This document shows, piece by piece, positions 1 through 64,000 of a DNA stretch of 64,000 bases. Position numbers and translations under genes: made by a program. The stretch lies in IMG/VR virus record IMGVR_UViG_3300032236_001850, positions 62,001 to 126,000 of that record. One strand, written 5' to 3'. Every line of letters begins with the position of its first letter. Position 1 is the first letter of the stretch. The notes under the pieces were generated by a model. That model made no database searches and was not told where the DNA came from. It saw only the letters and a list, made by a program, of their open reading frames with translations.

Positions 1-61
1 TTTAGGATAAACCTTGAACATGAAAATTTTATTAGTTTAGAAGTTGTAAATCAAAATTAAA

Positions 62-352
62 ATGAGCGAGACAGTAAACAATTATTGGTTCTGTGAAATA
101 GGGCCATTACATGAAGGTGAAAGCGTTGGTGATTGGCCATTGAGAAGAGCAGTAGAGGAAAAATTCAGTGAAGTATTGGGTAGGGATGCATTGACATGTT
201 CCTCCGGTTGGGGTTTAACCTACGAGATTAAGGATGTTATTTCAAGCATAAGACATCTGCATATAACTGACGAATCTGGTGAAAAGTTGAGAAAAATCAA
301 GGAGATATTATACAATAAAGAATATCTAGAGTTTCCAAATCTCGAAAAATAA
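62..352 (+). CDS. hypothetical protein
   Basis: 96 aa ORF, co-oriented with neighbours. Confidence 0.7.
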   Translation: MSETVNNYWFCEIGPLHEGESVGDWPLRRAVEEKFSEVLGRDALTCSSGWGLTYEIKDVISSIRHLHITDESGEKLRKIKEILYNKEYLEFPNLEK

Positions 353-363
353 TTCACAAATAA

Positions 364-396
364 TTTTTTTATATCGAAACTTTTTCATATATTTGC
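364..396 (+). promoter_or_regulatory. early/host-sigma promoter (T-tract-ATATCGAA...TATATTTGC)
   Basis: TATATTTG at 388-395 matches Bacteroidota -7 TAnnTTTG; the same architecture recurs 12 times upstream of + strand operons. Confidence 0.8.
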
Positions 397-430
397 ATTG
401 TTAATTTAAAAACAATTAAAAAATAACAAG

Positions 431-889
431 ATGGCAAAAAGAGAACAAGTATTAGGAAACTTTAAAGCAGTAGAAAAAGAAATTGCAGCAATCGAGTCTG
501 CACCAGCAGTGGTTTATATCACAGCATCAAAATATATCCCGTCAGTTGGGTATGTGGCAGAATTAGCAGACATCAAACAAGTTGTTAAAGCACAAAAGCT
601 TATCAACGAACAAAAAGGTGGTTTGGATGAAGCTGCTAAGGCATTAGGTCTTAGTGAAGACGACTTCCAAGAGGAAGCTGCAACATTCATGGGATTCCCA
701 ATCTCAGTTTGGGAACAAGACATCAAAAATCGTTTGGCTGAACTTAAATCAGAGACGAGACTTGCTAAACTTAAAGTGGCAAGAAAAACTCTTAAGAAAA
801 ACCTTTCCAAAGACGACAAGTTCGAATTGGAAATGGGAGACATCAATGATGTACTTTCAACATTGAATATTGAGGAGGAATCTAACTAA
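431..889 (+). CDS. hypothetical protein
   Basis: 152 aa ORF directly after promoter, followed by terminator. Confidence 0.85.
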   Translation: MAKREQVLGNFKAVEKEIAAIESAPAVVYITASKYIPSVGYVAELADIKQVVKAQKLINEQKGGLDEAAKALGLSEDDFQEEAATFMGFPISVWEQDIKNRLAELKSETRLAKLKVARKTLKKNLSKDDKFELEMGDINDVLSTLNIEEESN

Positions 890-910
890 TCATAGAAATA
901 TTTTATTCAC

Positions 911-940
911 AAGCTGCATCTTTCTGGTGCAGCTTTTTTT
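911..940 (+). terminator. intrinsic terminator
   Basis: AAGCTGCA/TGCAGCTT stem followed by T tract. Confidence 0.8.
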
Positions 941-958
941 AACCATAAATTATTTTCT

Positions 959-1603
959 ATGAAGACAAAGTTAGACAAAGAGTTTGACTTTCCTTCACTT
1001 ACAAACCTGAAAGCTCTCAGAGATGAATCTAAGAGAAGGAAGGAGCTGAAAAAAGAACTCGAAATAGTATCGGATAGTATAGACGACTACATTCAAAAAT
1101 TCATTGAGTGCAGTATGTTTAAATTGAATTCACTCCAGGATTTGGATACTGTGATTGCACCTCAAGACGTTCATAAATTTACACTTCTTGACATACCATT
1201 CAAGAACTTTAAAAAATTGAAATTAGCCTCTGAGATCATTTCGGAAATACTTAAATTAAAGGGTGTTGAATATTGTATGGGGTGGTTTTGTAAAACCCAA
1301 AGAAAGATCGATCCGTTTAAGAACGTGATTTTCGACGATGCTGAACCCTGCTCAATATTTGTGGATTTTCAGAACAAGAGTATGTTTTTCATCCCATCTG
1401 TTATCAATCCAGAAATTGGTGTGAATCACAAGGAAAACAAATTGGTTATAGCATATAGAAAAATGAGGGTTGGTGATCCTTATAACACATCTTCGTGGAA
1501 CCACCCGGTTGATCAAATATATCCATGGCACTATACATTCCATATGAAATGCACTGTTGATATAGACACGTTAAATTTTGAAACTACAGAACAAGGATGG
1601 TAA
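959..1603 (+). CDS. hypothetical protein, tandem paralog family copy 1
   Basis: N-terminus FDFPSLTNLKAL resembles next ORF. Confidence 0.8.
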   Translation: MKTKLDKEFDFPSLTNLKALRDESKRRKELKKELEIVSDSIDDYIQKFIECSMFKLNSLQDLDTVIAPQDVHKFTLLDIPFKNFKKLKLASEIISEILKLKGVEYCMGWFCKTQRKIDPFKNVIFDDAEPCSIFVDFQNKSMFFIPSVINPEIGVNHKENKLVIAYRKMRVGDPYNTSSWNHPVDQIYPWHYTFHMKCTVDIDTLNFETTEQGW

Positions 1604-2184
1604 AAGAAAAAATAATAAAAGAGCTCAAGCAAGAATACGATTTTAAATCTTTAACCGATCTGAAGAAGCTTGTGGAGATAGTTAAGGAGAAAAATGAAGT
1701 TCTTAACATCATAAGAAAATCCGAAATAGAAATCAGAGATTATATTGAGAAATTAGCTGATAGTTTTGAATATGATCTGAATGAAATAGATTCCTATATA
1801 GGTGTTAATAATTTTCCACAATTCTATAAGGACTCCGGGTTATCAGCTAAAGAGATCAAAAGTATAAAATCAATCTCCGAATTAATAAAGGATAATTATT
1901 GGACATCTGATAAACAAAAATATTTTATTGACACTGTTAATAAAAAAATATACATGAGATCTCAGAGATCGGTAATTATTTTTGAAAATGCAATAGTCAT
2001 AAAATACAAGGAAAGAAGAACAAGGTGGGTATGGAAAAAGGTTGACGGCTGGATGAAACATACAGATGAAGATTATGACGTTACGACCATGAGAATCAGA
2101 ATCAATCTAACAACTAACTCAATAGAAGTATCAGAAGATTCAAAGACAGGAATAGGCATCAATCCTAGAGTTAAATCGAATTAA
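1597..2184 (+). CDS. hypothetical protein, tandem paralog family copy 2
   Basis: YDFKSLTDLKKL N-terminal motif; overlaps upstream stop. Confidence 0.8.
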   Translation: MVKEKIIKELKQEYDFKSLTDLKKLVEIVKEKNEVLNIIRKSEIEIRDYIEKLADSFEYDLNEIDSYIGVNNFPQFYKDSGLSAKEIKSIKSISELIKDNYWTSDKQKYFIDTVNKKIYMRSQRSVIIFENAIVIKYKERRTRWVWKKVDGWMKHTDEDYDVTTMRIRINLTTNSIEVSEDSKTGIGINPRVKSN

Positions 2185-2188
2185 TATT

Positions 2189-2725
2189 ATGATAACTAAA
2201 GAAAAACCTATAAAGATAAATCCAATCAAAGCTCCAGCTGATTTCAACGATCTGTTGGATCTACAAGATCTTAAGACACAAATGAGTGTCTTAGAGCATC
2301 TACAAAATAATCTGAAGAAGTACCAATTGGATTTTGTTAAATCATTTATCAAGACATCCCAGGAGGTAATAGATTGTATTCCACCAGAAAATCTTGGGGA
2401 TTATGAGATCTTTGATTATGATTTTAGTAATGTCGATAGCGTCAAAGAGTTTCTGAAATCCGGAAAAAACTGGGTGGTGAATCACAGGGATAAAAGAATG
2501 ATGGAAATCACTGAACCAGAGGAACTTAAATTCAAAATGAATGACAATATTCTTCTAGCAAGCGACAAGAGGGTTCTGAGGATAAACAAACAGGCATATT
2601 ACAGAATAGTTTATTTCAACGAGCTCAGAAGAGACGTTAGAATGTCATTTAGATTTGACACCAATGAATTAATCGATTGTAGTGATTATAGCTACGTAAG
2701 TGAAGGAAAGACAGAAAAATGGTAA
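2189..2725 (+). CDS. hypothetical protein, tandem paralog family copy 3
   Basis: KAPADFNDLLDLQDL...YQLDFVKSFIKTSQE. Confidence 0.8.
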   Translation: MITKEKPIKINPIKAPADFNDLLDLQDLKTQMSVLEHLQNNLKKYQLDFVKSFIKTSQEVIDCIPPENLGDYEIFDYDFSNVDSVKEFLKSGKNWVVNHRDKRMMEITEPEELKFKMNDNILLASDKRVLRINKQAYYRIVYFNELRRDVRMSFRFDTNELIDCSDYSYVSEGKTEKW

Positions 2726-3369
2726 AAGAGGAAACGGTAAAAGTAAAGCTTCTAAAGTCACCTGCTGACTTCACAGAGCTTCTAAATATGCAGACGTTGC
2801 AAATGCAACTTGATGTATTTGAACTGATTAAGAAAAATCTTGAAAGCTATCAGGAGAAATTCTTTGAATCTTTCACTAAATCAGGTAAAGAGATTCTGGG
2901 ATATATTCCAGTGGATGAACACGAAAAGTGGTTTAAACAATTCAAGGACGAGGATTGCAAAAATCTTGAACAGTACCTTAGAGAGAATGAAAGATCCTGG
3001 GAGAAGGGTAAAAGGGATCTTCAATGGAGTCTTATGCGTGAGGACATATCAGAGGTTGAATACACAAAACTTCTCAAGAACATGAAATTTACCTGGGACA
3101 GGAGGTACATAGTTGACACCAAGAACAAGAAATTAATCCAATTGGACTATGGAGAAAGAAGAGGACATCAGCACTATTCCTGCAAGATTAAATATAAAAG
3201 AAACGGAAAGGATAAACTAACGGTCCAATTTGCTTATGAGTGGACTCCGTGGCACAATAACAGAGGACCAAGTCAAACAAGAAATACTTACTACCATTTC
3301 GACCTTGTAAACAACACCTATATTGGGATGTCGGAGGACAATGGTAATCAAGGTTATGGATGGGGATAA
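2719..3369 (+). CDS. hypothetical protein, tandem paralog family copy 4
   Basis: KSPADFTELLNMQTL...YQEKFFESFTKSGKE, clear paralog of copy 3. Confidence 0.8.
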   Translation: MVKEETVKVKLLKSPADFTELLNMQTLQMQLDVFELIKKNLESYQEKFFESFTKSGKEILGYIPVDEHEKWFKQFKDEDCKNLEQYLRENERSWEKGKRDLQWSLMREDISEVEYTKLLKNMKFTWDRRYIVDTKNKKLIQLDYGERRGHQHYSCKIKYKRNGKDKLTVQFAYEWTPWHNNRGPSQTRNTYYHFDLVNNTYIGMSEDNGNQGYGWG

Positions 3370-3385
3370 AATAAATCAAAATAAA

Positions 3386-3418
3386 TTTTTATATCTCGAA
3401 TCAAAATCATACATTTGC
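3386..3418 (+). promoter_or_regulatory. early/host-sigma promoter
   Basis: TTTTTATATCTCGAA...TACATTTGC. Confidence 0.75.
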
Positions 3419-3440
3419 AATATAATTTAATAAAAAGATC

Positions 3441-3872
3441 ATGGCATCGGAAATGTTAGAAAAGATGAGAGCTTTCATGGAATCTCCAGAGGGTGTAGCT
3501 TCAATTGAAAGAATGAAGGCCAAAATGCAGAGGGAAGAGGACAGGAAGCGTAGAGCCTTCGAGTATATCGAGAGCCTATCCAGAGAGGAATTCGAATCCA
3601 AGCTGGCAAAAGAAATTGCTAGACATGATGATGCATACGAAAGAAGATGTTACGCTAAAGGCCACATGCCGCATCCAAGAAATCTGATGTACTTTGTATT
3701 CAATGCTGCTGAAATAGGCGGAAGACCTTATAACAAACAACTTGACAGCTTCGATGCAAGTTTTGGTGGTGGATCTATTAAATATAGAGGTCACTACTTC
3801 AATTGGATATTTGGACAGGGAACTGTTCTAAGAATATTCAATCCAAAAAAAGAATGTATTTTTTCACTATAA
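3441..3872 (+). CDS. hypothetical protein
   Basis: 143 aa ORF after promoter. Confidence 0.8.
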   Translation: MASEMLEKMRAFMESPEGVASIERMKAKMQREEDRKRRAFEYIESLSREEFESKLAKEIARHDDAYERRCYAKGHMPHPRNLMYFVFNAAEIGGRPYNKQLDSFDASFGGGSIKYRGHYFNWIFGQGTVLRIFNPKKECIFSL

Positions 3873-3883
3873 AACCAAATAAA

Positions 3884-4081
3884 ATGGCAGTAACTAAACA
3901 AAAATTTTTAATTACCTCAAGTGGTAAAATTAATGCTCAGGAAGAAGTTGACGCTGTTCTGAATGACGGATGGAGAATCATCTCAGTAACACCAAGAGCA
4001 GTATCGACCGGTAAATCCGGCGTAACCGAGCATGGTGCATTCGGAATTCTATTTGAAAAATTCTTTCCGGAAGAAAATTAA
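3884..4081 (+). CDS. small hypothetical protein (DUF4177-like)
   Basis: Start reassigned to ATG 3884 (MAVTKQKF); LNDGWRIISV motif typical of DUF4177-like proteins. Confidence 0.55.
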   Translation: MAVTKQKFLITSSGKINAQEEVDAVLNDGWRIISVTPRAVSTGKSGVTEHGAFGILFEKFFPEEN

Positions 4082-4086
4082 CGGAC

Positions 4087-4329
4087 ATGGAAGATTCCTC
4101 TCAAAATCTAGAAATTCACGAGGCAGCGGATAGAATATATCCACTGATGGCCAATTACAGCTTTGATGCACAGGAAGAGATTATAAGGGATTTGCTGAGG
4201 GTGATCTACACAAGAAAACTCGATAGTAAAAAATATCATAAAGAGCATCTGGATATAGCAACAGAGCAATCGGAAAAAATGAAAGAAAAATACCCATTTA
4301 TATTTATAAAACAGGATGAAAAACTTTAG
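4087..4329 (+). CDS. hypothetical protein
   Basis: 80 aa ORF in operon. Confidence 0.7.
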   Translation: MEDSSQNLEIHEAADRIYPLMANYSFDAQEEIIRDLLRVIYTRKLDSKKYHKEHLDIATEQSEKMKEKYPFIFIKQDEKL

Positions 4330-5164
4330 CCTTGGTGATCGTATGAAGGAATTCTACGAAGACCGTTTTAGATATTATGTTCCACGCAGAACATACACAT
4401 TAATCAGAATTGACGGGAAAGCCTTCCACACCTACACAAAAGGTTTGGAGTCACCATTTGATGCAGGATTAATTGCAGACATGAATGAGACTACTGCCTA
4501 CCTTTGTAAAAATATTCAAGGTGCAAAATTTGGCTATGTTCAATCGGATGAGATCAGCATACTTATTACTGATTTTGATGAGAGAGACACCCAGATGTGG
4601 TTTGACGGAAATCTACAAAAGATGGCTTCTGTTGCAGCTTCTATGGCTACATCAAAATTCAACGAATTAAGAGTAGTCAGAGTCCTTAGAAAATACGAAT
4701 GCCAATTTGATACACCATTACAAATGGACACCGATTCGATATTAGAATTTCTTTCTAAGATTAAAAAAGCGGAGTTCGATGCTAGAGTATTTCAGATTCC
4801 ACAAAAAAGCGAGGTTGAGAACTATTTCATCTTCAGACAACAAGACGGTACCAGAAACTCCGTCCAGTCGGTTGCTCAGAGCCTATATTCACAAAGTGAA
4901 TTAAATGGCAAGAAGGAGAAGGATATGCAGGAGATGATTTTTCAAAAAGGTATCAACTGGAATGATTACCACTTCAGAGAAAAAAGAGGTGGAATTATTG
5001 CTAAGGTTCCGACAATGATGGAGGGTAAGAATGGTCAGGTTGAAAGACTGAAATGGCAAATGATTCCAACTCCTATATTCACTCAGGAGAGAGAATTCAT
5101 GGACATTATGATTCCAGAGTTTGAAATTAAATCACCTAAATCTGAAGAAGTTGAGGTACAATAG
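4316..5164 (+). CDS. thg1: tRNA-His guanylyltransferase Thg1-like 3'-5' polymerase
   Basis: Motifs IRIDGKAFHTYT, YVQSDEISIL, FDARVF, YFIFRQQD, GINWNDY. Confidence 0.92.
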   Translation: MKNFSLGDRMKEFYEDRFRYYVPRRTYTLIRIDGKAFHTYTKGLESPFDAGLIADMNETTAYLCKNIQGAKFGYVQSDEISILITDFDERDTQMWFDGNLQKMASVAASMATSKFNELRVVRVLRKYECQFDTPLQMDTDSILEFLSKIKKAEFDARVFQIPQKSEVENYFIFRQQDGTRNSVQSVAQSLYSQSELNGKKEKDMQEMIFQKGINWNDYHFREKRGGIIAKVPTMMEGKNGQVERLKWQMIPTPIFTQEREFMDIMIPEFEIKSPKSEEVEVQ

Positions 5165-5390
5165 CATAAATGAAATAGTGTCTTCTCCAGAATGGAAGGA
5201 GTTCATTGATCTTGAAAATAAAGCAGCCGAGGAAAGATTAGCTAACATGACACTCAGAGAAAGAATGGCAGAGGCCATTGATAACATGACAGGACCACAG
5301 GATGGAGAACTAACCATGATTACTGGCAAGTCACAAAGTGGATCTTCGATGATACAAAAATTCTTAGAAAAATACCAAAAAGATGTATAA
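5121..5390 (+). CDS. small hypothetical protein (start uncertain), degenerate helicase-like P-loop segment
   Basis: TGPQDGELTMITGKSQSGSS loosely resembles the DnaB/gp41 Walker A region; true start probably GTG 5179 or ATG 5248. Confidence 0.45.
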   Translation: MKLNHLNLKKLRYNSINEIVSSPEWKEFIDLENKAAEERLANMTLRERMAEAIDNMTGPQDGELTMITGKSQSGSSMIQKFLEKYQKDV

Positions 5391-5643
5391 ACCAAAATAT
5401 ATTATAGCAGACGGAAGTGCAATCATTTTCTCTGCAGCGATAACACATTCCACCATGGCTAGAGGAATGGGTAGAATAGATGGAGCTGGATTTGTTGATT
5501 TTCAAACTGAGGTCGACAGCTTTGGTGAAACCATAATTAAAGCTGTTGCTTACGGTGAGAGCACCTCATTGGACATAAAATCAAGACCCATAGAGGATTC
5601 AGCAATCCTGACAAGACAAATAACAAACGTATTCGGATATTAA
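5383..5643 (+). CDS. hypothetical protein
   Basis: 86 aa ORF, translationally coupled. Confidence 0.75.
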   Translation: MYKPKYIIADGSAIIFSAAITHSTMARGMGRIDGAGFVDFQTEVDSFGETIIKAVAYGESTSLDIKSRPIEDSAILTRQITNVFGY

Positions 5644-5644
5644 T

Positions 5645-6061
5645 ATGACCATATCCATAGCTCAAGCTGATGTACCCAATCTAGTTGGTAACATTTACAC
5701 CAAAGAGGCAATAACTCAAATGTATGAGCAATGCAAGAGTGCGATGGAGAATGGTTTTTTCGGAGGTGTTATACGGGATGACGGCGTTAGTCCACTTGAT
5801 CTATCAAAAGTGACACACCAGGTAAATCAGGTCGATGTGATTGATGGATTTTTAGTTGCTGATGTTTCTTTTATGAGCACACCAGATGGTGAGATTGCTA
5901 GAAACATGGTTGAATCCGCGGCTGGTGTTATAAGACCCACAATTCACGGTACTCTTGATCCAGTAACAAAGGAAATTAAGGTGGCTAAAGTAGTAAGTTT
6001 CGATGTGATACAATACCATGACGATTTTAGATTACATATAACTTGGAAACAAATAAAATAA
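5645..6061 (+). CDS. degenerate T4 gp21-like prohead protease paralog
   Basis: NLVGNIYTKE...LDLSKVTHQV...STPDGEIARNMV aligns by eye to gp21-like NRNGRxYP...LxxVSHxI...TPxGxIxxxL; catalytic His/Ser positions not conserved. Confidence 0.6.
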   Translation: MTISIAQADVPNLVGNIYTKEAITQMYEQCKSAMENGFFGGVIRDDGVSPLDLSKVTHQVNQVDVIDGFLVADVSFMSTPDGEIARNMVESAAGVIRPTIHGTLDPVTKEIKVAKVVSFDVIQYHDDFRLHITWKQIK

Positions 6062-6062
6062 A

Positions 6063-6437
6063 ATGACAGATAAAATATTTCTTTTTATTCTGCTAATACA
6101 CTTTCTAGCAGATTTCGCATTACAAACTGACGATCAAGCAAAGGGTAAAAGCACAGATCCAAAATGGTTAACCTACCACGTTGCTGTTTATTCTGTGATA
6201 TGGTTGATGGCTTCCTGGTTTTATTTTGGAGATTTCAGACAAGCAGCATTCTTTGCAATTGTCACTTTCATCTCCCACTGGTTTACCGATTTCATTACCA
6301 GCAGAATAGGAAAGCCTTTCTGGGACAAAGGTGATTACCACAATGGGTTCGTTGTTGTTGGGTTTGATCAGATCCTACATTATCTTCAATTATGGTACAC
6401 ATTTAAAATCATATTGGAAATAAATGGGACAATATAA
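6063..6437 (+). CDS. DUF3307-like membrane protein
   Basis: LIHFLADFALQT, H..V, SHWFTD, GFDQILH motifs. Confidence 0.75.
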   Translation: MTDKIFLFILLIHFLADFALQTDDQAKGKSTDPKWLTYHVAVYSVIWLMASWFYFGDFRQAAFFAIVTFISHWFTDFITSRIGKPFWDKGDYHNGFVVVGFDQILHYLQLWYTFKIILEINGTI

Positions 6438-6663
6438 CGAGAATCACAAGAAAAAGAAAATCAAAAAGGAGATACAAAAGTGTATAGAATCTCCCGAATA
6501 TTTTCGAGAAAACTATATTGGAATTATTGATCCAGAGACCTACGAGAAGGCATTTCCAAAAATAAAGGAAGGCTTTGAGGGCAAGGTGATAATAACATCA
6601 ACACCTAACGGAGACACACATTTTAAGGACCTTTGGGAAAAAAGCAAAAAAGATTCGGAATAA
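6424..6663 (+). CDS. 79 aa terminase-large-subunit-like miniprotein
   Basis: IQKCIESPEYFRENYI (gp17-like N-terminus) fused to KVIITSTPNGDTHFKDLW (gp17 ATPase coupling region). Confidence 0.6.
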   Translation: MGQYNENHKKKKIKKEIQKCIESPEYFRENYIGIIDPETYEKAFPKIKEGFEGKVIITSTPNGDTHFKDLWEKSKKDSE

Positions 6664-6664
6664 A

Positions 6665-6697
6665 TTTTTTTATTTCGAATCTTTTTTTTATATTTGC
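6665..6697 (+). promoter_or_regulatory. early/host-sigma promoter
   Basis: TTTTTTTATTTCGAA...TATATTTGC. Confidence 0.8.
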
Positions 6698-6712
6698 ATA
6701 TAATTTAATGAT

Positions 6713-7459
6713 ATGAACGAAGAATTATTTAATAAAGCACTTCCCAAATGGCCAGCAATAGTAGTTGTTGGTGAACCTGTCACTGAACAACAAGCCATGG
6801 CTATCAATGTTATGACAGACAGATTTAGTTTCTGCACAAATGACAGAAAGTTTGAAAAACAAATTCATAAATTGATCTATGAAGTTGATGAATCCTGGAG
6901 CGATCTCACTGATGCACTCAAGGAAAAACACAACACTGATTTCAATGGAGCATGGGACATAAAAGAATCAATCTCAAAAAAATACGGAGCTCTAGAACTT
7001 AACTACATGAGTAATTCCAGAATCGTTTCTTCATGGCTTGGCGGACCACACGGATGGTGCAACTGGGACGGCACAATAGGATCAAGCAACTATAATATTG
7101 GTAAATGGCCTAGTGTTCGCGATGTTTATGAAGACTGCGTTAAGATAGCAGAAGCCTTTCCTTTCCTTAATATGAAAGTGCAATTGATGAACCAGGAGGC
7201 TGGAGAAGACGACGAACAACTGGAAGTCATTGTTGAGTACTCAATAAAAGATGGCGAAGTCGACATGTACGAACCAACAGAAATTCTAAAAACCCCTGCC
7301 TTTGGTAGTGCTGATATGTATGCCAGATTTAATAATCCACATGCCGAAAGAGGATGCACAATAGAAAAACTGGAGGAAGCTCTGAAAGTTAGTGAATTAT
7401 ATTCGTCAACCAAAGAGAGACTATACAAAAACGAATTTTGGAACAAATTAGAATCATAA
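6713..7459 (+). CDS. hypothetical protein
   Basis: 248 aa ORF after promoter. Confidence 0.85.
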   Translation: MNEELFNKALPKWPAIVVVGEPVTEQQAMAINVMTDRFSFCTNDRKFEKQIHKLIYEVDESWSDLTDALKEKHNTDFNGAWDIKESISKKYGALELNYMSNSRIVSSWLGGPHGWCNWDGTIGSSNYNIGKWPSVRDVYEDCVKIAEAFPFLNMKVQLMNQEAGEDDEQLEVIVEYSIKDGEVDMYEPTEILKTPAFGSADMYARFNNPHAERGCTIEKLEEALKVSELYSSTKERLYKNEFWNKLES

Positions 7460-7471
7460 AAAATAAAAGCA

Positions 7472-8404
7472 ATGGTATTAAATCTTTCTGAACCGTGCAG
7501 CTACGGTATCAAATTCAAAGTCTCTAAATTTCCTGATGGACAACAAGCCATCACTATATTAGAGGGAGAAGTTCTCAAATACAACATGTTTGAGAAATTG
7601 GAACCCGTGGTAATAAAATCAAGAATAACATCCTTCTTGGATCTTGAGTTAGTTATCTGTGCAAATAGAGCTCTTAAGGAACTTGGTGTTAAAGAAACTT
7701 CACTCGAGATATCATATTTATTGGGTGCAAGATCCGATAGAAAATTCGAAACCGGAAGCGTTAATTACATCAAGGAGATACTTGCTCCAATCATCAACGC
7801 ACAGAATTTTTCAAGAGTAACGGTACTTGATCCACATTCGGACGTAACTGAAGCGTGTATCAACAACTTCAAAAAGGAAACTCAATGGAGTCAAGGGTTG
7901 ATAACATTTGTGCTACGTGATTATTTCGTCGGTGGAAGCACGGACTATTCCAAAATGAGATTAGTATCTCCGGATGCTGGTGCTCTTAAGAAAGTTTATG
8001 ATGTTGCCGAGTCTATCGGGTATAGTCACGACATAGTTATAGCATCGAAACACAGAGATGTTAAAACTGGAAAAATCACACACACTGATGTTCCAATCTC
8101 GGTACATGACGTGGATAAAGATTTCTTCATACTGGATGATATTTGTGACGGTGGTAGAACCTTTATCGAGATTGCTAAGGCAATCAAAACGAAACAATCA
8201 ATTTCCAGCGCGGTTCATCCAGAGAATCACGGTAAGATTTTTCTGGTTGTAACACATGGAATATTCTCAGCAGGTTTAAAACCACTAAATGAATATTTCG
8301 ATGGTATTTATACAACGAATAGCTATGTTGATATGGCTGATCCTGAATTCTCATTAAGAAACGATAATGAGATGCACAAACTTAAACAATTAAAAGTTAT
8401 CTAA
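7472..8404 (+). CDS. prs: ribose-phosphate pyrophosphokinase family protein (PRS or NARP1 Adps-like)
   Basis: KFPDGQ, YLLGARSDRKF, LDPHSDV, VSPDAGALK, ILDDICDGGRTF, VTHGIFS. Confidence 0.9.
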   Translation: MVLNLSEPCSYGIKFKVSKFPDGQQAITILEGEVLKYNMFEKLEPVVIKSRITSFLDLELVICANRALKELGVKETSLEISYLLGARSDRKFETGSVNYIKEILAPIINAQNFSRVTVLDPHSDVTEACINNFKKETQWSQGLITFVLRDYFVGGSTDYSKMRLVSPDAGALKKVYDVAESIGYSHDIVIASKHRDVKTGKITHTDVPISVHDVDKDFFILDDICDGGRTFIEIAKAIKTKQSISSAVHPENHGKIFLVVTHGIFSAGLKPLNEYFDGIYTTNSYVDMADPEFSLRNDNEMHKLKQLKVI

Positions 8405-8405
8405 T

Positions 8406-8624
8406 ATGGTTAATGCAGAAGAAATTTTCGGTGGGTTTTTTAAATTGGTTGTAGCCGTAATCATCTTTGTATTTTTGGTCGCAGGGGCTTTAGGTATTTT
8501 TTTAGGCAATACAATTTGGGGTAATTCTGAATTTATAGAATCTAAAACAAAAATTGAACCAGCTATCAAATTAACAACTGACGGTAAAAAAGTTGACACG
8601 TTATACGTTTATAAAATAAAATAA
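8406..8624 (+). CDS. small membrane protein
   Basis: One hydrophobic helix, 72 aa. Confidence 0.7.
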   Translation: MVNAEEIFGGFFKLVVAVIIFVFLVAGALGIFLGNTIWGNSEFIESKTKIEPAIKLTTDGKKVDTLYVYKIK

Positions 8625-8626
8625 AA

Positions 8627-8887
8627 ATGAAAGGCATGTTAGAGATTATCATATTGGGAATTGTGTTAGTACTAGGATTCCTATTTATAGGAGACACTGA
8701 AATCACATTCTCTCCGTTCACCTTCAAAATGAATGCTCCATTAAATGCAGCAGGTTGGATCCTATTGTCAATTGGTGTTGCATTAATAAGTGCGAACGCT
8801 AGACAAAAAGGACGCAGAGAGGCTATTGATAACATCGTGGTTCACATCGATAGTAAAGGGACAACTAAACCGGAAGATCTTAAATAA
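8627..8887 (+). CDS. small membrane protein
   Basis: Two hydrophobic segments, 86 aa. Confidence 0.7.
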   Translation: MKGMLEIIILGIVLVLGFLFIGDTEITFSPFTFKMNAPLNAAGWILLSIGVALISANARQKGRREAIDNIVVHIDSKGTTKPEDLK

Positions 8888-9441
8888 TGGGAGCTGCTGT
8901 TTTAGGACACTCGGAGGAGAAACCAATCCACCCAGCATATCGGGAAGTAGTTGGTAATCTAATAACCATGGCACAACAAGGTAAATTCCAGGTGATCACA
9001 CACGGATGCAATTGTTTCTGTACCATGAGAGCTGGAATAGCTCCACAGATGGCTAAGGCTTTCGGATGTGACAAGTTTCCAATGGAAGGTCATCAACATA
9101 GAGGTGATTACAACAAACTCGGACAGATTGATTGGAAGATTAACACCTACACTGGTGGAACTGGTGAATTTGATTTTTTTGAATTTGACTTAGCTGTTGT
9201 TAATTTGTATTCCCAATATGGATTTGGACTAAATCATGATGGCGGGACAGCTAGACCTATCGATTATGATGCCCTCAGATTGGGCCTCAGAAAAATAAAC
9301 CATCAATTCAAAGGTAGACACGTAGGACTCCCGAAAATAGGCGCAAAACTCGCGGGTGGAGATTGGGAGATTATAAAGGTGATCATCCAAGAGGAACTGA
9401 AAGATTGTAAAGTAACCGTTGTAATATACGATAAAGAATAA
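8887..9441 (+). CDS. macrodomain (ADP-ribose binding/hydrolase) protein
   Basis: VITHGCNCFCTMRAGIAPQMAKAF, VVNLYSQY, GLPKIGAKLAGGDW. Confidence 0.88.
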   Translation: MGAAVLGHSEEKPIHPAYREVVGNLITMAQQGKFQVITHGCNCFCTMRAGIAPQMAKAFGCDKFPMEGHQHRGDYNKLGQIDWKINTYTGGTGEFDFFEFDLAVVNLYSQYGFGLNHDGGTARPIDYDALRLGLRKINHQFKGRHVGLPKIGAKLAGGDWEIIKVIIQEELKDCKVTVVIYDKE

Positions 9442-9451
9442 AAAATTAAAC

Positions 9452-9679
9452 ATGACGAGAGATCAATTTAGAATAGTAGCAAAATATTACGATACAAATT
9501 CATTAACTTATATCTTCTATCTTGACACCATTATAGGATATGTGGAGATCTATAGCGATCTTTATTTCAAGGAGGTCGAGAAGGACAAATGGGAGTCACA
9601 GAAGAAGAAAAGAAAACCTGATGCCATAAATGCTGAGTGTGAATCACTCATCAAAAAATACATCTCTGCAAATTCTTAA
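9452..9679 (+). CDS. hypothetical protein
   Basis: 75 aa ORF in operon. Confidence 0.65.
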   Translation: MTRDQFRIVAKYYDTNSLTYIFYLDTIIGYVEIYSDLYFKEVEKDKWESQKKKRKPDAINAECESLIKKYISANS

Positions 9680-9690
9680 TTTGTAACATC

Positions 9691-9855
9691 ATGATAGACA
9701 GACTAATAAGTAGATTGACAATGAAGTATGAATATTCTCTATTCACAGACGTTGTTAATGGCAGATCAGTAAATCTATACACAGATGGATATGGTGTAAA
9801 GTGGATGGCACAATCAAAATGGGGATTCAGAACTAAAAGAAAGGAAGATCAATAA
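9691..9855 (+). CDS. small hypothetical protein (54 aa, not in ORF track)
   Basis: MIDRLISRLTMKYEYSLFTDVVNG...KEDQ, fills the gap between genes. Confidence 0.55.
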   Translation: MIDRLISRLTMKYEYSLFTDVVNGRSVNLYTDGYGVKWMAQSKWGFRTKRKEDQ

Positions 9856-9866
9856 ATAAAATCAAT

Positions 9867-10067
9867 ATGGCAACATTAAGCGAAGAAAACGCAGAACAAT
9901 TATTTGCGGAAATCGACAACGAGGGACTAGGTTACTGGACTCAACATTATGGATATAAGGGAGAGGAAGATCCCAAGCTAAGGGAGCTTTGCGAAAAAGC
10001 TAAAAAAGCTATGAATGAGCTGGATTCTCATATTCAGGCTATTTTCGATGAATATGGAATAGGTTAA
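9867..10067 (+). CDS. hypothetical protein
   Basis: 66 aa ORF. Confidence 0.7.
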   Translation: MATLSEENAEQLFAEIDNEGLGYWTQHYGYKGEEDPKLRELCEKAKKAMNELDSHIQAIFDEYGIG

Positions 10068-10914
10068 AATCATTTTCCCATATTGACACAATATTATAAC
10101 CAAGATCATTTAGATATTTTTCCCTGATCTTGGTTTTTCTATATAAATCACCAAATTTAGTATTATTTACGACATTCACGTCATCATGTCCGTAAATATC
10201 AGGATTTCCGTGCCAGAAATCGCCATTAAATTCATACACAGTTTTTGTCTTGCTACAATATCCATCAACAATATATTTACCTATTCTAACCTGTCTTTCC
10301 TTTATATTCAACGAATCCAACCAAAGATTTTCTTTCACACCAAATCTATCACCACATTTTGGGCATCCCTGTCCGTTAATGTGGTTTCTAGTACGTTGCT
10401 TAAATTCTCCATGCTCCCTACATACTATGGTTATCTTTGTCCTAAGATTTGAATATTCAACCAATGAATAATCATATTTTTCACCATGCACAGATCTAAA
10501 TAGGGATTTTATTTTTTCTGAGTGTATTCTTGTTGATTCTCTTGCACATTTATCACAAGTTCTTCCGCTTAAGTGATTAGCTGGGGATTGTCTGAATTCT
10601 CCATGTTTCTTGCATATTATAGTTACGTGTGGGAAAGATCCATTATATTCCACTTTGGAATAGTCATATTTGTTCCCATGAACTTCAATCGCTCTGTTGA
10701 TGAAGTTTGGATCCTTTGGTTTCATTCTTCTGCATTGATTGCATCCTATACCCCTCATATGATTACTTGCTCTCTGTACAAATCTCCCATGAACTTTGCA
10801 TAATATATTTACCATGGATTGATTGTTTTTATAATCAGCTTCAGAATAATCATACTTATCGCCATGAATACTAACTGAAGCCTCAATAAAATCAGATTTT
10901 GTCAGTTTTTTCAT
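10039..10914 (-). mobile_element. free-standing homing-endonuclease-like gene (repeated Zn-ribbon modules + PD-(D/E)XK/Vsr-like nuclease)
   Basis: Three HGxKYDYSxxxY...IxCxxHGxFxQxxxNHxxGxxCxxC repeats; C-terminal YIVDGY...YEFNGDFWHG...IVSIWE; opposite strand to flanks. Confidence 0.8.
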
Positions 10915-11047
10915 TCGTATATTTTTTTATTTCCGATTCTATAAAATTACGTATTCTTTTACTCATATCCATTCCATTCTCTTCCAATATCTTCCTGTAT
11001 TTTTCGTATGTTAGGGAGTCTATCCTTACTGTTATTAATTTTTTCAT
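10892..11047 (-). CDS. ribbon-helix-helix DNA-binding protein (51 aa, not in ORF track)
   Basis: MKKLITVRIDSLTYEKYRKILEENGMDMSKRIRNFIESEI is a CopG/Arc-like beta-strand plus two helices; overlaps the nuclease start. Confidence 0.65.
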   Translation of the reverse strand: MKKLITVRIDSLTYEKYRKILEENGMDMSKRIRNFIESEIKKYTNEKTDKI

Positions 11048-11085
11048 ATTTTGATTTTTTGTATATACATATATATCAAAATATA

Positions 11086-11118
11086 TTTTATTTTACCGGA
11101 ATAATGTTATATATTTGC
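11086..11118 (+). promoter_or_regulatory. early/host-sigma promoter
   Basis: TATATTTG at 11110-11117 with T-rich upstream element. Confidence 0.7.
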
Positions 11119-11139
11119 AATATAATAATAAAATAAACA

Positions 11140-12213
11140 ATGGAAAATAATAAAAAGTTTTTAAAGAACTATTTAGATGCATTCTCCCCCGTAGGAAAAG
11201 AATTTGAAGGACAGAAAATTTGGATTGATTACGTTAGACCCTTTGTTAATGAAATGAGAGTAGATGCTTATGGTACAGCATACGGTCTTATCAAGGGAAC
11301 AGGAGAAAAGAAAGTAATCTTGGAAAGCCACGTTGATGAAATTTCCTGGATTGTGACAGAGATAGAATCAAATGGAATGATCCGGGTTAAAACTAATGGT
11401 GGATCAGACAACATGATTGCCCCATCAATGACAGTGCTTGTCCACACTCACGAGGGTAAAAAGATACCTGGAGTTTTTGGATGGCCTGCTATCCACGTTA
11501 GAGAAAAAAGAGTTGAGATGGGACCGGAAGTTCACGAACTTTGGGTTGACCTTGGAGTTGACACTGCAAAGAAAGTTGCAAAACTTGGTGTTGAGGTTGG
11601 AAACTGCGTTACTTTTGACCAACCTTTCTTTGAACTTGGTAAGTATTACGTTGGTAGATCACTAGACAACAAAATTGGTGGATATATCATCGCAGAGGTT
11701 GCAAGAGAGCTTAAAGAAGAGGGTACGGTTTTACCATTCGACCTTTACATCGTTAATGCTGTCCAGGAGGAAGTTGGTTTATTTGGAGCGAGATTGATTG
11801 CTCAAACAATTAAACCAGACATCGCATTGGTTCACGATGTTACACACAACACAAACTCTCCTAAGATGAACAAAGCCAAATCTGGTGATGTTAAGGGAGG
11901 TGCAGGTCCGGTTATCGAGTATTCATCTCAAAACCACAAAGACCTAATCAAGATTGTTAGAGACGTTGCTAAGAAAAAAGAAATCCCTATGCAGCTGTCT
12001 GTTGGATCATACGGAAACGACACTGTTTCTTTCTTCCTTGAAAACGTCCCTACGGTGATCGTAGCGAGTCCGTTGAAGTATATGCATACTACAGTAGAGA
12101 TGGTTCACAAAGATGACGTAGCGGCTGCAATACAAGTTTTTAAAGAGACATTAAAGCAGTTGACTACAGGTACTATCGTTACCATCAACGACCAAACACA
12201 TAAATACGTATAA
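11140..12213 (+). CDS. M42 family metallo-aminopeptidase
   Basis: ESHVDEI, SLDNKIG, VQEEVGL, HDVTH, LKYMHT metal-ligand motifs. Confidence 0.9.
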   Translation: MENNKKFLKNYLDAFSPVGKEFEGQKIWIDYVRPFVNEMRVDAYGTAYGLIKGTGEKKVILESHVDEISWIVTEIESNGMIRVKTNGGSDNMIAPSMTVLVHTHEGKKIPGVFGWPAIHVREKRVEMGPEVHELWVDLGVDTAKKVAKLGVEVGNCVTFDQPFFELGKYYVGRSLDNKIGGYIIAEVARELKEEGTVLPFDLYIVNAVQEEVGLFGARLIAQTIKPDIALVHDVTHNTNSPKMNKAKSGDVKGGAGPVIEYSSQNHKDLIKIVRDVAKKKEIPMQLSVGSYGNDTVSFFLENVPTVIVASPLKYMHTTVEMVHKDDVAAAIQVFKETLKQLTTGTIVTINDQTHKYV

Positions 12214-12214
12214 T

Positions 12215-12463
12215 ATGGCAGTTTCACCAGAGTACTTAAATAAAGGTTTCCATAAGGAGGTCGATGAATTTGAAATTAAAATCGATTCTAGTCTCACCAA
12301 GAAAACCATAGCAAAAGGCGAGTCAATTAGTATTGATGTTCCGCCAGGCATGAGCAGAAAACATTTCGATCTATTAAAAACAAGATACATCTCGGCGGGA
12401 TGGAGTGATGTTTCGATGAATTCCGATCAAAGAGAGGGTACATGGTTATCTTTCAATTATTAA
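12215..12463 (+). CDS. hypothetical protein
   Basis: 82 aa ORF. Confidence 0.7.
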   Translation: MAVSPEYLNKGFHKEVDEFEIKIDSSLTKKTIAKGESISIDVPPGMSRKHFDLLKTRYISAGWSDVSMNSDQREGTWLSFNY

Positions 12464-12473
12464 GATTTATGAC

Positions 12474-12644
12474 ATGGCAAGAATAGAAATCAAAGATCTA
12501 AAATTAAGCTCAATCATTAAGAGGTGTGAGTCTTTAAAATTAGATCCAAAGAGGGTCAAAATAGAAACCGCAATATTCGAGGACATATCAAACCCCGACA
12601 TGTATTACACTAAACTATATTTAAAATATGAAAACAACAAATAA
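12474..12644 (+). CDS. small hypothetical protein (56 aa, not in ORF track)
   Basis: MARIEIKDLKLSSIIKRCESL..., overlaps NADAR start. Confidence 0.55.
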   Translation: MARIEIKDLKLSSIIKRCESLKLDPKRVKIETAIFEDISNPDMYYTKLYLKYENNK

Positions 12645-13107
12645 ATACGTATTTTTCTGGAATGGGATATACTCGCAGTGGCATAAAGCAAATATGACCA
12701 TTGACAGAATAGAATATAATTCATGTGAACAGTACATGATGCATCAAAAAGCAATGCTCTTTGGCGACGAGGAAACTGCAGAATTAATCATGCAGGAAAA
12801 AAATCCAAGAGAGCAAAAGAAATTTGGTAGAAAGATTCAGGGATTCGACAAAGCAATCTGGGACAAGAACTCATTGGCCATAGTTTATCGTGGCAACCTT
12901 GCTAAGTTCTCACAGAACGAGGGTTTAAAAAAGGAGCTTCTTGCAACAGGAGACAGAATCCTTGTTGAAGCATCCCCGGTTGATAACATTTGGGGAATAG
13001 GTCTAGATGAAAAAGCAAAAGGTGTGGAAGATCCAGCAAATTGGAAAGGTCTAAACCTATTAGGTCAAGCAATAACACTTGTGAAAAATGAACTTCGAGG
13101 AGCTTAA
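12628..13107 (+). CDS. NADAR (YbiA-like) family protein
   Basis: FFW...SQW, EQYMMHQKAMLFGD, KKFGRKI, KFSQN, LVEASPVDNIWGIG, NLLGQAI. Confidence 0.93.
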   Translation: MKTTNKYVFFWNGIYSQWHKANMTIDRIEYNSCEQYMMHQKAMLFGDEETAELIMQEKNPREQKKFGRKIQGFDKAIWDKNSLAIVYRGNLAKFSQNEGLKKELLATGDRILVEASPVDNIWGIGLDEKAKGVEDPANWKGLNLLGQAITLVKNELRGA

Positions 13108-13420
13108 AGAACAGGCAATCTTGTTTATCTACTGGTGTAATAAACTAAGAGAGGGTGAGTTTCTGGAAGGCGGACCAGTCATAACAGAAAAGGGTTTTGA
13201 TATTGCTCTAGATCTCATCGAGAGTGGAGTTAAATTGACGGAAGAGAATGCATTAAAATGTTGCAAGGAATTGGATACAGATCCGGTTGTTATTGATCTT
13301 ATCATGGAGATGCAAGAAATAGGATATGTTGAATTTTTAAAGCTGTACGAAAAACTGGAAGGCATGTCAGAAGGCGACATAATCAGAGAGACCGTAGATA
13401 AAGTTACTAAAGAAGAATAA
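13088..13420 (+). CDS. hypothetical protein
   Basis: 110 aa ORF. Confidence 0.75.
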   Translation: MNFEELKEQAILFIYWCNKLREGEFLEGGPVITEKGFDIALDLIESGVKLTEENALKCCKELDTDPVVIDLIMEMQEIGYVEFLKLYEKLEGMSEGDIIRETVDKVTKEE

Positions 13421-13422
13421 TT

Positions 13423-14202
13423 ATGGGATTAGACATTTATTTGAAAAGATACGACGATTTCGAAGCAACAAGAAAAGCACAAGAGGAGTACGAGGAACTA
13501 ACCAACAAGATTTGGGATGCTGGTGGCACAAAGTACGATGATCTAACTGATGAGCAGAAAGATTCATTCAGAGCACAGGATAAGGCAAATTCTGAAAGAC
13601 TGGGACTTGATGAATGGGGCACAGACGAAACCAATGTTGAATCGATAGAGAAACCACATCCGGATTATCCAGACCACTATTTCAAAATTGGATACTTTAG
13701 GAGTTCCTATAATGATAGCGGCATTGAAAGAATCCTGGGAAACATGGGAGTTCCAACTTTGCATGACATATTCTCAGTCGATAGCGAGGAGTATTACATT
13801 CAACCAGATTGGGAAAAATCATTGGTTAATGTTAATTCAGCAATAGAGAAACTTAAGGCTGAACCTGCATACAGAGTTAGGGCAGTAGGACAAAATATTT
13901 TCAGCGATCCCAAAGTTAATTCGGAGCAGGAGGCGATGGAAATATTCAAGGAAAAACTTAAAAAAGGAAATGACTATAACTATTCATGTTCAGAGGGAGA
14001 ATTCATGATTGCTGAGCCAGAGAAAATTGTTGGACTTATACCTGGATACACCCACGTACTTAGAAAATCACCATGTGTTTATGCCGTAACTGAAAGCGAT
14101 AACTCATGGTATATCCAGGCGTTGGAGATAGTTAAATCCACTATTGAGTACGTGTTAAGCAAAGATAAAAGAGAACAATATTATTTACACTGGAGCGGAT
14201 AA
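13423..14202 (+). CDS. hypothetical phage protein
   Basis: 259 aa; MGLDIYL N-terminus and IGYFRSSYN motif typical of an uncharacterised phage family. Confidence 0.8.
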   Translation: MGLDIYLKRYDDFEATRKAQEEYEELTNKIWDAGGTKYDDLTDEQKDSFRAQDKANSERLGLDEWGTDETNVESIEKPHPDYPDHYFKIGYFRSSYNDSGIERILGNMGVPTLHDIFSVDSEEYYIQPDWEKSLVNVNSAIEKLKAEPAYRVRAVGQNIFSDPKVNSEQEAMEIFKEKLKKGNDYNYSCSEGEFMIAEPEKIVGLIPGYTHVLRKSPCVYAVTESDNSWYIQALEIVKSTIEYVLSKDKREQYYLHWSG

Positions 14203-14204
14203 TT

Positions 14205-14780
14205 ATGAGACTAGAAGATCCAAAGAGAAATCCGGAAATGGAATCATTTATGTCATTCGAATTTCCGATAGCTAGAAACGTTAACGCCAGAACTATAGCG
14301 GATTCATTAGAATCTGTTACACCCAAAGCTCCTGGAAAAATTAAAGAACAATATGAAAATCACTGGGGAGAAACTGTTACAAAGTACGAAGGAAGTATGT
14401 TTAGTAACATTACAAGCAATGAGTCGCACCTTATGTTTGGTGACAGAGGGCACGCCTTTGGCTTTGGTTATTACGTGGTTAACGAAAGGGGTGAAATGGT
14501 TTATTCCAGCAGTGAAGAATATGCTGAGCTTGTTGAGAAATGCTCTAAATACTGGGAAGCAATGGAAATTCTTCGCAGGAAATACAAGCTCCCAGACTAC
14601 TCCGTTGAAAGAGGAAGAGGTAACCGTCTCGTTGTCAACGATAAAATCATCTACGGCATCCTCATCCACCCAGGGTCATTCGGGTCGGGAATTATAACTT
14701 TCCTTGACACTGCCTTTGATTTAATAGACAAAGAAATAGAATCTGGGAGAATAAAACCAGGGGTTTATGGAAGAGAATAG
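14205..14780 (+). CDS. hypothetical protein
   Basis: 191 aa ORF. Confidence 0.8.
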   Translation: MRLEDPKRNPEMESFMSFEFPIARNVNARTIADSLESVTPKAPGKIKEQYENHWGETVTKYEGSMFSNITSNESHLMFGDRGHAFGFGYYVVNERGEMVYSSSEEYAELVEKCSKYWEAMEILRRKYKLPDYSVERGRGNRLVVNDKIIYGILIHPGSFGSGIITFLDTAFDLIDKEIESGRIKPGVYGRE

Positions 14781-15318
14781 ATTGATTAAGAAATATAAAA
14801 TAAAGGTGAAAGCCTACAATTTCGGTGAACATTACGGAACTCATGTTGATATACAGGACAATCCACCATCGGGCCAAGATATAATTAATGCAATCATAGG
14901 ATCAAGATTGACCCTAAAATATGGGACAAGGGAGGCATCGGTGGAGGAGATTTACACATTAACAAAAGATAATGATAAGAGAGATCCAGAGGAAATAAAA
15001 AAAGAAATAGCCGAATTAGAGTCGGAATTGAAAAAATCAACAGAATACCATAAATGGGAATGGCTTATTGGAAGTGATGAACCCGGGGAAAGCATAGGAT
15101 TTTTCAATATGACAAAAACCAGATTGATATTAAAAGAACTAAGCAAAGGAAAGAGACTTCAATTTAGACACGGGGCTTTAGGAACTTATGAGGTTTATAT
15201 GAATCCGCAAGGTAATAGAATATTGTTAGATGTCGAGAGTGAAAGCGTAAACGAGGGAACAATAATGGGATTCATAGTTTGGCATGCTGGGAATTGGTAT
15301 AAACTAAAAGAGAAATAG
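14767..15318 (+). CDS. hypothetical protein
   Basis: 183 aa ORF. Confidence 0.8.
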   Translation: MEENRLIKKYKIKVKAYNFGEHYGTHVDIQDNPPSGQDIINAIIGSRLTLKYGTREASVEEIYTLTKDNDKRDPEEIKKEIAELESELKKSTEYHKWEWLIGSDEPGESIGFFNMTKTRLILKELSKGKRLQFRHGALGTYEVYMNPQGNRILLDVESESVNEGTIMGFIVWHAGNWYKLKEK

Positions 15319-15320
15319 TT

Positions 15321-15650
15321 ATGAGAAGATCCTATGCAAAACAATTAGCTGAGAATGTAACAAATCAGGAGCTGAGAGAAATGTTCTATAATGCACAAAG
15401 AGCTATAACACAATGGGGAGGATGGGAAAAAGTTAGCAAAGTTAACAAATCAATTTCTACAGCAACCGCCTTCAATATACTTTCCTGTGGCGTTGATTCG
15501 GAGGATTTTCTTGAGCAAAAGATATCACCAATAACCAAGTTTAACATGATTCGGGAATTTGGTGAGTATTTACCTAATTATCAGCCGGAACAAACCAAGA
15601 CCAAACCAAATATAAAGATTACACATCACGAACCTAAATTTTTAAAATAA
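15321..15650 (+). CDS. hypothetical protein
   Basis: 109 aa ORF. Confidence 0.75.
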   Translation: MRRSYAKQLAENVTNQELREMFYNAQRAITQWGGWEKVSKVNKSISTATAFNILSCGVDSEDFLEQKISPITKFNMIREFGEYLPNYQPEQTKTKPNIKITHHEPKFLK

Positions 15651-15883
15651 TGACATCAAAAGACTTTTGTTTTTGGTTGCAAGGCTTTTTTGAGCTATCC
15701 GAATCCGAACAACTAACACCAAGACAAGTGGAGATAATTAAAAATCATTTAAAATTGGTTTTTTATCATGATATAGATCCATCATATTCAAACAACCCCG
15801 AGGTACAGGAAGTGATGCAAGCCATTCATGATGGATCACCAAAGCCACCAAAAAGACAGGGATCATTAATAGTAAAATGTTAA
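15650..15883 (+). CDS. hypothetical protein (FCFWLQGFFE family)
   Basis: Paralog of 16078..16341. Confidence 0.75.
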   Translation: MTSKDFCFWLQGFFELSESEQLTPRQVEIIKNHLKLVFYHDIDPSYSNNPEVQEVMQAIHDGSPKPPKRQGSLIVKC

Positions 15884-15893
15884 ACAAAGAATC

Positions 15894-16097
15894 ATGATTA
15901 AAGTAAACTGGACACCAGAAAAGAAAGAAGCTGCAATCCAAAAATTGACAGAGTATTTCGAGAAACACGGAATTGGCGAAATGATAATGCAAGATGATAA
16001 TGCTTTAATAGAGGCACCGGAAGTATTATCAGATATAGCTGACGACATTCTGATTGATAACGAAGGAATAATTTTTATTGACGAGGACGATGAATAA
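15894..16097 (+). CDS. hypothetical protein
   Basis: 67 aa acidic ORF. Confidence 0.7.
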   Translation: MIKVNWTPEKKEAAIQKLTEYFEKHGIGEMIMQDDNALIEAPEVLSDIADDILIDNEGIIFIDEDDE

Positions 16098-16341
16098 GCT
16101 ACAAGGATTTGTAATGTGGTTGGATGGATTCTTAGCTGCATCAGGGGACAACTTAACAGTTGATCAAACAAAAACTGTTAAGGAAAAACTAAATTCTTTG
16201 TTTGAACACGAGGCAGAGCCACCAAAGAAACCAAATCCAACTCTTGCAGAATTGGGTGAACAACACGGATTTCCAGTGACACAAGGATTTCCAGGAGAGA
16301 ATAACGGAAGAGACGAAGACGGAGTATTGTACAGATGTTAA
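16078..16341 (+). CDS. hypothetical protein (FVMWLDGFL family)
   Basis: Paralog of 15650..15883; both end in C. Confidence 0.75.
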   Translation: MTRTMNKLQGFVMWLDGFLAASGDNLTVDQTKTVKEKLNSLFEHEAEPPKKPNPTLAELGEQHGFPVTQGFPGENNGRDEDGVLYRC

Positions 16342-16664
16342 GAAGAAGAGGACTTGCGGTAAAAAAAGATGGTAAATGGTACGTTTCCATTTGCTGTGGT
16401 GTATGCAATGGTATTGACGAGGTTTGCAATCCAATCGAATACAAGCTGCATCACTCAGACCACAAGGACTTTGATTTTATACATGAAAACACAATGAAAA
16501 ACGTTCCGATATGGACCTCGGTTATTCTTATTGAGGAAGAGGATTTTGTGGGAGGGTGTGGGCATACAGGGTATCCAACTTATACAACCTATGCAAAGCT
16601 TCCCAAGTCAGACCCACCAACATTCATGAACATTAATGAATTGGACAATTTAATAGATTTCTAA
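16335..16664 (+). CDS. hypothetical Cys-containing protein
   Basis: 109 aa; CCGVC...C motif. Confidence 0.65.
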   Translation: MLRRRGLAVKKDGKWYVSICCGVCNGIDEVCNPIEYKLHHSDHKDFDFIHENTMKNVPIWTSVILIEEEDFVGGCGHTGYPTYTTYAKLPKSDPPTFMNINELDNLIDF

Positions 16665-16999
16665 TGGGAAAAATAATATATCTAGCGTCACCTTATAGTC
16701 ATCCGGATGATGATAAGAGACAAGAAAACTTTGAGAAGATATCAAAGATAGCTGCAGATTTATGTGCAGCAGGTCAGGTAGCGTTCTCACCAATAACATA
16801 TGGTCACACCCTCGTCAATTTCAGAGGTGCAATGCCAACAGATTGGTCATTTTGGCAGAACTTCTGTCTAAGCTTTCTAGAGGTCTCTGATGAACTTCAT
16901 GTTTATAAAATGGAAGGCTGGAACCATTCGAGAGGGGTTGCGGAAGAGATAGAATTTGCCATTAAAAATGGCATAGAGGTGAAATATATTGATTGTTAG
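16664..16999 (+). CDS. DUF1937 / nucleoside 2-deoxyribosyltransferase-like protein
   Basis: IYLASPYSH, FSPITYGH, SRGVAEEIEFA. Confidence 0.8.
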   Translation: MGKIIYLASPYSHPDDDKRQENFEKISKIAADLCAAGQVAFSPITYGHTLVNFRGAMPTDWSFWQNFCLSFLEVSDELHVYKMEGWNHSRGVAEEIEFAIKNGIEVKYIDC

Positions 17000-17018
17000 T
17001 TAAAAAATTTCCGAATAA

Positions 17019-17051
17019 TTTTTTTTATTCGGAAATTTTTTTTATATTTGC
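17019..17051 (+). promoter_or_regulatory. early/host-sigma promoter overlapping terminator hairpin
   Basis: TTCCGAATAA/TTATTCGGAA inverted repeat, then TATATTTGC. Confidence 0.8.
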
Positions 17052-17067
17052 CTAACAATTAAAGGAA

Positions 17068-17169
17068 ATGAAAAAAGAAATACTTTTTATCGGCTTACCT
17101 GGATCTGGAAAGACAACCATTGTTCAAAGAGCACCAAAACACGAATTAATTTATAATCAACAAATATAA
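17068..17169 (+). CDS. 33 aa Walker-A microprotein or kinase remnant (not in ORF track)
   Basis: MKKEILFIGLPGSGKTTIVQRAPKHELIYNQQI; first ORF after the promoter; stop overlaps the next ATG. Confidence 0.6.
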   Translation: MKKEILFIGLPGSGKTTIVQRAPKHELIYNQQI

Positions 17170-17642
17170 TGGCAACATCAATTATCTCATCCGTATTATT
17201 GTCAATCATCTTCACATCTGCGATGCTGGTTCTAATATCAACCATCATGAACTGTGTAAATTATGGCAAATACAAGTACTCGTACAACCTTCTTACCAGT
17301 GGGGAATATCAATTCAACTGGAGTAGAGAAAACATGTATTTCTTTTCATACAAGGATCTTGTTGGTAAATTTTCATCAATAAGTGAAAATTCCGATCTAT
17401 CTTTAGTTTTTACCTTCGACGAAAAAGGTAAATTTAGAGCATTAAGACTACCTTCAACCAATCGAAATTTTGCATTTATCCATGCAGGATTTATTCATAT
17501 GGACCCGTATAGCATCATCTACAGAAGAAAATTTGTAAAATGGTTCGAAGCCAATAAGGAAACATTCCAGGAGAGAACTCCTGCTCAGTTTGAATTCACA
17601 GAGGATGAAATCAAAGATCTATTAGAAATCGAAAACAATTAA
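17169..17642 (+). CDS. hypothetical membrane protein
   Basis: N-terminal hydrophobic helix, 157 aa. Confidence 0.75.
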   Translation: MATSIISSVLLSIIFTSAMLVLISTIMNCVNYGKYKYSYNLLTSGEYQFNWSRENMYFFSYKDLVGKFSSISENSDLSLVFTFDEKGKFRALRLPSTNRNFAFIHAGFIHMDPYSIIYRRKFVKWFEANKETFQERTPAQFEFTEDEIKDLLEIENN

Positions 17643-17646
17643 TAAA

Positions 17647-19332
17647 ATGAATAAATTAAACGAAACTTTTAAAATCAACCCGCTTTACGAATCTGACGGG
17701 TACAAAGTTGGCCACAAAGCAATGTTGGCAGAAAACACTTCAGTTGAATATTGGACTTGGATCCCTAGAAGCATCAAGTACATGCACCCATCAATCGATG
17801 GTATCATGTCAGCAGGTGAACAGCTAGTTTGGAGATACATCCACAGCAACTTCCAGGAGTTATTCTTCAACAAACCAGTGGAAGCTGCAGAAAAATTCGG
17901 AAGAGACATGGCTGCATATCTTATGATGGATTACGACGCCGATCATTTTGTGGAACTTCATAAACTTGGATATCTTCCAGTTAGAATCAAAGCCATTCCT
18001 GAAGGGACATTTACAAAACCAAATATTCCACACATGACAGGAATCAACACAGTTGATGGTTATGCTTGGCTTGGACTTTACTTAGAAACTTTGGTTTCTA
18101 AGTTGGCTTGGCAATTACCAACTGCTGCTACCATCGCACACAGATTCAAACAGAATGCTGTTGAATGGGTTACCAAAACAGATCCAGAGAATCTTTGGTT
18201 AGCTGATTTCATGTGTCACGATTTCCACAGTAGAGGTGGTAACCCTTTCACCTCGATTGCAGTTGGTTTAGGACATGCCATGAGTAATTCAGGTAGCGAC
18301 ACATTAAATGTTATTCCAGCATCAAGATACTACTACGATTTTGATGAGAACGAGGTTCCTGTCTATAGTGTTAATGCTTCAGAGCACAGTGTGACATGCA
18401 CAGGTATTTTCTTCTACGAGAAAAAATTAAGAAGCGGTTTATTAAACCACGAAATTGTTTCTTACTACACAAGCACTGCACCTTCAGAGGGATCAGTTCA
18501 GGATCCTGACTATTTAGCAATTGCTGAATTACTTAATCTTCGTGATTGGTTGGAAAAATTTCCTAAAGGTATTCTTTCAGTTGTTTCTGACACGATGAAT
18601 CTATGGAAGGTGATCACTCACATCCTACCAAGACTTAAAAAAGAAATCCTTGCAAGAGATGGCAAATTGGTAATTAGACCTGACAGTGGAGACCCAGTTG
18701 ATATCATTTGTGGAACAACAACTATTAATAACAAGTGGGTAGAAGGAATACTTCCGCAATCTGAGTGTGAAAAGAAAGGTGTAATAGAACTTCTTTGGGA
18801 CATCTTTGGAGGTGAAGAAACTTCAACTGGATACAAAAGATTAGATTCTCACATTGGAGCAATCTACGGGGATTCAATCAACTTAGAAAGACAAATCGCT
18901 ATCTACACAAGATTAGCAGATAAAGGATTTTCAGCTACAAACATCGTGGTTGGTGTTGGTTCTTACACGTATGTTATGCTAACGAGAGACTCCGCTGGAT
19001 ATGCAGCTAAAGGAGCTTGGTTCGCTACTAAGGAATTTAACGGTGTTGATCCTGATGGTCAAACCGATTATATCACAACGGAGTATAACATCTACAAAGA
19101 TCCAGTAACTGATAACGGTACTAAAAAATCATTAAAAGGTTTCTGCCAGGTATTCAATAATAGACCAGATGCTTTACCTCACGAGATTAAGTACGACGGT
19201 AAGGATCAATTGGAAGTAAACACCGAATGCACTAAGGATCAAGAAGCTGGTGGTTTATTAAATATCATCTACGAAGATGGTAAATTCTATAATCAAGTCA
19301 CACTAACAGAGATTAGAGAAAGATTAAAATAA
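17647..19332 (+). CDS. nadV: nicotinamide phosphoribosyltransferase family (NAMPT or NARP1 Namat-like)
   Basis: SDGYKVGH, HDFHSRG, NASEHSVT, SVVSDT, LVIRPDSGDP, IYGDSI, KKSLKG. Confidence 0.93.
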   Translation: MNKLNETFKINPLYESDGYKVGHKAMLAENTSVEYWTWIPRSIKYMHPSIDGIMSAGEQLVWRYIHSNFQELFFNKPVEAAEKFGRDMAAYLMMDYDADHFVELHKLGYLPVRIKAIPEGTFTKPNIPHMTGINTVDGYAWLGLYLETLVSKLAWQLPTAATIAHRFKQNAVEWVTKTDPENLWLADFMCHDFHSRGGNPFTSIAVGLGHAMSNSGSDTLNVIPASRYYYDFDENEVPVYSVNASEHSVTCTGIFFYEKKLRSGLLNHEIVSYYTSTAPSEGSVQDPDYLAIAELLNLRDWLEKFPKGILSVVSDTMNLWKVITHILPRLKKEILARDGKLVIRPDSGDPVDIICGTTTINNKWVEGILPQSECEKKGVIELLWDIFGGEETSTGYKRLDSHIGAIYGDSINLERQIAIYTRLADKGFSATNIVVGVGSYTYVMLTRDSAGYAAKGAWFATKEFNGVDPDGQTDYITTEYNIYKDPVTDNGTKKSLKGFCQVFNNRPDALPHEIKYDGKDQLEVNTECTKDQEAGGLLNIIYEDGKFYNQVTLTEIRERLK

Positions 19333-19369
19333 TAATCAAAATAAAAAATCCCGAATATATCATTCGGGA

Positions 19370-19401
19370 TTTTTTTTATTCGAAGGGATTTCATATATTT
19401 G
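19370..19401 (+). promoter_or_regulatory. early/host-sigma promoter following terminator hairpin
   Basis: ATCCCGAAT/ATTCGGGAT hairpin, then TTTTTTTATTCGAA...TATATTTG. Confidence 0.75.
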
Positions 19402-19427
19402 AGGAATAATAAAGCAATTAAAAAATA

Positions 19428-20423
19428 ATGGGAAGTTTTTACACATTGTGTTCAATCACAAATCAGACAATAGTTGATAGTCAAGAATTAGTTGTTCAAT
19501 TTATGGTACCAAGAAAAACACTCGACGAGAGTGGAGGATTCATGGTTAAGATGTTTCTAGAAAGCGCAAAGAAAAAAGGTTTAGAGGAAGCACTTAAGAC
19601 CTGGGAGGAAACAACAAAGGAATGGGGTAACCGCATGGACCATAAGGGTATGGAGGTTTCCAATGAAGGCGCCATCGTAGACTACATTCCATTCGGTCCA
19701 GCTATTAGAGGAAAGTACAATGATTGCGGTGACGTGGTTCCGATGGACGATGAGGAAACACAAAAAAGAGTTAAGTTAATGGAAGGCATATTCTGTGGAA
19801 TTCCTTTTACAAGCTTAATGGATATAGCAACGGATGACAGATGGTATATCTACGGATTAAAAAGTGGAGACGATATGTGGAAGCTCAAAGGTGTTGATGA
19901 GAAACTACCAGGTTTCATACTTGATATCTGCAAGACCTTAACACTAACTTATTTCCATGCTCCAGTTTACGACGCCTTGATAGATCCGGATTTCTCACCA
20001 GAAGGAAGAAAAGACAGCTACGAAAAGAAATGGCAAGACGAGTACATCGATGGCATGAGAAAAGGTATAGCTGCCATAATTAAAGTGGGCGAGGGTGACA
20101 GGGAGGATGAGGATTTCTCAGAGAATCTAATTAATGCTTTCAGAAGATCGAGAATTCATTTATTGGAAAGAATGAAGGAGGAATTTTCATTTGTTCTTAT
20201 CACATCCTGTTTGAGAGAAGGTACAGATTTTGAATGGTTAATTGAAAACTCAAGATTAACATCATCAATGTCAGGAATGTGCTTCAAATTGCAAAGATCA
20301 CAATACGGATCACAACACTTCAACTGGGAAGGTTGGAAAAAAATAAACGAATCTTTGGAGCCATCAGTAGCCAAAATGAAAGCATATTATGGTTATGATG
20401 AAGAAGACGAAGACGATATATAG
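19428..20423 (+). CDS. hypothetical protein
   Basis: 331 aa ORF after promoter. Confidence 0.85.
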   Translation: MGSFYTLCSITNQTIVDSQELVVQFMVPRKTLDESGGFMVKMFLESAKKKGLEEALKTWEETTKEWGNRMDHKGMEVSNEGAIVDYIPFGPAIRGKYNDCGDVVPMDDEETQKRVKLMEGIFCGIPFTSLMDIATDDRWYIYGLKSGDDMWKLKGVDEKLPGFILDICKTLTLTYFHAPVYDALIDPDFSPEGRKDSYEKKWQDEYIDGMRKGIAAIIKVGEGDREDEDFSENLINAFRRSRIHLLERMKEEFSFVLITSCLREGTDFEWLIENSRLTSSMSGMCFKLQRSQYGSQHFNWEGWKKINESLEPSVAKMKAYYGYDEEDEDDI

Positions 20424-20441
20424 GTAAACTAAAATAATCTG

Positions 20442-21188
20442 ATGAGTATATATAACGAAATTTATGGTCTCTGTGCAGCCAAAAATGTAGGTCCAATTTT
20501 CGATAACGGAAAGGAACTTACCCCGAGATTGAAATTTATAATTTCAGTCCTTGAAAAAGAAGGTATTGATTACGAGATTGATAGATTCTCAGTTGACAAT
20601 AAAACCGATGGTTTTAATATCAATCTACTTGGAAATTCCAATCAGTTTGTTGTAGCTCATCATGATATAGTTAATCCACATTCTGATAATGCAAACGATA
20701 ATAGCTGCTCAGTTATTAATGCAATTGCACTTAAGAAATTGGTTCCCTCCGTAAACATTTCCATATTGGACGGTGAGGAATATGGAGGATTTGGATCTCA
20801 ACATCTAAGCGAAAGAATAAACGCTGGAGATTTTGGTGACATCAAATGGGTACTTAATTTTGAATTAACAGGAAGAGGTGGAGAAGATTTCTTTATTGGA
20901 GACTACCCAGGGCCATTAACTGATCACATACAATCAATTTTCGATTGTCCTGTAGTTAGAACACCCTTCAACGATTCGGTTATATTCAGAAAAAATGGAA
21001 TAGACTCAGTTGTTATTAATCCATTACCTCCAACAGACGAAAAAACACCAGTTGTTTGTTCTGATGGGACATGCTTAGATTTCAAAATTCTATTTCTATG
21101 TCACAAGATGGAAGATTCTGTTGATAAAATATCACCAGAAGATATGAGAGCATTCGTTGAGAATGTAGCCGCAAAAATAATAACTTAA
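20442..21188 (+). CDS. M28 family zinc peptidase
   Basis: VVAHHD, NANDNSCSV, DGEEYGGFGS, VLNFELTG, HKMEDSVD. Confidence 0.8.
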   Translation: MSIYNEIYGLCAAKNVGPIFDNGKELTPRLKFIISVLEKEGIDYEIDRFSVDNKTDGFNINLLGNSNQFVVAHHDIVNPHSDNANDNSCSVINAIALKKLVPSVNISILDGEEYGGFGSQHLSERINAGDFGDIKWVLNFELTGRGGEDFFIGDYPGPLTDHIQSIFDCPVVRTPFNDSVIFRKNGIDSVVINPLPPTDEKTPVVCSDGTCLDFKILFLCHKMEDSVDKISPEDMRAFVENVAAKIIT

Positions 21189-21189
21189 A

Positions 21190-21330
21190 ATGAAAACTTT
21201 TGAGAATATAAAAAACTTTAAAACATTCATACAAAAGATTGATGAGGACATAGAAACACCTAAAAAATCAAAGGTTAAAAGGCCAAGGAAGGAAAAAATC
21301 GTAACGATTCCAAATTGGGGAATATACTAA
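21190..21330 (+). CDS. small basic protein (46 aa, not in ORF track)
   Basis: MKTFENIKNFKTFIQKIDE...KKSKVKRPRKEK; followed by a terminator hairpin. Confidence 0.55.
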   Translation: MKTFENIKNFKTFIQKIDEDIETPKKSKVKRPRKEKIVTIPNWGIY

Positions 21331-21372
21331 TAAAAAAATCCGAAATTATTTTCGGATTTTTTTTGTGATTTA

Positions 21373-21405
21373 TTTTTTTTATTCGAATCTTTGTTGTACA
21401 TTTGC
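21373..21405 (+). promoter_or_regulatory. early/host-sigma promoter
   Basis: TTTTTTTTATTCGAA...TACATTTGC. Confidence 0.8.
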
Positions 21406-21437
21406 AACAAATAATTTAATAATTAATACTTAAAAAA

Positions 21438-23363
21438 ATGCACACACAAATTGCAAGTTTATTGGGCTATGCTTGGGTAATCATCCCAGTTTTAGCATTG
21501 CTATTCTACAAATTCACACTCCGAATGTTTTTCGGTATGGTGATAATCCCGGAGGACAAGATTGGTTTGGTTACCAAAAAATTCGTTCTTTTCGGTTCAA
21601 ATAAAAATTTACCAGACGGTAAAATCATTGCTCTAAATGGTGAACCTGGTTATCAAGCAGACACATTAGCACCTGGTTATTTAGGATGGGGTTATTGGCC
21701 TTGGCAGTACACAATCGATCAATCGCCATTCGTAGTAATCGCAAAAGGAAAAATTGGTTTAGTTACAGCAAGAGATGGTGCCCAGTTACCTACAGGTTCC
21801 ATTTTAGCAAGACACGTTGACTCTGATAACTATCAATCAGCCAGAGAATTCTTAGCAAATGGAGGACAACGTGGTAAACAAGTTGGTTATCTTAACAATG
21901 GGGTATATCGTATCAATAAACACTTATTCGAAGTGTATGAAGCTGATATCACTTATATTGAGGATGGACAAGTTGGTATCATCACTGCCCTAGACGGTAT
22001 TCCGTTGGATGCTGGAAACATTGCAGGTAACGTTATTGATGGTCACAACAATTTCCAAAATTTCGACAAGTTCTTAGAAAATGGAGGACAACGTGGTCTA
22101 CAAACACAAGTTGTACAAGCTGGTAACTATTCATTAAATCCATGGGCAGTGGAGGTTGAAAAAGTTGCAATGACACAGATTCCTATTGGACACGTTGGTG
22201 TTATTATCTCCTATGTTGGTGCAGAAGGTAAGGATGTAACTGGAGAAGGATTCAAACACGGTAATATCGTTGATAAAGGACAAAAAGGTGTTTGTATTAC
22301 ACCATTAGATCCAGGTAAATATGCGATCAATCCATATACACACAAAATTGAAGTTGTACCAACAACTAACTTAGTACTTAACTGGGCTAATGCTCGTACA
22401 GAGTCACACAATTTGGATAAAGGATTAAGCACAATCACAGTGCGTTCTAAAGACGGTTTCCCATTCAACTTGGACGTTTCTCAAATCATCCACATCCCAT
22501 CAACTGAAGCACCTAAGGTTATTGCTCGATTTGGAGCCATGCAAAACCTTGTATCTCAAGTACTTGAGCCTACAATCGGTAACTACTTCCGTAACTCAGC
22601 ACAAAATTCTGATGTTATCTCATTCTTAAATGATCGTCAAAAACGTCAAGATGCTGCTAAAAACGAAATCAAAAAAGTACTTGACGAGTATAATGTACAT
22701 GCAGTTGATACATTGATTGGAGACATCACACCTCCTGAGTCGTTAATGAAAACTCTTACTGACCGTAAGATTGCAGAAGAGGAGCAAACAACTTTCAACG
22801 TGCAACAAGCTGCACAAGAGCAAAAACAAAAATTGGCTTCTGCAAAAGCTTTAGCTGATATGCAAGGTGAAATCGTACAAGCTGAACAATCGGTAATGAT
22901 TGCCGATAGAAAGGCACAAACGAAGGTTAAGGAATCTGAAGGGGAGGCAACATCTATGAAACTTAAAGCAGCTGCACAAGCGGAAGCCAAAGAGATCATG
23001 GCAAAAGCGGATGCAACACAAATCAAATTAACCGGAGAAGCAGAAGCATCTAAGATTGAGGCGATTGGTAAAGCAACAGCGGAAGCTTACGAGAAACAGG
23101 TTAAAGCAATGGGAGCAGACAACTTCGGACAATTAAAAGTTGTTGAGTCGATTGGTATGAACAACATCAAAATCATTCCTGAGATTCTTATCAGCGGAGG
23201 TGATGGTGGTAACGGACCTATCTCAGGTTTACTTGGAATGGAGTTACTGAACCAGGTTAATGCTAGAAAAGCAGAAGCAGCAGCTCCTGCGGTAGTAAAA
23301 GAAACACCTGCCTCGTCAGGACCTTCAATAACACAAGAAGGACCTAAAAAAGGTAACAAATAA
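21438..23363 (+). CDS. SPFH/band 7/flotillin domain membrane protein
   Basis: N-terminal TM, repeated RG.Q...L..G.Y.IN modules, TITVRSKDGFPFNLDVSQI, Ala/Glu-rich flotillin coiled coil. Confidence 0.88.
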   Translation: MHTQIASLLGYAWVIIPVLALLFYKFTLRMFFGMVIIPEDKIGLVTKKFVLFGSNKNLPDGKIIALNGEPGYQADTLAPGYLGWGYWPWQYTIDQSPFVVIAKGKIGLVTARDGAQLPTGSILARHVDSDNYQSAREFLANGGQRGKQVGYLNNGVYRINKHLFEVYEADITYIEDGQVGIITALDGIPLDAGNIAGNVIDGHNNFQNFDKFLENGGQRGLQTQVVQAGNYSLNPWAVEVEKVAMTQIPIGHVGVIISYVGAEGKDVTGEGFKHGNIVDKGQKGVCITPLDPGKYAINPYTHKIEVVPTTNLVLNWANARTESHNLDKGLSTITVRSKDGFPFNLDVSQIIHIPSTEAPKVIARFGAMQNLVSQVLEPTIGNYFRNSAQNSDVISFLNDRQKRQDAAKNEIKKVLDEYNVHAVDTLIGDITPPESLMKTLTDRKIAEEEQTTFNVQQAAQEQKQKLASAKALADMQGEIVQAEQSVMIADRKAQTKVKESEGEATSMKLKAAAQAEAKEIMAKADATQIKLTGEAEASKIEAIGKATAEAYEKQVKAMGADNFGQLKVVESIGMNNIKIIPEILISGGDGGNGPISGLLGMELLNQVNARKAEAAAPAVVKETPASSGPSITQEGPKKGNK

Positions 23364-23380
23364 TACCTTATGATATATTC

Positions 23381-23409
23381 AAAACCCGTGAGAAATCACG
23401 GGTTTTTTT
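23381..23409. terminator. bidirectional terminator
   Basis: AAAACCCGTGA GAAA TCACGGGTTTT between convergent genes. Confidence 0.85.
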
Positions 23410-23413
23410 ATAT

Positions 23414-24610
23414 CTAAATATATCCTAGCTTTAATTTTATATCATCTATTGTCATATCCCATTTTTTTATTTTTCTGTATAAATGTTCATTCATTGCTAA
23501 TTCACTAAAATTATTATAATTACATTTTACCCTGATGAGATAATCAATATGCTCATCCTTTGTTTTAAATCTTTTTAATTTTTTTGTATCATTTATAATA
23601 CCAAGAATCCGGCAATCAATCAAATTATATTTTTTAATTCTCTTATATAAATCAAAGTCATTTTTTTTGAGTTCACTCAATTTAACATTTTCACATTTTT
23701 CAATATCACCAGATCTTAGCATAAATAGAAAATTCAAATTTGGTTTATAGTTTATGATCTGATCCTCACTAACATAAATTCCTGTAATTCTTTTTATATC
23801 ATCAATCTGGTTAATCAATTGGGTTTTAATATTTTCTATATAATTTCTATAGTTTTTAGACTTTTCGTCAATTACAAGTAATTCTACGTTAGCTTCTTTG
23901 CAAATTTTTATTTTTTCCTTGTCCTTCTCCTCAGTATGGAATCTTTTACCGTTATATTCCCAACCAATTCTCCATTTATCAAAATAGCAATCAATTTCAA
24001 GAGGGTATATGACATTTCTATTATTAAAGCTACATTCAGTGCTCAAAATATATTCAAGAATATCCTTTAGTATTAATTGGGGTATGCTAACAGATCCACC
24101 GATTTTTAAATTCTCAAGCTCATCCAATAAGCCAAATTTTCTTGCTTTGTTATACACGTAATTATCCATATAAGAAAACTCACTTCTTGTTGTGTATTTT
24201 AAAGCTTCGCCTCTAACAAAATCGTATGACACATCTCTTCCATTTTCTTTACATTTTTTAGCTCTTAAAAAATCTATTTCCTCTTTGGTCCTCTTTATTC
24301 CCATGCGACCAATTTTTCTTATAACAGATTTTCTTGTCTTGTCTAATTCTAGTGCAATCTCAGCATTTGATAAAATTCTATAATTATTTAATATAAAAAT
24401 CTCCTCATGCTCACTCCATTCGGTTTGCTTGTATTGATTTCTTTTCTTCCTTGATTTCTTCATAAAATCCTCATTTTTATAAACACCAATAGAATTTGCT
24501 TTAGCAATGAGTGTTCTCCTTTTTATGTTAAGAATGTTAGACAATTCATCGTTATCCGTTGAAGGGTACAATTGAATGAGTTTTTTAGTTTTTTCCTCGG
24601 TCCAGATCAT
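23414..24610 (-). mobile_element. free-standing endonuclease-like gene (two Myb-like HTH repeats + PD-(D/E)XK nuclease)
   Basis: WTEEKTKKLIQLY.../WSEHEEIFILNNY... repeats; LEIDCYFDKWRIGWEYNGKRFH; inverted relative to flanks. Confidence 0.65.
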
Positions 24611-24686
24611 GCCAATTTTTATTATTTTATTCTATATATCCATCAATAAATAAAATATAAAATAATCGGAACAATAATCATTTAAT

Positions 24687-25226
24687 ATGTATAACAATAA
24701 AGAAAATCAAATGATACACGAAATAAAACCAGATTCAAAAAATTTGGAAAATTTGGATTTTTCTGAAAATTCAATAAGCATCTTCCTGGCAGGATCAATT
24801 GATATGGGATCATCGAAAAAATGGGCTTCAGAGCTGGTTAATAGAATTACTGAAATCAACCCATTTGAATTTGATATTGTTTTTTATAATCCCAGAAGAG
24901 ATGCGTGGGATAATACATGGGAGCAGGAGGAATCTAATCCGGTATTTAATTATCAAGTGAATTGGGAATTAGATAATATTGAGGATTCGGATATTATATT
25001 CTTTAATATCCTACCAGAATCAAAAAGCCCAATAACTCTTATGGAATTAGGTCTATGTGCTGGTAGTAATGCTAAGGTTATAGTTTGCTGTCCAGATGGA
25101 TTCTACAGAAAAGGAAACGTTGACATTCTATGTACAAGATACGAGATGCCACAATATCCAGATTTTGATTCCGCTTTCGGTGCTTTACTTACCACAATAG
25201 GTAGAGAGGCCAGAAGGAAATATTAA
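24687..25226 (+). CDS. nucleoside 2-deoxyribosyltransferase-like protein
   Basis: IFLAGSI, YNPRR, QVNWELD, SPITLMELG motifs. Confidence 0.85.
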   Translation: MYNNKENQMIHEIKPDSKNLENLDFSENSISIFLAGSIDMGSSKKWASELVNRITEINPFEFDIVFYNPRRDAWDNTWEQEESNPVFNYQVNWELDNIEDSDIIFFNILPESKSPITLMELGLCAGSNAKVIVCCPDGFYRKGNVDILCTRYEMPQYPDFDSAFGALLTTIGREARRKY

Positions 25227-25288
25227 GGTAAGGGATCCTAAAAATCCCACGAGCTTCAAAGAAGCGATTTAGAAAATAACTTATGTAA

Positions 25289-26182
25289 ATGAGTGAAATT
25301 AAAAAACACATATCTGTTGTAGAGACAGATAATGGACACGGAATTCTGAGTTATCTAACAATGGAAATGTCAGATAAATTAAGTCCGGAGGGATTTCCAG
25401 AGATGGGATTGAAAATGAAAACAAAACACGTCGAGCTTGAAACACATCAAGTAAAATCGGTAATCAATTCCGAACAGATGCAAGATCTCGAAGCAATGGG
25501 AATTAACACTTTGGATACGTTAAATTCAACACTACTGAACGAATCCGAAATGGGACAGGAGAAGCAAATTTATAAAAAAATGAAATTGCTTGGTTATGAA
25601 TCCAACAGAAAATTATGGACAAAGTTCCAAAATTTTGCACATAAATGGACGGGATATGTACCAATGTTAGATATCACAAAGGATGGAGCTTTATTAAGAA
25701 AGATGAATTTCATGTCACAGATCATAGCAACATCATCAAGACTTGGTCCTGCTAACTTTGTAATAATTGGTCCAGGTTTATTAGAACAGTTTGTTGCAGA
25801 TCCAGGATTTGTGCACGTTCAACATGATTCTTCATCAACTCCGGGTAAAATCTATTTATGTGGTACATACAGAGATCAGTTTCAAATATTAATAAATCCG
25901 GGACTTCCGTGGACGGATAAAAGAGTAGTTATGGGTAGGGACTCTTCGGTTCAAAATGAAGGCATATTTATGATTGAACACAAGGAAGGATATGTTTTTG
26001 ATAAAAGAGAATATGTGAATCCAACATTTCTTACTCCTATGATCGAAATGGTACTAAGAAAAAGATATGCTTTAACGCACACGCAAAACGCAGCAAAAAA
26101 TTACATAACATTAACATGTACTAATAAAAAACATAATGTTCTTACACACATTATTGAAAAGTACTTCAAAAAGAAAAAATAA
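25289..26182 (+). CDS. truncated T4 gp23/gp24-like capsid protein paralog
   Basis: EQMQDLEAMGI..LNSTLLNE, IATSSRLGPANFVIIGP, CGTYRDQFQILINP, VLRKRYAL parallel the gp23 motifs ELAQDL, RTRRGxGNxII, GxLxGxYxVYIDPY, FKTRYG. Confidence 0.7.
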   Translation: MSEIKKHISVVETDNGHGILSYLTMEMSDKLSPEGFPEMGLKMKTKHVELETHQVKSVINSEQMQDLEAMGINTLDTLNSTLLNESEMGQEKQIYKKMKLLGYESNRKLWTKFQNFAHKWTGYVPMLDITKDGALLRKMNFMSQIIATSSRLGPANFVIIGPGLLEQFVADPGFVHVQHDSSSTPGKIYLCGTYRDQFQILINPGLPWTDKRVVMGRDSSVQNEGIFMIEHKEGYVFDKREYVNPTFLTPMIEMVLRKRYALTHTQNAAKNYITLTCTNKKHNVLTHIIEKYFKKKK

Positions 26183-26649
26183 TGGTTAGTTTATATTCAT
26201 CAATCCTTTGGGATAAAATTGGTCACGATCCCAACGAATTTAAAATACACGAAAAGGAATTTCCGGAGATATTCGAAGAATTCAAAAAATACATAGAGGA
26301 TAAGGGATCAGAACAATTTCTCGATGACGTTAGGGGAATAGAGGGAATAGTTGGAGATATTACTGAATTTAGTTACTATGACGGTCCGATATACCAACAC
26401 AAAACACACACTCACGAAAGCAACATCAAAGATCCGGAGGATTGGGAAGAAGGTAAGAAAAACGGATACAAGGAGATAAAAATGATTTTCCATGAATCTG
26501 AAGTTCTTCCAAACGTTCTAAGGATGATGATGGAATTTCTTGGGCCCGACGAGGTTTCCTTTCTTGCTGATGTCCATAGGGAATACTATAAAAATAAGAA
26601 AGCAATAGCCGTTGAAGATTGTCAATTGAGGTCTAGCGATGAGCAATAG
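26182..26649 (+). CDS. hypothetical protein
   Basis: 155 aa ORF. Confidence 0.75.
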   Translation: MVSLYSSILWDKIGHDPNEFKIHEKEFPEIFEEFKKYIEDKGSEQFLDDVRGIEGIVGDITEFSYYDGPIYQHKTHTHESNIKDPEDWEEGKKNGYKEIKMIFHESEVLPNVLRMMMEFLGPDEVSFLADVHREYYKNKKAIAVEDCQLRSSDEQ

Positions 26650-27205
26650 TAATTATACTCTTCATTCTGGTGGAGCATTAGGTGCAGATATTACATGGGA
26701 GATAATAGGGAGGAGATTTGGATTAACCGAATTCAATCATTATTATATTGATGGATATAAAACAACAAAGGGCAATGCTTCGATAAAGATGTCGGAAAAG
26801 CTGGAGAGAATGATTGACGAAGATCTTATTAAAGCAAATAAAACTCTTAAAAGAAAATATCCAACAAGGAATGCCTATGTTAACAATCTTCTAAGAAGAA
26901 ATTGGTTTCAGGTTAATAAATCTGATGCAATTTTTGCCATCTCGAGTATAGAGAATGGTCTCGTAAACGGAGGAACCGGATGGGCTGTTCAAATGGCAAT
27001 AGATAAGGGAATGCAGGTTTTTGTTTTCTGTCAAATCACGAAGAAGTGGTATACACGTTCCTTGGGATCTTGGATCATTACAGAAATCCCAATTTTAACC
27101 GAAAATTTTGCAGGTATAGGGACAAGGGAGATATATGAATCAGGTCAAAAAGCAATCGAGGATGTTTATAATAAAACATTCAATCACAAAAAAGCCGAAG
27201 TTTAA
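26639..27205 (+). CDS. SLOG/YspA-like nucleotide-binding protein
   Basis: LHSGGALGAD, RRNWFQV, GGTGWAVQMA, AGIGTR. Confidence 0.6.
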   Translation: MSNSNYTLHSGGALGADITWEIIGRRFGLTEFNHYYIDGYKTTKGNASIKMSEKLERMIDEDLIKANKTLKRKYPTRNAYVNNLLRRNWFQVNKSDAIFAISSIENGLVNGGTGWAVQMAIDKGMQVFVFCQITKKWYTRSLGSWIITEIPILTENFAGIGTREIYESGQKAIEDVYNKTFNHKKAEV

Positions 27206-27220
27206 ACTTCGGCTTTTTTT
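27188..27220. terminator. bidirectional terminator
   Basis: AAAAAGCCGAAG/CTTCGGCTTTTT. Confidence 0.85.
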
Positions 27221-27492
27221 TAATCTGCTAAATCTTTTTGAATTCCTTCGTATCCAGGTTGACCTAACATTTCGTCTAGAACCTGATGACATTCGTTGAC
27301 ATAATTATCATATGTGTGGCACTCGTCCAAATCATTATGGCATTCATTTGCCTCTCTAATTAGATGTTTCTCACAAAGCTTTTTCATTTTTGCTTTTGCT
27401 TTCTCACTCATAAGTGATTTTTTCTGTGTGTCAGCATCCCAATTTTCTCCAACATAATCGTTGAATCTCTCGTAACTTTTAATGTTTTCCAT
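27220..27492 (-). CDS. hypothetical protein with capsid-targeting-like N-terminus
   Basis: MENIKSYERFND. Confidence 0.75.
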   Translation of the reverse strand: MENIKSYERFNDYVGENWDADTQKKSLMSEKAKAKMKKLCEKHLIREANECHNDLDECHTYDNYVNECHQVLDEMLGQPGYEGIQKDLAD

Positions 27493-27494
27493 TT

Positions 27495-27761
27495 TTATGC
27501 AGTTTGATTTGGATCAGATGGTGTTTCATCTTTTCCTTTGTATTTTAGAGTTAACATCTTCTCAACAACAGTTAGTCCTAATCCACCACCAGCTATAAGG
27601 CAAAGTGAATCATACATAAATTCAGGAGTTATACCATCCTTAGATCTAAATGTTGCTACATAAGCTAATATAACCACATTAACCAGAACAAACATAGAGG
27701 CAACTCTTTTTACTGATACCTCATTGTTGCTGGAGAGCATATCCAATATAAATTTTTTCAT
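27495..27761 (-). CDS. two-TM membrane protein, holin-like
   Basis: SVKRVASMF followed by two hydrophobic helices; upstream GATATATAG motif. Confidence 0.5.
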   Translation of the reverse strand: MKKFILDMLSSNNEVSVKRVASMFVLVNVVILAYVATFRSKDGITPEFMYDSLCLIAGGGLGLTVVEKMLTLKYKGKDETPSDPNQTA

Positions 27762-27778
27762 GGTGTTAAGTTTTTATC

Positions 27779-27808
27779 CTATATATCTTTATTTGTTGGA
27801 ATATATAC
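27779..27808. promoter_or_regulatory. back-to-back putative late promoters (RATATATA motif)
   Basis: GATATATAG on - strand (27779-27787) and GAATATATAC on + strand (27799-27808) between divergent genes. Confidence 0.6.
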
Positions 27809-27811
27809 AGT

Positions 27812-28225
27812 ATGGAAAAAATATTAAACTTTGATGCCTTCATCTATGAAAATTCAATGCCAGATCATCAGGATTGGGTTGAGGGAGGTATATTACTTGT
27901 TAGAGGTCTGAATATTAAGGGCATAACTAGAATGTACGCATTTAAAATTAAAAAGATAACACCAGCAGGTGGTGGTAGAATGGCTCATCTTGATTCTCAA
28001 ATTTTTAGAATAGCAAAACAAGACGGAAATTTCAGAGCTGTATCTATAGTATTTGATCAAGCACACATTAAGAAAAATGTTGGATTGAGCGGTCCTAGAG
28101 TGATGTTAAATGCTAAAAATGGAAAAACACCACTTTGGAGAGAGTCTGTTATGGAAACAAACTTTAAAAAATTTCTAAACGATAACGCATCAATATTAGA
28201 TTCCTGGAAAGATATAACTTACTAA
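27812..28225 (+). CDS. hypothetical protein with capsid-targeting-like N-terminus
   Basis: MEKILNFDAFIYEN. Confidence 0.75.
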   Translation: MEKILNFDAFIYENSMPDHQDWVEGGILLVRGLNIKGITRMYAFKIKKITPAGGGRMAHLDSQIFRIAKQDGNFRAVSIVFDQAHIKKNVGLSGPRVMLNAKNGKTPLWRESVMETNFKKFLNDNASILDSWKDITY

Positions 28226-28455
28226 TGAAACACTTACAAATATTTGAAGATTATTCAATAACTTCACCTTACGGAACAACAACGCTTGATAAATTTAAAG
28301 CCTTAAAAAGAGGGGACAATGTTAAATATATGGGTGATGCCTATGTAGTAGAGGAACCTGGCGAATTTGACGTGCTTTTAAGAAGCAGAGACGTTGATGG
28401 TGGCGAGATAAGAGTCAACTACAACATGTTCAAAGCAAAAGGAATGATAGACTAG
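28225..28455 (+). CDS. hypothetical protein with capsid-targeting-like N-terminus
   Basis: MKHLQIFEDY. Confidence 0.75.
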   Translation: MKHLQIFEDYSITSPYGTTTLDKFKALKRGDNVKYMGDAYVVEEPGEFDVLLRSRDVDGGEIRVNYNMFKAKGMID

Positions 28456-29024
28456 GATAGCAAATCCTTAAGAACCCATTCAGTTCTATCTTCTATTGGA
28501 ATAAGTGAAAGATCCACATAAGGAATTCTTTCAAGCTCCAGGTAATTTTTAATTATAGAATCCAGTCTAATTATTTCCTCCCTATTATGGAATCTAATTC
28601 CATCGTTCTCGTCATCCTCTAAGAATGGCGGAACGTAATAGATCTTATGCCACTGACCCAGTGATTTAAGTATTTCCTTTTGTATATGGTTAATAGTTGC
28701 AATATCCTTTAGTGACAATTGTTGACCAAAGAGAGATCTGAAGTAAAAGTAATTTAAAATGGTACTGGAATCGCAAATTACCCATTCCTTAGAATCAACA
28801 TACATTCTTTCCCTTCCTAGCTGTTCATAAAATATAACTAGCTGATCTGTCGGAGTGTCTGGTATTCCCCATTCCGCAATATAATCAGTAGCAGCTTCAC
28901 CAACAAATATAGAATTTTTCTTGTCAATCTTAAGTCTATAATGGACAGAGGTTGCTAAAGTGGACTTACCTGAACTTGGAGCTCCAATCACACAAACCAA
29001 CTTGGATTTTTTTAATTCCTTCAT
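28452..29024 (-). CDS. NadR/Ttd14-type AAA (P-loop kinase) protein
   Basis: VIGAPSSGKSTL, VGEAATDYI, VICDSS, IYYVPP...DGIR. Confidence 0.7.
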   Translation of the reverse strand: MKELKKSKLVCVIGAPSSGKSTLATSVHYRLKIDKKNSIFVGEAATDYIAEWGIPDTPTDQLVIFYEQLGRERMYVDSKEWVICDSSTILNYFYFRSLFGQQLSLKDIATINHIQKEILKSLGQWHKIYYVPPFLEDDENDGIRFHNREEIIRLDSIIKNYLELERIPYVDLSLIPIEDRTEWVLKDLLS

Positions 29025-29075
29025 GTATATTATTTAATTATTATATGATAAAATAAAAAAATAATTCCATAAATA

Positions 29076-29108
29076 TTTTTTTATATTGAATCTTTTTTGT
29101 ATATTTGC
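29076..29108 (+). promoter_or_regulatory. early/host-sigma promoter
   Basis: TTTTTTTATATTGAA...TATATTTGC. Confidence 0.75.
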
Positions 29109-29150
29109 CCTATAATTAAATAACAACAATTAATAATTAAAAAAGAAAAA

Positions 29151-29708
29151 ATGGACACTAGTAAAATTATCAAATTCGGTATTATTGGTTTAGTACTTAT
29201 CGTAATCTTCGGATTATTCTCGAGCGTTATCTCGACAAGCAACGAAGAGGTTGATTTAAGAAATCGCTTCAAACAAAAGATGGATGAACGTACAGCTTTC
29301 TATGACAAGATGTGGAAAACTATCTCTCAGAAATCACAAATCGCTGTTAAGAATGACAGCTCATTCGTTCGTAACGTTAACATCATCATGAGCGGACGTA
29401 AGGATGCTCAAGGTTTAGTTATGAAATGGGTTCAGGAATCTAATCCAAACGCAAACTTCGATCAAGTATCAGCTTTATATGCGGATCTTAGCCGTACCAT
29501 AGAAGGTGAGAGAGATGGTTTCTTCATGCAGGAGAAGATGATTATGGATATTGTATTAGCACATGACAACATCATGACCAAATTCCCATCAGGATTTATT
29601 CTTTCAAGCTTCATGGGTAGAACCCGATTAGTCTACAAGCCAATCACGTCGGATAAAACAGACGATGTTATAAAAACTGGCAAAGACAACGACACTAAAG
29701 TATTCTAA
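29151..29708 (+). CDS. LemA-like membrane-anchored protein
   Basis: N-terminal TM, helical body, C-terminal KFPSGFIL motif. Confidence 0.6.
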   Translation: MDTSKIIKFGIIGLVLIVIFGLFSSVISTSNEEVDLRNRFKQKMDERTAFYDKMWKTISQKSQIAVKNDSSFVRNVNIIMSGRKDAQGLVMKWVQESNPNANFDQVSALYADLSRTIEGERDGFFMQEKMIMDIVLAHDNIMTKFPSGFILSSFMGRTRLVYKPITSDKTDDVIKTGKDNDTKVF

Positions 29709-29720
29709 TAAAAACAAAAC

Positions 29721-29745
29721 AAAGGCAGACTTCGGTCTGCCTTTC
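29721..29745 (+). terminator. hairpin/terminator with UUCG loop
   Basis: AAGGCAGAC TTCG GTCTGCCTT. Confidence 0.7.
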
Positions 29746-29763
29746 TTCTAAAAAATAAATATC

Positions 29764-30975
29764 ATGTCTATCTGGTTATGTCTTCTAATACCTATTATAG
29801 GCGCCATAGTGCTCCTTAAATTTTTCGCAAAGAAATTGACTTGGTGGGAGGTTTTGATTCCGCTATTGGCTTGTTTATCATTCATAGCGATCTTCAAGGC
29901 AATTGTTGAGAAGGTGCAAGTGACAGATACAGAATATCACGGTGCTTTAGTTGAATCAGCAAGATACTATGAGCCATATACAACATGGGTTCAAAAGACT
30001 TGTAGCTACACAGTATCATGTGGTAAAGGTTGTACAAGAACAGTTTACTACGATTGTTCATACTGCGACGAAAACGGTCCGGAGTGGGAAATTAAAAATG
30101 CACTAGGTCAAACCTGGAGCATCAGTCAAGCACAATATAACTACTTACAAAAGAAATGGTCAGCCAAACCTGAATTTGTAGAACTTAATAGAGATATCAA
30201 TTATCACGGAGGATGCGGACAGGATGGAGATGCTTATCAGATTAATTGGAATAAACTTCCATTGAGCGCTGAATCAACCACAACATCAAACAGCTACACT
30301 AATAGAGTTCAAGCTGCTCATACAGCATTCGATTATCCGATCATATCAGACAATGATAAAAAACAATTTAAGTTGTTTGATTATCCAGCAGTTGATGGGT
30401 ATTCACAGAAAATGGTTCTTGGATTGGATAGTATCAAATGGGTTAATAAACGTGATAAATGGTATATGGACCAGTGGGCTACTTTTTTAAATGGCCAATT
30501 AGGTGTTAAGAAACACGCAAGAATCTATTTCCTTTACTTCAAAGATATGCCATCGGTTGCTGCTGACATGCAGGAGGCTTATTGGGATGGAGGTAACGAT
30601 AACGAGATAGTTATCTGTGTTGGTCTATCCAGCAAGTCCCGGCAAATTCAATGGGTTAGACCGTTTAGCTGGAGTCCTATTAGAAGAATCATACCAGACG
30701 TTCGCGAAGATATCATGAAACAAATCAATTTCGATGCGACAAAGTTATCTAATGCAGTTTGGTATAATGTTGACCACGAGTTTAAAAGAAGACACTTCGA
30801 AGAGTTTGATTATATTACTGTCGATCCACCAACATGGGCGAAATGGGTTACATTCTTCGTAACACTTATCATCACAGTTTGGATTTGTTACTGGGCAGTA
30901 GTTAATGACATTGATGGCGATGACGATCCGCTTAGTGATATGTTTAACGGTAATCACAGGAATGGATATTATTAA
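29764..30975 (+). CDS. multi-pass membrane protein with Cys-rich and TPM-like periplasmic region
   Basis: Two N-terminal TMs, CSYTVSCGKGC...CSYC, AYWDGGNDNEIVICVG, C-terminal TM. Confidence 0.7.
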   Translation: MSIWLCLLIPIIGAIVLLKFFAKKLTWWEVLIPLLACLSFIAIFKAIVEKVQVTDTEYHGALVESARYYEPYTTWVQKTCSYTVSCGKGCTRTVYYDCSYCDENGPEWEIKNALGQTWSISQAQYNYLQKKWSAKPEFVELNRDINYHGGCGQDGDAYQINWNKLPLSAESTTTSNSYTNRVQAAHTAFDYPIISDNDKKQFKLFDYPAVDGYSQKMVLGLDSIKWVNKRDKWYMDQWATFLNGQLGVKKHARIYFLYFKDMPSVAADMQEAYWDGGNDNEIVICVGLSSKSRQIQWVRPFSWSPIRRIIPDVREDIMKQINFDATKLSNAVWYNVDHEFKRRHFEEFDYITVDPPTWAKWVTFFVTLIITVWICYWAVVNDIDGDDDPLSDMFNGNHRNGYY

Positions 30976-31330
30976 GGAGAAGGGAACCCACATAAATAGA
31001 CATTCTGACAAGATCTTATTTGAAAGAATAGGACTTCTAAAATTCAGAATGACCGGATTTATGATCGGTGGACTTAGACAGATGGTGGATGAAAATGAAA
31101 AAATTCTTTTACTTGATCCTCCAGGAGGTCCAAGACTAACATCAATATCGGATTATCACGGATGGGGAGCTACCGATATGGGTGAATTCAATAAAAAATG
31201 GAAGGGGATGAAAATAATTTCATTTGAATTTGCTCTCAAAAACGATGGTATATTGGATGGTGCAATCCTGATAGAATGTGAATACATCTTAGATAAAGTG
31301 AGATGGAAGAAAATAAAAAATCCAGCTTGA
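30905..31330 (+). CDS. hypothetical protein (start probably near 30962)
   Basis: ORF overlapping upstream gene; MDIIKEK is the likely start. Confidence 0.6.
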   Translation: MTLMAMTIRLVICLTVITGMDIIKEKGTHINRHSDKILFERIGLLKFRMTGFMIGGLRQMVDENEKILLLDPPGGPRLTSISDYHGWGATDMGEFNKKWKGMKIISFEFALKNDGILDGAILIECEYILDKVRWKKIKNPA

Positions 31331-31344
31331 TGCTGGATTTTTTT
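31315..31344. terminator. bidirectional terminator
   Basis: AAAAAATCCAGC/GCTGGATTTTTT between convergent genes. Confidence 0.85.
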
Positions 31345-31963
31345 ATTTTAACCATTTGTCAAAAATGTTCAATGCTTTTTTATATTTTTCCTTCTTGTCT
31401 TCGAATTCAGAATTTGTCAATTTAATTCCCTTGAGAAATTTTTTCCTTGTTGGTTCATCAATCGCATCACTCATGATAAATACAGACCCTGGATTTTTTG
31501 AATATGTTTTAATCATATAATCAGCTATTTTACTGTTATCATTAAATTGGGCTTTATCAATATCACCATATATGCTTCTTATTCCCTTCTTTTTATATTG
31601 TTTTAGAGTCCAATCATAAATGTACAGAAATTGCTGATTCCATCTTAATAAAGTATCCTCACCATCAAATTTTTTCATTATTCTCGGTGAACCTGGAAGA
31701 AATTGTCCCTGCCAAGCTCGTAAGGTTTCAGGTATTCTCCTAACTAACCCATTGGAATAAACCGTGATATTATTACTTGGTCTATCTAAGTCAAGCTCTT
31801 TATTATAAAGTCTCATGTTCATATGTCTCTTTATAACATCAGTGCTGGAATCATAATAGCCCATTGCAGTCAATAATAGAAAACCTGGGAGTTGTTTTAT
31901 ATCTTCGTATGTGTAATCATGCGAATTTGATTCAAACAGTTTAAAAGTCATTAAATTTTTCAT
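31343..31963 (-). CDS. hypothetical protein with capsid-targeting-like N-terminus
   Basis: MKNLMTFKLFES; GATATATATG motif just upstream. Confidence 0.8.
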   Translation of the reverse strand: MKNLMTFKLFESNSHDYTYEDIKQLPGFLLLTAMGYYDSSTDVIKRHMNMRLYNKELDLDRPSNNITVYSNGLVRRIPETLRAWQGQFLPGSPRIMKKFDGEDTLLRWNQQFLYIYDWTLKQYKKKGIRSIYGDIDKAQFNDNSKIADYMIKTYSKNPGSVFIMSDAIDEPTRKKFLKGIKLTNSEFEDKKEKYKKALNIFDKWLK

Positions 31964-31989
31964 AACATATATATCATAAAAAATAAAAA

Positions 31990-32178
31990 ATGATTGGAGC
32001 TATAGTTATAAAGGGATGGGACATACACCAGGCAAAGATTAGGTGGGGTGAAGAATTTGTGGATAACGTGATGCTGAAATGCAGCGGAAAACATCCATCA
32101 GTTCTTTATAATGAAACGGAGGATCTGGAAATCAAGGAGTGTTTGCAACTTCTATTTAAAGAATCTCTTGATATATAA
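31990..32178 (+). CDS. hypothetical protein
   Basis: 62 aa ORF. Confidence 0.55.
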   Translation: MIGAIVIKGWDIHQAKIRWGEEFVDNVMLKCSGKHPSVLYNETEDLEIKECLQLLFKESLDI

Positions 32179-32190
32179 TTAAATAATAGT

Positions 32191-32895
32191 ATGTTAAGAG
32201 ACAAGATAACCATAGTAATACCTTGCAAGAACGAGGGAACTATAATTAAAAAGGCATTAGATCTAATAAATCTACAAAGAGGTATCGAGGGAACAAGAGT
32301 TATAGTAGCAGATTGTTCAGATGATGGATTCACCAGAAATTTAATATTATCAAATAGTGAAAAAAATGTCAACTTAGAAATAATAGATGGCGGATATCCA
32401 GCTTTTGGTAGAAACAGAGGAGCTGAAATTTCGAAAACACCATATATTCTATTTCTTGATTCCGATATGTTTTTGGAGGATCCAAACACTCTGTCAATAA
32501 TAGTAAATGATTTCATCAAAACAGGAAAGCATCTGGCAACAACCAAGATGAGAACCAATGATGGCAAATACAACTACGTTTACAAAATATTTGATTTTAT
32601 CCAAAAGGGTTCAAGTTTTACCACACCTTTTGCTATAGGTGGTTTCATGCTATTTAAAAGGGAGGAATTTAATAGACTTGGTGGATTTGTGGACGAGGAT
32701 AAATTTGCTGAGGATTATCACCTGAGTTCAAAAATAAAACCATCCAAATTTAAAATCTATAATGAGATAGTTTATACAACATCCAGAAGATTTAAAAACA
32801 AGGGATTGAAATATATGCTTATAATGATGCTAAAATCCTGGTTAAATAGAAACAACGAGGAGTTTTTTAAAAATGATCACGATTATTGGACATGA
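32191..32895 (+). CDS. glycosyltransferase family 2
   Basis: IVIPCKNE, VADCSDD, GRNRGA, LFLDSD, GGFMLF, GGF..D.FAEDY. Confidence 0.9.
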   Translation: MLRDKITIVIPCKNEGTIIKKALDLINLQRGIEGTRVIVADCSDDGFTRNLILSNSEKNVNLEIIDGGYPAFGRNRGAEISKTPYILFLDSDMFLEDPNTLSIIVNDFIKTGKHLATTKMRTNDGKYNYVYKIFDFIQKGSSFTTPFAIGGFMLFKREEFNRLGGFVDEDKFAEDYHLSSKIKPSKFKIYNEIVYTTSRRFKNKGLKYMLIMMLKSWLNRNNEEFFKNDHDYWT

Positions 32896-33611
32896 AATAT
32901 AAAACCATAATACTATCTGATATACATCTTGGTTCCAAATCAAGCAGAACTGAGGATGTTATAGACTTTCTAGAAAAAAACACAGCAGAAAGATTAATTC
33001 TAAACGGAGACATAGTTGACGGATGGGCTTTATCTAGAGGTGGTAAATGGAAAGACGTTCACACGAAGCTGATAAGAAAATTTCTAAAAATTAGTGAAAA
33101 AGGAACATCAGTTATTTGGATAAGAGGCAATCATGATGATTTTATCAAGGACTTCATTCCAATAAAACTATCCAATATACAAATAGAGGAAAGCTACACA
33201 TTCATCTCCAAAAAAGGTAAAAGAATTTACTGTTTTCATGGAGATGTTCTTGATGTGTTTATAATGAAAACAAAATGGTTAGCTCATATAGGTTCAATAG
33301 GATATGATGTTGCATTATGGATTAATAGAGTTTATAATAGCTACAGAAAATATAGAAATCTCCCATATTATTCAATTTCAAAGGACATAAAGAATGGTGT
33401 TAAGAAAGCTGTCAATTTTATAAATGATTTCGAAGACAATGCCATAAAACTTGCTTTATCAAAGCATGCAGATATTGCAGTATGTGGACATATACATCAA
33501 CCAGATATTAAGCATAACTATATGAACTCCGGTGATTGGTGTGAAAACTGTACAGCTCTAGTGGAAACACTTAAGGGAGAATGGTTAATAATAGAACACC
33601 ATAAAAAATAA
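32886..33611 (+). CDS. LpxH-like (UDP-2,3-diacylglucosamine hydrolase family) metallophosphoesterase
   Basis: LSDIHLG, LNGDIVDGW, RGNHD, FHGD, CGHIHQP, YMNSGDWCE. Confidence 0.88.
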   Translation: MDMKYKTIILSDIHLGSKSSRTEDVIDFLEKNTAERLILNGDIVDGWALSRGGKWKDVHTKLIRKFLKISEKGTSVIWIRGNHDDFIKDFIPIKLSNIQIEESYTFISKKGKRIYCFHGDVLDVFIMKTKWLAHIGSIGYDVALWINRVYNSYRKYRNLPYYSISKDIKNGVKKAVNFINDFEDNAIKLALSKHADIAVCGHIHQPDIKHNYMNSGDWCENCTALVETLKGEWLIIEHHKK

Positions 33612-33637
33612 AAAGTCAATCTTCAGATTGACTTTTT
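33610..33637. terminator. bidirectional terminator
   Basis: AAAAAGTCAATC/GATTGACTTTTT. Confidence 0.8.
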
Positions 33638-33888
33638 CCTTTTAACTTAGGTATATTAATTCTTTTTCCTGAAATCCAAAAATAGATTCCAAAGAAGAAA
33701 GCCGAGAGGCAATAAAATATACCATCTGTTATCAGATACGATCCTGTCCAATGCATCACTAATGCAAAAAGTGCGTCGAAACCCAGTGGGTTGAAGAATG
33801 TCGCCAGGATCAGCACAATTGTCTGAATGTTTTTTCTCTGCATTTTTCTTGGGAGTGTCGGTGTCCATAATGGAATTTTTTTGCACAA
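33616..33888 (-). CDS. small membrane protein (start probably 33843, MQRKNIQ)
   Basis: Two hydrophobic helices around NPLGFDALF. Confidence 0.65.
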   Translation of the reverse strand: MCKKIPLWTPTLPRKMQRKNIQTIVLILATFFNPLGFDALFALVMHWTGSYLITDGIFYCLSAFFFGIYFWISGKRINIPKLKGKSQSED

Positions 33889-34008
33889 TTTCCATCCTTA
33901 ATGGAAAAAAATTGCGAGATTCAAGTTATCTGATCTATATATTGGAAAAAAATGGGAAACTTTTGACTTTTTACTCTATAATTATCATAAACACAAAAAC
34001 ATAGCGCC

Positions 34009-34284
34009 ATGCTTAAATTACCAAAATCTCATAAAAGGACATTTGATCAGCTTGATTATGCAAGAGCGGTTAAGAAATTAGAATCATCCTACCATGTGTT
34101 ATCAAACGAGAAGATAGAGGAAATAAAAAGATTAGCTCCAGATGTTCCATTTAATCTACCATACTATGGTATGACATTTGATGAAGCAAAATATGCTGAA
34201 GCGATTAGGAATTTAAGACATGGATATTATACACTTCCATCAGAAACAACAGACAGGCTTAGGGCTTTGGCCAAAGATTTATAA
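34009..34284 (+). CDS. hypothetical protein with internal repeat
   Basis: Two copies of TFDxxxYAxAxxxL..Y..L..E. Confidence 0.7.
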   Translation: MLKLPKSHKRTFDQLDYARAVKKLESSYHVLSNEKIEEIKRLAPDVPFNLPYYGMTFDEAKYAEAIRNLRHGYYTLPSETTDRLRALAKDL

Positions 34285-34670
34285 TGGATGAAATCACACT
34301 CATAGATCCTCTTGGATATGATTTAAGCGAGACCATCCTCATAGATGGTAGGCTCTACTATGCAAAACATCACGTTTGCCAGACGTGTGGTGTATCTGGG
34401 TGTGTTCAATATTGGGTTGAAGGTAACGGAGTAGCCAAGTGCGAATTGCCAGTCCTTAATGATGTTATGATTTACGGTAAACTTTTTGGAAGATGTTTAC
34501 TGTGTAGAATACCAGATCCTAATAATAGGTATTTTTACCAGCCAAGATTGGATATCTTTAGGCTTGAGGAGGAGGGAAGACCTTTCTCTATATCAATGAA
34601 TCTCTATGATCCTAATAGAGATTCGATCGTTTCGGATTCCACATTAATCGAGTGGAGTAAAATAAGATAA
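34284..34670 (+). CDS. hypothetical Cys-rich protein
   Basis: CQTC...C...C...CLLC. Confidence 0.7.
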   Translation: MDEITLIDPLGYDLSETILIDGRLYYAKHHVCQTCGVSGCVQYWVEGNGVAKCELPVLNDVMIYGKLFGRCLLCRIPDPNNRYFYQPRLDIFRLEEEGRPFSISMNLYDPNRDSIVSDSTLIEWSKIR

Positions 34671-34676
34671 AATTTA

Positions 34677-34709
34677 TTTTTTTATTTCGATTCCTTTTTA
34701 TACATTTGC
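34677..34709 (+). promoter_or_regulatory. early/host-sigma promoter, probably leaderless mRNA
   Basis: TTTTTTTATTTCGA...TACATTTGC only 3 nt before the ATG at 34713. Confidence 0.7.
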
Positions 34710-34712
34710 AAC

Positions 34713-35270
34713 ATGAAAGGAAAAGATCTAAACATATTCGTTAGATTCGGAGGGGTTAACCTAAAGAAGCAGAAGGGATACAAGTCTGAACCGGCTACGT
34801 TTCATTCACCACCTGCTACTAGAGGTTTCTACGCCATGCCTAAAGTTGCACAAGAGTTTTTTCTTATCAGCTCAATGGAAAGATACCAACCAAGCGCTGT
34901 ACCAAAGTCTGTCGAGTATGATGAAAATAGAACAGAAGAGGAAGCAGAAAAACTCTGGGATGATTACCACAGAAGAAGAAAGAAATCTATAAGCTCGATG
35001 AGAAAAGAGTTTACAAAAACTGAGGGGCATATCTGGCATCACTTAACCGAATACGTTAAACCCAATGAAGTTATTGAAAGACACGGAACTTGGGTAAAAA
35101 CAGATTTAGCTGCATGGAAGAAAGCATTCTCTAAGGTCTCATTAAAATACCGATATGGTAATAATAGCTGGGATCTTTCAACTAATTCAATCAATGAGAC
35201 AGGACGTTCCGGTCTTTTTGGTTATTACTCAAGAGACGAATTTGAAGTATTTTTTGACGAAAAAGTTTAA
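34713..35270 (+). CDS. hypothetical protein
   Basis: 185 aa ORF. Confidence 0.8.
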   Translation: MKGKDLNIFVRFGGVNLKKQKGYKSEPATFHSPPATRGFYAMPKVAQEFFLISSMERYQPSAVPKSVEYDENRTEEEAEKLWDDYHRRRKKSISSMRKEFTKTEGHIWHHLTEYVKPNEVIERHGTWVKTDLAAWKKAFSKVSLKYRYGNNSWDLSTNSINETGRSGLFGYYSRDEFEVFFDEKV

Positions 35271-35289
35271 ATAAAAAATATCAAAAAAT

Positions 35290-35323
35290 ATTTTTTTATA
35301 TCGAAAACATTTCATATATTTGC
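35290..35323 (+). promoter_or_regulatory. early/host-sigma promoter
   Basis: TTTTTTTATATCGAAAACATTTCATATATTTGC, identical in its core to 42304-42336. Confidence 0.8.
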
Positions 35324-35345
35324 CTTGTAATTAAAAAGAAACAAA

Positions 35346-36593
35346 ATGAAACTTTCAAATTTGCACACCACCAAATCTGGATACGCTTTAAAGAACATGA
35401 TGCTCAACGAATCAAGAACCGTCATAATCGGTAAAGTTGAGGACAAAGATCAAATCAAAGAAAATCCGGATCAAGTATCTGAATATATCCAAGTTAAATG
35501 GGATATTGACAGAGAGAATAAAATATGTAAATGTCAACTTGGTATTGAGGAGTATGACATTAGTCTGGTAAACAAGTATATTCCAGACGTAACACCTGAA
35601 CCAAAACCAAAAAAGAATTTCTACACTTTCAAGAAAGATGCTTGGCATTGTAAAATTTACAAATGGGTTTTTGGTAAAGAACCTCATAAAGTTCACCCAA
35701 CCATGTGTCCATACTTCTGGATTATGGTGGTGGTATTTTTAACCTTTCCCCTTATTTTGCTTGTTAAAATGACTGGCAAGATGGGAGCTAACTTCATTGA
35801 ATCTTGCTCCACATATTCTAAAAGAATGGACGAGAAAAGAAGAGCAGCTTTTGTTAAGATGTGCTTGGATAAACTACCAACCATGACCGACAAGGAAGCA
35901 TATAATCTTAAGCATAGTAGGATATACAAGAAATATTGCTATGAACTTTATCATAAGGAAAGATATGAGATAGAAGATAAAGGTTCTGCTTGGTATAATC
36001 AAAAATGCGAAGTGGAGAGACAAGCTAGAATGGAGAAGGAGGAAGCAGATAGAATCAAGAGAGAATTAAAATATGAGAAAACAGAGGCTCTAAGAAAAAC
36101 CAAAGAGGAGAGGGAAGTAAAGATAGAGGAATTTAAGCAATCTAAAACTTCTAAAATCATTGGGATAGGTCTTGTGATTATTATATCCTACTTTGCCATC
36201 TGGGGATTAGGTGTTGCAGCAGTGAAAACATACGAATGGGTTAACTGGAAGTATGTTGGATATGGGATTTTAGGAATAATGGGAATGGTAACTGCAGGAT
36301 TTATCATCTATATCACATTCAAATACATGGTAAATCCGTTTTTCAAATGGACATTCATGCAAATGAGTAAGATCAATCCGCCGAAACTTCCTAAAATACC
36401 TGTCTATAAATTCGGTAAAAAGATAGGTAAGGTTTTCAAATTCCTTCTCGGTTGGGTGAAACCAATGTTCAGAGCAATCGTTCAGGGTATCATCTATATG
36501 GCGGATTTCTTCGGAATGGTTAGGGATTTGATTCACAGTATGTATAAAAAGAATTGTCCAGTCATTACATGGACTGACGATGACCAAAAATAA
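35346..36593 (+). CDS. hypothetical membrane protein with coiled coil
   Basis: CPYFW + TM, charged coiled coil, further TMs. Confidence 0.8.
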   Translation: MKLSNLHTTKSGYALKNMMLNESRTVIIGKVEDKDQIKENPDQVSEYIQVKWDIDRENKICKCQLGIEEYDISLVNKYIPDVTPEPKPKKNFYTFKKDAWHCKIYKWVFGKEPHKVHPTMCPYFWIMVVVFLTFPLILLVKMTGKMGANFIESCSTYSKRMDEKRRAAFVKMCLDKLPTMTDKEAYNLKHSRIYKKYCYELYHKERYEIEDKGSAWYNQKCEVERQARMEKEEADRIKRELKYEKTEALRKTKEEREVKIEEFKQSKTSKIIGIGLVIIISYFAIWGLGVAAVKTYEWVNWKYVGYGILGIMGMVTAGFIIYITFKYMVNPFFKWTFMQMSKINPPKLPKIPVYKFGKKIGKVFKFLLGWVKPMFRAIVQGIIYMADFFGMVRDLIHSMYKKNCPVITWTDDDQK

Positions 36594-36619
36594 AAAATTA
36601 ACAATTAATAATTAATTCT

Positions 36620-37441
36620 ATGAGTATCTTCAAAAAAGGTAAATTAAGTAAGCCAGAATTCATCTCCAAGATGATTGGCGCAGTCATCTCGCTTTTGGCA
36701 TTTGGCTTCATTTGGACCATCCAGTTTCCAGGTGACACAGTAAAGGACAATGGTTCCTTAAGTTTTTCAGCAATGCACACAACATTCAACATTGCTTTCT
36801 TGGTAGGCTTATTTGTCTACATTGTTATCCTAATGAGAAAATCATTAGATCAAAATTTAGAATGGGAATTCAGGGAGACAAAAGACACTGATAAAAACCC
36901 ATTTGGTAGTGTAACCGGACTATTGATTTTATTGCTTCTATTCGTTGGAGCAAGTAGATTCTATAAGGACTCAAAAGCCATCTATAACAAAACAGTGGTA
37001 TACCAAAATGACTATGCACAAGTAAATCAAGAGAAGGAAACATATTACGACAACATGTGGAAATCTTATACACTTAAACATAATGTGCTAATCGAGAACA
37101 AAGCCACATTCATCGAGGTAACTAAGATGATTATGGACGGAAGACACGACGGTGAGCATCTTACTTGGAAATGGTTACAAGAAAACCAACCGGTGCCATA
37201 TAACGAATTTACACGATTCTATGCTGATCTATCACAGTTCGTAGAAAGCCAAAGAGCAGGATATTTAGCACTAGAAGTTAAGTCACAAAACATTGCAAAA
37301 GCTAATAATATATTGCTGCAGACTTTCCCGAACAATATATACAACAAGGTTCTGAACAGATCACAGATTGATTATAAACCTGGATTTACCTCAATCAGAA
37401 CAAGACAAGTATTCGAACACGGAATAGAAGAAGTTGAGTAA
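36620..37441 (+). CDS. LemA-like protein with extra N-terminal TMs
   Basis: C-terminal half is a paralog of 29151..29708 (YDNMWK, WLQENQP, YADLS, TFPNNIY). Confidence 0.65.
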   Translation: MSIFKKGKLSKPEFISKMIGAVISLLAFGFIWTIQFPGDTVKDNGSLSFSAMHTTFNIAFLVGLFVYIVILMRKSLDQNLEWEFRETKDTDKNPFGSVTGLLILLLLFVGASRFYKDSKAIYNKTVVYQNDYAQVNQEKETYYDNMWKSYTLKHNVLIENKATFIEVTKMIMDGRHDGEHLTWKWLQENQPVPYNEFTRFYADLSQFVESQRAGYLALEVKSQNIAKANNILLQTFPNNIYNKVLNRSQIDYKPGFTSIRTRQVFEHGIEEVE

Positions 37442-37488
37442 CATTTAAAAAATCGGGATTGAAAAATCCCGATTTTTCTTCCAAATTA

Positions 37489-37521
37489 TTTTTTTATTCA
37501 AAAAGGATTCCTTATATTTGC
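37489..37521 (+). promoter_or_regulatory. early/host-sigma promoter for the tRNA/ncRNA cluster
   Basis: TTTTTTTATTCAAA...TATATTTGC after terminator hairpin 37447-37477. Confidence 0.75.
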
Positions 37522-37544
37522 CTTGTAATTAAAAACAAAACAAA

Positions 37545-37613
37545 ATGGGAAAAGCAATAATAGGAATAATAGGAATAGCAGCAACTGTAATAGTGATGAT
37601 GCTAACCAAGTAA
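37545..37613 (+). CDS. 22 aa hydrophobic peptide (not in ORF track)
   Basis: MGKAIIGIIGIAATVIVMMLTK; A-rich leader. Confidence 0.45.
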   Translation: MGKAIIGIIGIAATVIVMMLTK

Positions 37614-37622
37614 ATTAAAAAA

Positions 37623-37699
37623 GGTCCTTAAACTTAATTGGCATGGCGCCAAACTGGCTTCTAAACCCAGCGTCTCCGGTTCGAGTCCGGTAGGGATCA
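37623..37699 (+). tRNA. tRNA, anticodon most consistent with CUA (amber suppressor); alternative reading is degenerate tRNA-Arg(UCU)
   Basis: Acceptor GGTCCTT/AGGGATC+A, T arm CCGG TTCGAGT CCGG, anticodon arm CTGGC TTCTAAA CCCAG (4 WC pairs + C.C); atypical D arm; no encoded CCA. Confidence 0.6.
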
Positions 37700-37713
37700 C
37701 AAAAAACAAAGTC

Positions 37714-38046
37714 ATGAGAGAATTAACATGGACAACATATTACGGTGAGGTCAAAAGATTTTCAGAGATTGATCATCAACATCTATCAAACATTCTTTGG
37801 TTCAGAGAGATTCTAACAGGTGCAAATCTTTGTAACTGCGAAGTTCAAAGAGCATTAAATTCAGAATTGAAGAGATTTGGTGGTAAGCGATTACCTTGGA
37901 AACCATTACCAATTCCACAGGAAATAGAATGGATAAGAGGAGCTGCTTATATAAACCAAAAAGGTGAGATAATAGGAACAATGAAAACACCATCACATTA
38001 TGGTAAAGTTATTGGATCCGTTGCTCATATAGAAAAACTCAACTAG
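37714..38046 (+). CDS. hypothetical protein
   Basis: 110 aa ORF inside RNA cluster. Confidence 0.75.
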   Translation: MRELTWTTYYGEVKRFSEIDHQHLSNILWFREILTGANLCNCEVQRALNSELKRFGGKRLPWKPLPIPQEIEWIRGAAYINQKGEIIGTMKTPSHYGKVIGSVAHIEKLN

Positions 38047-38117
38047 CGGAGAGTAGGGGTAACCCAAAAATAGCTAAGCTGTGTTAAGCGACAGAACTGA
38101 TAATCTGTTAGAAGCTA

Positions 38118-38277
38118 GGTTGGATGGCGGAAAGCTTATAATGTGAGAAATCATGTTATAACGTGGCAGACGCTAGATTAGAGAAAGGACGCGATCGGGG
38201 TTGGAATACCGATAATGGCGAAAATGGAAGAACCAACGCTTTAATTACCATTGTGGGTTCGAATCCCACTTCAACCA
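38118..38277 (+). ncRNA. tRNA-shelled RNA A (160 nt) with D-loop and anticodon-arm insertions
   Basis: GGTTGGA/TTCAACC+A acceptor, GTGGG TTCGAAT CCCAC T arm, Leu-type GCGGAA...TGGCAGACGC D arm split by a GAAA hairpin. Confidence 0.75.
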
Positions 38278-38291
38278 CAAATCAACGATGT

Positions 38292-38368
38292 TAACTACCT
38301 GTGGTATCTACGGGGGCTAGGGAGAAACCTAGAAACTTACTTCGGTAAGTTAAGGAGCAAATGAGTTA
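38292..38368 (+). ncRNA. candidate multi-hairpin structured RNA
   Basis: TAACT/AGTTA closing stem enclosing CCTGTGG/CTACGGG, CTAGG GAGAAA CCTAG and AACTTAC TTCG GTAAGTT. Confidence 0.5.
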
Positions 38369-38519
38369 CAGTTCGGATTTAAACCTTAAAAAAGCTACTG
38401 CTTTAATGATATGTAGATTCAGAATAGCTTGTACTATTTAGGTACCTGAACCATTCAAAGAAGTTTTAGCAGATGATGATATTTTTTAGCTGCGGCGGAA
38501 ATTTTTTGATTCATCAAAC

Positions 38520-38611
38520 AGCCAGGTAGGCACAAGGTCGGTTCGAGTCCGATGGAAGGTCATGGATGACGGGTAGCACCCTGCATGGAGGTTCGATTCC
38601 TTCACTGGCTA
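38520..38611 (+). ncRNA. tRNA-like RNA B (92 nt) with two T-arm-like hairpins
   Basis: AGCCAG/CTGGCT+A acceptor, GGAGG TTCGATT CCTTC T arm, extra TCGG TTCGAGT CCGA; no canonical anticodon arm. Confidence 0.6.
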
Positions 38612-38612
38612 C

Positions 38613-38738
38613 AAAAACATAACAGGATTAAGTTCGACCTTGCCGAGATTAAGCCTCGTATCTTATATTTTTATTACGGTCTTTGCCGACCCAGAAATAT
38701 CGGATATCGCTAGCGTGGTAGCGGGATGTTATGTTTTT
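38613..38738 (+). ncRNA. candidate structured RNA closed by a perfect 12-bp stem
   Basis: AAAAACATAACA (38613-24) / TGTTATGTTTTT (38727-38), internal hairpins CGAG/CTCG, GGTC/GACC, CGCTA/TAGCG. Confidence 0.5.
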
Positions 38739-38742
38739 ATTT

Positions 38743-39024
38743 GATCAGATGGCGGAATTGGTAGACGCACCCCAAAAAACAAAGCATCTGAGGGGCGGTT
38801 AAATAAGGAGGACGCAGACTCCGAATAATCCAGAACAGCAAGGACGTAAGATGAAATGACATCTTCAGCCTTGTGTCGGAAGTTGGGAATTAACCCGTGA
38901 TACCAGAATAACCGATGTTCCAAGGTAGGTTATTCTTTAGGTGTGAGATGAAGACCGTTAAGGTTGAGTGACACAAGGGATTGACAGGGTCCAAATCGTA
39001 CAGGTTCGAATCCTGTTCTGATCA
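38743..39024 (+). ncRNA. tRNA-shelled RNA C (282 nt): Leu-type shell with ~215 nt structured insert replacing the anticodon loop
   Basis: Perfect GATCAGA/TCTGATC+A acceptor, canonical GCGGAATTGGTAGACGC D arm, ACAGG TTCGAAT CCTGT T arm. Confidence 0.8.
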
Positions 39025-39038
39025 CAAAAAAATGGAAT

Positions 39039-39185
39039 ATGACATTTGATGAATGGATTTATAAGGTTTGCTTACATATAAGCAACAGGACAAGAAAGGA
39101 GATTACTGATGTTTATTCATCAATTGATCTAACAGATGCAAAGCTAACATTTCTGGACGGGATTAATCCGGAAGAATATAATTGA
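39039..39185 (+). CDS. small hypothetical protein (48 aa, not in ORF track)
   Basis: MTFDEWIYKVCLHISNRTRKEI...EEYN. Confidence 0.5.
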   Translation: MTFDEWIYKVCLHISNRTRKEITDVYSSIDLTDAKLTFLDGINPEEYN

Positions 39186-39442
39186 GTATGATTGAGTACT
39201 ATGTAGGTATTGATCCTAAAGACAGAGAAAAGTTTGATTCTTATGTTGAATATCTGAATAATGATCAGCAATGCGACCCTAAATGTAAAATAGAGGTTCT
39301 GCATGAATTTGATGATCCTGACGGATACTATACATTTATGATTCAGGGTCATTGGGATTCATACACTAAATTTTTAGGAGAAACCGGATACGGTAGAGAA
39401 ACGGATGGATTTGTTAAATCAATCAATCACTACGAGGAATAG
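39182..39442 (+). CDS. hypothetical protein
   Basis: 86 aa ORF ending in TAG, in frame with next gene. Confidence 0.7.
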   Translation: MSMIEYYVGIDPKDREKFDSYVEYLNNDQQCDPKCKIEVLHEFDDPDGYYTFMIQGHWDSYTKFLGETGYGRETDGFVKSINHYEE

Positions 39443-39445
39443 ATT

Positions 39446-39772
39446 ATGAACGTTGACTTATTTAGACACTGGATTCCAGATCTAAGACTAACTCGGAATA
39501 AGAGTGCTTATGTTGCAAAACAGTGTCCAGTTTGTCCGCGTACACCGCATAGTAAATCATTTAGAATAAACACCAAACTTAAAGTTTGGAAATGTTATCA
39601 GTGTGGCAGAAGTGGTAAATCATTTAACAAAATGATACATTACTTAAAGAAGAGAGACACTAAAAGAAAGGAGTTACAATATTTGAAGAAAATAGGTCGT
39701 CGTCCAAAGTGTGTTCCTATTGACGTTCATTACGGGTGTGAAACGTACTATGAATCTACGTTACCGTTTTGA
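39446..39772 (+). CDS. stand-alone primase-type zinc finger (CHC2-like) protein
   Basis: CPVCP...SFRIN...VWKCYQCGRSG resembles the DnaG Zn-binding domain; no TOPRIM domain. Confidence 0.6.
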   Translation: MNVDLFRHWIPDLRLTRNKSAYVAKQCPVCPRTPHSKSFRINTKLKVWKCYQCGRSGKSFNKMIHYLKKRDTKRKELQYLKKIGRRPKCVPIDVHYGCETYYESTLPF

Positions 39773-39778
39773 CATACA

Positions 39779-39816
39779 GCCCGTGAGGACGTAAAGGCGA
39801 ATAAGCGGGCTTTTTA
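39779..39816 (+). terminator. hairpin with large loop plus T tract
   Basis: AGCCCG ... CGGGCT TTTT. Confidence 0.55.
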
Positions 39817-39851
39817 AAATTTTTACAAAAAGTGAAACAAAAAAGAAAATT

Positions 39852-39861
39852 GAATATATAA
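39852..39861 (+). promoter_or_regulatory. putative late promoter (GAATATATAA)
   Basis: Same RATATATA motif found before structural genes; 18 nt before ATG 39880. Confidence 0.55.
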
Positions 39862-39879
39862 TAATAAATTAAGAACACA

Positions 39880-40233
39880 ATGACTTAGATTAACAAATTT
39901 CAAGAAACAAAACTGGTAGTAATCACCAGAGCTGATATTCATCCAGGGTATCAAATTGTCCAGAGCACACATTCGCTCGCAGATTTTGCACACGAACATC
40001 CTACAAAGTTCAAAGAATGGAAAGAGACAACAAATTCTATAATTTGTCTCTCCGCAAAATCAGAATCTCATTTAATTAAACTTTACGAAAAATTAAGACA
40101 CGTCACAGAGGCATCATTATTTTTTGAGCCTGATGTTGACGCATATACTTCTGCGTGCTTTTTTGGCACTCCGCAGGTTAGGAAATCATTGTCCAACCTT
40201 TCGTTATCTCTAAAAAATCTACAAACATCATGA
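39880..40233 (+). CDS. pth2: peptidyl-tRNA hydrolase type 2-like protein with in-frame TAG at codon 3 (not in ORF track)
   Basis: ATG ACT TAG ATT AAC..., then open: KLVVITRADIHPGYQIVQSTHSLADF...EWKETTNSIICL...FEPDVDAYTSAC; no other in-frame ATG or GTG. Confidence 0.75.
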
Positions 40234-40640
40234 AAGGAATTCTAAAAGTTAGAAACATTGACTCTATTAAAAAGCTGAGTCTTAAAAGGGCCATCGGTAA
40301 ACAGAAAGGCCTATGGTTTAGAATGATGAAGATCAGAACCACAATTCTATTTCTTGAAGAGCACAACATGCTCAAAATTCAACAGCTGTGGGATATACTG
40401 GAAGTTTATCTGAATTACCAAATCGAATATTCTAAATTGCAGTATCTGATCTACATTAGAAAAAGAGGCTCCTGGAGTAATTATTCTACACTATCACAGG
40501 AAACTATGGAAGAGTATATTAAAAAGATCGCCGTTAATTCCCATAGAATGACCAGCAATCTTCCATACGAAATCTATTACAAGTACAGGGTATCTATAGG
40601 TGAAATGGAAAGGAAAATAAATGAAAATAAAGGCATTTAA
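40230..40640 (+). CDS. hypothetical protein
   Basis: 136 aa; ATGA overlap with the Pth2-like stop supports translation of the upstream frame. Confidence 0.7.
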   Translation: MKGILKVRNIDSIKKLSLKRAIGKQKGLWFRMMKIRTTILFLEEHNMLKIQQLWDILEVYLNYQIEYSKLQYLIYIRKRGSWSNYSTLSQETMEEYIKKIAVNSHRMTSNLPYEIYYKYRVSIGEMERKINENKGI

Positions 40641-40750
40641 AGGGACAAAGATTAAAAAGCATACATTTATATAAACACACAAAAACAATTAAACAACGAG
40701 CTTTATTTAGGCTCACACGAACAATAAATTAACAAAAATAAATTAAAATT

Positions 40751-41056
40751 ATGAAAACAAAAGAACAAAACAGACAAGATGTAGTGAACTACTTAAGAAC
40801 AACTTCTAAACATGCATTCTTTAGAGGTGAAAAGGGAATCTTCAAAATCGAGGAGATTGAGGAAGGTGTATTTAATGAGATGGTTGGTGGGATCCAATCC
40901 AAGACAAACATCAACATCAATTGGTTTGTTGATAATTACGGTAACGATGCAAAGAACGTTATCAGAAAAAGAATATTCTATGATGGACATGGTTACAAAT
41001 CCATCAAGATGAAGTATTACAACAAATTGAATGAAACAAAAAAGGTGCTTATTTAA
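40751..41056 (+). CDS. hypothetical protein
   Basis: 101 aa ORF. Confidence 0.75.
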   Translation: MKTKEQNRQDVVNYLRTTSKHAFFRGEKGIFKIEEIEEGVFNEMVGGIQSKTNININWFVDNYGNDAKNVIRKRIFYDGHGYKSIKMKYYNKLNETKKVLI

Positions 41057-41065
41057 GCACCTTTT
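41039..41065. terminator. bidirectional terminator
   Basis: AAAAGGTGCTT/AAGCACCTTTT. Confidence 0.8.
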
Positions 41066-41412
41066 CTTATTAGTAATTCTCCCATGACCTCTATGAGACC
41101 AACGAGCTTCTGAAATTCAACCTGTTCCAGTTTTATAGATCCAGCTGTTCCTTTAACTAATGCTTTTACCAAAGCTTCCATCTCATCCTTCATCTCAGCT
41201 GCATCGAATTTACCAGCAGCAGCTTTTTCATAAACCGGAAGTTTAACTCTGAAATGATGGTAGGTTAAAAGCGCATCCCCACCTTTTTCTTTAGCAGCTT
41301 CAGTTATCTTGGTTGCACCAGCTAATCTTGTTTTTGCAAACTCTTCGAAGCTTTCGCCTTTTTTATCTCCTTCGTTTAGAAAATCCGAATATAATTTAAT
41401 GTAGTTGTCCAT
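41053..41412 (-). CDS. hypothetical protein with capsid-targeting-like N-terminus
   Basis: MDNYIKLYSDFLNE. Confidence 0.8.
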   Translation of the reverse strand: MDNYIKLYSDFLNEGDKKGESFEEFAKTRLAGATKITEAAKEKGGDALLTYHHFRVKLPVYEKAAAGKFDAAEMKDEMEALVKALVKGTAGSIKLEQVEFQKLVGLIEVMGELLIRKGA

Positions 41413-42257
41413 TATGATAAATTTCTTTTGTCTGTATTTAACGAACCAAGCTTTCCTTGATTTTTAAGTTTAATGTAACGATCTGTAGCAAATCTAGGTC
41501 TTGCATAAGTCATTATATCTAATCCCTGATTATTTTTAACAATCTCCAATGCTTTCTCTAGTGTTTCAACCATATATCGGCAATCATAAAGAGCATCGTG
41601 TGCACCATTAGGATCAACACCCAATCCTGCGGAAACCTTAGGTAAAGAGGATGTAGGTAACTTACCACTATTAGATCTTCCTATCTTATCCAATATTGCA
41701 GCAGCTTCTGGTTCTGTTTCTGCAAGTTTCTCCAATGTAGGTAAAAGGAAATACCCAAAGAAATCTTTAGTGTCAAATATCTCATGATCCAATCCACCAA
41801 ATTCTTTTCTAACATTTATCATTGGCATATCGAAAGGAGCATTTTGAATAAGTAGAATAACATCACCAAATCCATCTATAAATTCTTTAAGTTCAGTAAG
41901 TACTTCCTGTTCATCGAAGTATTGTCCGCCACTTTCTCCGTATTTATTAAACTTTAGAGCTCCAGATATTCTAGATCCAGGTAATAGTTTTTCTGCTCTT
42001 ATGTTTTGATTGAGTTTTATCTTCTTGTTGTAATCTCCTATCTCTTCAAAAGTCAAAGTATCAAAATCAAACTCATAGGCAACAGCAGCTACTTGAGTTA
42101 ATTGTTCTTGTCTTGGACCTCTAAGTCCAGTTGTTTCGGTATCAAGAGCAATAAAAGTGTATTCCTTTCTTTTTTCTAACCAATCTAATAGTTCTGATTG
42201 CGTTAAATTTTTAATGCTTTCATTTAAAAATTGCGAAAATGTTGATAAATTTTTCAT
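41412..42257 (-). CDS. DEDDh 3'-5' exonuclease (DnaQ-like) with capsid-targeting-like N-terminus
   Basis: IALDTETTGL (ExoI), QNAPFDM (ExoII), HDALYDC (ExoIII); MKNLSTFSQFLNES. Confidence 0.88.
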   Translation of the reverse strand: MKNLSTFSQFLNESIKNLTQSELLDWLEKRKEYTFIALDTETTGLRGPRQEQLTQVAAVAYEFDFDTLTFEEIGDYNKKIKLNQNIRAEKLLPGSRISGALKFNKYGESGGQYFDEQEVLTELKEFIDGFGDVILLIQNAPFDMPMINVRKEFGGLDHEIFDTKDFFGYFLLPTLEKLAETEPEAAAILDKIGRSNSGKLPTSSLPKVSAGLGVDPNGAHDALYDCRYMVETLEKALEIVKNNQGLDIMTYARPRFATDRYIKLKNQGKLGSLNTDKRNLS

Positions 42258-42303
42258 TTATTAATTAATTTTTTTATATATCCGAAAAAAAATCTCAAAA
42301 TAA

Positions 42304-42336
42304 TTTTTTTATATCGAAAACATTTCATATATTTGC
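42304..42336 (+). promoter_or_regulatory. early/host-sigma promoter
   Basis: TTTTTTTATATCGAAAACATTTCATATATTTGC. Confidence 0.8.
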
Positions 42337-42359
42337 TTTGTAATTTAAAATTAATACTT

Positions 42360-43088
42360 ATGGAATTAAAAAGAAATCCTAAAGCTCCTTCTAATAACAG
42401 AAGCTGGTCAACAATGGACGATTCAACATTAATCAAAATGGCAAGAGGTGGTGCTTCGGCTGCAGAGATTGCAAAAATCTTAGGAAGAACTGTTATGGCG
42501 GTAACTACAAGAAAACACAATCTTCATGTTGATGTTCGTTTAACATCATCTAAAGGTAAAGGTGTGGATGCACCAAAATCAGTTTCTGTTAGAAATAGAA
42601 ACAAGAAAAAAGAATTGCCAGTTAGAGTTATTTCAAGAACTGCTGCACCACAACCCGTTAATGTTGTTTCAGCGGGAATCACAAAGGTAACAAAACCAGT
42701 TTGGACTAAAGAGGAAGACGCTAAACTTTTATCTTTGGCTGCTGAGGGTAAATCAGCAAAGGAGATTGGAAAGATTCTAGGAAGAACATCAGTTGCTGTA
42801 ACTGTTAGAAAATACGGATTGAATAAATCTCAAGAGTTAACTAACAAAAAAGCAAACGTAAAAGTTGACAACAAAGCCGACGAGAAAAGATCTGCAATGT
42901 TGGCGAGAATGGAAAAAATGAGAGCTGCTAAGGGTAAAAATAAAAAATTACCAGTAGTGGAAGAAGCTGCTTCGGTTCCAGCTACCAAAATGGAAAAAAT
43001 TGTTTCTTCAGCTGAAAGCGATTTTGATGCTCTTTCAAGAATTGCTAAAAGTACAGGAGCTACAATCACAGTGGTTTTTGGAAAATAG
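42360..43088 (+). CDS. basic DNA-binding protein with two Myb/SANT-like HTH repeats
   Basis: WSTMDD...AEIAKILGRT..AV..RK and WTKEED...KEIGKILGRT..AV..RK; start ATG 42360 lies downstream of the promoter. Confidence 0.75.
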   Translation: MELKRNPKAPSNNRSWSTMDDSTLIKMARGGASAAEIAKILGRTVMAVTTRKHNLHVDVRLTSSKGKGVDAPKSVSVRNRNKKKELPVRVISRTAAPQPVNVVSAGITKVTKPVWTKEEDAKLLSLAAEGKSAKEIGKILGRTSVAVTVRKYGLNKSQELTNKKANVKVDNKADEKRSAMLARMEKMRAAKGKNKKLPVVEEAASVPATKMEKIVSSAESDFDALSRIAKSTGATITVVFGK

Positions 43089-43106
43089 TAAAAAACTAAA
43101 TCAAAC

Positions 43107-43139
43107 AAAAAAGCCTGAGTTTATGCCCAGGCTTTTTTT
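43107..43139. terminator. bidirectional terminator
   Basis: AAAAAAGCCTG/CAGGCTTTTTT. Confidence 0.8.
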
Positions 43140-43839
43140 ATGATTCCATATATCTTACAAACGCACTAAATTTAAGATAATAATAGGCTATAAATTCAAG
43201 CATGGATTTATCTTTTAATTCTACTAGGTATTCGTCAACCTCAACCTCGGTATAATTAAGATAAACACTTACCCAAAGATCAGGAAATTCATCGAAGCTT
43301 TCAAGATCAAATTCATTATCAACTGGAGTTAGCACAGAAATTTGTTTTGCAACTTTCTCAGGAGTGTTCATCTTTATCCAGTCCATCACATCCTTCTGTG
43401 TTTTCTGTAATCCAAATTTAAGTTCAGCCTTTTGCGCTTCAGCTTCAAGCTCGTCACTCATGTAGATTGCCAACATAAAATACTCCCAAACTTCAGCATC
43501 TGATAAATTGGAAAATTCCCTAGTTGCATCCTGAGTAAATATTTCTAATTCACCTCTTTCTATAAATTGTAATGCGTGAACAAGTTCATGAGCCATAGTG
43601 GGATCATCAACATTTCCTGGTCCAACCTCAATGACTATATTATTAGGTCTGGATTCATGGGAATCGAAGCTAGCTTCAACACCAGGAACATTAACTTGTT
43701 TCAATTCCAAATGAGGATTTAATCCCTCAACCTTCACCCTATTCCTCTTCCATATGTCGGTGTCACCAATAAGTCTTTCACATTGTGAAATAAAATCACC
43801 AGCATCTCCAAAACTTTCAAACATTTTAATGTGCATCAT
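43138..43839 (-). CDS. HExxH metallopeptidase-like protein with capsid-targeting-like N-terminus
   Basis: MAHELVHALQ plus distal ELEAEA; MMHIKMFESF. Confidence 0.6.
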   Translation of the reverse strand: MMHIKMFESFGDAGDFISQCERLIGDTDIWKRNRVKVEGLNPHLELKQVNVPGVEASFDSHESRPNNIVIEVGPGNVDDPTMAHELVHALQFIERGELEIFTQDATREFSNLSDAEVWEYFMLAIYMSDELEAEAQKAELKFGLQKTQKDVMDWIKMNTPEKVAKQISVLTPVDNEFDLESFDEFPDLWVSVYLNYTEVEVDEYLVELKDKSMLEFIAYYYLKFSAFVRYMES

Positions 43840-44359
43840 TCTTTACTTTCTTTTTAATGGTTTCTATTTTTTTCATTATGTCGCCAACCTTTTTGCTGTT
43901 AATGCCAGCTTCCTGTATCACTATTGGTGTCTTTTCCATTTCATCAGGTTCAGGAGAGAATGCAACATCACCACAGCCTTCGCTGGATGTGATATGTGCA
44001 TGTGTTTTTAGAGGATAAGATTTGACAGTTCTTGCAGTTTTAGATTTACCTATATCATCCTTAAGTTCATCAAGCATTGCTACAAATTCAGCTTCCCTTT
44101 GTGCACTTTCATTTGTGAATTTCCTTTGATTTGTTACTATTTTCATATCGAGGGTATCCACAACCTTTTCTAGGTATGTTATTCTTTTTTCCTGTCTCTT
44201 GGTCTCAGCCACACACTCAGTGTTGCTTGTTGTTAGTGCATCTATTAGTTTTGGACCAAGTGTAACAAGAACTATAGTCATCAGAAGCATCAGAAGTGCT
44301 AATATCCTCTGTGCAAATGTGAATTTATCTAGTATTTCTGCTATTCCTTTGAATTCCAT
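43826..44359 (-). CDS. membrane-anchored coiled-coil protein
   Basis: N-terminal TM, coiled coil; GATATATA motif upstream. Confidence 0.7.
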   Translation of the reverse strand: MEFKGIAEILDKFTFAQRILALLMLLMTIVLVTLGPKLIDALTTSNTECVAETKRQEKRITYLEKVVDTLDMKIVTNQRKFTNESAQREAEFVAMLDELKDDIGKSKTARTVKSYPLKTHAHITSSEGCGDVAFSPEPDEMEKTPIVIQEAGINSKKVGDIMKKIETIKKKVKNDAH

Positions 44360-44401
44360 GATTTATTTATTTGAATATATATCTGATATAAAAATTATCA
44401 A

Positions 44402-44737
44402 ATGTCAGAACATAGAGTCTATTTCACATGGGCAGGTAACACATTAATATTTGGGGATCAGGATGGCTATAAATGGGAAACCACATATAGAATAGTTCAG
44501 GACGCAGCTTCCGCTGTTGACATGGCTGGAGGATATGGTTTACATCCTCTTGAGAACATCGAAAAGAAATTACCAGAGGAAGACGTTAGACAATTCATAA
44601 AGATCGTTTGTGAAGTTAACGGAAAGATATATACAGAGACTAGACACAAAGACATAGCTAGAAAAGTCACTGTTGGTGACATACAAAAAACTTTCGATAA
44701 GTACAACGTAAAGATCGAGGTAAAAGACAATAAATAA
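44402..44737 (+). CDS. hypothetical protein (probably virion-associated)
   Basis: 111 aa; start of late + strand block. Confidence 0.75.
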   Translation: MSEHRVYFTWAGNTLIFGDQDGYKWETTYRIVQDAASAVDMAGGYGLHPLENIEKKLPEEDVRQFIKIVCEVNGKIYTETRHKDIARKVTVGDIQKTFDKYNVKIEVKDNK

Positions 44738-44740
44738 GAG

Positions 44741-45454
44741 ATGATAACAAGATATTCAGATTTCGTTTTCGAGCCAAAGAAGGCAACAACCACTCAAACT
44801 AAACCGGTTTTAGAGAGAAGAGAGCCTAAGAAGGATGAGAAACCCATGAATGAGGGTTTGCTTGACGATATAGTTTCATCAACTATGGAATTATCTATTC
44901 CTGTTGATATAAGAAGAAATTATGGAGAGGACGAAGATGAGGATGAAACTGAAGATTACTACGAGGAGCCAAAAGAGAAAGTTATCACTGACTTTGTTGA
45001 TCCAGCTTATATAAAATCAACCAGACCCGCATTTATACCAGAACCTGAGGAAATAGAAGAGGAACCAGTAAATATGGAACCTCAGATTCCTATGGATCCT
45101 CTTGCTTACAAAATATTCAGGGACAAAGCCGAATCATTTGAATGTAAGGTTATGATAGAGGGAAGCGATGTTAAAAACACAGCGGTTAGACTTATACTGG
45201 AATCTGAAGAATGGAACATATTTTTCAAAGGCTCAATAAACGGTGGAATCTGCAGAATACCACTTAAAAAAATATCAATACTCTCTCCCGGACTTAAGGG
45301 AATAATTAAATTAGAGGTTGTTGTCGATGGTGAGATTTTCTATCCTTGGTACGAAACATTCCAAGTACAAAACAGTAAGAATGTAAAGGTAGAAGTACTA
45401 ACACAAAAGCAAAATAACCAGGCACAATCAGGCACTAGAGTTAGAATTGCTTAA
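44741..45454 (+). CDS. hypothetical protein with acidic linker
   Basis: MITRYSDFVFE N-terminus, acidic/Pro linker, beta-rich C-terminus. Confidence 0.75.
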   Translation: MITRYSDFVFEPKKATTTQTKPVLERREPKKDEKPMNEGLLDDIVSSTMELSIPVDIRRNYGEDEDEDETEDYYEEPKEKVITDFVDPAYIKSTRPAFIPEPEEIEEEPVNMEPQIPMDPLAYKIFRDKAESFECKVMIEGSDVKNTAVRLILESEEWNIFFKGSINGGICRIPLKKISILSPGLKGIIKLEVVVDGEIFYPWYETFQVQNSKNVKVEVLTQKQNNQAQSGTRVRIA

Positions 45455-45473
45455 AAGCAAAAAAATTTAATAA

Positions 45474-48400
45474 GTGTCAAATCCATTAAATCTTACAGGA
45501 CAGTTTATAGCCGACACATACGGAAGATTATTACAGGTACAAGGTAATAATGTCTATGACGGCGAGGGTAACTATTTATATACAATTGGAGGAACTGGTG
45601 GAGGTACAGTTGGACCGCAAGGGCCTACTGGAGCAACAGGTTCACCAGGATCCAACGGAGCTACAGGTTCACAGGGAGCAACAGGAGCTAACGGTTCGAC
45701 TGGACCACAAGGAGCAACAGGTTCACAGGGAGCAACAGGAGCTAACGGTTCGACTGGACCACAAGGAGCAACTGGAACTAGCGGTGCTACGGGAGCTACG
45801 GGTAGAACAGGTGCTACGGGAGCTACAGGTTCAACGGGAGCTAATGGTGCTACGGGAGCTACAGGTTCACAAGGTGTTATGGGCTCAACTGGAGCAACGG
45901 GTATAACAGGTACAGACGGATCCAATAGTGGAAAATGGATATTATCAACATCATCAAGCCCATCACCAGGTACCTTCTTTACAAATTCCACAAATACCGG
46001 TGACACCTCACAGATAATAATCAGCAATCTAGCGGACAATCTGACAAACTATTATGGCTGGAATCAAGCTGCTTCGGCTGCAACTGCATTGGGTAATCCC
46101 CTTTATTTGCAGATTTCCGAAGTTGGTAATGCTACAGTCAGCGGAATTTACCAAATAACAGCGGTGAATGATAATACAGGGTCATACTCTTATGTTGTTT
46201 TATCCATATTATCGGCGGGAGGATTATTTACAATAGGAAAAGAATATACAATATCATGGGTATATTCGGGTAAGAATGGGGTGGATGGATTCCAAATAGT
46301 AAATATTGAAAACAATGAGGAATTAGTTCATCTTATAAATACTAGTCATCTTTTAAGTGGATGCTATTATAACATAAAAAGTGTGGATTTTAACTTGGAT
46401 TACAGATTCGATTCAAAATCATACACAAACATTCTTTTGCTTGCATTAGCTAATAATAAAATAGCGGAGGATGGATATGGTATATTCTACACACCCAAAT
46501 ATGATCAGTTCCCAATATTTTCATCCAATATTGCTTATAGTGTTGGAGATAGAGTCATATGGGGAGGCTACGTATGGACGTGCACGGTGTCAACATCACC
46601 AGTGACTGCACCGAGTCCATTTGAACTTAATCCAGATTATTGGACAACAGGATATTACAAGGACAATACAAATTTCTATAATGTTTCATTGGATTCCATA
46701 AAATATGACTATATAAACGATAGAATAATTTATAGAGAGGAAAAAAATACAAATATTGTTAGCACTAATAATGAAAATATATTATATTGGGAAAGCTTAT
46801 TTGGAACATATAACTCTCCTATAAACGGCGACATAAAGTTCTACAATCCCATAAAATCATTCCAATGGGGTAACGTCTACGATGGCCAATATGGTATAGG
46901 TAACCAGTACATTGAAAATTCATACAATGAAAATATAAATTTTAGTGGCGATTATCAAACTAATATAAAATTTACAAATCTATCATATCAAAGATTTTAT
47001 AGTATATCGAATGATACTTCATCAATCTTTGTTGGTGGTGGATTTTCATCCTATACAAATCCAAGTTCATTGATTACAGAGGCTCACGGATTAATCGAAA
47101 TAACACCAACATATTACACTGATCAAATTTTTGATCAAGGATATGGATTTGATAATGGTTCGATGACCTCAGTAATACAGAAAGACCAAAAAATAATAAT
47201 TGGCGGTGACTTTACAACTTACACTAACGGGACAACTTACACAGTTAATCGTATAATAAGATTGAATCAATGGGGTTCTATTGACACAACTTTCGCTACA
47301 GGAGGCGGTTTCAATAGTGCTGTTTTTGCTTTAGCTTTACAGGAAGATGGTAAAATTTTAGTTGGTGGAAGTTTTGATGCTTACGATGGAAGTTCTGCTA
47401 AATATATAGCCAGATTAAACCCCGATGGACAATTGGACAACTTTAATCTGGGGGAATTTGGATTTGATAACGATACCTATGTTAGCTGTTTAGCGGTACA
47501 ACCAGATGGAAAGATTTTAGTTGGTGGAGGTTTCAATTCATACAACAGTAACACAGCAATAAAAATAGTAAGGTTAAATCCCGATGGAACTTACGATAAC
47601 ACATTTTTAACCGGTGATGGATTTAACGGTGATGTTAAATCAATAGTTATCCAGAAGGACGGAAAGATTTTAGTTGGGGGTCAATTTGACGCATTCAATG
47701 GTGACTCTGCAAATTACATAGCTAGGCTAAATCCTGACGGATCCAACGATGGCACCATAGGAACAACCGGATTTAATGGTGGTGTTAATTGTATAACTTT
47801 ACAAAGGGATGGTAAAATTTTAGTTGGTGGTCAATTCAGTCAATATGATTCGAATACAATCAGTAACATAGTGAGACTAGAAAGTTCTGGAGCATATGAT
47901 CCAACATTTGCTTATCTGGCGGAAAATCAGGGCGAAGTTAACGTGATAGTGGTGAATGATAACACCATAATCGCAGGAGGTAAGACTGAAAATTTCAATC
48001 TAATAAAATTTGATTTGCTTGGGAATGATCTCTATTACTATCCAATAGATAATGGAGTTAGTACAATACAGATAGTACAAAAAACATACCAATCAAATCT
48101 AACTTTCGATAACGGATCGCATCAGGACAGCGTAAGATTAAGATCAGGATCACAAGACACGATCAATCTAACAGATGGATCTTACCAGGATATGATTGGT
48201 CTTAATTTTTCTTATCAATCAAAATTAAATCTCAGAAATTCAAATCAAAATATTAAATTTCTAAACAGAGTTTATCAGAATGAGATTGAGCTAAAAAATT
48301 CCAACCAGATACTCAATTTAGCATTCGGAAGCTACCAAATTAATTTGGATTTATACAATTCCGAACAGCTTATTCCCGAACAAATTGAAAACGTTATTCA

Positions 48401-50993
48401 GGAGAATATAAGCATAAAGAATTACAACTATGATAGGACAGTTCATCCAATAACTGGTTCGGAGTATAATCAATCATTCATGAATGATCTGGAGGTGAAC
48501 AATTCAGCTCCTAAATTAATAGCTATCTCGAATAATAAATTATATGAACTTGAGGTTAGTTCGATTAGTGGAGGTACTGGTGCAACACCAACAATTAATC
48601 AGGTATTAGGAGCAGGCGAATATGCAACGGATAAAAATATGGTGCTAAATACGTCGACAGATGCATTTAATACGTATCTTACACCAGGTCAGGTTGCAGT
48701 AAATAATGGTGTTGAGAGTATAAGAATGACTCCATCAGCCATCTCATTTTCAACACCATCCGGAGGCTCATCATTTTTAAAACCAAGTCTAACACAACCA
48801 TCTGCATTTTCTCCTACGTTTTACTTACCTGAAAAAGCAAGCACGTCAAACTATACGTTAGCTACCACTGCTGATTACAATCTACAAGCTGTAACAGCCA
48901 ATGCCAACACAACAAATCTAGATATACAATTTCAGCCAGTTACCAATACAGGTGCAACTGGTACCAAATTTGTAACGATACAAAACACTGGTATTTTTCT
49001 ATTGGGTACCAACCAGACAACTACAAATGTTTTCAACGATAGAATAGAATGGTCTCAATATGGAAATACCATTACTCTAGGAGCAACTACTGCAGCTGCT
49101 TCCAATAGTGCTAATTACATATTCCCAATAAAACCATTCTCAGGAACTCCCTATACATTAGCAACAACTGCTGATACCATTTCAGTATCTTCAGGTAACA
49201 CTAACAATCTACAAATTTCCTCAATAGGGACAAACAGAGTATTTTATTCAAAAGGTCTAGTATCCTCAAATGGGTCAGTTACAGTGGGAACTACAGGAAC
49301 TACAGGAGGTACATCATGGGCATGGGATCTTAAGGTAAACGGTGTGACTGGTGCTACTGGCTCCAATGGAGCAACAGGAGCTACAGGATCTAACGGTTCT
49401 AATGGAGCAACGGGAGCAACTGGATCACAAGGTATCCAAGGTGTTACTGGAGCAACGGGAGCAACTGGATCACAAGGTATCCAAGGTGTTACTGGAGCTA
49501 CAGGATCTAATGGAGCAACAGGTTCTGCCGGAGCTACTGGAGCAACGGGATCACAAGGTATTCAAGGGGTTACTGGAGCTACAGGGGCTACAGGAGCAAA
49601 TTCAACAGTTCCTGGACCAACAGGAGCAACTGGTGCAACAGGATCACAAGGTATCCAAGGGGTTACTGGAGCAACTGGAAATAGCATCTCAGCAAGTTTC
49701 ATGAGAGGATCTAGATCCGCCATGCAAACTCTGAATCTAACACCTAATAGTTTAGTTGCATTCACACAAATAGATCTTTCAACAGGTTCGGATATTTCTT
49801 TGAACGCGTCAACCGGTCAGATAACACTAGCAGCTAATAGAGTTTATAGAATACTCGGACAAGTTCCAAATGGTATAGCAAGTGGTTCCAATATAAGACC
49901 ATCGTTCTCCTGGTATAATGAAACAGCAGGTACCTGGATAGGAAGCCAATCGGCAATCTATCAACCTTCAGACGCTGCGGGATATTGGTCATCAGGAGGT
50001 CCATCTGATGCACTATTATCAACCAGCACATCAACTGTTATATCATATAGAATTCTTTCAGCAAGTGGTAGTATAACCGGTCTTGGAGCTAATACAGATT
50101 TTGGTCTTACTGGTTCATATCCATGGTTTGATATACAAGTAATATCTGGAAATTCACCACTTCTAAATGGAGCTACAGGAGCAACCGGTGCAACGGGAGC
50201 CAGTATAACTGGACCAACTGGTGCAACGGGAGCCACTGGATCTGTTGGAGCAACAGGACCAACTGGTGCTACTTTCAATACAGTTCCTGCTATCAACTGG
50301 GGTACTAACACTTTTACTAAATCTGGTTCAGGTAATGGTGATCAATTGCTTGATAATGGAACTAACGATACACCGGGAGTTCTTTTATATTACGGAAATA
50401 ACTCAAACTATGGTATTGATAGTTATAATGGTTCTTACAATGTTTTAAGCGGTCAGTTATTGAGATTTGTTACTAATCTAAATGAAGCTGGTGGTGCTAT
50501 AAAAGCTGCATTCGATACATCGGGTAATTTAGCTCTTAGTGGATTTATAAATCCGAGCTCGTGGCGAGCTGGACAGACAATACAGACGAAATTATTTAGT
50601 GCTAGCGATTTAGGATTTACAACAAACTATACCAACAGTACGAACACTTATACCTCCATAGTTACCGGTACTTATACCCCTCTGTCCTCATCCTCGTACA
50701 TTTTCTTTGAAGTTTATGCAATGTATGATGTTGGTGGTGCCGCTGCCGACTCATTCTTCTCCCAAATAACATGGAATGGTGGGGAAATTGGGGTTCAACG
50801 TCAAGTTTGGGCTAACGGTGCGGGTGGTGGTACACGTAGTGGTACATTATTTCCATTGGCTGGTAGAGTAACGAACTCCTCCACGACTGGTTATGGATGG
50901 GCAGTTAATACCAGAAGAGATTCTTCCGATGATGGTATTACTGTATATCCTAACGGTGGATTCTATGTGAAAATAACAGAAATCGCTAGATAA
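45474..50993 (+). CDS. giant fibre/adhesin: Gly-Ala-Thr collagen-like tracts, delta-60-type beta-propeller repeats, C-terminal tip domain
   Basis: 1839 aa; (GAT)n; repeated [12 protein letters not shown]...[14 protein letters not shown] near 47020-48000; GTG start. Confidence 0.85.
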
Positions 50994-51022
50994 TCAACAT
51001 AATCTCCCAAACTATGCGTAAC

Positions 51023-51031
51023 GATATATAG
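51023..51031 (+). promoter_or_regulatory. putative late promoter GATATATAG
   Basis: 19 nt before start of 51051 gene; same motif before 60799. Confidence 0.6.
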
Positions 51032-51050
51032 ATAAAATTAAAGTTACGAT

Positions 51051-54676
<3,626 letters not shown>

Positions 54677-54677
<1 letters not shown>

Positions 54678-54883
54678 TGACAGCTACATTTATAAACAGA
54701 CAATATGATGGTAAATTTTACTATTATGATTTAGTATTTTCGGACGAAAATGGGGATTCACTACTACGTTTAGTTGGGGTTATTTTTGACAGCGAACCTG
54801 AATCACAAGATTTCATAGACAGAGGAACTAAAATTGCCAATGATAATCTCCCAGATTATCCACTAACTGATATAATCTTTTAA
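54677..54883 (+). CDS. small acidic protein (possible fibre assembly factor)
   Basis: 68 aa, coupled by TAATG overlaps on both sides. Confidence 0.7.
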
Positions 54884-57498
54884 TGGCTTACTTATTATCA
54901 ACATCCAATGGTAACTGGACATCCGCATCGACATGGAGTGTAGCCGATGGAACAAATTTTACTGATTCCAGAGCATTAAGTAGTGCTTTGATAGCAACTC
55001 CCGCTGCAAATACACCATTCTCCTGGTCTTCATCAGCTCCGACATTACAGGGACTTGCGGTGCAGTTGAGTTTTAGATCCATTGCAGGTACAGGTACAAT
55101 GACTGCGGAGCTCTACAACTCAACAGGATCGGTATCGGTGAGATCAGTCACAGTCAATGTGTCGGACCTTTGCACAACCTTTGGTGTGGTTGGTCCAATG
55201 TGGGTTTACTTTAAGTTTTCATCAGCGGTTACATTAGCAACAGGAACCAATTATACAATAAGACTTTCCTCATCGACCACTAGCCAGGTGAGCTGTTATG
55301 CAACTGCTGGTACAAACTGGAGCTATGCGTTAATCACAACAACAAATCAAGCGCCAACCACCAATGATTCAATAATTGTAACGGGAACTCATACAGGAGC
55401 TAGCTCATTCACAGGGAGCAACGTTATAATGGATAACACTTCAGCCACACAATTTGGTAATATTTACATAAGCAACTATGGAAACTTGTTTACTAGCGTT
55501 GCCACAAGTACGAATTTCCAACTAGCAAACAACGGGGTTGCGGGTACTGCTTTTATTGTGGGATACGGTGGATCTTTTGGAGCTGGTGCGGGTTTGGCCG
55601 GATCTTTTTTGCCAGCATCGTCTTCCTTAACAATAACACTTAACTGTTCAAGCGCATTAAGCACACCCTTATTAGTGTATGGATCATTCATAAGTGGTAG
55701 TTATTACAACAATCCCGGGGGTTCAGGTATAGGTAAACCATTTAATAAATTGGCTGGGGATGTGACGGTTGGAGCAACAGGAAGTACTCTTAATGATTCA
55801 ACCACTGGGTGGAAATCCGGGGATCAAATAGTGGTACCAAGCACAACTAGAACTGCTTCTCAATACGAGGTTATTACTTTGAATGCTGACCAGTCAGGTA
55901 CATCAATTTCACATAGTGCTTATGTGAATGCACATGGTGGTGATTCAGTATCATTAGTACAAGCTGATTTGGGAAACATCACAAGAAACATCATCATAAA
56001 ATCAGGAAGTACAACTTTTAGATCCAATATACAGGCAACAACCAACTCAACAGTTTGGCTATACGGAGTTAAGTTACAGGATTTGGGCACTGCTATGGCT
56101 GCTACCACTGCTGGTGTTGGTGTGGTTGGATTAAGTGTTGTTAACGGTGGGAGTTTTCAGATGTCCTGCTGTGTGATGTTAAACACAGTTACAAATTCAA
56201 CAACACTATCAGGAACTGGTCTATTTACAACCAATGACACAAACACCTCAATATTCAATAATATTTTTTATAACCTGGGATGGACTGCATTAGCCGGAGC
56301 AAATTCAATTTATGGGATGAATGACTCCAATATGTTTATTGGTAATTATTCCTCAACCTACGCGTGCACCTCAACATATTGTGGGAGTACCACGGTTTTT
56401 GCTTCCAATACAGCCACAACTGCTGCATATTCTGGCGGATTTTATACAAATTCTTCCTATAATTCATATTATTCAAATTCAGCAAATGGAATTTATTTTG
56501 TTGGAAACCTACTAAGTACTGGAATGTATTATTTCTCGATTTGGAGAAATGGTGCCACTGGATTGATTTTGAATAATGCAGGAACAACATTTCCTAGAAC
56601 TCTCACATGGGATCTCAATGTTTTTTATATATTTGGGAATGCGACATACGGAGTGGCACCAATTGCAGCTGTGTACACAAGAATTTACTTTTATGGTGGG
56701 GCTATTTGGGGGGGTAGTACTCTTGTACAGCAATATGGATTTTTTCCAAATGCACAATATATCGACAATATTTTGTTCTATGCCACCAATTTCGGATACG
56801 ACTATAATTTTAACCCATCACCACATACAACGGCAAATTTATTTACACCAACAAGGCAAGCATCCGTTCAATGGTCCAATTGTGGATTTAACGGTGTGGA
56901 AATAGCTGGTCAAACTCCAGCTTCACAGGGATCTAATTCCCAATCCTTATGTTTCACATCAATAAGCCACAATTCATCGGGATTAAATAAACAGTGGCTT
57001 CTAAATGGTACAATTTCCGGAGATAATGTTATTTTTAATACAACATCACCCTCCATCAGAATGACACCACTCTCTGCCTCATTCAAACTTTGCACAGCCA
57101 CGATTAAGGTTCCAATTAAAAATGGATTCTCATGTACCATAAGTTTATACGTCAGAAAATCAGTGGCTGGTGACGGCGCTGCTTATAATGGAAATGCACC
57201 CAGATTAATGTGGGTTTATAATCCAGGATTGGGTAACCTTGCTGAAACTGCTGTAGCAACTTCAGTTGGTGCGGCTGGTTCATGGGAGTTGTTGACTTAC
57301 ACAACATCAGGATTCACATATGCTGGTGTTGCCGAATTTTATGTTGATTGTGATGGTACATTGGGTTGGGTTAATGTGGATGACATTAAAGCTTCATACA
57401 CAGGAGACACCAGGGGAACAGATTTCACAGCACCCAACGGTGTTTATATAGAAGCAGATAATAGAAATCCAGGAGGAAGTTACGGTTTCACGCTTTAA
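54883..57498 (+). CDS. virion adhesin/tailspike-like protein, paralog 1 (beta-helix-like core)
   Basis: 871 aa Ser/Thr/Gly/Asn-rich; TTGWKSGDQIVVPST...GNITRNI motif. Confidence 0.75.
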   Translation: MAYLLSTSNGNWTSASTWSVADGTNFTDSRALSSALIATPAANTPFSWSSSAPTLQGLAVQLSFRSIAGTGTMTAELYNSTGSVSVRSVTVNVSDLCTTFGVVGPMWVYFKFSSAVTLATGTNYTIRLSSSTTSQVSCYATAGTNWSYALITTTNQAPTTNDSIIVTGTHTGASSFTGSNVIMDNTSATQFGNIYISNYGNLFTSVATSTNFQLANNGVAGTAFIVGYGGSFGAGAGLAGSFLPASSSLTITLNCSSALSTPLLVYGSFISGSYYNNPGGSGIGKPFNKLAGDVTVGATGSTLNDSTTGWKSGDQIVVPSTTRTASQYEVITLNADQSGTSISHSAYVNAHGGDSVSLVQADLGNITRNIIIKSGSTTFRSNIQATTNSTVWLYGVKLQDLGTAMAATTAGVGVVGLSVVNGGSFQMSCCVMLNTVTNSTTLSGTGLFTTNDTNTSIFNNIFYNLGWTALAGANSIYGMNDSNMFIGNYSSTYACTSTYCGSTTVFASNTATTAAYSGGFYTNSSYNSYYSNSANGIYFVGNLLSTGMYYFSIWRNGATGLILNNAGTTFPRTLTWDLNVFYIFGNATYGVAPIAAVYTRIYFYGGAIWGGSTLVQQYGFFPNAQYIDNILFYATNFGYDYNFNPSPHTTANLFTPTRQASVQWSNCGFNGVEIAGQTPASQGSNSQSLCFTSISHNSSGLNKQWLLNGTISGDNVIFNTTSPSIRMTPLSASFKLCTATIKVPIKNGFSCTISLYVRKSVAGDGAAYNGNAPRLMWVYNPGLGNLAETAVATSVGAAGSWELLTYTTSGFTYAGVAEFYVDCDGTLGWVNVDDIKASYTGDTRGTDFTAPNGVYIEADNRNPGGSYGFTL

Positions 57499-57521
57499 AA
57501 AGAACATAGATATTATAAGAT

Positions 57522-60500
57522 ATGGCATATTTACTTTCAACGGCATCAGGTAACTGGACATCTTCATCAACATGGAGCGCAGCAGATACAACAAACTTTA
57601 TTGACTCCAGAACAGCAAGTACACTTTTAACAACAACTCCTGTTGCTAATACGTCATTCACCTGGGCAACTGGTGCACCCACACTGCAGGGTATTGCAGT
57701 ACAATTGAGTGTAAGAGCTGCTGCTGCCAATGGAACAATGACAGCGGAACTTTATAATGTCACCGGTGCTGCTTCAGTGAGATCTGTAACTGTTAACGTT
57801 GCTGATCTTTCCACAACATTTGGTGCTGCTGGCTCAACATGGATCTTTTTTAAATTTTCATCCAATGTTACTCTAGCAACAGGAACTAACTATGCAATAA
57901 GACTCTCAACTTCTATAGCTTCCCAGATAAGTTGTTACGCTCTTGCCACCACAAACTGGAGCTACCAATTAATCACAGCAACCGCACAGGCACCAACAAC
58001 AAATGACTCAGTAATAGTTACTGGAACACATACAGGAGTTGGTGCATTCTCAGCTAACACAGTAACAATGGACAACACATCGGCTACTCAATATGCAAAC
58101 GTATATGTTAGCAATAGGGGAACACTACAATTTGGAGTTGCTGCTAGTACAAACTATGCACTGACGACCAATGGTGTTGCTGGTACTGTGTTTATTGTTG
58201 GTTATGGTGGATCTTTTTATATTGGTGGTACTGGTGGAAATTATTTACCCAGCACATCAACAGCAACAATAACACTAAACTGTGCATCAGCTTTAAGTAC
58301 AGCAATAAATGTTTTCGGAACATTTATAACCGGAAGCACCTATGCAAATGCAGGTGGAACAGGAACAGGTAAACCTTTTAATAAATTGAATGCTGATGTG
58401 GCTGCCGGAGCAACAGGAAGTACAGTTTCAATATCAACAACTGGATGGAAATCTGGTGATCAGATAGTTGTACCAAGCACAACAAGAACTGCTGCACAAA
58501 TAGAGGTTATTACTTTAAATGCGGACCAGTCAGGTACATCACTTTCACATGGAGCATATATAAATGCACATGGTGGTAATGCCTCCACTCTAGTACAGGC
58601 GGATCTTGCTAACATTACCAGAAACATCACCATAAAATCAGGTAGTACCACATTTAGATCCAACTTTCAGACACAGCTAAACTCCTCGGTCTCCCTTTAT
58701 GGTGTTAAATTTCAAGATTTAGGTACCACATTGACAGTATCCACTGCCGGTGTGTGCGTACCTGCATTAACAGCAGCAAATGGTGGAAATTTCACAATGA
58801 GTTATTGTGTCATTCTGAATACCACGGGAAACTCCACAACATTATCAGGGACTGGTTTATTCACTACGAATGACACTAACGTCACAGTATCCAACAACAT
58901 CTTTTATAACTTAGGTTGGACAGCAGCAGTTACTTCTTGTGCAATATATGGTGTGAATAACAATAACATGTTTCTAGGAAATTATTCATCAGCCTTCGGT
59001 TGTGCTTCAACGTATTGTGGAAGCAACAATGTATTTTCTTCCAATACCGTGACATCAGGTGGATATTCAGGTGGATTCTATACCAATGCATCAAATAATT
59101 CATTCTATGCCAATTCAACCAATGGTCTTTATTTTGTAGGTACAAATACATTCAGCACAGGTATGAACAATTTTTATATCTGGAGAAATAACACCAATGG
59201 ATTGGGTATTAACAGTTCAGCTACAACAAACTCCAGAACTACTTTATGGGATTTTACCAATTGTTACATATTTGGTAATACAACCAGTGGTATTGTTGCT
59301 ATTGCTGCTTGTTATACCAAAATAACATTTATTAATTCCTATATTTACGGGGGAACCACTCTTGTTCAAACCTACGGGGTAAACCCGTCAACTCTCTACA
59401 TTGACACATTATATTTTAGCGGGTGTCTTTTTGGATATGATAATACTGCTACCGCATCACCCCATGTTACAGCTAATTTATTTACCCCAACGAGACAGGC
59501 AGCAATATTGATGTATAGCTGTCAATTCAACGGGACAGAGGTATCCGGGCAAACACCAGTAGCAGGTTACGGAACAAATTCTTATGGTCAAAGCTTTGTT
59601 TCGATAAATCATAACATTTCAGGACTGAACAAACAATGGTTACTTAATGGTACAATTTCAGGAGACAGCACAACCTATAATTCAACTTCACCATCTTTAA
59701 GAATGACCCCTATCTCCAGTGTTTATAAATTATGTTCACCTACCATTAAGGTTCCAATGATGGCAAATACAACATCACTTCCACCAAGAGTAGGTATTTC
59801 GATTAGAAAATCGTCCACAAACCTAATGACATACACTGAGGACGTCACAAATGCTGCTTGGTTATCGGACGTTACCGCTGTTACAAGAACAGCAAATGCA
59901 ACAACATCTCCAACAGGAACATTGACAGCCGATAAAATAGCAGAATCCTCCACAGCAGCCAGTGGATGGAATATCTACCAATCAATTTCTGCTGCAACAG
60001 TGATTGTTGGAACCACGTATGTTTACTCGGTTTATCTTAAAGCTGCTGAAAGACAATATGCCAGGGTATCCTTAGGAACATCCTCAGTAACAAATGGTGG
60101 TGATATTTTTGTAGATCTTTCATCTGGTACCATTTTCACATTTAACACTTACGGAACTGCTACATTTCAAGGATATGACATTATTAATGCAGGAAATGGA
60201 TGGTGGAGATGCGTGATAGCTGTTTCTTTTGCTGCATCGGCTATTATAATTCCTGGTGTCTGGATAAGAAACAACAACTCAGGTAGTACTGCCAACTACG
60301 CGGGAACTGTTGGCTACGGACTTTATATCTGGGGTGCTATGCTTTATACTGATAGTGGTTACATTTCAGCTAATTTATATCCATATGAAGCTGTGCTAAC
60401 AACACCAGCAAATACGCCATACAACGGTCTCCCACCTAGGGTCATGGGTGTGTCTAATATTTTAACAAGCTTCTACCCAACGGACAATTCACTATCGGCT

Positions 60501-60746
60501 TTAAATGTGACATCGTCCTGGTATTCAAATGGAGCTTTAATCTATACTGTATATGGTCAAGGAGTAATTGAATTTTATGTTGATTGTGACGGTACACAAG
60601 GGTGGATTAATATTGACGATATAAGTTTTTCACCAGGCGGGATTGCGCCTATTGACGCTTCTGGGACAGATTATATGGCACAGTATGGAAATTATATTGA
60701 GGCTGATTGGAGAAGACCTGGCGGTAATTTTGCATTCTCCAATTAA
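57522..60746 (+). CDS. virion adhesin/tailspike-like protein, paralog 2 with ~200 aa inserted domain
   Basis: 1074 aa, colinear with paralog 1 except an insert at about 59814-60419 (TADKI...YSVYLKAAERQY...GNGWWRC). Confidence 0.75.
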   Translation: MAYLLSTASGNWTSSSTWSAADTTNFIDSRTASTLLTTTPVANTSFTWATGAPTLQGIAVQLSVRAAAANGTMTAELYNVTGAASVRSVTVNVADLSTTFGAAGSTWIFFKFSSNVTLATGTNYAIRLSTSIASQISCYALATTNWSYQLITATAQAPTTNDSVIVTGTHTGVGAFSANTVTMDNTSATQYANVYVSNRGTLQFGVAASTNYALTTNGVAGTVFIVGYGGSFYIGGTGGNYLPSTSTATITLNCASALSTAINVFGTFITGSTYANAGGTGTGKPFNKLNADVAAGATGSTVSISTTGWKSGDQIVVPSTTRTAAQIEVITLNADQSGTSLSHGAYINAHGGNASTLVQADLANITRNITIKSGSTTFRSNFQTQLNSSVSLYGVKFQDLGTTLTVSTAGVCVPALTAANGGNFTMSYCVILNTTGNSTTLSGTGLFTTNDTNVTVSNNIFYNLGWTAAVTSCAIYGVNNNNMFLGNYSSAFGCASTYCGSNNVFSSNTVTSGGYSGGFYTNASNNSFYANSTNGLYFVGTNTFSTGMNNFYIWRNNTNGLGINSSATTNSRTTLWDFTNCYIFGNTTSGIVAIAACYTKITFINSYIYGGTTLVQTYGVNPSTLYIDTLYFSGCLFGYDNTATASPHVTANLFTPTRQAAILMYSCQFNGTEVSGQTPVAGYGTNSYGQSFVSINHNISGLNKQWLLNGTISGDSTTYNSTSPSLRMTPISSVYKLCSPTIKVPMMANTTSLPPRVGISIRKSSTNLMTYTEDVTNAAWLSDVTAVTRTANATTSPTGTLTADKIAESSTAASGWNIYQSISAATVIVGTTYVYSVYLKAAERQYARVSLGTSSVTNGGDIFVDLSSGTIFTFNTYGTATFQGYDIINAGNGWWRCVIAVSFAASAIIIPGVWIRNNNSGSTANYAGTVGYGLYIWGAMLYTDSGYISANLYPYEAVLTTPANTPYNGLPPRVMGVSNILTSFYPTDNSLSALNVTSSWYSNGALIYTVYGQGVIEFYVDCDGTQGWINIDDISFSPGGIAPIDASGTDYMAQYGNYIEADWRRPGGNFAFSN

Positions 60747-60766
60747 AGGCCAAAAATACAGCAGCC

Positions 60767-60775
60767 GATATATAG
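60767..60775 (+). promoter_or_regulatory. putative late promoter GATATATAG
   Basis: 23 nt before ATG 60799. Confidence 0.6.
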
Positions 60776-60798
60776 AACAAAATCTAACCATATAATAG

Positions 60799-63700
60799 AT
60801 GGCAATAAATTTCCCAACCGGAGTAACCGGACAATACTACACATACAACGGAAGAATCTGGCAATATAACGGATATGCTTGGGTATTTCTAAGTGTTGTC
60901 GGGGCTACTGGTCCAACAGGAGCTACCGGAGCTACTGGTTCAGGTAGCGGTGGAACAGGATCAGGTGGGACTGGAGCAACTGGTCTTGCTGGACCAACTG
61001 GAAGCGACGGATCCAATAGTGGGAGATGGATAGCTACAAGCTTAGGATCTCCCGCTACTGGTGCATTCTATCACAACTACACAGGTCCAAATGGAAACAC
61101 TGTGCTGAATATTAGCAACTTCTCATCGAATGGAACAAATTACTTATCCTGGCATTCTGCTGCACAAGCTATAATACCAACCGGGGCTACATTATATCTA
61201 CAATTAACTGAGGTTGGTAAAAATAGCGTTATTGGACTTTATACAGTAGGATCAATAGGATATTTTGGTACATATTGTCAGTATATCATTTCATCACAAT
61301 TAGCTGCTAATGGTACATTCACAGACGGAAAGGAATACACAATATCATGGTCATCTTCAGGACCACAAGGGCCAGCCGGACCTCCAGGACCTGGTACAAC
61401 AACCACAGATATCACATTTAGCAACTTCTGGAATGGCATGATAGGATGGAGTTCTTTCCTAACAGATGGTTATTATAGAATAGTTGATTTCAGGACAACA
61501 GGTTATCTTCTGGATTGGTGGGATAATGAGACTTGGTATGGCGATCCTTCAATTTCAGGAGCTCCTGCGAAAAAAGGAACAGATATCGAACCCATTATAG
61601 TTAGAGTTTATACTGACGGTAACACTGGATTTCCTAGACACGACCACAGAGTTGTTTCAGAACAGAATCCCTACGATGAAATATACTGGGAATGGGACTA
61701 TGGCGTTTTACCTACACCAGCGGGAGGTGAAGTTCCTACCCCATGGGCGGAGAATGGTTACACTACATGGCCTTATGATGTAAATACAAGATTTGTCAAT
61801 GATGCAACACTCTTTGGTGCAAGGCCTTCAGATTATCAGGATGGCTGGCCTCTTCAATCATCACCAGAAAAACACATAAACAATCCAGCAGCACAACCAA
61901 CCGCATGGGCTGCGTGGAGAGGATTTATATATTATAGAGAGGACACAGAAAAAAACATCAAAGGTCCTTATGACTGGAGACAAGTTTGGCTTAGAAGATA
62001 CAATTCAGTTGCAAAGAAATCCAATGTATGGGATTCTCATACTACCTACAATATGGGTGACGTTGTTATAGGCCCAGATAATTGGGTCTATGCTTCCTTG
62101 GTTGGTGGTAATAATAATGTAAATCCAGCAGGCTATGATATGTTTAATCTTCCATACGGTACAGGTGCATTTGATAATCAAGGTGGAACAGGAGGAATAT
62201 TCTCGGTACCACCGTGTAAAGATTGGGGATATCATCCGTATGCTCCTGTTGACACCAGAAGATTCTGGTTGAGATTTTGGCCGGTTATTTACAATTGGTT
62301 TGCTCCCTGGGGAAATCTAAATTCAAAATGGAATGACTTAGATAATGCACCAGATTCGGACCCATATTCAGTGTATTTTGTGGGTAATGCAGATTTTGAT
62401 TATGTGAGTTCAGGAACATTCTGCCAACCGATATCAATTAGTATGTATCCTGGAGAACCTACAGAAGTACGAACATTTGGAGGGGATAATGATAATGTTA
62501 GTGGAGAGGGTGGTGCATTTAATCTTGACTATGTAAGTGATATTGATCTAGGAACACCATCAAACGTTTCGCAGAGTGGTTACGTTCACACTGACGGTTT
62601 AGCGAGAGGATGGAATCCTCCATTCAACGATCATCCCGGAGGTGATACGAAATACCCAAGAGAGGATGTTCAGGGTAATTTATATGTTGGTAGTTCATAC
62701 GTAAACGATAATAGAATAGTTACATTTCCCTATGTTGCGCTTGCCGTTGCACCAGGATCACCAGTATCACCAAGAGATTCAGCCCTATCGTACCTATTGG
62801 GTGATCCTAATGGTGGATTTGTTTCAGGAATATATTTTGGAAGCAATTCAGCTTCCAATACATTCTATGTGTATCCACAAGATAATTCCTCTAGATATAA
62901 AATATGGGCAAGTGAGATAAGTGGACCTACAGATCCATATTTCGTTAATTATACCTATGGAGGTCAATATACGTTAGGAGCCTATGATGGAAGCACGCCA
63001 CAAAGTGCAGGAATAGAATGGGTGGAGAATGATCTGGATTATGATGCTTATAACGACGATTGGCCTAATAAGGACAGGATAGCGGAAAGAGATCCTTTCC
63101 CGACCAACACCTTTGGTGATTGCCATTTCGGAGATAATTTCACGGGTAATGTTGCTTTCTGTGCTATAACATGGGAAAATGTTGACGAAAAAACGGTAAG
63201 AAATAATCCAAGTTATCTCCTGGTAGATGATCCTTCACTTACATTCCCTGTTGATGGGGTTTTCCGTGGGGTAACTATGAAAACCAACAACAGATATAAT
63301 ATTTTTCTACATGGAGTAAATGGACTGGATATTAAATCAAGCGATTCCACAATATTTGAAACCATAAGCAACAATAGAGGTGAATTATCGCAATTTAATA
63401 TCTGTAGAAATTTAACCGATGTGGAGCTAGGTAAATCCAGATATAACTCACTTTATGGGTTAATTGGGGTTTACCAATCGGGCACAATGATTCATAATTA
63501 TATCGAGAATGTTCATAATAGTTCAATGAAGGATGGCATGTGGTACAACACTATGACATTTTTCAACCGTGGACCAAAAGGATGGACTATTGTAGCAGAT
63601 AACAGAGATTGGGCTACCTTCTATATAAGCGAGGGAAACACATACTCGGAGGGATTCCAAGAAAATAGATTCAGGGGATCTTCTATAGCTTCCTCGTACG

Positions 63701-64000
63701 GTAATTATTTCTTTAAAAATGGGACTCTTTTTCCTTTCGGAAATGAGTCCATATTACCAATAGACGTCAGAACATCCTCATTTGGTCCACATCAAATCGA
63801 TAATAGTATAGGAAAATTTTATAACACCACAGTTGAAACATCAGCAATGAATGGACTCGATGTTAGCAGACCAACCTATCTACAATTGTATTTTAACAAG
63901 AGAATATTAAGACCAACTAGATGGAACGCAGAAGGAGGTAGTTGGACCTATGGGGATTTCCCAATGATACACTTCTATGATAACTCAGGTTACATATTTT
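60799..64000 (+). CDS. large collagen-containing virion fibre protein, 3'-truncated by window (not in ORF track)
   Basis: MAINFPTGVTGQYYTYNGRIWQYNGYAW...GATG...; read codon by codon with no stop to the window end (>1067 aa). Confidence 0.88.
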   Translation, partial: MAINFPTGVTGQYYTYNGRIWQYNGYAWVFLSVVGATGPTGATGATGSGSGGTGSGGTGATGLAGPTGSDGSNSGRWIATSLGSPATGAFYHNYTGPNGNTVLNISNFSSNGTNYLSWHSAAQAIIPTGATLYLQLTEVGKNSVIGLYTVGSIGYFGTYCQYIISSQLAANGTFTDGKEYTISWSSSGPQGPAGPPGPGTTTTDITFSNFWNGMIGWSSFLTDGYYRIVDFRTTGYLLDWWDNETWYGDPSISGAPAKKGTDIEPIIVRVYTDGNTGFPRHDHRVVSEQNPYDEIYWEWDYGVLPTPAGGEVPTPWAENGYTTWPYDVNTRFVNDATLFGARPSDYQDGWPLQSSPEKHINNPAAQPTAWAAWRGFIYYREDTEKNIKGPYDWRQVWLRRYNSVAKKSNVWDSHTTYNMGDVVIGPDNWVYASLVGGNNNVNPAGYDMFNLPYGTGAFDNQGGTGGIFSVPPCKDWGYHPYAPVDTRRFWLRFWPVIYNWFAPWGNLNSKWNDLDNAPDSDPYSVYFVGNADFDYVSSGTFCQPISISMYPGEPTEVRTFGGDNDNVSGEGGAFNLDYVSDIDLGTPSNVSQSGYVHTDGLARGWNPPFNDHPGGDTKYPREDVQGNLYVGSSYVNDNRIVTFPYVALAVAPGSPVSPRDSALSYLLGDPNGGFVSGIYFGSNSASNTFYVYPQDNSSRYKIWASEISGPTDPYFVNYTYGGQYTLGAYDGSTPQSAGIEWVENDLDYDAYNDDWPNKDRIAERDPFPTNTFGDCHFGDNFTGNVAFCAITWENVDEKTVRNNPSYLLVDDPSLTFPVDGVFRGVTMKTNNRYNIFLHGVNGLDIKSSDSTIFETISNNRGELSQFNICRNLTDVELGKSRYNSLYGLIGVYQSGTMIHNYIENVHNSSMKDGMWYNTMTFFNRGPKGWTIVADNRDWATFYISEGNTYSEGFQENRFRGSSIASSYGNYFFKNGTLFPFGNESILPIDVRTSSFGPHQIDNSIGKFYNTTVETSAMNGLDVSRPTYLQLYFNKRILRPTRWNAEGGSWTYGDFPMIHFYDNSGYIF

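What the first reader, a model, noticed from the sequence alone, without database searches (positions are those of the whole stretch)
37623..37699. Candidate amber-suppressor tRNA (CUA) 2.2 kb upstream of the amber-interrupted pth2
Seen: in CTGGC-TTCTAAA-CCCAG, centring the loop on CTA gives four Watson-Crick pairs, U33, purine 37 and A38, with one C31.C39 mismatch. Centring on TCT (Arg) leaves essentially no stem. The acceptor stem looks Arg-like, so this may be a tRNA-Arg(UCU) that shifted register. The genome is not globally TAG-recoded, so a suppressor would act on selected codons, and the pth2 codon 3 is an obvious client. The atypical D arm makes function uncertain.
Basis: partly seen in the sequence, partly recalled or inferred. 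Interest (0 to 1): 0.8.

Follow-up and report, generated by a model that had tools for sequence, protein, structure and literature searches.

The report
Phage amber-suppressor tRNA gating a PTH2 gene
The flagged 77 bases are a real but oddly shaped tRNA gene that reads the stop codon UAG, and across dozens of large phages (one of them cultured) it travels with a peptidyl-tRNA hydrolase gene that always carries a UAG within its first five codons, so the enzyme can probably be made only when this tRNA is working.

Summary
Window 37623-37699 (+) is a genuine, selected tRNA gene with anticodon CUA. ARAGORN at default settings and Rfam at its gathering score miss it because its shape is unusual: 8-bp acceptor plus 4-bp T stem, a 7-nt connector ending UUAA, a 5-bp D-like hairpin, and a 4-bp anticodon stem with a C.C mismatch. 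Sixteen distinct homologs keep this fold (98.5% of cells paired; 19 of 21 pairs with compensatory changes) and an invariant YUCUAAM loop. Some relatives are canonical CUA tRNAs.

The PTH2-like gene 2.2 kb downstream begins ATG ACT TAG ATT and has no usable canonical start after the TAG. An early TAG (codon 3-5) opens this gene in 42 contigs with 27-55% GC, including cultured Tenacibaculum phage pT24. A CUA tRNA lies upstream on the same strand in 29 of them; 11 of the other 13 have under 3.2 kb of upstream sequence on the contig. TAG is a normal terminator elsewhere in the window (14 of 80 ORFs), and no other client was found.

Best reading: a dedicated suppressor tRNA paired with a programmed amber codon that gates PTH2 synthesis. 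Expression, charging, the inserted amino acid and the physiological purpose are untested.

The parts
37623..37699 (+). tRNA(CUA) gene with a non-canonical 8/4 cloverleaf; discriminator A at 37699; no encoded CCA (followed by CAAAAAAC)
37623..37630 (+). 5' strand of the 8-bp acceptor stem (GGTCCTTA); pairs with 37691-37698 (TAGGGATC)
   Evidence: The eighth pair (A8-U65) covaries as A-U, C-G, G-C and G.U across homologs
37631..37637 (+). 7-nt connector AACTTAA between acceptor and D hairpin; canonical tRNAs have 2 nt; the terminal TTAA is invariant in the family
   Evidence: Alignments A2 and A6; 2-nt canonical connector per PMC7609411
37638..37652 (+). D-like hairpin TTGGC-ATGGC-GCCAA (5 bp, 5-nt loop containing the conserved GG)
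   Evidence: All 5 modelled pairs show double compensatory changes
37654..37670 (+). Anticodon arm: 4-bp stem CTGG/CCAG, C.C at the 31.39 position (37658, 37666), loop TTCTAAA (37659-37665), anticodon CTA at 37661-37663
   Evidence: All 4 stem pairs covary; loop YTCTAAM is invariant; L134 and L140 have a full 5-bp stem, which fixes the register
37676..37690 (+). T arm: 4-bp stem CCGG/CCGG, loop TTCGAGT
39834..39862 (+). Conserved gene-specific upstream element GAAAC-N15-ATATATAAT (promoter-like), 17 nt before the ATG; it occurs once in the window
39880..39888 (+). ATG ACT TAG: start codon, one sense codon, then the programmed amber codon (39886-39888)
39889..40233 (+). Rest of the PTH2-like ORF (114 codons from ATT 39889, then TGA 40231-40233); the first ATG/GTG/TTG after the TAG is 100 codons in
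40230..40640 (+). Downstream 136-aa ORF whose ATG overlaps the PTH2-like stop (ATGA), so probably translationally coupled; function unknown
40751..41056 (+). 101-aa ORF of unknown function, conserved next to the PTH2-like gene in 7 of 11 representative loci

Best explanation
The element is a functional phage tRNA gene with anticodon CUA. It belongs to a family of phage amber-suppressor tRNAs that is genetically linked to a PTH2-family peptidyl-tRNA hydrolase gene. In this lineage the tRNA has been remodelled into an 8/4 cloverleaf with a long connector and a shifted D hairpin. The proposed mechanism is as follows. The tRNA is transcribed and processed, CCA is added, and it is aminoacylated by a host or phage synthetase. 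Ribosomes start on the short-leader PTH2 mRNA at AUG, translate one codon and meet UAG. Either RF1 releases a dipeptide (or the dipeptidyl-tRNA drops off), or the CUA tRNA inserts an amino acid and full-length PTH2 is made. PTH2 output therefore depends on, and is tuned by, the charged suppressor. The very early position of the UAG is where release-factor termination is slowest, so a weak or scarce suppressor can win there while leaving the phage's ordinary TAG terminators largely unaffected. Shown here: conserved tRNA fold and anticodon, conserved early TAG, lack of alternative starts, and physical linkage. Inferred: expression, charging, decoding, the inserted amino acid and the physiological purpose.
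For: (1) Fold under selection. 98.4-98.5% of cells are paired; 17 of 21 and 19 of 21 pairs have compensatory double changes; slid controls give 30-49%. RNAalifold predicts the same structure. The YUCUAAM loop, the D-loop GG, the GUUCRA T loop and G1-C72 are invariant, and A73 is present in 15 of 16. (2) Continuity with ordinary suppressor tRNAs. L134 and L140 have a 5-bp anticodon stem and 7-nt loop and are called tRNA(cta) by default ARAGORN. L152, L157, L158, L161, L163 and the annotated tRNA-Sup of phage pT24 are canonical 7/5 CUA tRNAs in the same genomic position. (3) The TAG is conserved while everything around it drifts. 42 contigs carry it. The codons between ATG and TAG vary (ACT, AAT, AAC, AAA, TTG, ATG, AAAAAG, AAAAACTTG). 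Protein identity falls to about 34% and GC ranges from 27% to 55%. A single base change would remove the TAG, so it is under purifying selection. (4) No alternative start. In L128, L133, L138, L144 and L148 the whole ORF contains no ATG, GTG or TTG; in the window the first one is 100 of 114 codons in. (5) Linkage. The tRNA is always upstream on the same strand, 24 to about 3430 nt away. It was found in 29 of the 42 contigs, and 11 of the other 13 have under 3.2 kb of upstream sequence. (6) Specificity. The PTH2-like genes are the only conserved early-TAG ORFs in about 241 kb; the TAA and TGA control scans give only unconserved noise. (7) Background. Termination rate falls and peptidyl-tRNA drop-off rises as a minigene shortens from 8 to 2 codons (PMC2490762).
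Against: There is no experimental evidence of expression, processing, charging or decoding. The D region departs from every characterised functional tRNA (6-8-nt connector), and the Rfam score is below the gathering score. The codon after the TAG is ATT in 20 of 20 close relatives, although ATT is only 38% of Ile codons inside these ORFs. This nucleotide-level constraint would also fit a non-canonical AUU start. L162 has a tRNA(CUA) next to a TAG-less PTH2-like gene. Huge phages LR756502 and LR756504 have the TAG but no CUA tRNA within 5 kb on either side. An efficient suppressor would also read through the 14 TAG-terminated genes in the window; evidence for compensating backup stops is weak (p = 0.018 in the window, not replicated). 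The window protein itself is just under Pfam's PTH2 cutoff (22.0 against 23 bits), and the lysines of the Pth2 GKGK motif are replaced.
Confidence: 0.7

Rival explanations
1. The UAG is a true terminator of a 1-4-codon leader mini-ORF (a bar-like minigene). PTH2 is made by termination-reinitiation or by non-canonical initiation at the next codon (AUU). The linked CUA tRNA has other clients or another role.
For: The codon after the TAG is ATT in 20 of 20 close relatives, despite 38% ATT usage and free synonymous variation at internal conserved Ile columns. A 2-codon ORF at the head of a peptidyl-tRNA hydrolase gene recalls minigenes that generate Pth substrates (PMC2490762). L162 keeps the tRNA without a TAG. 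LR756502 and LR756504 have the TAG but no tRNA within 5 kb on either side.
Against: The following codon is ACT in L152, CTT in L161 and ATA in pT24, none of which is a usable start. The short or absent leader in several lineages favours initiation at the 5'-proximal AUG. This reading leaves unexplained the tight same-strand linkage to a tRNA whose anticodon exactly matches the conserved stop codon.
Confidence: 0.12
2. The RNA is tRNA-shaped but is not a decoding tRNA. It could be a regulatory, decoy or substrate RNA, for example one bound or processed by the PTH2-like enzyme, or a decoy for host tRNA-targeting defences. The CUA loop would be conserved for a reason other than translation.
For: The D region is unlike that of any proven functional tRNA, and the Rfam score is below the gathering score. 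The same island holds a family of tRNA-Leu-like genes with no anticodon arm at all. The tRNA-PTH2 linkage persists in L162 without a TAG.
Against: The anticodon loop keeps every decoding hallmark (Y32, U33, A37). The acceptor plus T helix is exactly 12 bp, as EF-Tu requires (PMC5389517). The GG and TTC elbow motifs are kept. Canonical CUA tRNAs occupy the same position in sister lineages. Engineered 8/4 tRNAs with CUA anticodons suppress amber codons efficiently in E. coli (PMC5389517).
Confidence: 0.1
3. The phage uses genetic code 15 (TAG read as Gln genome-wide or in late genes), and this is its general suppressor tRNA. The PTH2 TAG would be just one of many.
For: Public pipelines translated several homologs with Q at the TAG, so they chose code 15 for those contigs. 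Phage TAG-to-Gln recoding with CUA tRNAs is well documented (preprint 10.1101/2021.08.26.457843).
Against: In the window TAG terminates 14 of 80 ORFs, including 9 of the 43 that are 150 aa or longer. Standard-code coding density is 87%. The large virion-like genes at 45-61 kb have no in-frame TAG. No other early-TAG ORF was found in about 241 kb. Only 64 kb of a 434-kb genome was examined.
Confidence: 0.04
4. The element is a tRNA pseudogene, an attachment-site remnant or a chance match; or it is a tRNA-Arg(UCU) read in a shifted register.
For: Default ARAGORN finds nothing. The single-sequence fold is not better than shuffles (z = -1.08).
Against: There is massive compensatory covariation in all four helices. 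The CUA loop is invariant from 27% to 55% GC genomes. Canonical members have an unambiguous 7-nt loop. Acceptor sequences are not conserved, so there is no Arg-like signature.
Confidence: 0.02

Closest known systems
Phage-encoded amber suppressor tRNAs of TAG-recoded (code 15) phages such as crAss-like, Lak and other gut phages (Borges et al., preprint 10.1101/2021.08.26.457843; Peters et al., PMC9523058)
   Same: A phage-encoded tRNA with a CUA anticodon, in a phage whose host presumably uses the standard code. Suppressor-dependent expression of phage genes is used as a regulatory layer. Those authors predicted that some such tRNAs would be too non-canonical to detect.
   Different: Here there is no genome-wide or late-gene recoding. 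TAG is a normal terminator (14 of 80 ORFs), and the only client found is one codon in one gene, placed within the first five codons, with the tRNA physically linked to that gene.
(8/4) tRNAs and allo-tRNAs (Mukai et al. 2017, PMC5389517)
   Same: An 8-bp acceptor plus 4-bp T stem gives the standard 12-bp branch. The D stem is long with a small loop. Such tRNAs occur in phages, and 8/4 scaffolds given CUA anticodons suppress amber codons in E. coli.
   Different: The variable region is short (5-6 nt) rather than a long V-arm. There is a 6-8-nt connector ending UUAA between acceptor and D stem, which is not reported for any class in the review PMC7609411. The natural anticodon is CUA. The described phage 8/4 species are Ser and His tRNAs.
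tRNA-Pyl
   Same: CUA anticodon, a compact D hairpin and G1-C72. ARAGORN labels any CUA tRNA 'Pyl'.
   Different: tRNA-Pyl has a connector of 0-1 nt, a 6-bp anticodon stem and a 3-nt variable loop, and it lacks G18G19 and T-Psi-C (PMC7609411). This tRNA has a 7-nt connector, a 4-5-bp anticodon stem and a 5-6-nt variable loop, and it keeps GG and TTC. I looked for no PylRS gene.
Lambda bar and other toxic minigenes (AUG-NNN-stop), with Pth (PMC2490762)
   Same: A two-codon ORF followed by a stop, tied functionally to peptidyl-tRNA hydrolase. The very early stop is where termination is slowest and drop-off highest.
   Different: Here the stop is followed in frame by the hydrolase ORF itself and is paired with a cognate suppressor tRNA. 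The leader length varies (TAG at codon 3-5) across the family.
PTH2 genes of jumbo phages (Iyer et al. 2021, PMC7824862)
   Same: The client gene is an archaeo-eukaryotic-type PTH2 in a very large phage, sitting among tRNA genes. It has been proposed to help ribosome rescue and tRNA recycling.
   Different: That survey mentions neither an in-frame TAG nor a suppressor tRNA. The cluster-C mycobacteriophage homolog examined here (Myrna) has a normal SD-positioned start and no CUA tRNA nearby.

Membership tests
Canonical elongator tRNA (Rfam RF00005 / ARAGORN) | Reaches the curated detection threshold | tested here: not met
   RF00005 gives 23.6 bits against a gathering score of 29. ARAGORN at default finds nothing and calls it only at -ps80.
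Canonical elongator tRNA (Rfam RF00005 / ARAGORN) | 12-bp acceptor plus T-stem branch | tested here: met
   8 + 4 bp; every pair is supported, and the 8:65 pair covaries.
Canonical elongator tRNA (Rfam RF00005 / ARAGORN) | 7-nt anticodon loop with U33 and purine 37, closed by a 5-bp stem | tested here: inconclusive
   Loop UUCUAAA has U33 and A37. In the window the 31.39 position is C.C, so the stem is 4 bp. L134 (G-C) and L140 (A-U) close it properly.
Canonical elongator tRNA (Rfam RF00005 / ARAGORN) | 2-nt connector, 3-5-bp D stem, D loop with G18G19; T loop T-Psi-C | tested here: not met
   The connector is 7 nt (6-8 in the family). GG in the D loop and GTTCRA in the T loop are present.
(8/4) tRNAs / allo-tRNAs (PMC5389517) | 8-bp acceptor stem with 4-bp T stem | tested here: met
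   the eighth pair is seen as A-U, C-G, G-C and G.U.
(8/4) tRNAs / allo-tRNAs (PMC5389517) | Long variable arm (allo-tRNA, SerRS-type) | tested here: not met
   The variable region is 5-6 nt in all 16 members.
tRNA-Pyl | 6-bp anticodon stem, 3-nt variable loop, 0-1-nt connector, no G18G19 or T-Psi-C | tested here: not met
   All four differ.
tRNA-Pyl | Cognate PylRS and pyl genes in the genome | not tested
   Only selected window ORFs were scanned; none was PylRS.
Suppressor tRNA of a code-15 phage | CUA anticodon | tested here: met
Suppressor tRNA of a code-15 phage | Many in-frame TAGs in phage genes; TAG avoided as a terminator | tested here: not met
   14 of 80 ORFs end in TAG; only one ORF has an internal TAG.
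Functional amber suppressor tRNA (any origin) | Transcribed, processed, CCA-ended, aminoacylated, and decodes UAG | not testable with these tools
   Needs tRNA-seq, acid gels, a reporter assay or mass spectrometry.
PTH2 (Pfam PF01981), the client gene | Reaches Pfam's gathering score | tested here: inconclusive
   The window protein scores 22.0 against 23 bits. Homologs L133, L137 and L140 score 27.7, 24.2 and 30.4 bits. The profile hits the solved Pth2 structure 2zv3 at E = 5.5e-5. The best fold-search hit is 2zv3 (probability 0.95, TM 0.44) from a pLDDT-68 model.
PTH2 (Pfam PF01981), the client gene | Catalytic residues and hydrolase activity | not tested
   The lysines of the GKGK motif align to P and Y. 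The catalytic set was not mapped.
bar-type minigene | Stand-alone AUG-NNN-stop ORF that causes peptidyl-tRNA drop-off | tested here: inconclusive
   The form is present in the window (ATG ACT TAG). The leader length varies in relatives and the stop is in frame with a long ORF. Drop-off cannot be tested here.

The most novel reading that the evidence does not exclude
The tRNA(CUA)/early-UAG pair is a natural, self-contained genetic lock with position-specific suppression. The remodelled 8/4, long-connector tRNA would be a deliberately weak or specialised decoder that beats RF1 only on ribosomes carrying a di- to tetrapeptidyl-tRNA. PTH2 would then be produced as a read-out of the balance between suppressor charging and RF1 activity in the infected cell, while the phage's own TAG terminators are spared. 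The remodelled body might also make the tRNA orthogonal to host enzymes or to host tRNA-targeting defences.
Probability: 0.2. Interest if true: 0.9.

Novelty: new variant of a known kind. Interest (0 to 1): 0.78.

Why it matters
Phage suppressor tRNAs are currently discussed as agents of genome-wide or late-gene code change. This case shows a different use: one tRNA, one codon, one gene. It is conserved across dozens of lineages of large phages, from 27% to 55% GC, and it locks a translation-quality-control enzyme (PTH2) to the presence of the suppressor.

It adds a cloverleaf variant, 8/4 with a 6-8-nt connector, to the short list of natural non-canonical tRNAs. That variant is invisible to the two standard tools tried here at their default thresholds.

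It exposes systematic annotation errors:
- PTH2 starts are called downstream of the TAG, as in pT24 BPT24_235 and GCA_040384025.1.
- The TAG is silently translated as Q under code 15.

Because the module is present in the cultured Tenacibaculum phage pT24, which has an annotated tRNA-Sup, the hypothesis can be tested directly. The tRNA could also be of interest as a naturally evolved scaffold for genetic-code engineering.

Tried and rejected
- **"TAG aligns with a conserved glutamine" (withdrawn).** Database homologs show Q-I at residues 2-5. The DNA shows that the Q is a TAG translated under code 15.
- **Quadruplet decoding (UAGA or NUAG) by an expanded 9-nt loop (rejected).** The PTH2 frame is in triplet register with both ATG and TAG. 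The base before the TAG is not conserved. The alternative frames have no start.
- **Downstream canonical start (rejected).** Several ORFs contain no ATG, GTG or TTG at all.
- **A second client at the TAG-ATT junction 39440-39445 (rejected).** Read-through would fuse ORFs 39182-39442 and 39446-39772, but the 86-aa partner is not conserved next to the Zn-ribbon gene in relatives.
- **Backup stops after TAG-terminated genes as a footprint of suppression (inconclusive).** 8/13 against 14/57 in the window (p = 0.018), but p = 0.39 in other module-carrying lineages.
- **Amino-acid identity from similarity to annotated tRNAs (no answer).** The canonical L152 copy is closest to phage tRNA-Asn, Gly and Pro genes. 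The window copy has no significant match. Acceptor-stem identity elements are not conserved.
- **Group I intron, ribozyme or other Rfam family in the neighbouring RNA island (no hit).** Nothing at E up to 10.
- **Covariation in the conserved 75-nt and 240-nt blocks (uninformative).** The sequences are too invariant.
- **Near relatives in GenBank phages by DNA (almost nothing).** One weak hit. Relatives came from IMG/VR and metagenomes instead.
- **Structure model of the PTH2-like protein (weak support only).** pLDDT 68, so the fold match to 2zv3 is only supportive.
Full report
**1. The observation.** The flagged sequence is as described.
- Window 37623-37699 (+) reads GGTCCTTA-AACTTAA-TTGGCATGGCGCCAA-A-CTGG-C-TTCTAAA-C-CCAG-CGTCT-CCGG-TTCGAGT-CCGG-TAGGGATC-A.
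- The anticodon is CTA at 37661-37663, with U33, A37, A38 and a C.C mismatch at the 31.39 position.
- Standard detectors do not accept it. ARAGORN finds no tRNA in the 64-kb window. Rfam finds nothing at gathering thresholds.
- On a local scan the tRNA model RF00005 gives 23.6 bits against a gathering score of 29. ARAGORN reports it only when its threshold is lowered to 80%, and then with a nearly unpaired D arm.
- The single-sequence fold is no better than shuffled sequence (z = -1.08). On the window alone the element would be doubtful.

**2. Provenance and relatives.** The window is part of IMGVR_UViG_3300032236_001850, a 434.5-kb phage contig. It has 37% GC and 87% coding density under the standard code. 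Relatives were obtained through flanking proteins and through the Pth2-like protein, from IMG/VR, JGI metagenomes, GTDB genomes, an exhaustive profile search followed by contig look-ups, and GenBank phages.

**3. The element is a selected, tRNA-shaped RNA.**
- Six distinct homologs aligned by MAFFT (A2) support one structure: an 8-bp acceptor stem, a 7-nt connector, a 5-bp D-like hairpin, a 4-bp anticodon stem and a 4-bp T stem.
- In A2, 98.4% of cells are paired and 17 of 21 pairs have changes on both sides. Controls with the 3' partners slid by one to three columns give 30-49% paired. RNAalifold predicts the same fold without guidance.
- A covariance model (R1) recovered 16 distinct members. 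Across these, 98.5% of cells are paired, 19 of 21 pairs have double changes, and the covariation score is 0.97 against 0.18 or less in slid controls. That alignment is fitted to the model, but it agrees with the MAFFT result.
- The eighth acceptor pair covaries (A-U, C-G, G-C, G.U), so the acceptor/T configuration is 8/4, summing to the standard 12 bp.
- Invariant or nearly invariant features are the UUAA at the end of the connector, GG in the D loop, the loop YUCUAAM, GUUCRA in the T loop, G1-C72 and A73.
- The 31.39 position is usually mismatched (C.A, C.C or A.C) but is G-C in L134 and A-U in L140. This fixes a 7-nt loop with CUA as the anticodon.
- Default ARAGORN calls L134 and L140 as CUA tRNAs.
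- In sister lineages the same genomic position holds fully canonical 7/5 tRNA(CUA) genes: L152, L157, L158, L161, L163 and the annotated tRNA-Sup of Tenacibaculum phage pT24.
- The window's tRNA is therefore a remodelled member of a family of ordinary-looking phage amber-suppressor tRNAs. It is not a pseudogene, and it is not a register-shifted tRNA-Arg.

**4. The client gene.**
- At 39880 the + strand reads ATG ACT TAG ATT AAC AAA TTT CAA GAA ACA AAA CTG GTA GTA ATC ACC AGA. It continues open for 114 codons after the TAG, to TGA at 40231.
- The post-TAG product is a divergent PTH2-family protein. The window copy scores 22.0 bits against Pfam's cutoff of 23, and homologs score 24-30 bits.
- A 13-sequence profile hits the solved Methanocaldococcus Pth2 structure 2zv3 at E = 5.5e-5. 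A medium-confidence model (pLDDT 68) has 2zv3 as its best fold match.
- No ATG, GTG or TTG follows the TAG until codon 100 of 114 in the window. In L128, L133, L138, L144 and L148 there is none in the entire ORF.

**5. The early TAG is conserved far beyond what drift allows.**
- All ten IMG/VR contigs with the gene start ATG-NNN-TAG-ATT.
- So do all 19 metagenome contigs whose 5' end is present, with codon 2 being ACT, AAT, AAC, AAA, TTG or ATG.
- Two mis-binned MAG contigs do the same; L152 has ACT after the TAG.
- The exhaustive profile search found 355 cluster representatives at E up to 1e-10. Many appeared to have normal N-termini with a conserved Q-I.
- The DNA shows that this Q is a TAG translated by the source pipelines under code 15. 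Examples are ATG AAA AAG TAG ATT, and ATG AAA AAC TTG TAG ATT.
- Several apparently TAG-less calls are mis-called downstream starts. L158 (55% GC) has ATG ACG TAG ATT ten codons upstream of, and in frame with, the annotated GTG. L161 has SD-ATG CTG TAG CTT. L163 has ATG AAT AAG TAG ATG.
- GenBank huge phages LR756502 (ATG AAA AAT TAG ATT) and LR756504 (ATG ACA TAG ATT) have it too. So does the cultured jumbo phage pT24 (ATG AAA TAG ATA), where the deposited CDS BPT24_235 was started at a downstream ATG.
- In total 42 contigs carry an early TAG, at codon 3 to 5.
- In a bacterial chromosome (L159) the TAG sits at codon 6 of a 259-aa ORF. That ORF follows a CUA tRNA-like gene and overlaps the start of a TAG-less PTH2-like gene.
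- Genuinely TAG-less relatives exist: L160, L162, L165 and mycobacteriophage Myrna.

**6. Linkage and specificity.**
- A CUA tRNA lies upstream on the same strand, 24 to about 3430 nt from the ATG, in 29 of the 42 TAG-bearing contigs.
- Of the 13 without one, 11 have less than 3.2 kb of upstream sequence on the contig. The other two are 10-kb windows taken from genomes over 630 kb.
- Among the four TAG-less loci only L162 has a CUA tRNA. It sits inside an 11-tRNA cluster.
- In the window TAG is an ordinary terminator, ending 14 of 80 ORFs.
- A scan for open frames with an ATG, an early stop and no nearby canonical start covered about 241 kb of window plus related loci. It found only the PTH2-like genes for TAG, and only unconserved noise for TAA and TGA.

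**7. How it most likely works.**
- I infer a dedicated suppressor-client pair. Ribosomes start at the AUG, and the conserved promoter-like element GAAAC-N15-ATATATAAT lies only 3-20 nt upstream, implying a very short leader or none.
- After one to three codons the ribosome meets UAG. It either terminates or drops off, or it is carried through by the charged CUA tRNA.
- The minigene literature shows that as an ORF shortens from 8 to 2 codons, release-factor termination slows and peptidyl-tRNA drop-off rises (PMC2490762). An early UAG is therefore the site where a suppressor competes best. This could explain how the phage tolerates TAG terminators elsewhere.
- A single mutation could remove the TAG and free the gene from the tRNA. 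Its retention across dozens of lineages argues that the dependence itself is selected, as a timing, dosage or sensing device.
- The inserted amino acid is unknown. No acceptor-stem identity element is conserved, and similarity searches are uninformative.
- From my own knowledge of E. coli identity rules, U35 plus A73 would favour Lys, and C34-U35 would favour Gln. This is a lead only.

**8. The main rival, and why I rank it lower.**
- The codon after the TAG is ATT in 20 of 20 close relatives. ATT is only 38% of Ile codons inside these ORFs, and conserved internal Ile columns vary freely. That is a nucleotide-level constraint.
- It could mean an AUU start following a leader mini-ORF, or a 3' context that favours suppression.
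- Against an AUU start, the codon is ACT in L152, CTT in L161 and ATA in pT24. The rival also leaves the linked, anticodon-matched tRNA unexplained.
- I cannot exclude the rival without protein N-terminal data.

**9. Comparison with what is known.**
- Phage suppressor tRNAs and stop-codon recoding are established. Borges et al. anticipated that some would be too non-canonical to detect.
- 8/4 tRNAs, including phage ones, and their competence in amber suppression are established (PMC5389517).
- PTH2 genes in jumbo phages are known and have been proposed to aid ribosome rescue (PMC7824862).
- I found no description of an amber-interrupted phage PTH2 gene, of its linkage to a suppressor tRNA, or of a tRNA with a 6-8-nt acceptor-D connector.
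- I classify this as a new variant of a known kind.

**10. Limits.**
- Everything functional is inferred from comparative sequence analysis.
- Only 64 kb of the 434-kb genome and roughly 10-kb pieces of relatives were examined.
- The co-occurrence table is censored by contig ends.
- The covariation statistics rest on 16 related sequences.
- The protein's catalytic competence was not assessed.

Noticed in passing
window 38118-38277, 38743-39024, possibly 38520-38612; also L131:3992/4533/4839/5137, L123:3314/3990/4265/4473, L132:808/1283/1622, L136:5075-5145: A multi-copy family of tRNA-Leu-like genes lies between the CUA tRNA and the PTH2-like gene. The acceptor (AGTCAGG/CCTGACT plus A73), the Leu-type D arm (TGGCGGAATTGGTAGACGC) and the T arm are nearly identical. 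In place of the anticodon and variable arms there is a hypervariable middle of 21-232 nt. The shortest copy (71 nt) has no anticodon stem at all. Default ARAGORN misses them all, there is no Rfam intron or ribozyme hit, and the function is unknown.
   Followed up: partly
window 38044-38118 and 38280-38517: Two non-coding blocks of about 75 nt and about 240 nt are 92-97% identical in the four closest lineages. That is better conserved than the flanking proteins (84-86% aa). The 75-nt block always directly precedes a tRNA-Leu-like gene. There is too little variation for a covariation test and no Rfam match.
   Followed up: partly
window 37545-37613 (+), with TATATTTG at 37513-37520: A 22-codon hydrophobic mini-ORF (MGKAIIGIIGIAATVIVMMLTK) lies just upstream of the CUA tRNA. 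It is conserved in L004 but absent in L003. It is preceded by a Bacteroidota-type TAnnTTTG -7 box, which hints at a Bacteroidota host; this is consistent with pT24 infecting Tenacibaculum.
   Followed up: no
L132:1942-3168: A second copy of the PTH2 5' end (ATG AAT TAG ATT plus 25 codons) is fused to a 380-aa homing-endonuclease-like protein (DUF4379 zinc-finger repeats plus DUF2726). Its frame runs into the ATG ACT TAG of the intact PTH2-like gene. This looks like a mobile-element insertion that duplicated the amber-containing leader.
   Followed up: partly
L159:4110-5354 (bacterial chromosome CP177134.1): A variant module in a cellular genome: a CUA tRNA-like gene, then SD-ATG ACA CTT ACA ACT TAG ATG opening a 259-aa ORF of unknown function, whose end overlaps the start of a TAG-less PTH2-like gene.
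   Followed up: partly
L166 (Tenacibaculum phage pT24, LC168164.1, record 194083-195036); L158 (GCA_040384025.1); proteins P0001, P0002, P0029: Annotation artefacts. Deposited CDS starts are placed downstream of the TAG (pT24 BPT24_235; the L158 gene). Several public protein sets translate the TAG as Q under code 15, which creates a false conserved 'Q-I' N-terminal motif.
   Followed up: yes
L166:2905-2983 and 3272-3350 (pT24 'tRNA-Undet'): Two near-identical tRNA-like genes have normal acceptor, D and T arms. Their anticodon arm appears to be replaced by a long stem with a tiny loop (TTCGCGGGTATATTACCCTCGAA). They are another kind of non-decoding tRNA look-alike, sitting beside the suppressor tRNA.
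   Followed up: no
L160:4913-4993: Directly upstream of a TAG-less PTH2-like gene lies a degenerate tRNA-like element. Its best anticodon-arm hairpin (CAAGT-CTCATAA-GCTTG) presents CAU rather than CUA. No tool called it.
   Followed up: no
window-wide TAG-terminated ORFs (e.g. 4316-5164, 14205-14780, 26182-26649, 42333-43088): 8 of 13 TAG-terminated genes have a second in-frame stop within two codons, against 14 of 57 for TAA and TGA (p = 0.018). This could be a footprint of living with a suppressor, but it was not replicated in other lineages (p = 0.39).
   Followed up: yes
window 39440-39448: ORF 39182-39442 ends TAG ATT and is in frame with the next ORF (39446-39772, CHC2 zinc-ribbon protein). 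Read-through would fuse them. The 86-aa partner is not conserved beside the zinc-ribbon gene in relatives, so this is probably coincidental.
   Followed up: yes
window 17647-19332; 45474-54677: Context genes include a NAPRTase-family NAD-salvage enzyme, an M42 aminopeptidase (11140-12213), an SPFH/Band-7 protein (21438-23363), and two giant collagen-repeat proteins of 1839 and 1208 aa, the larger with DUF5122 beta-propeller repeats.
   Followed up: no
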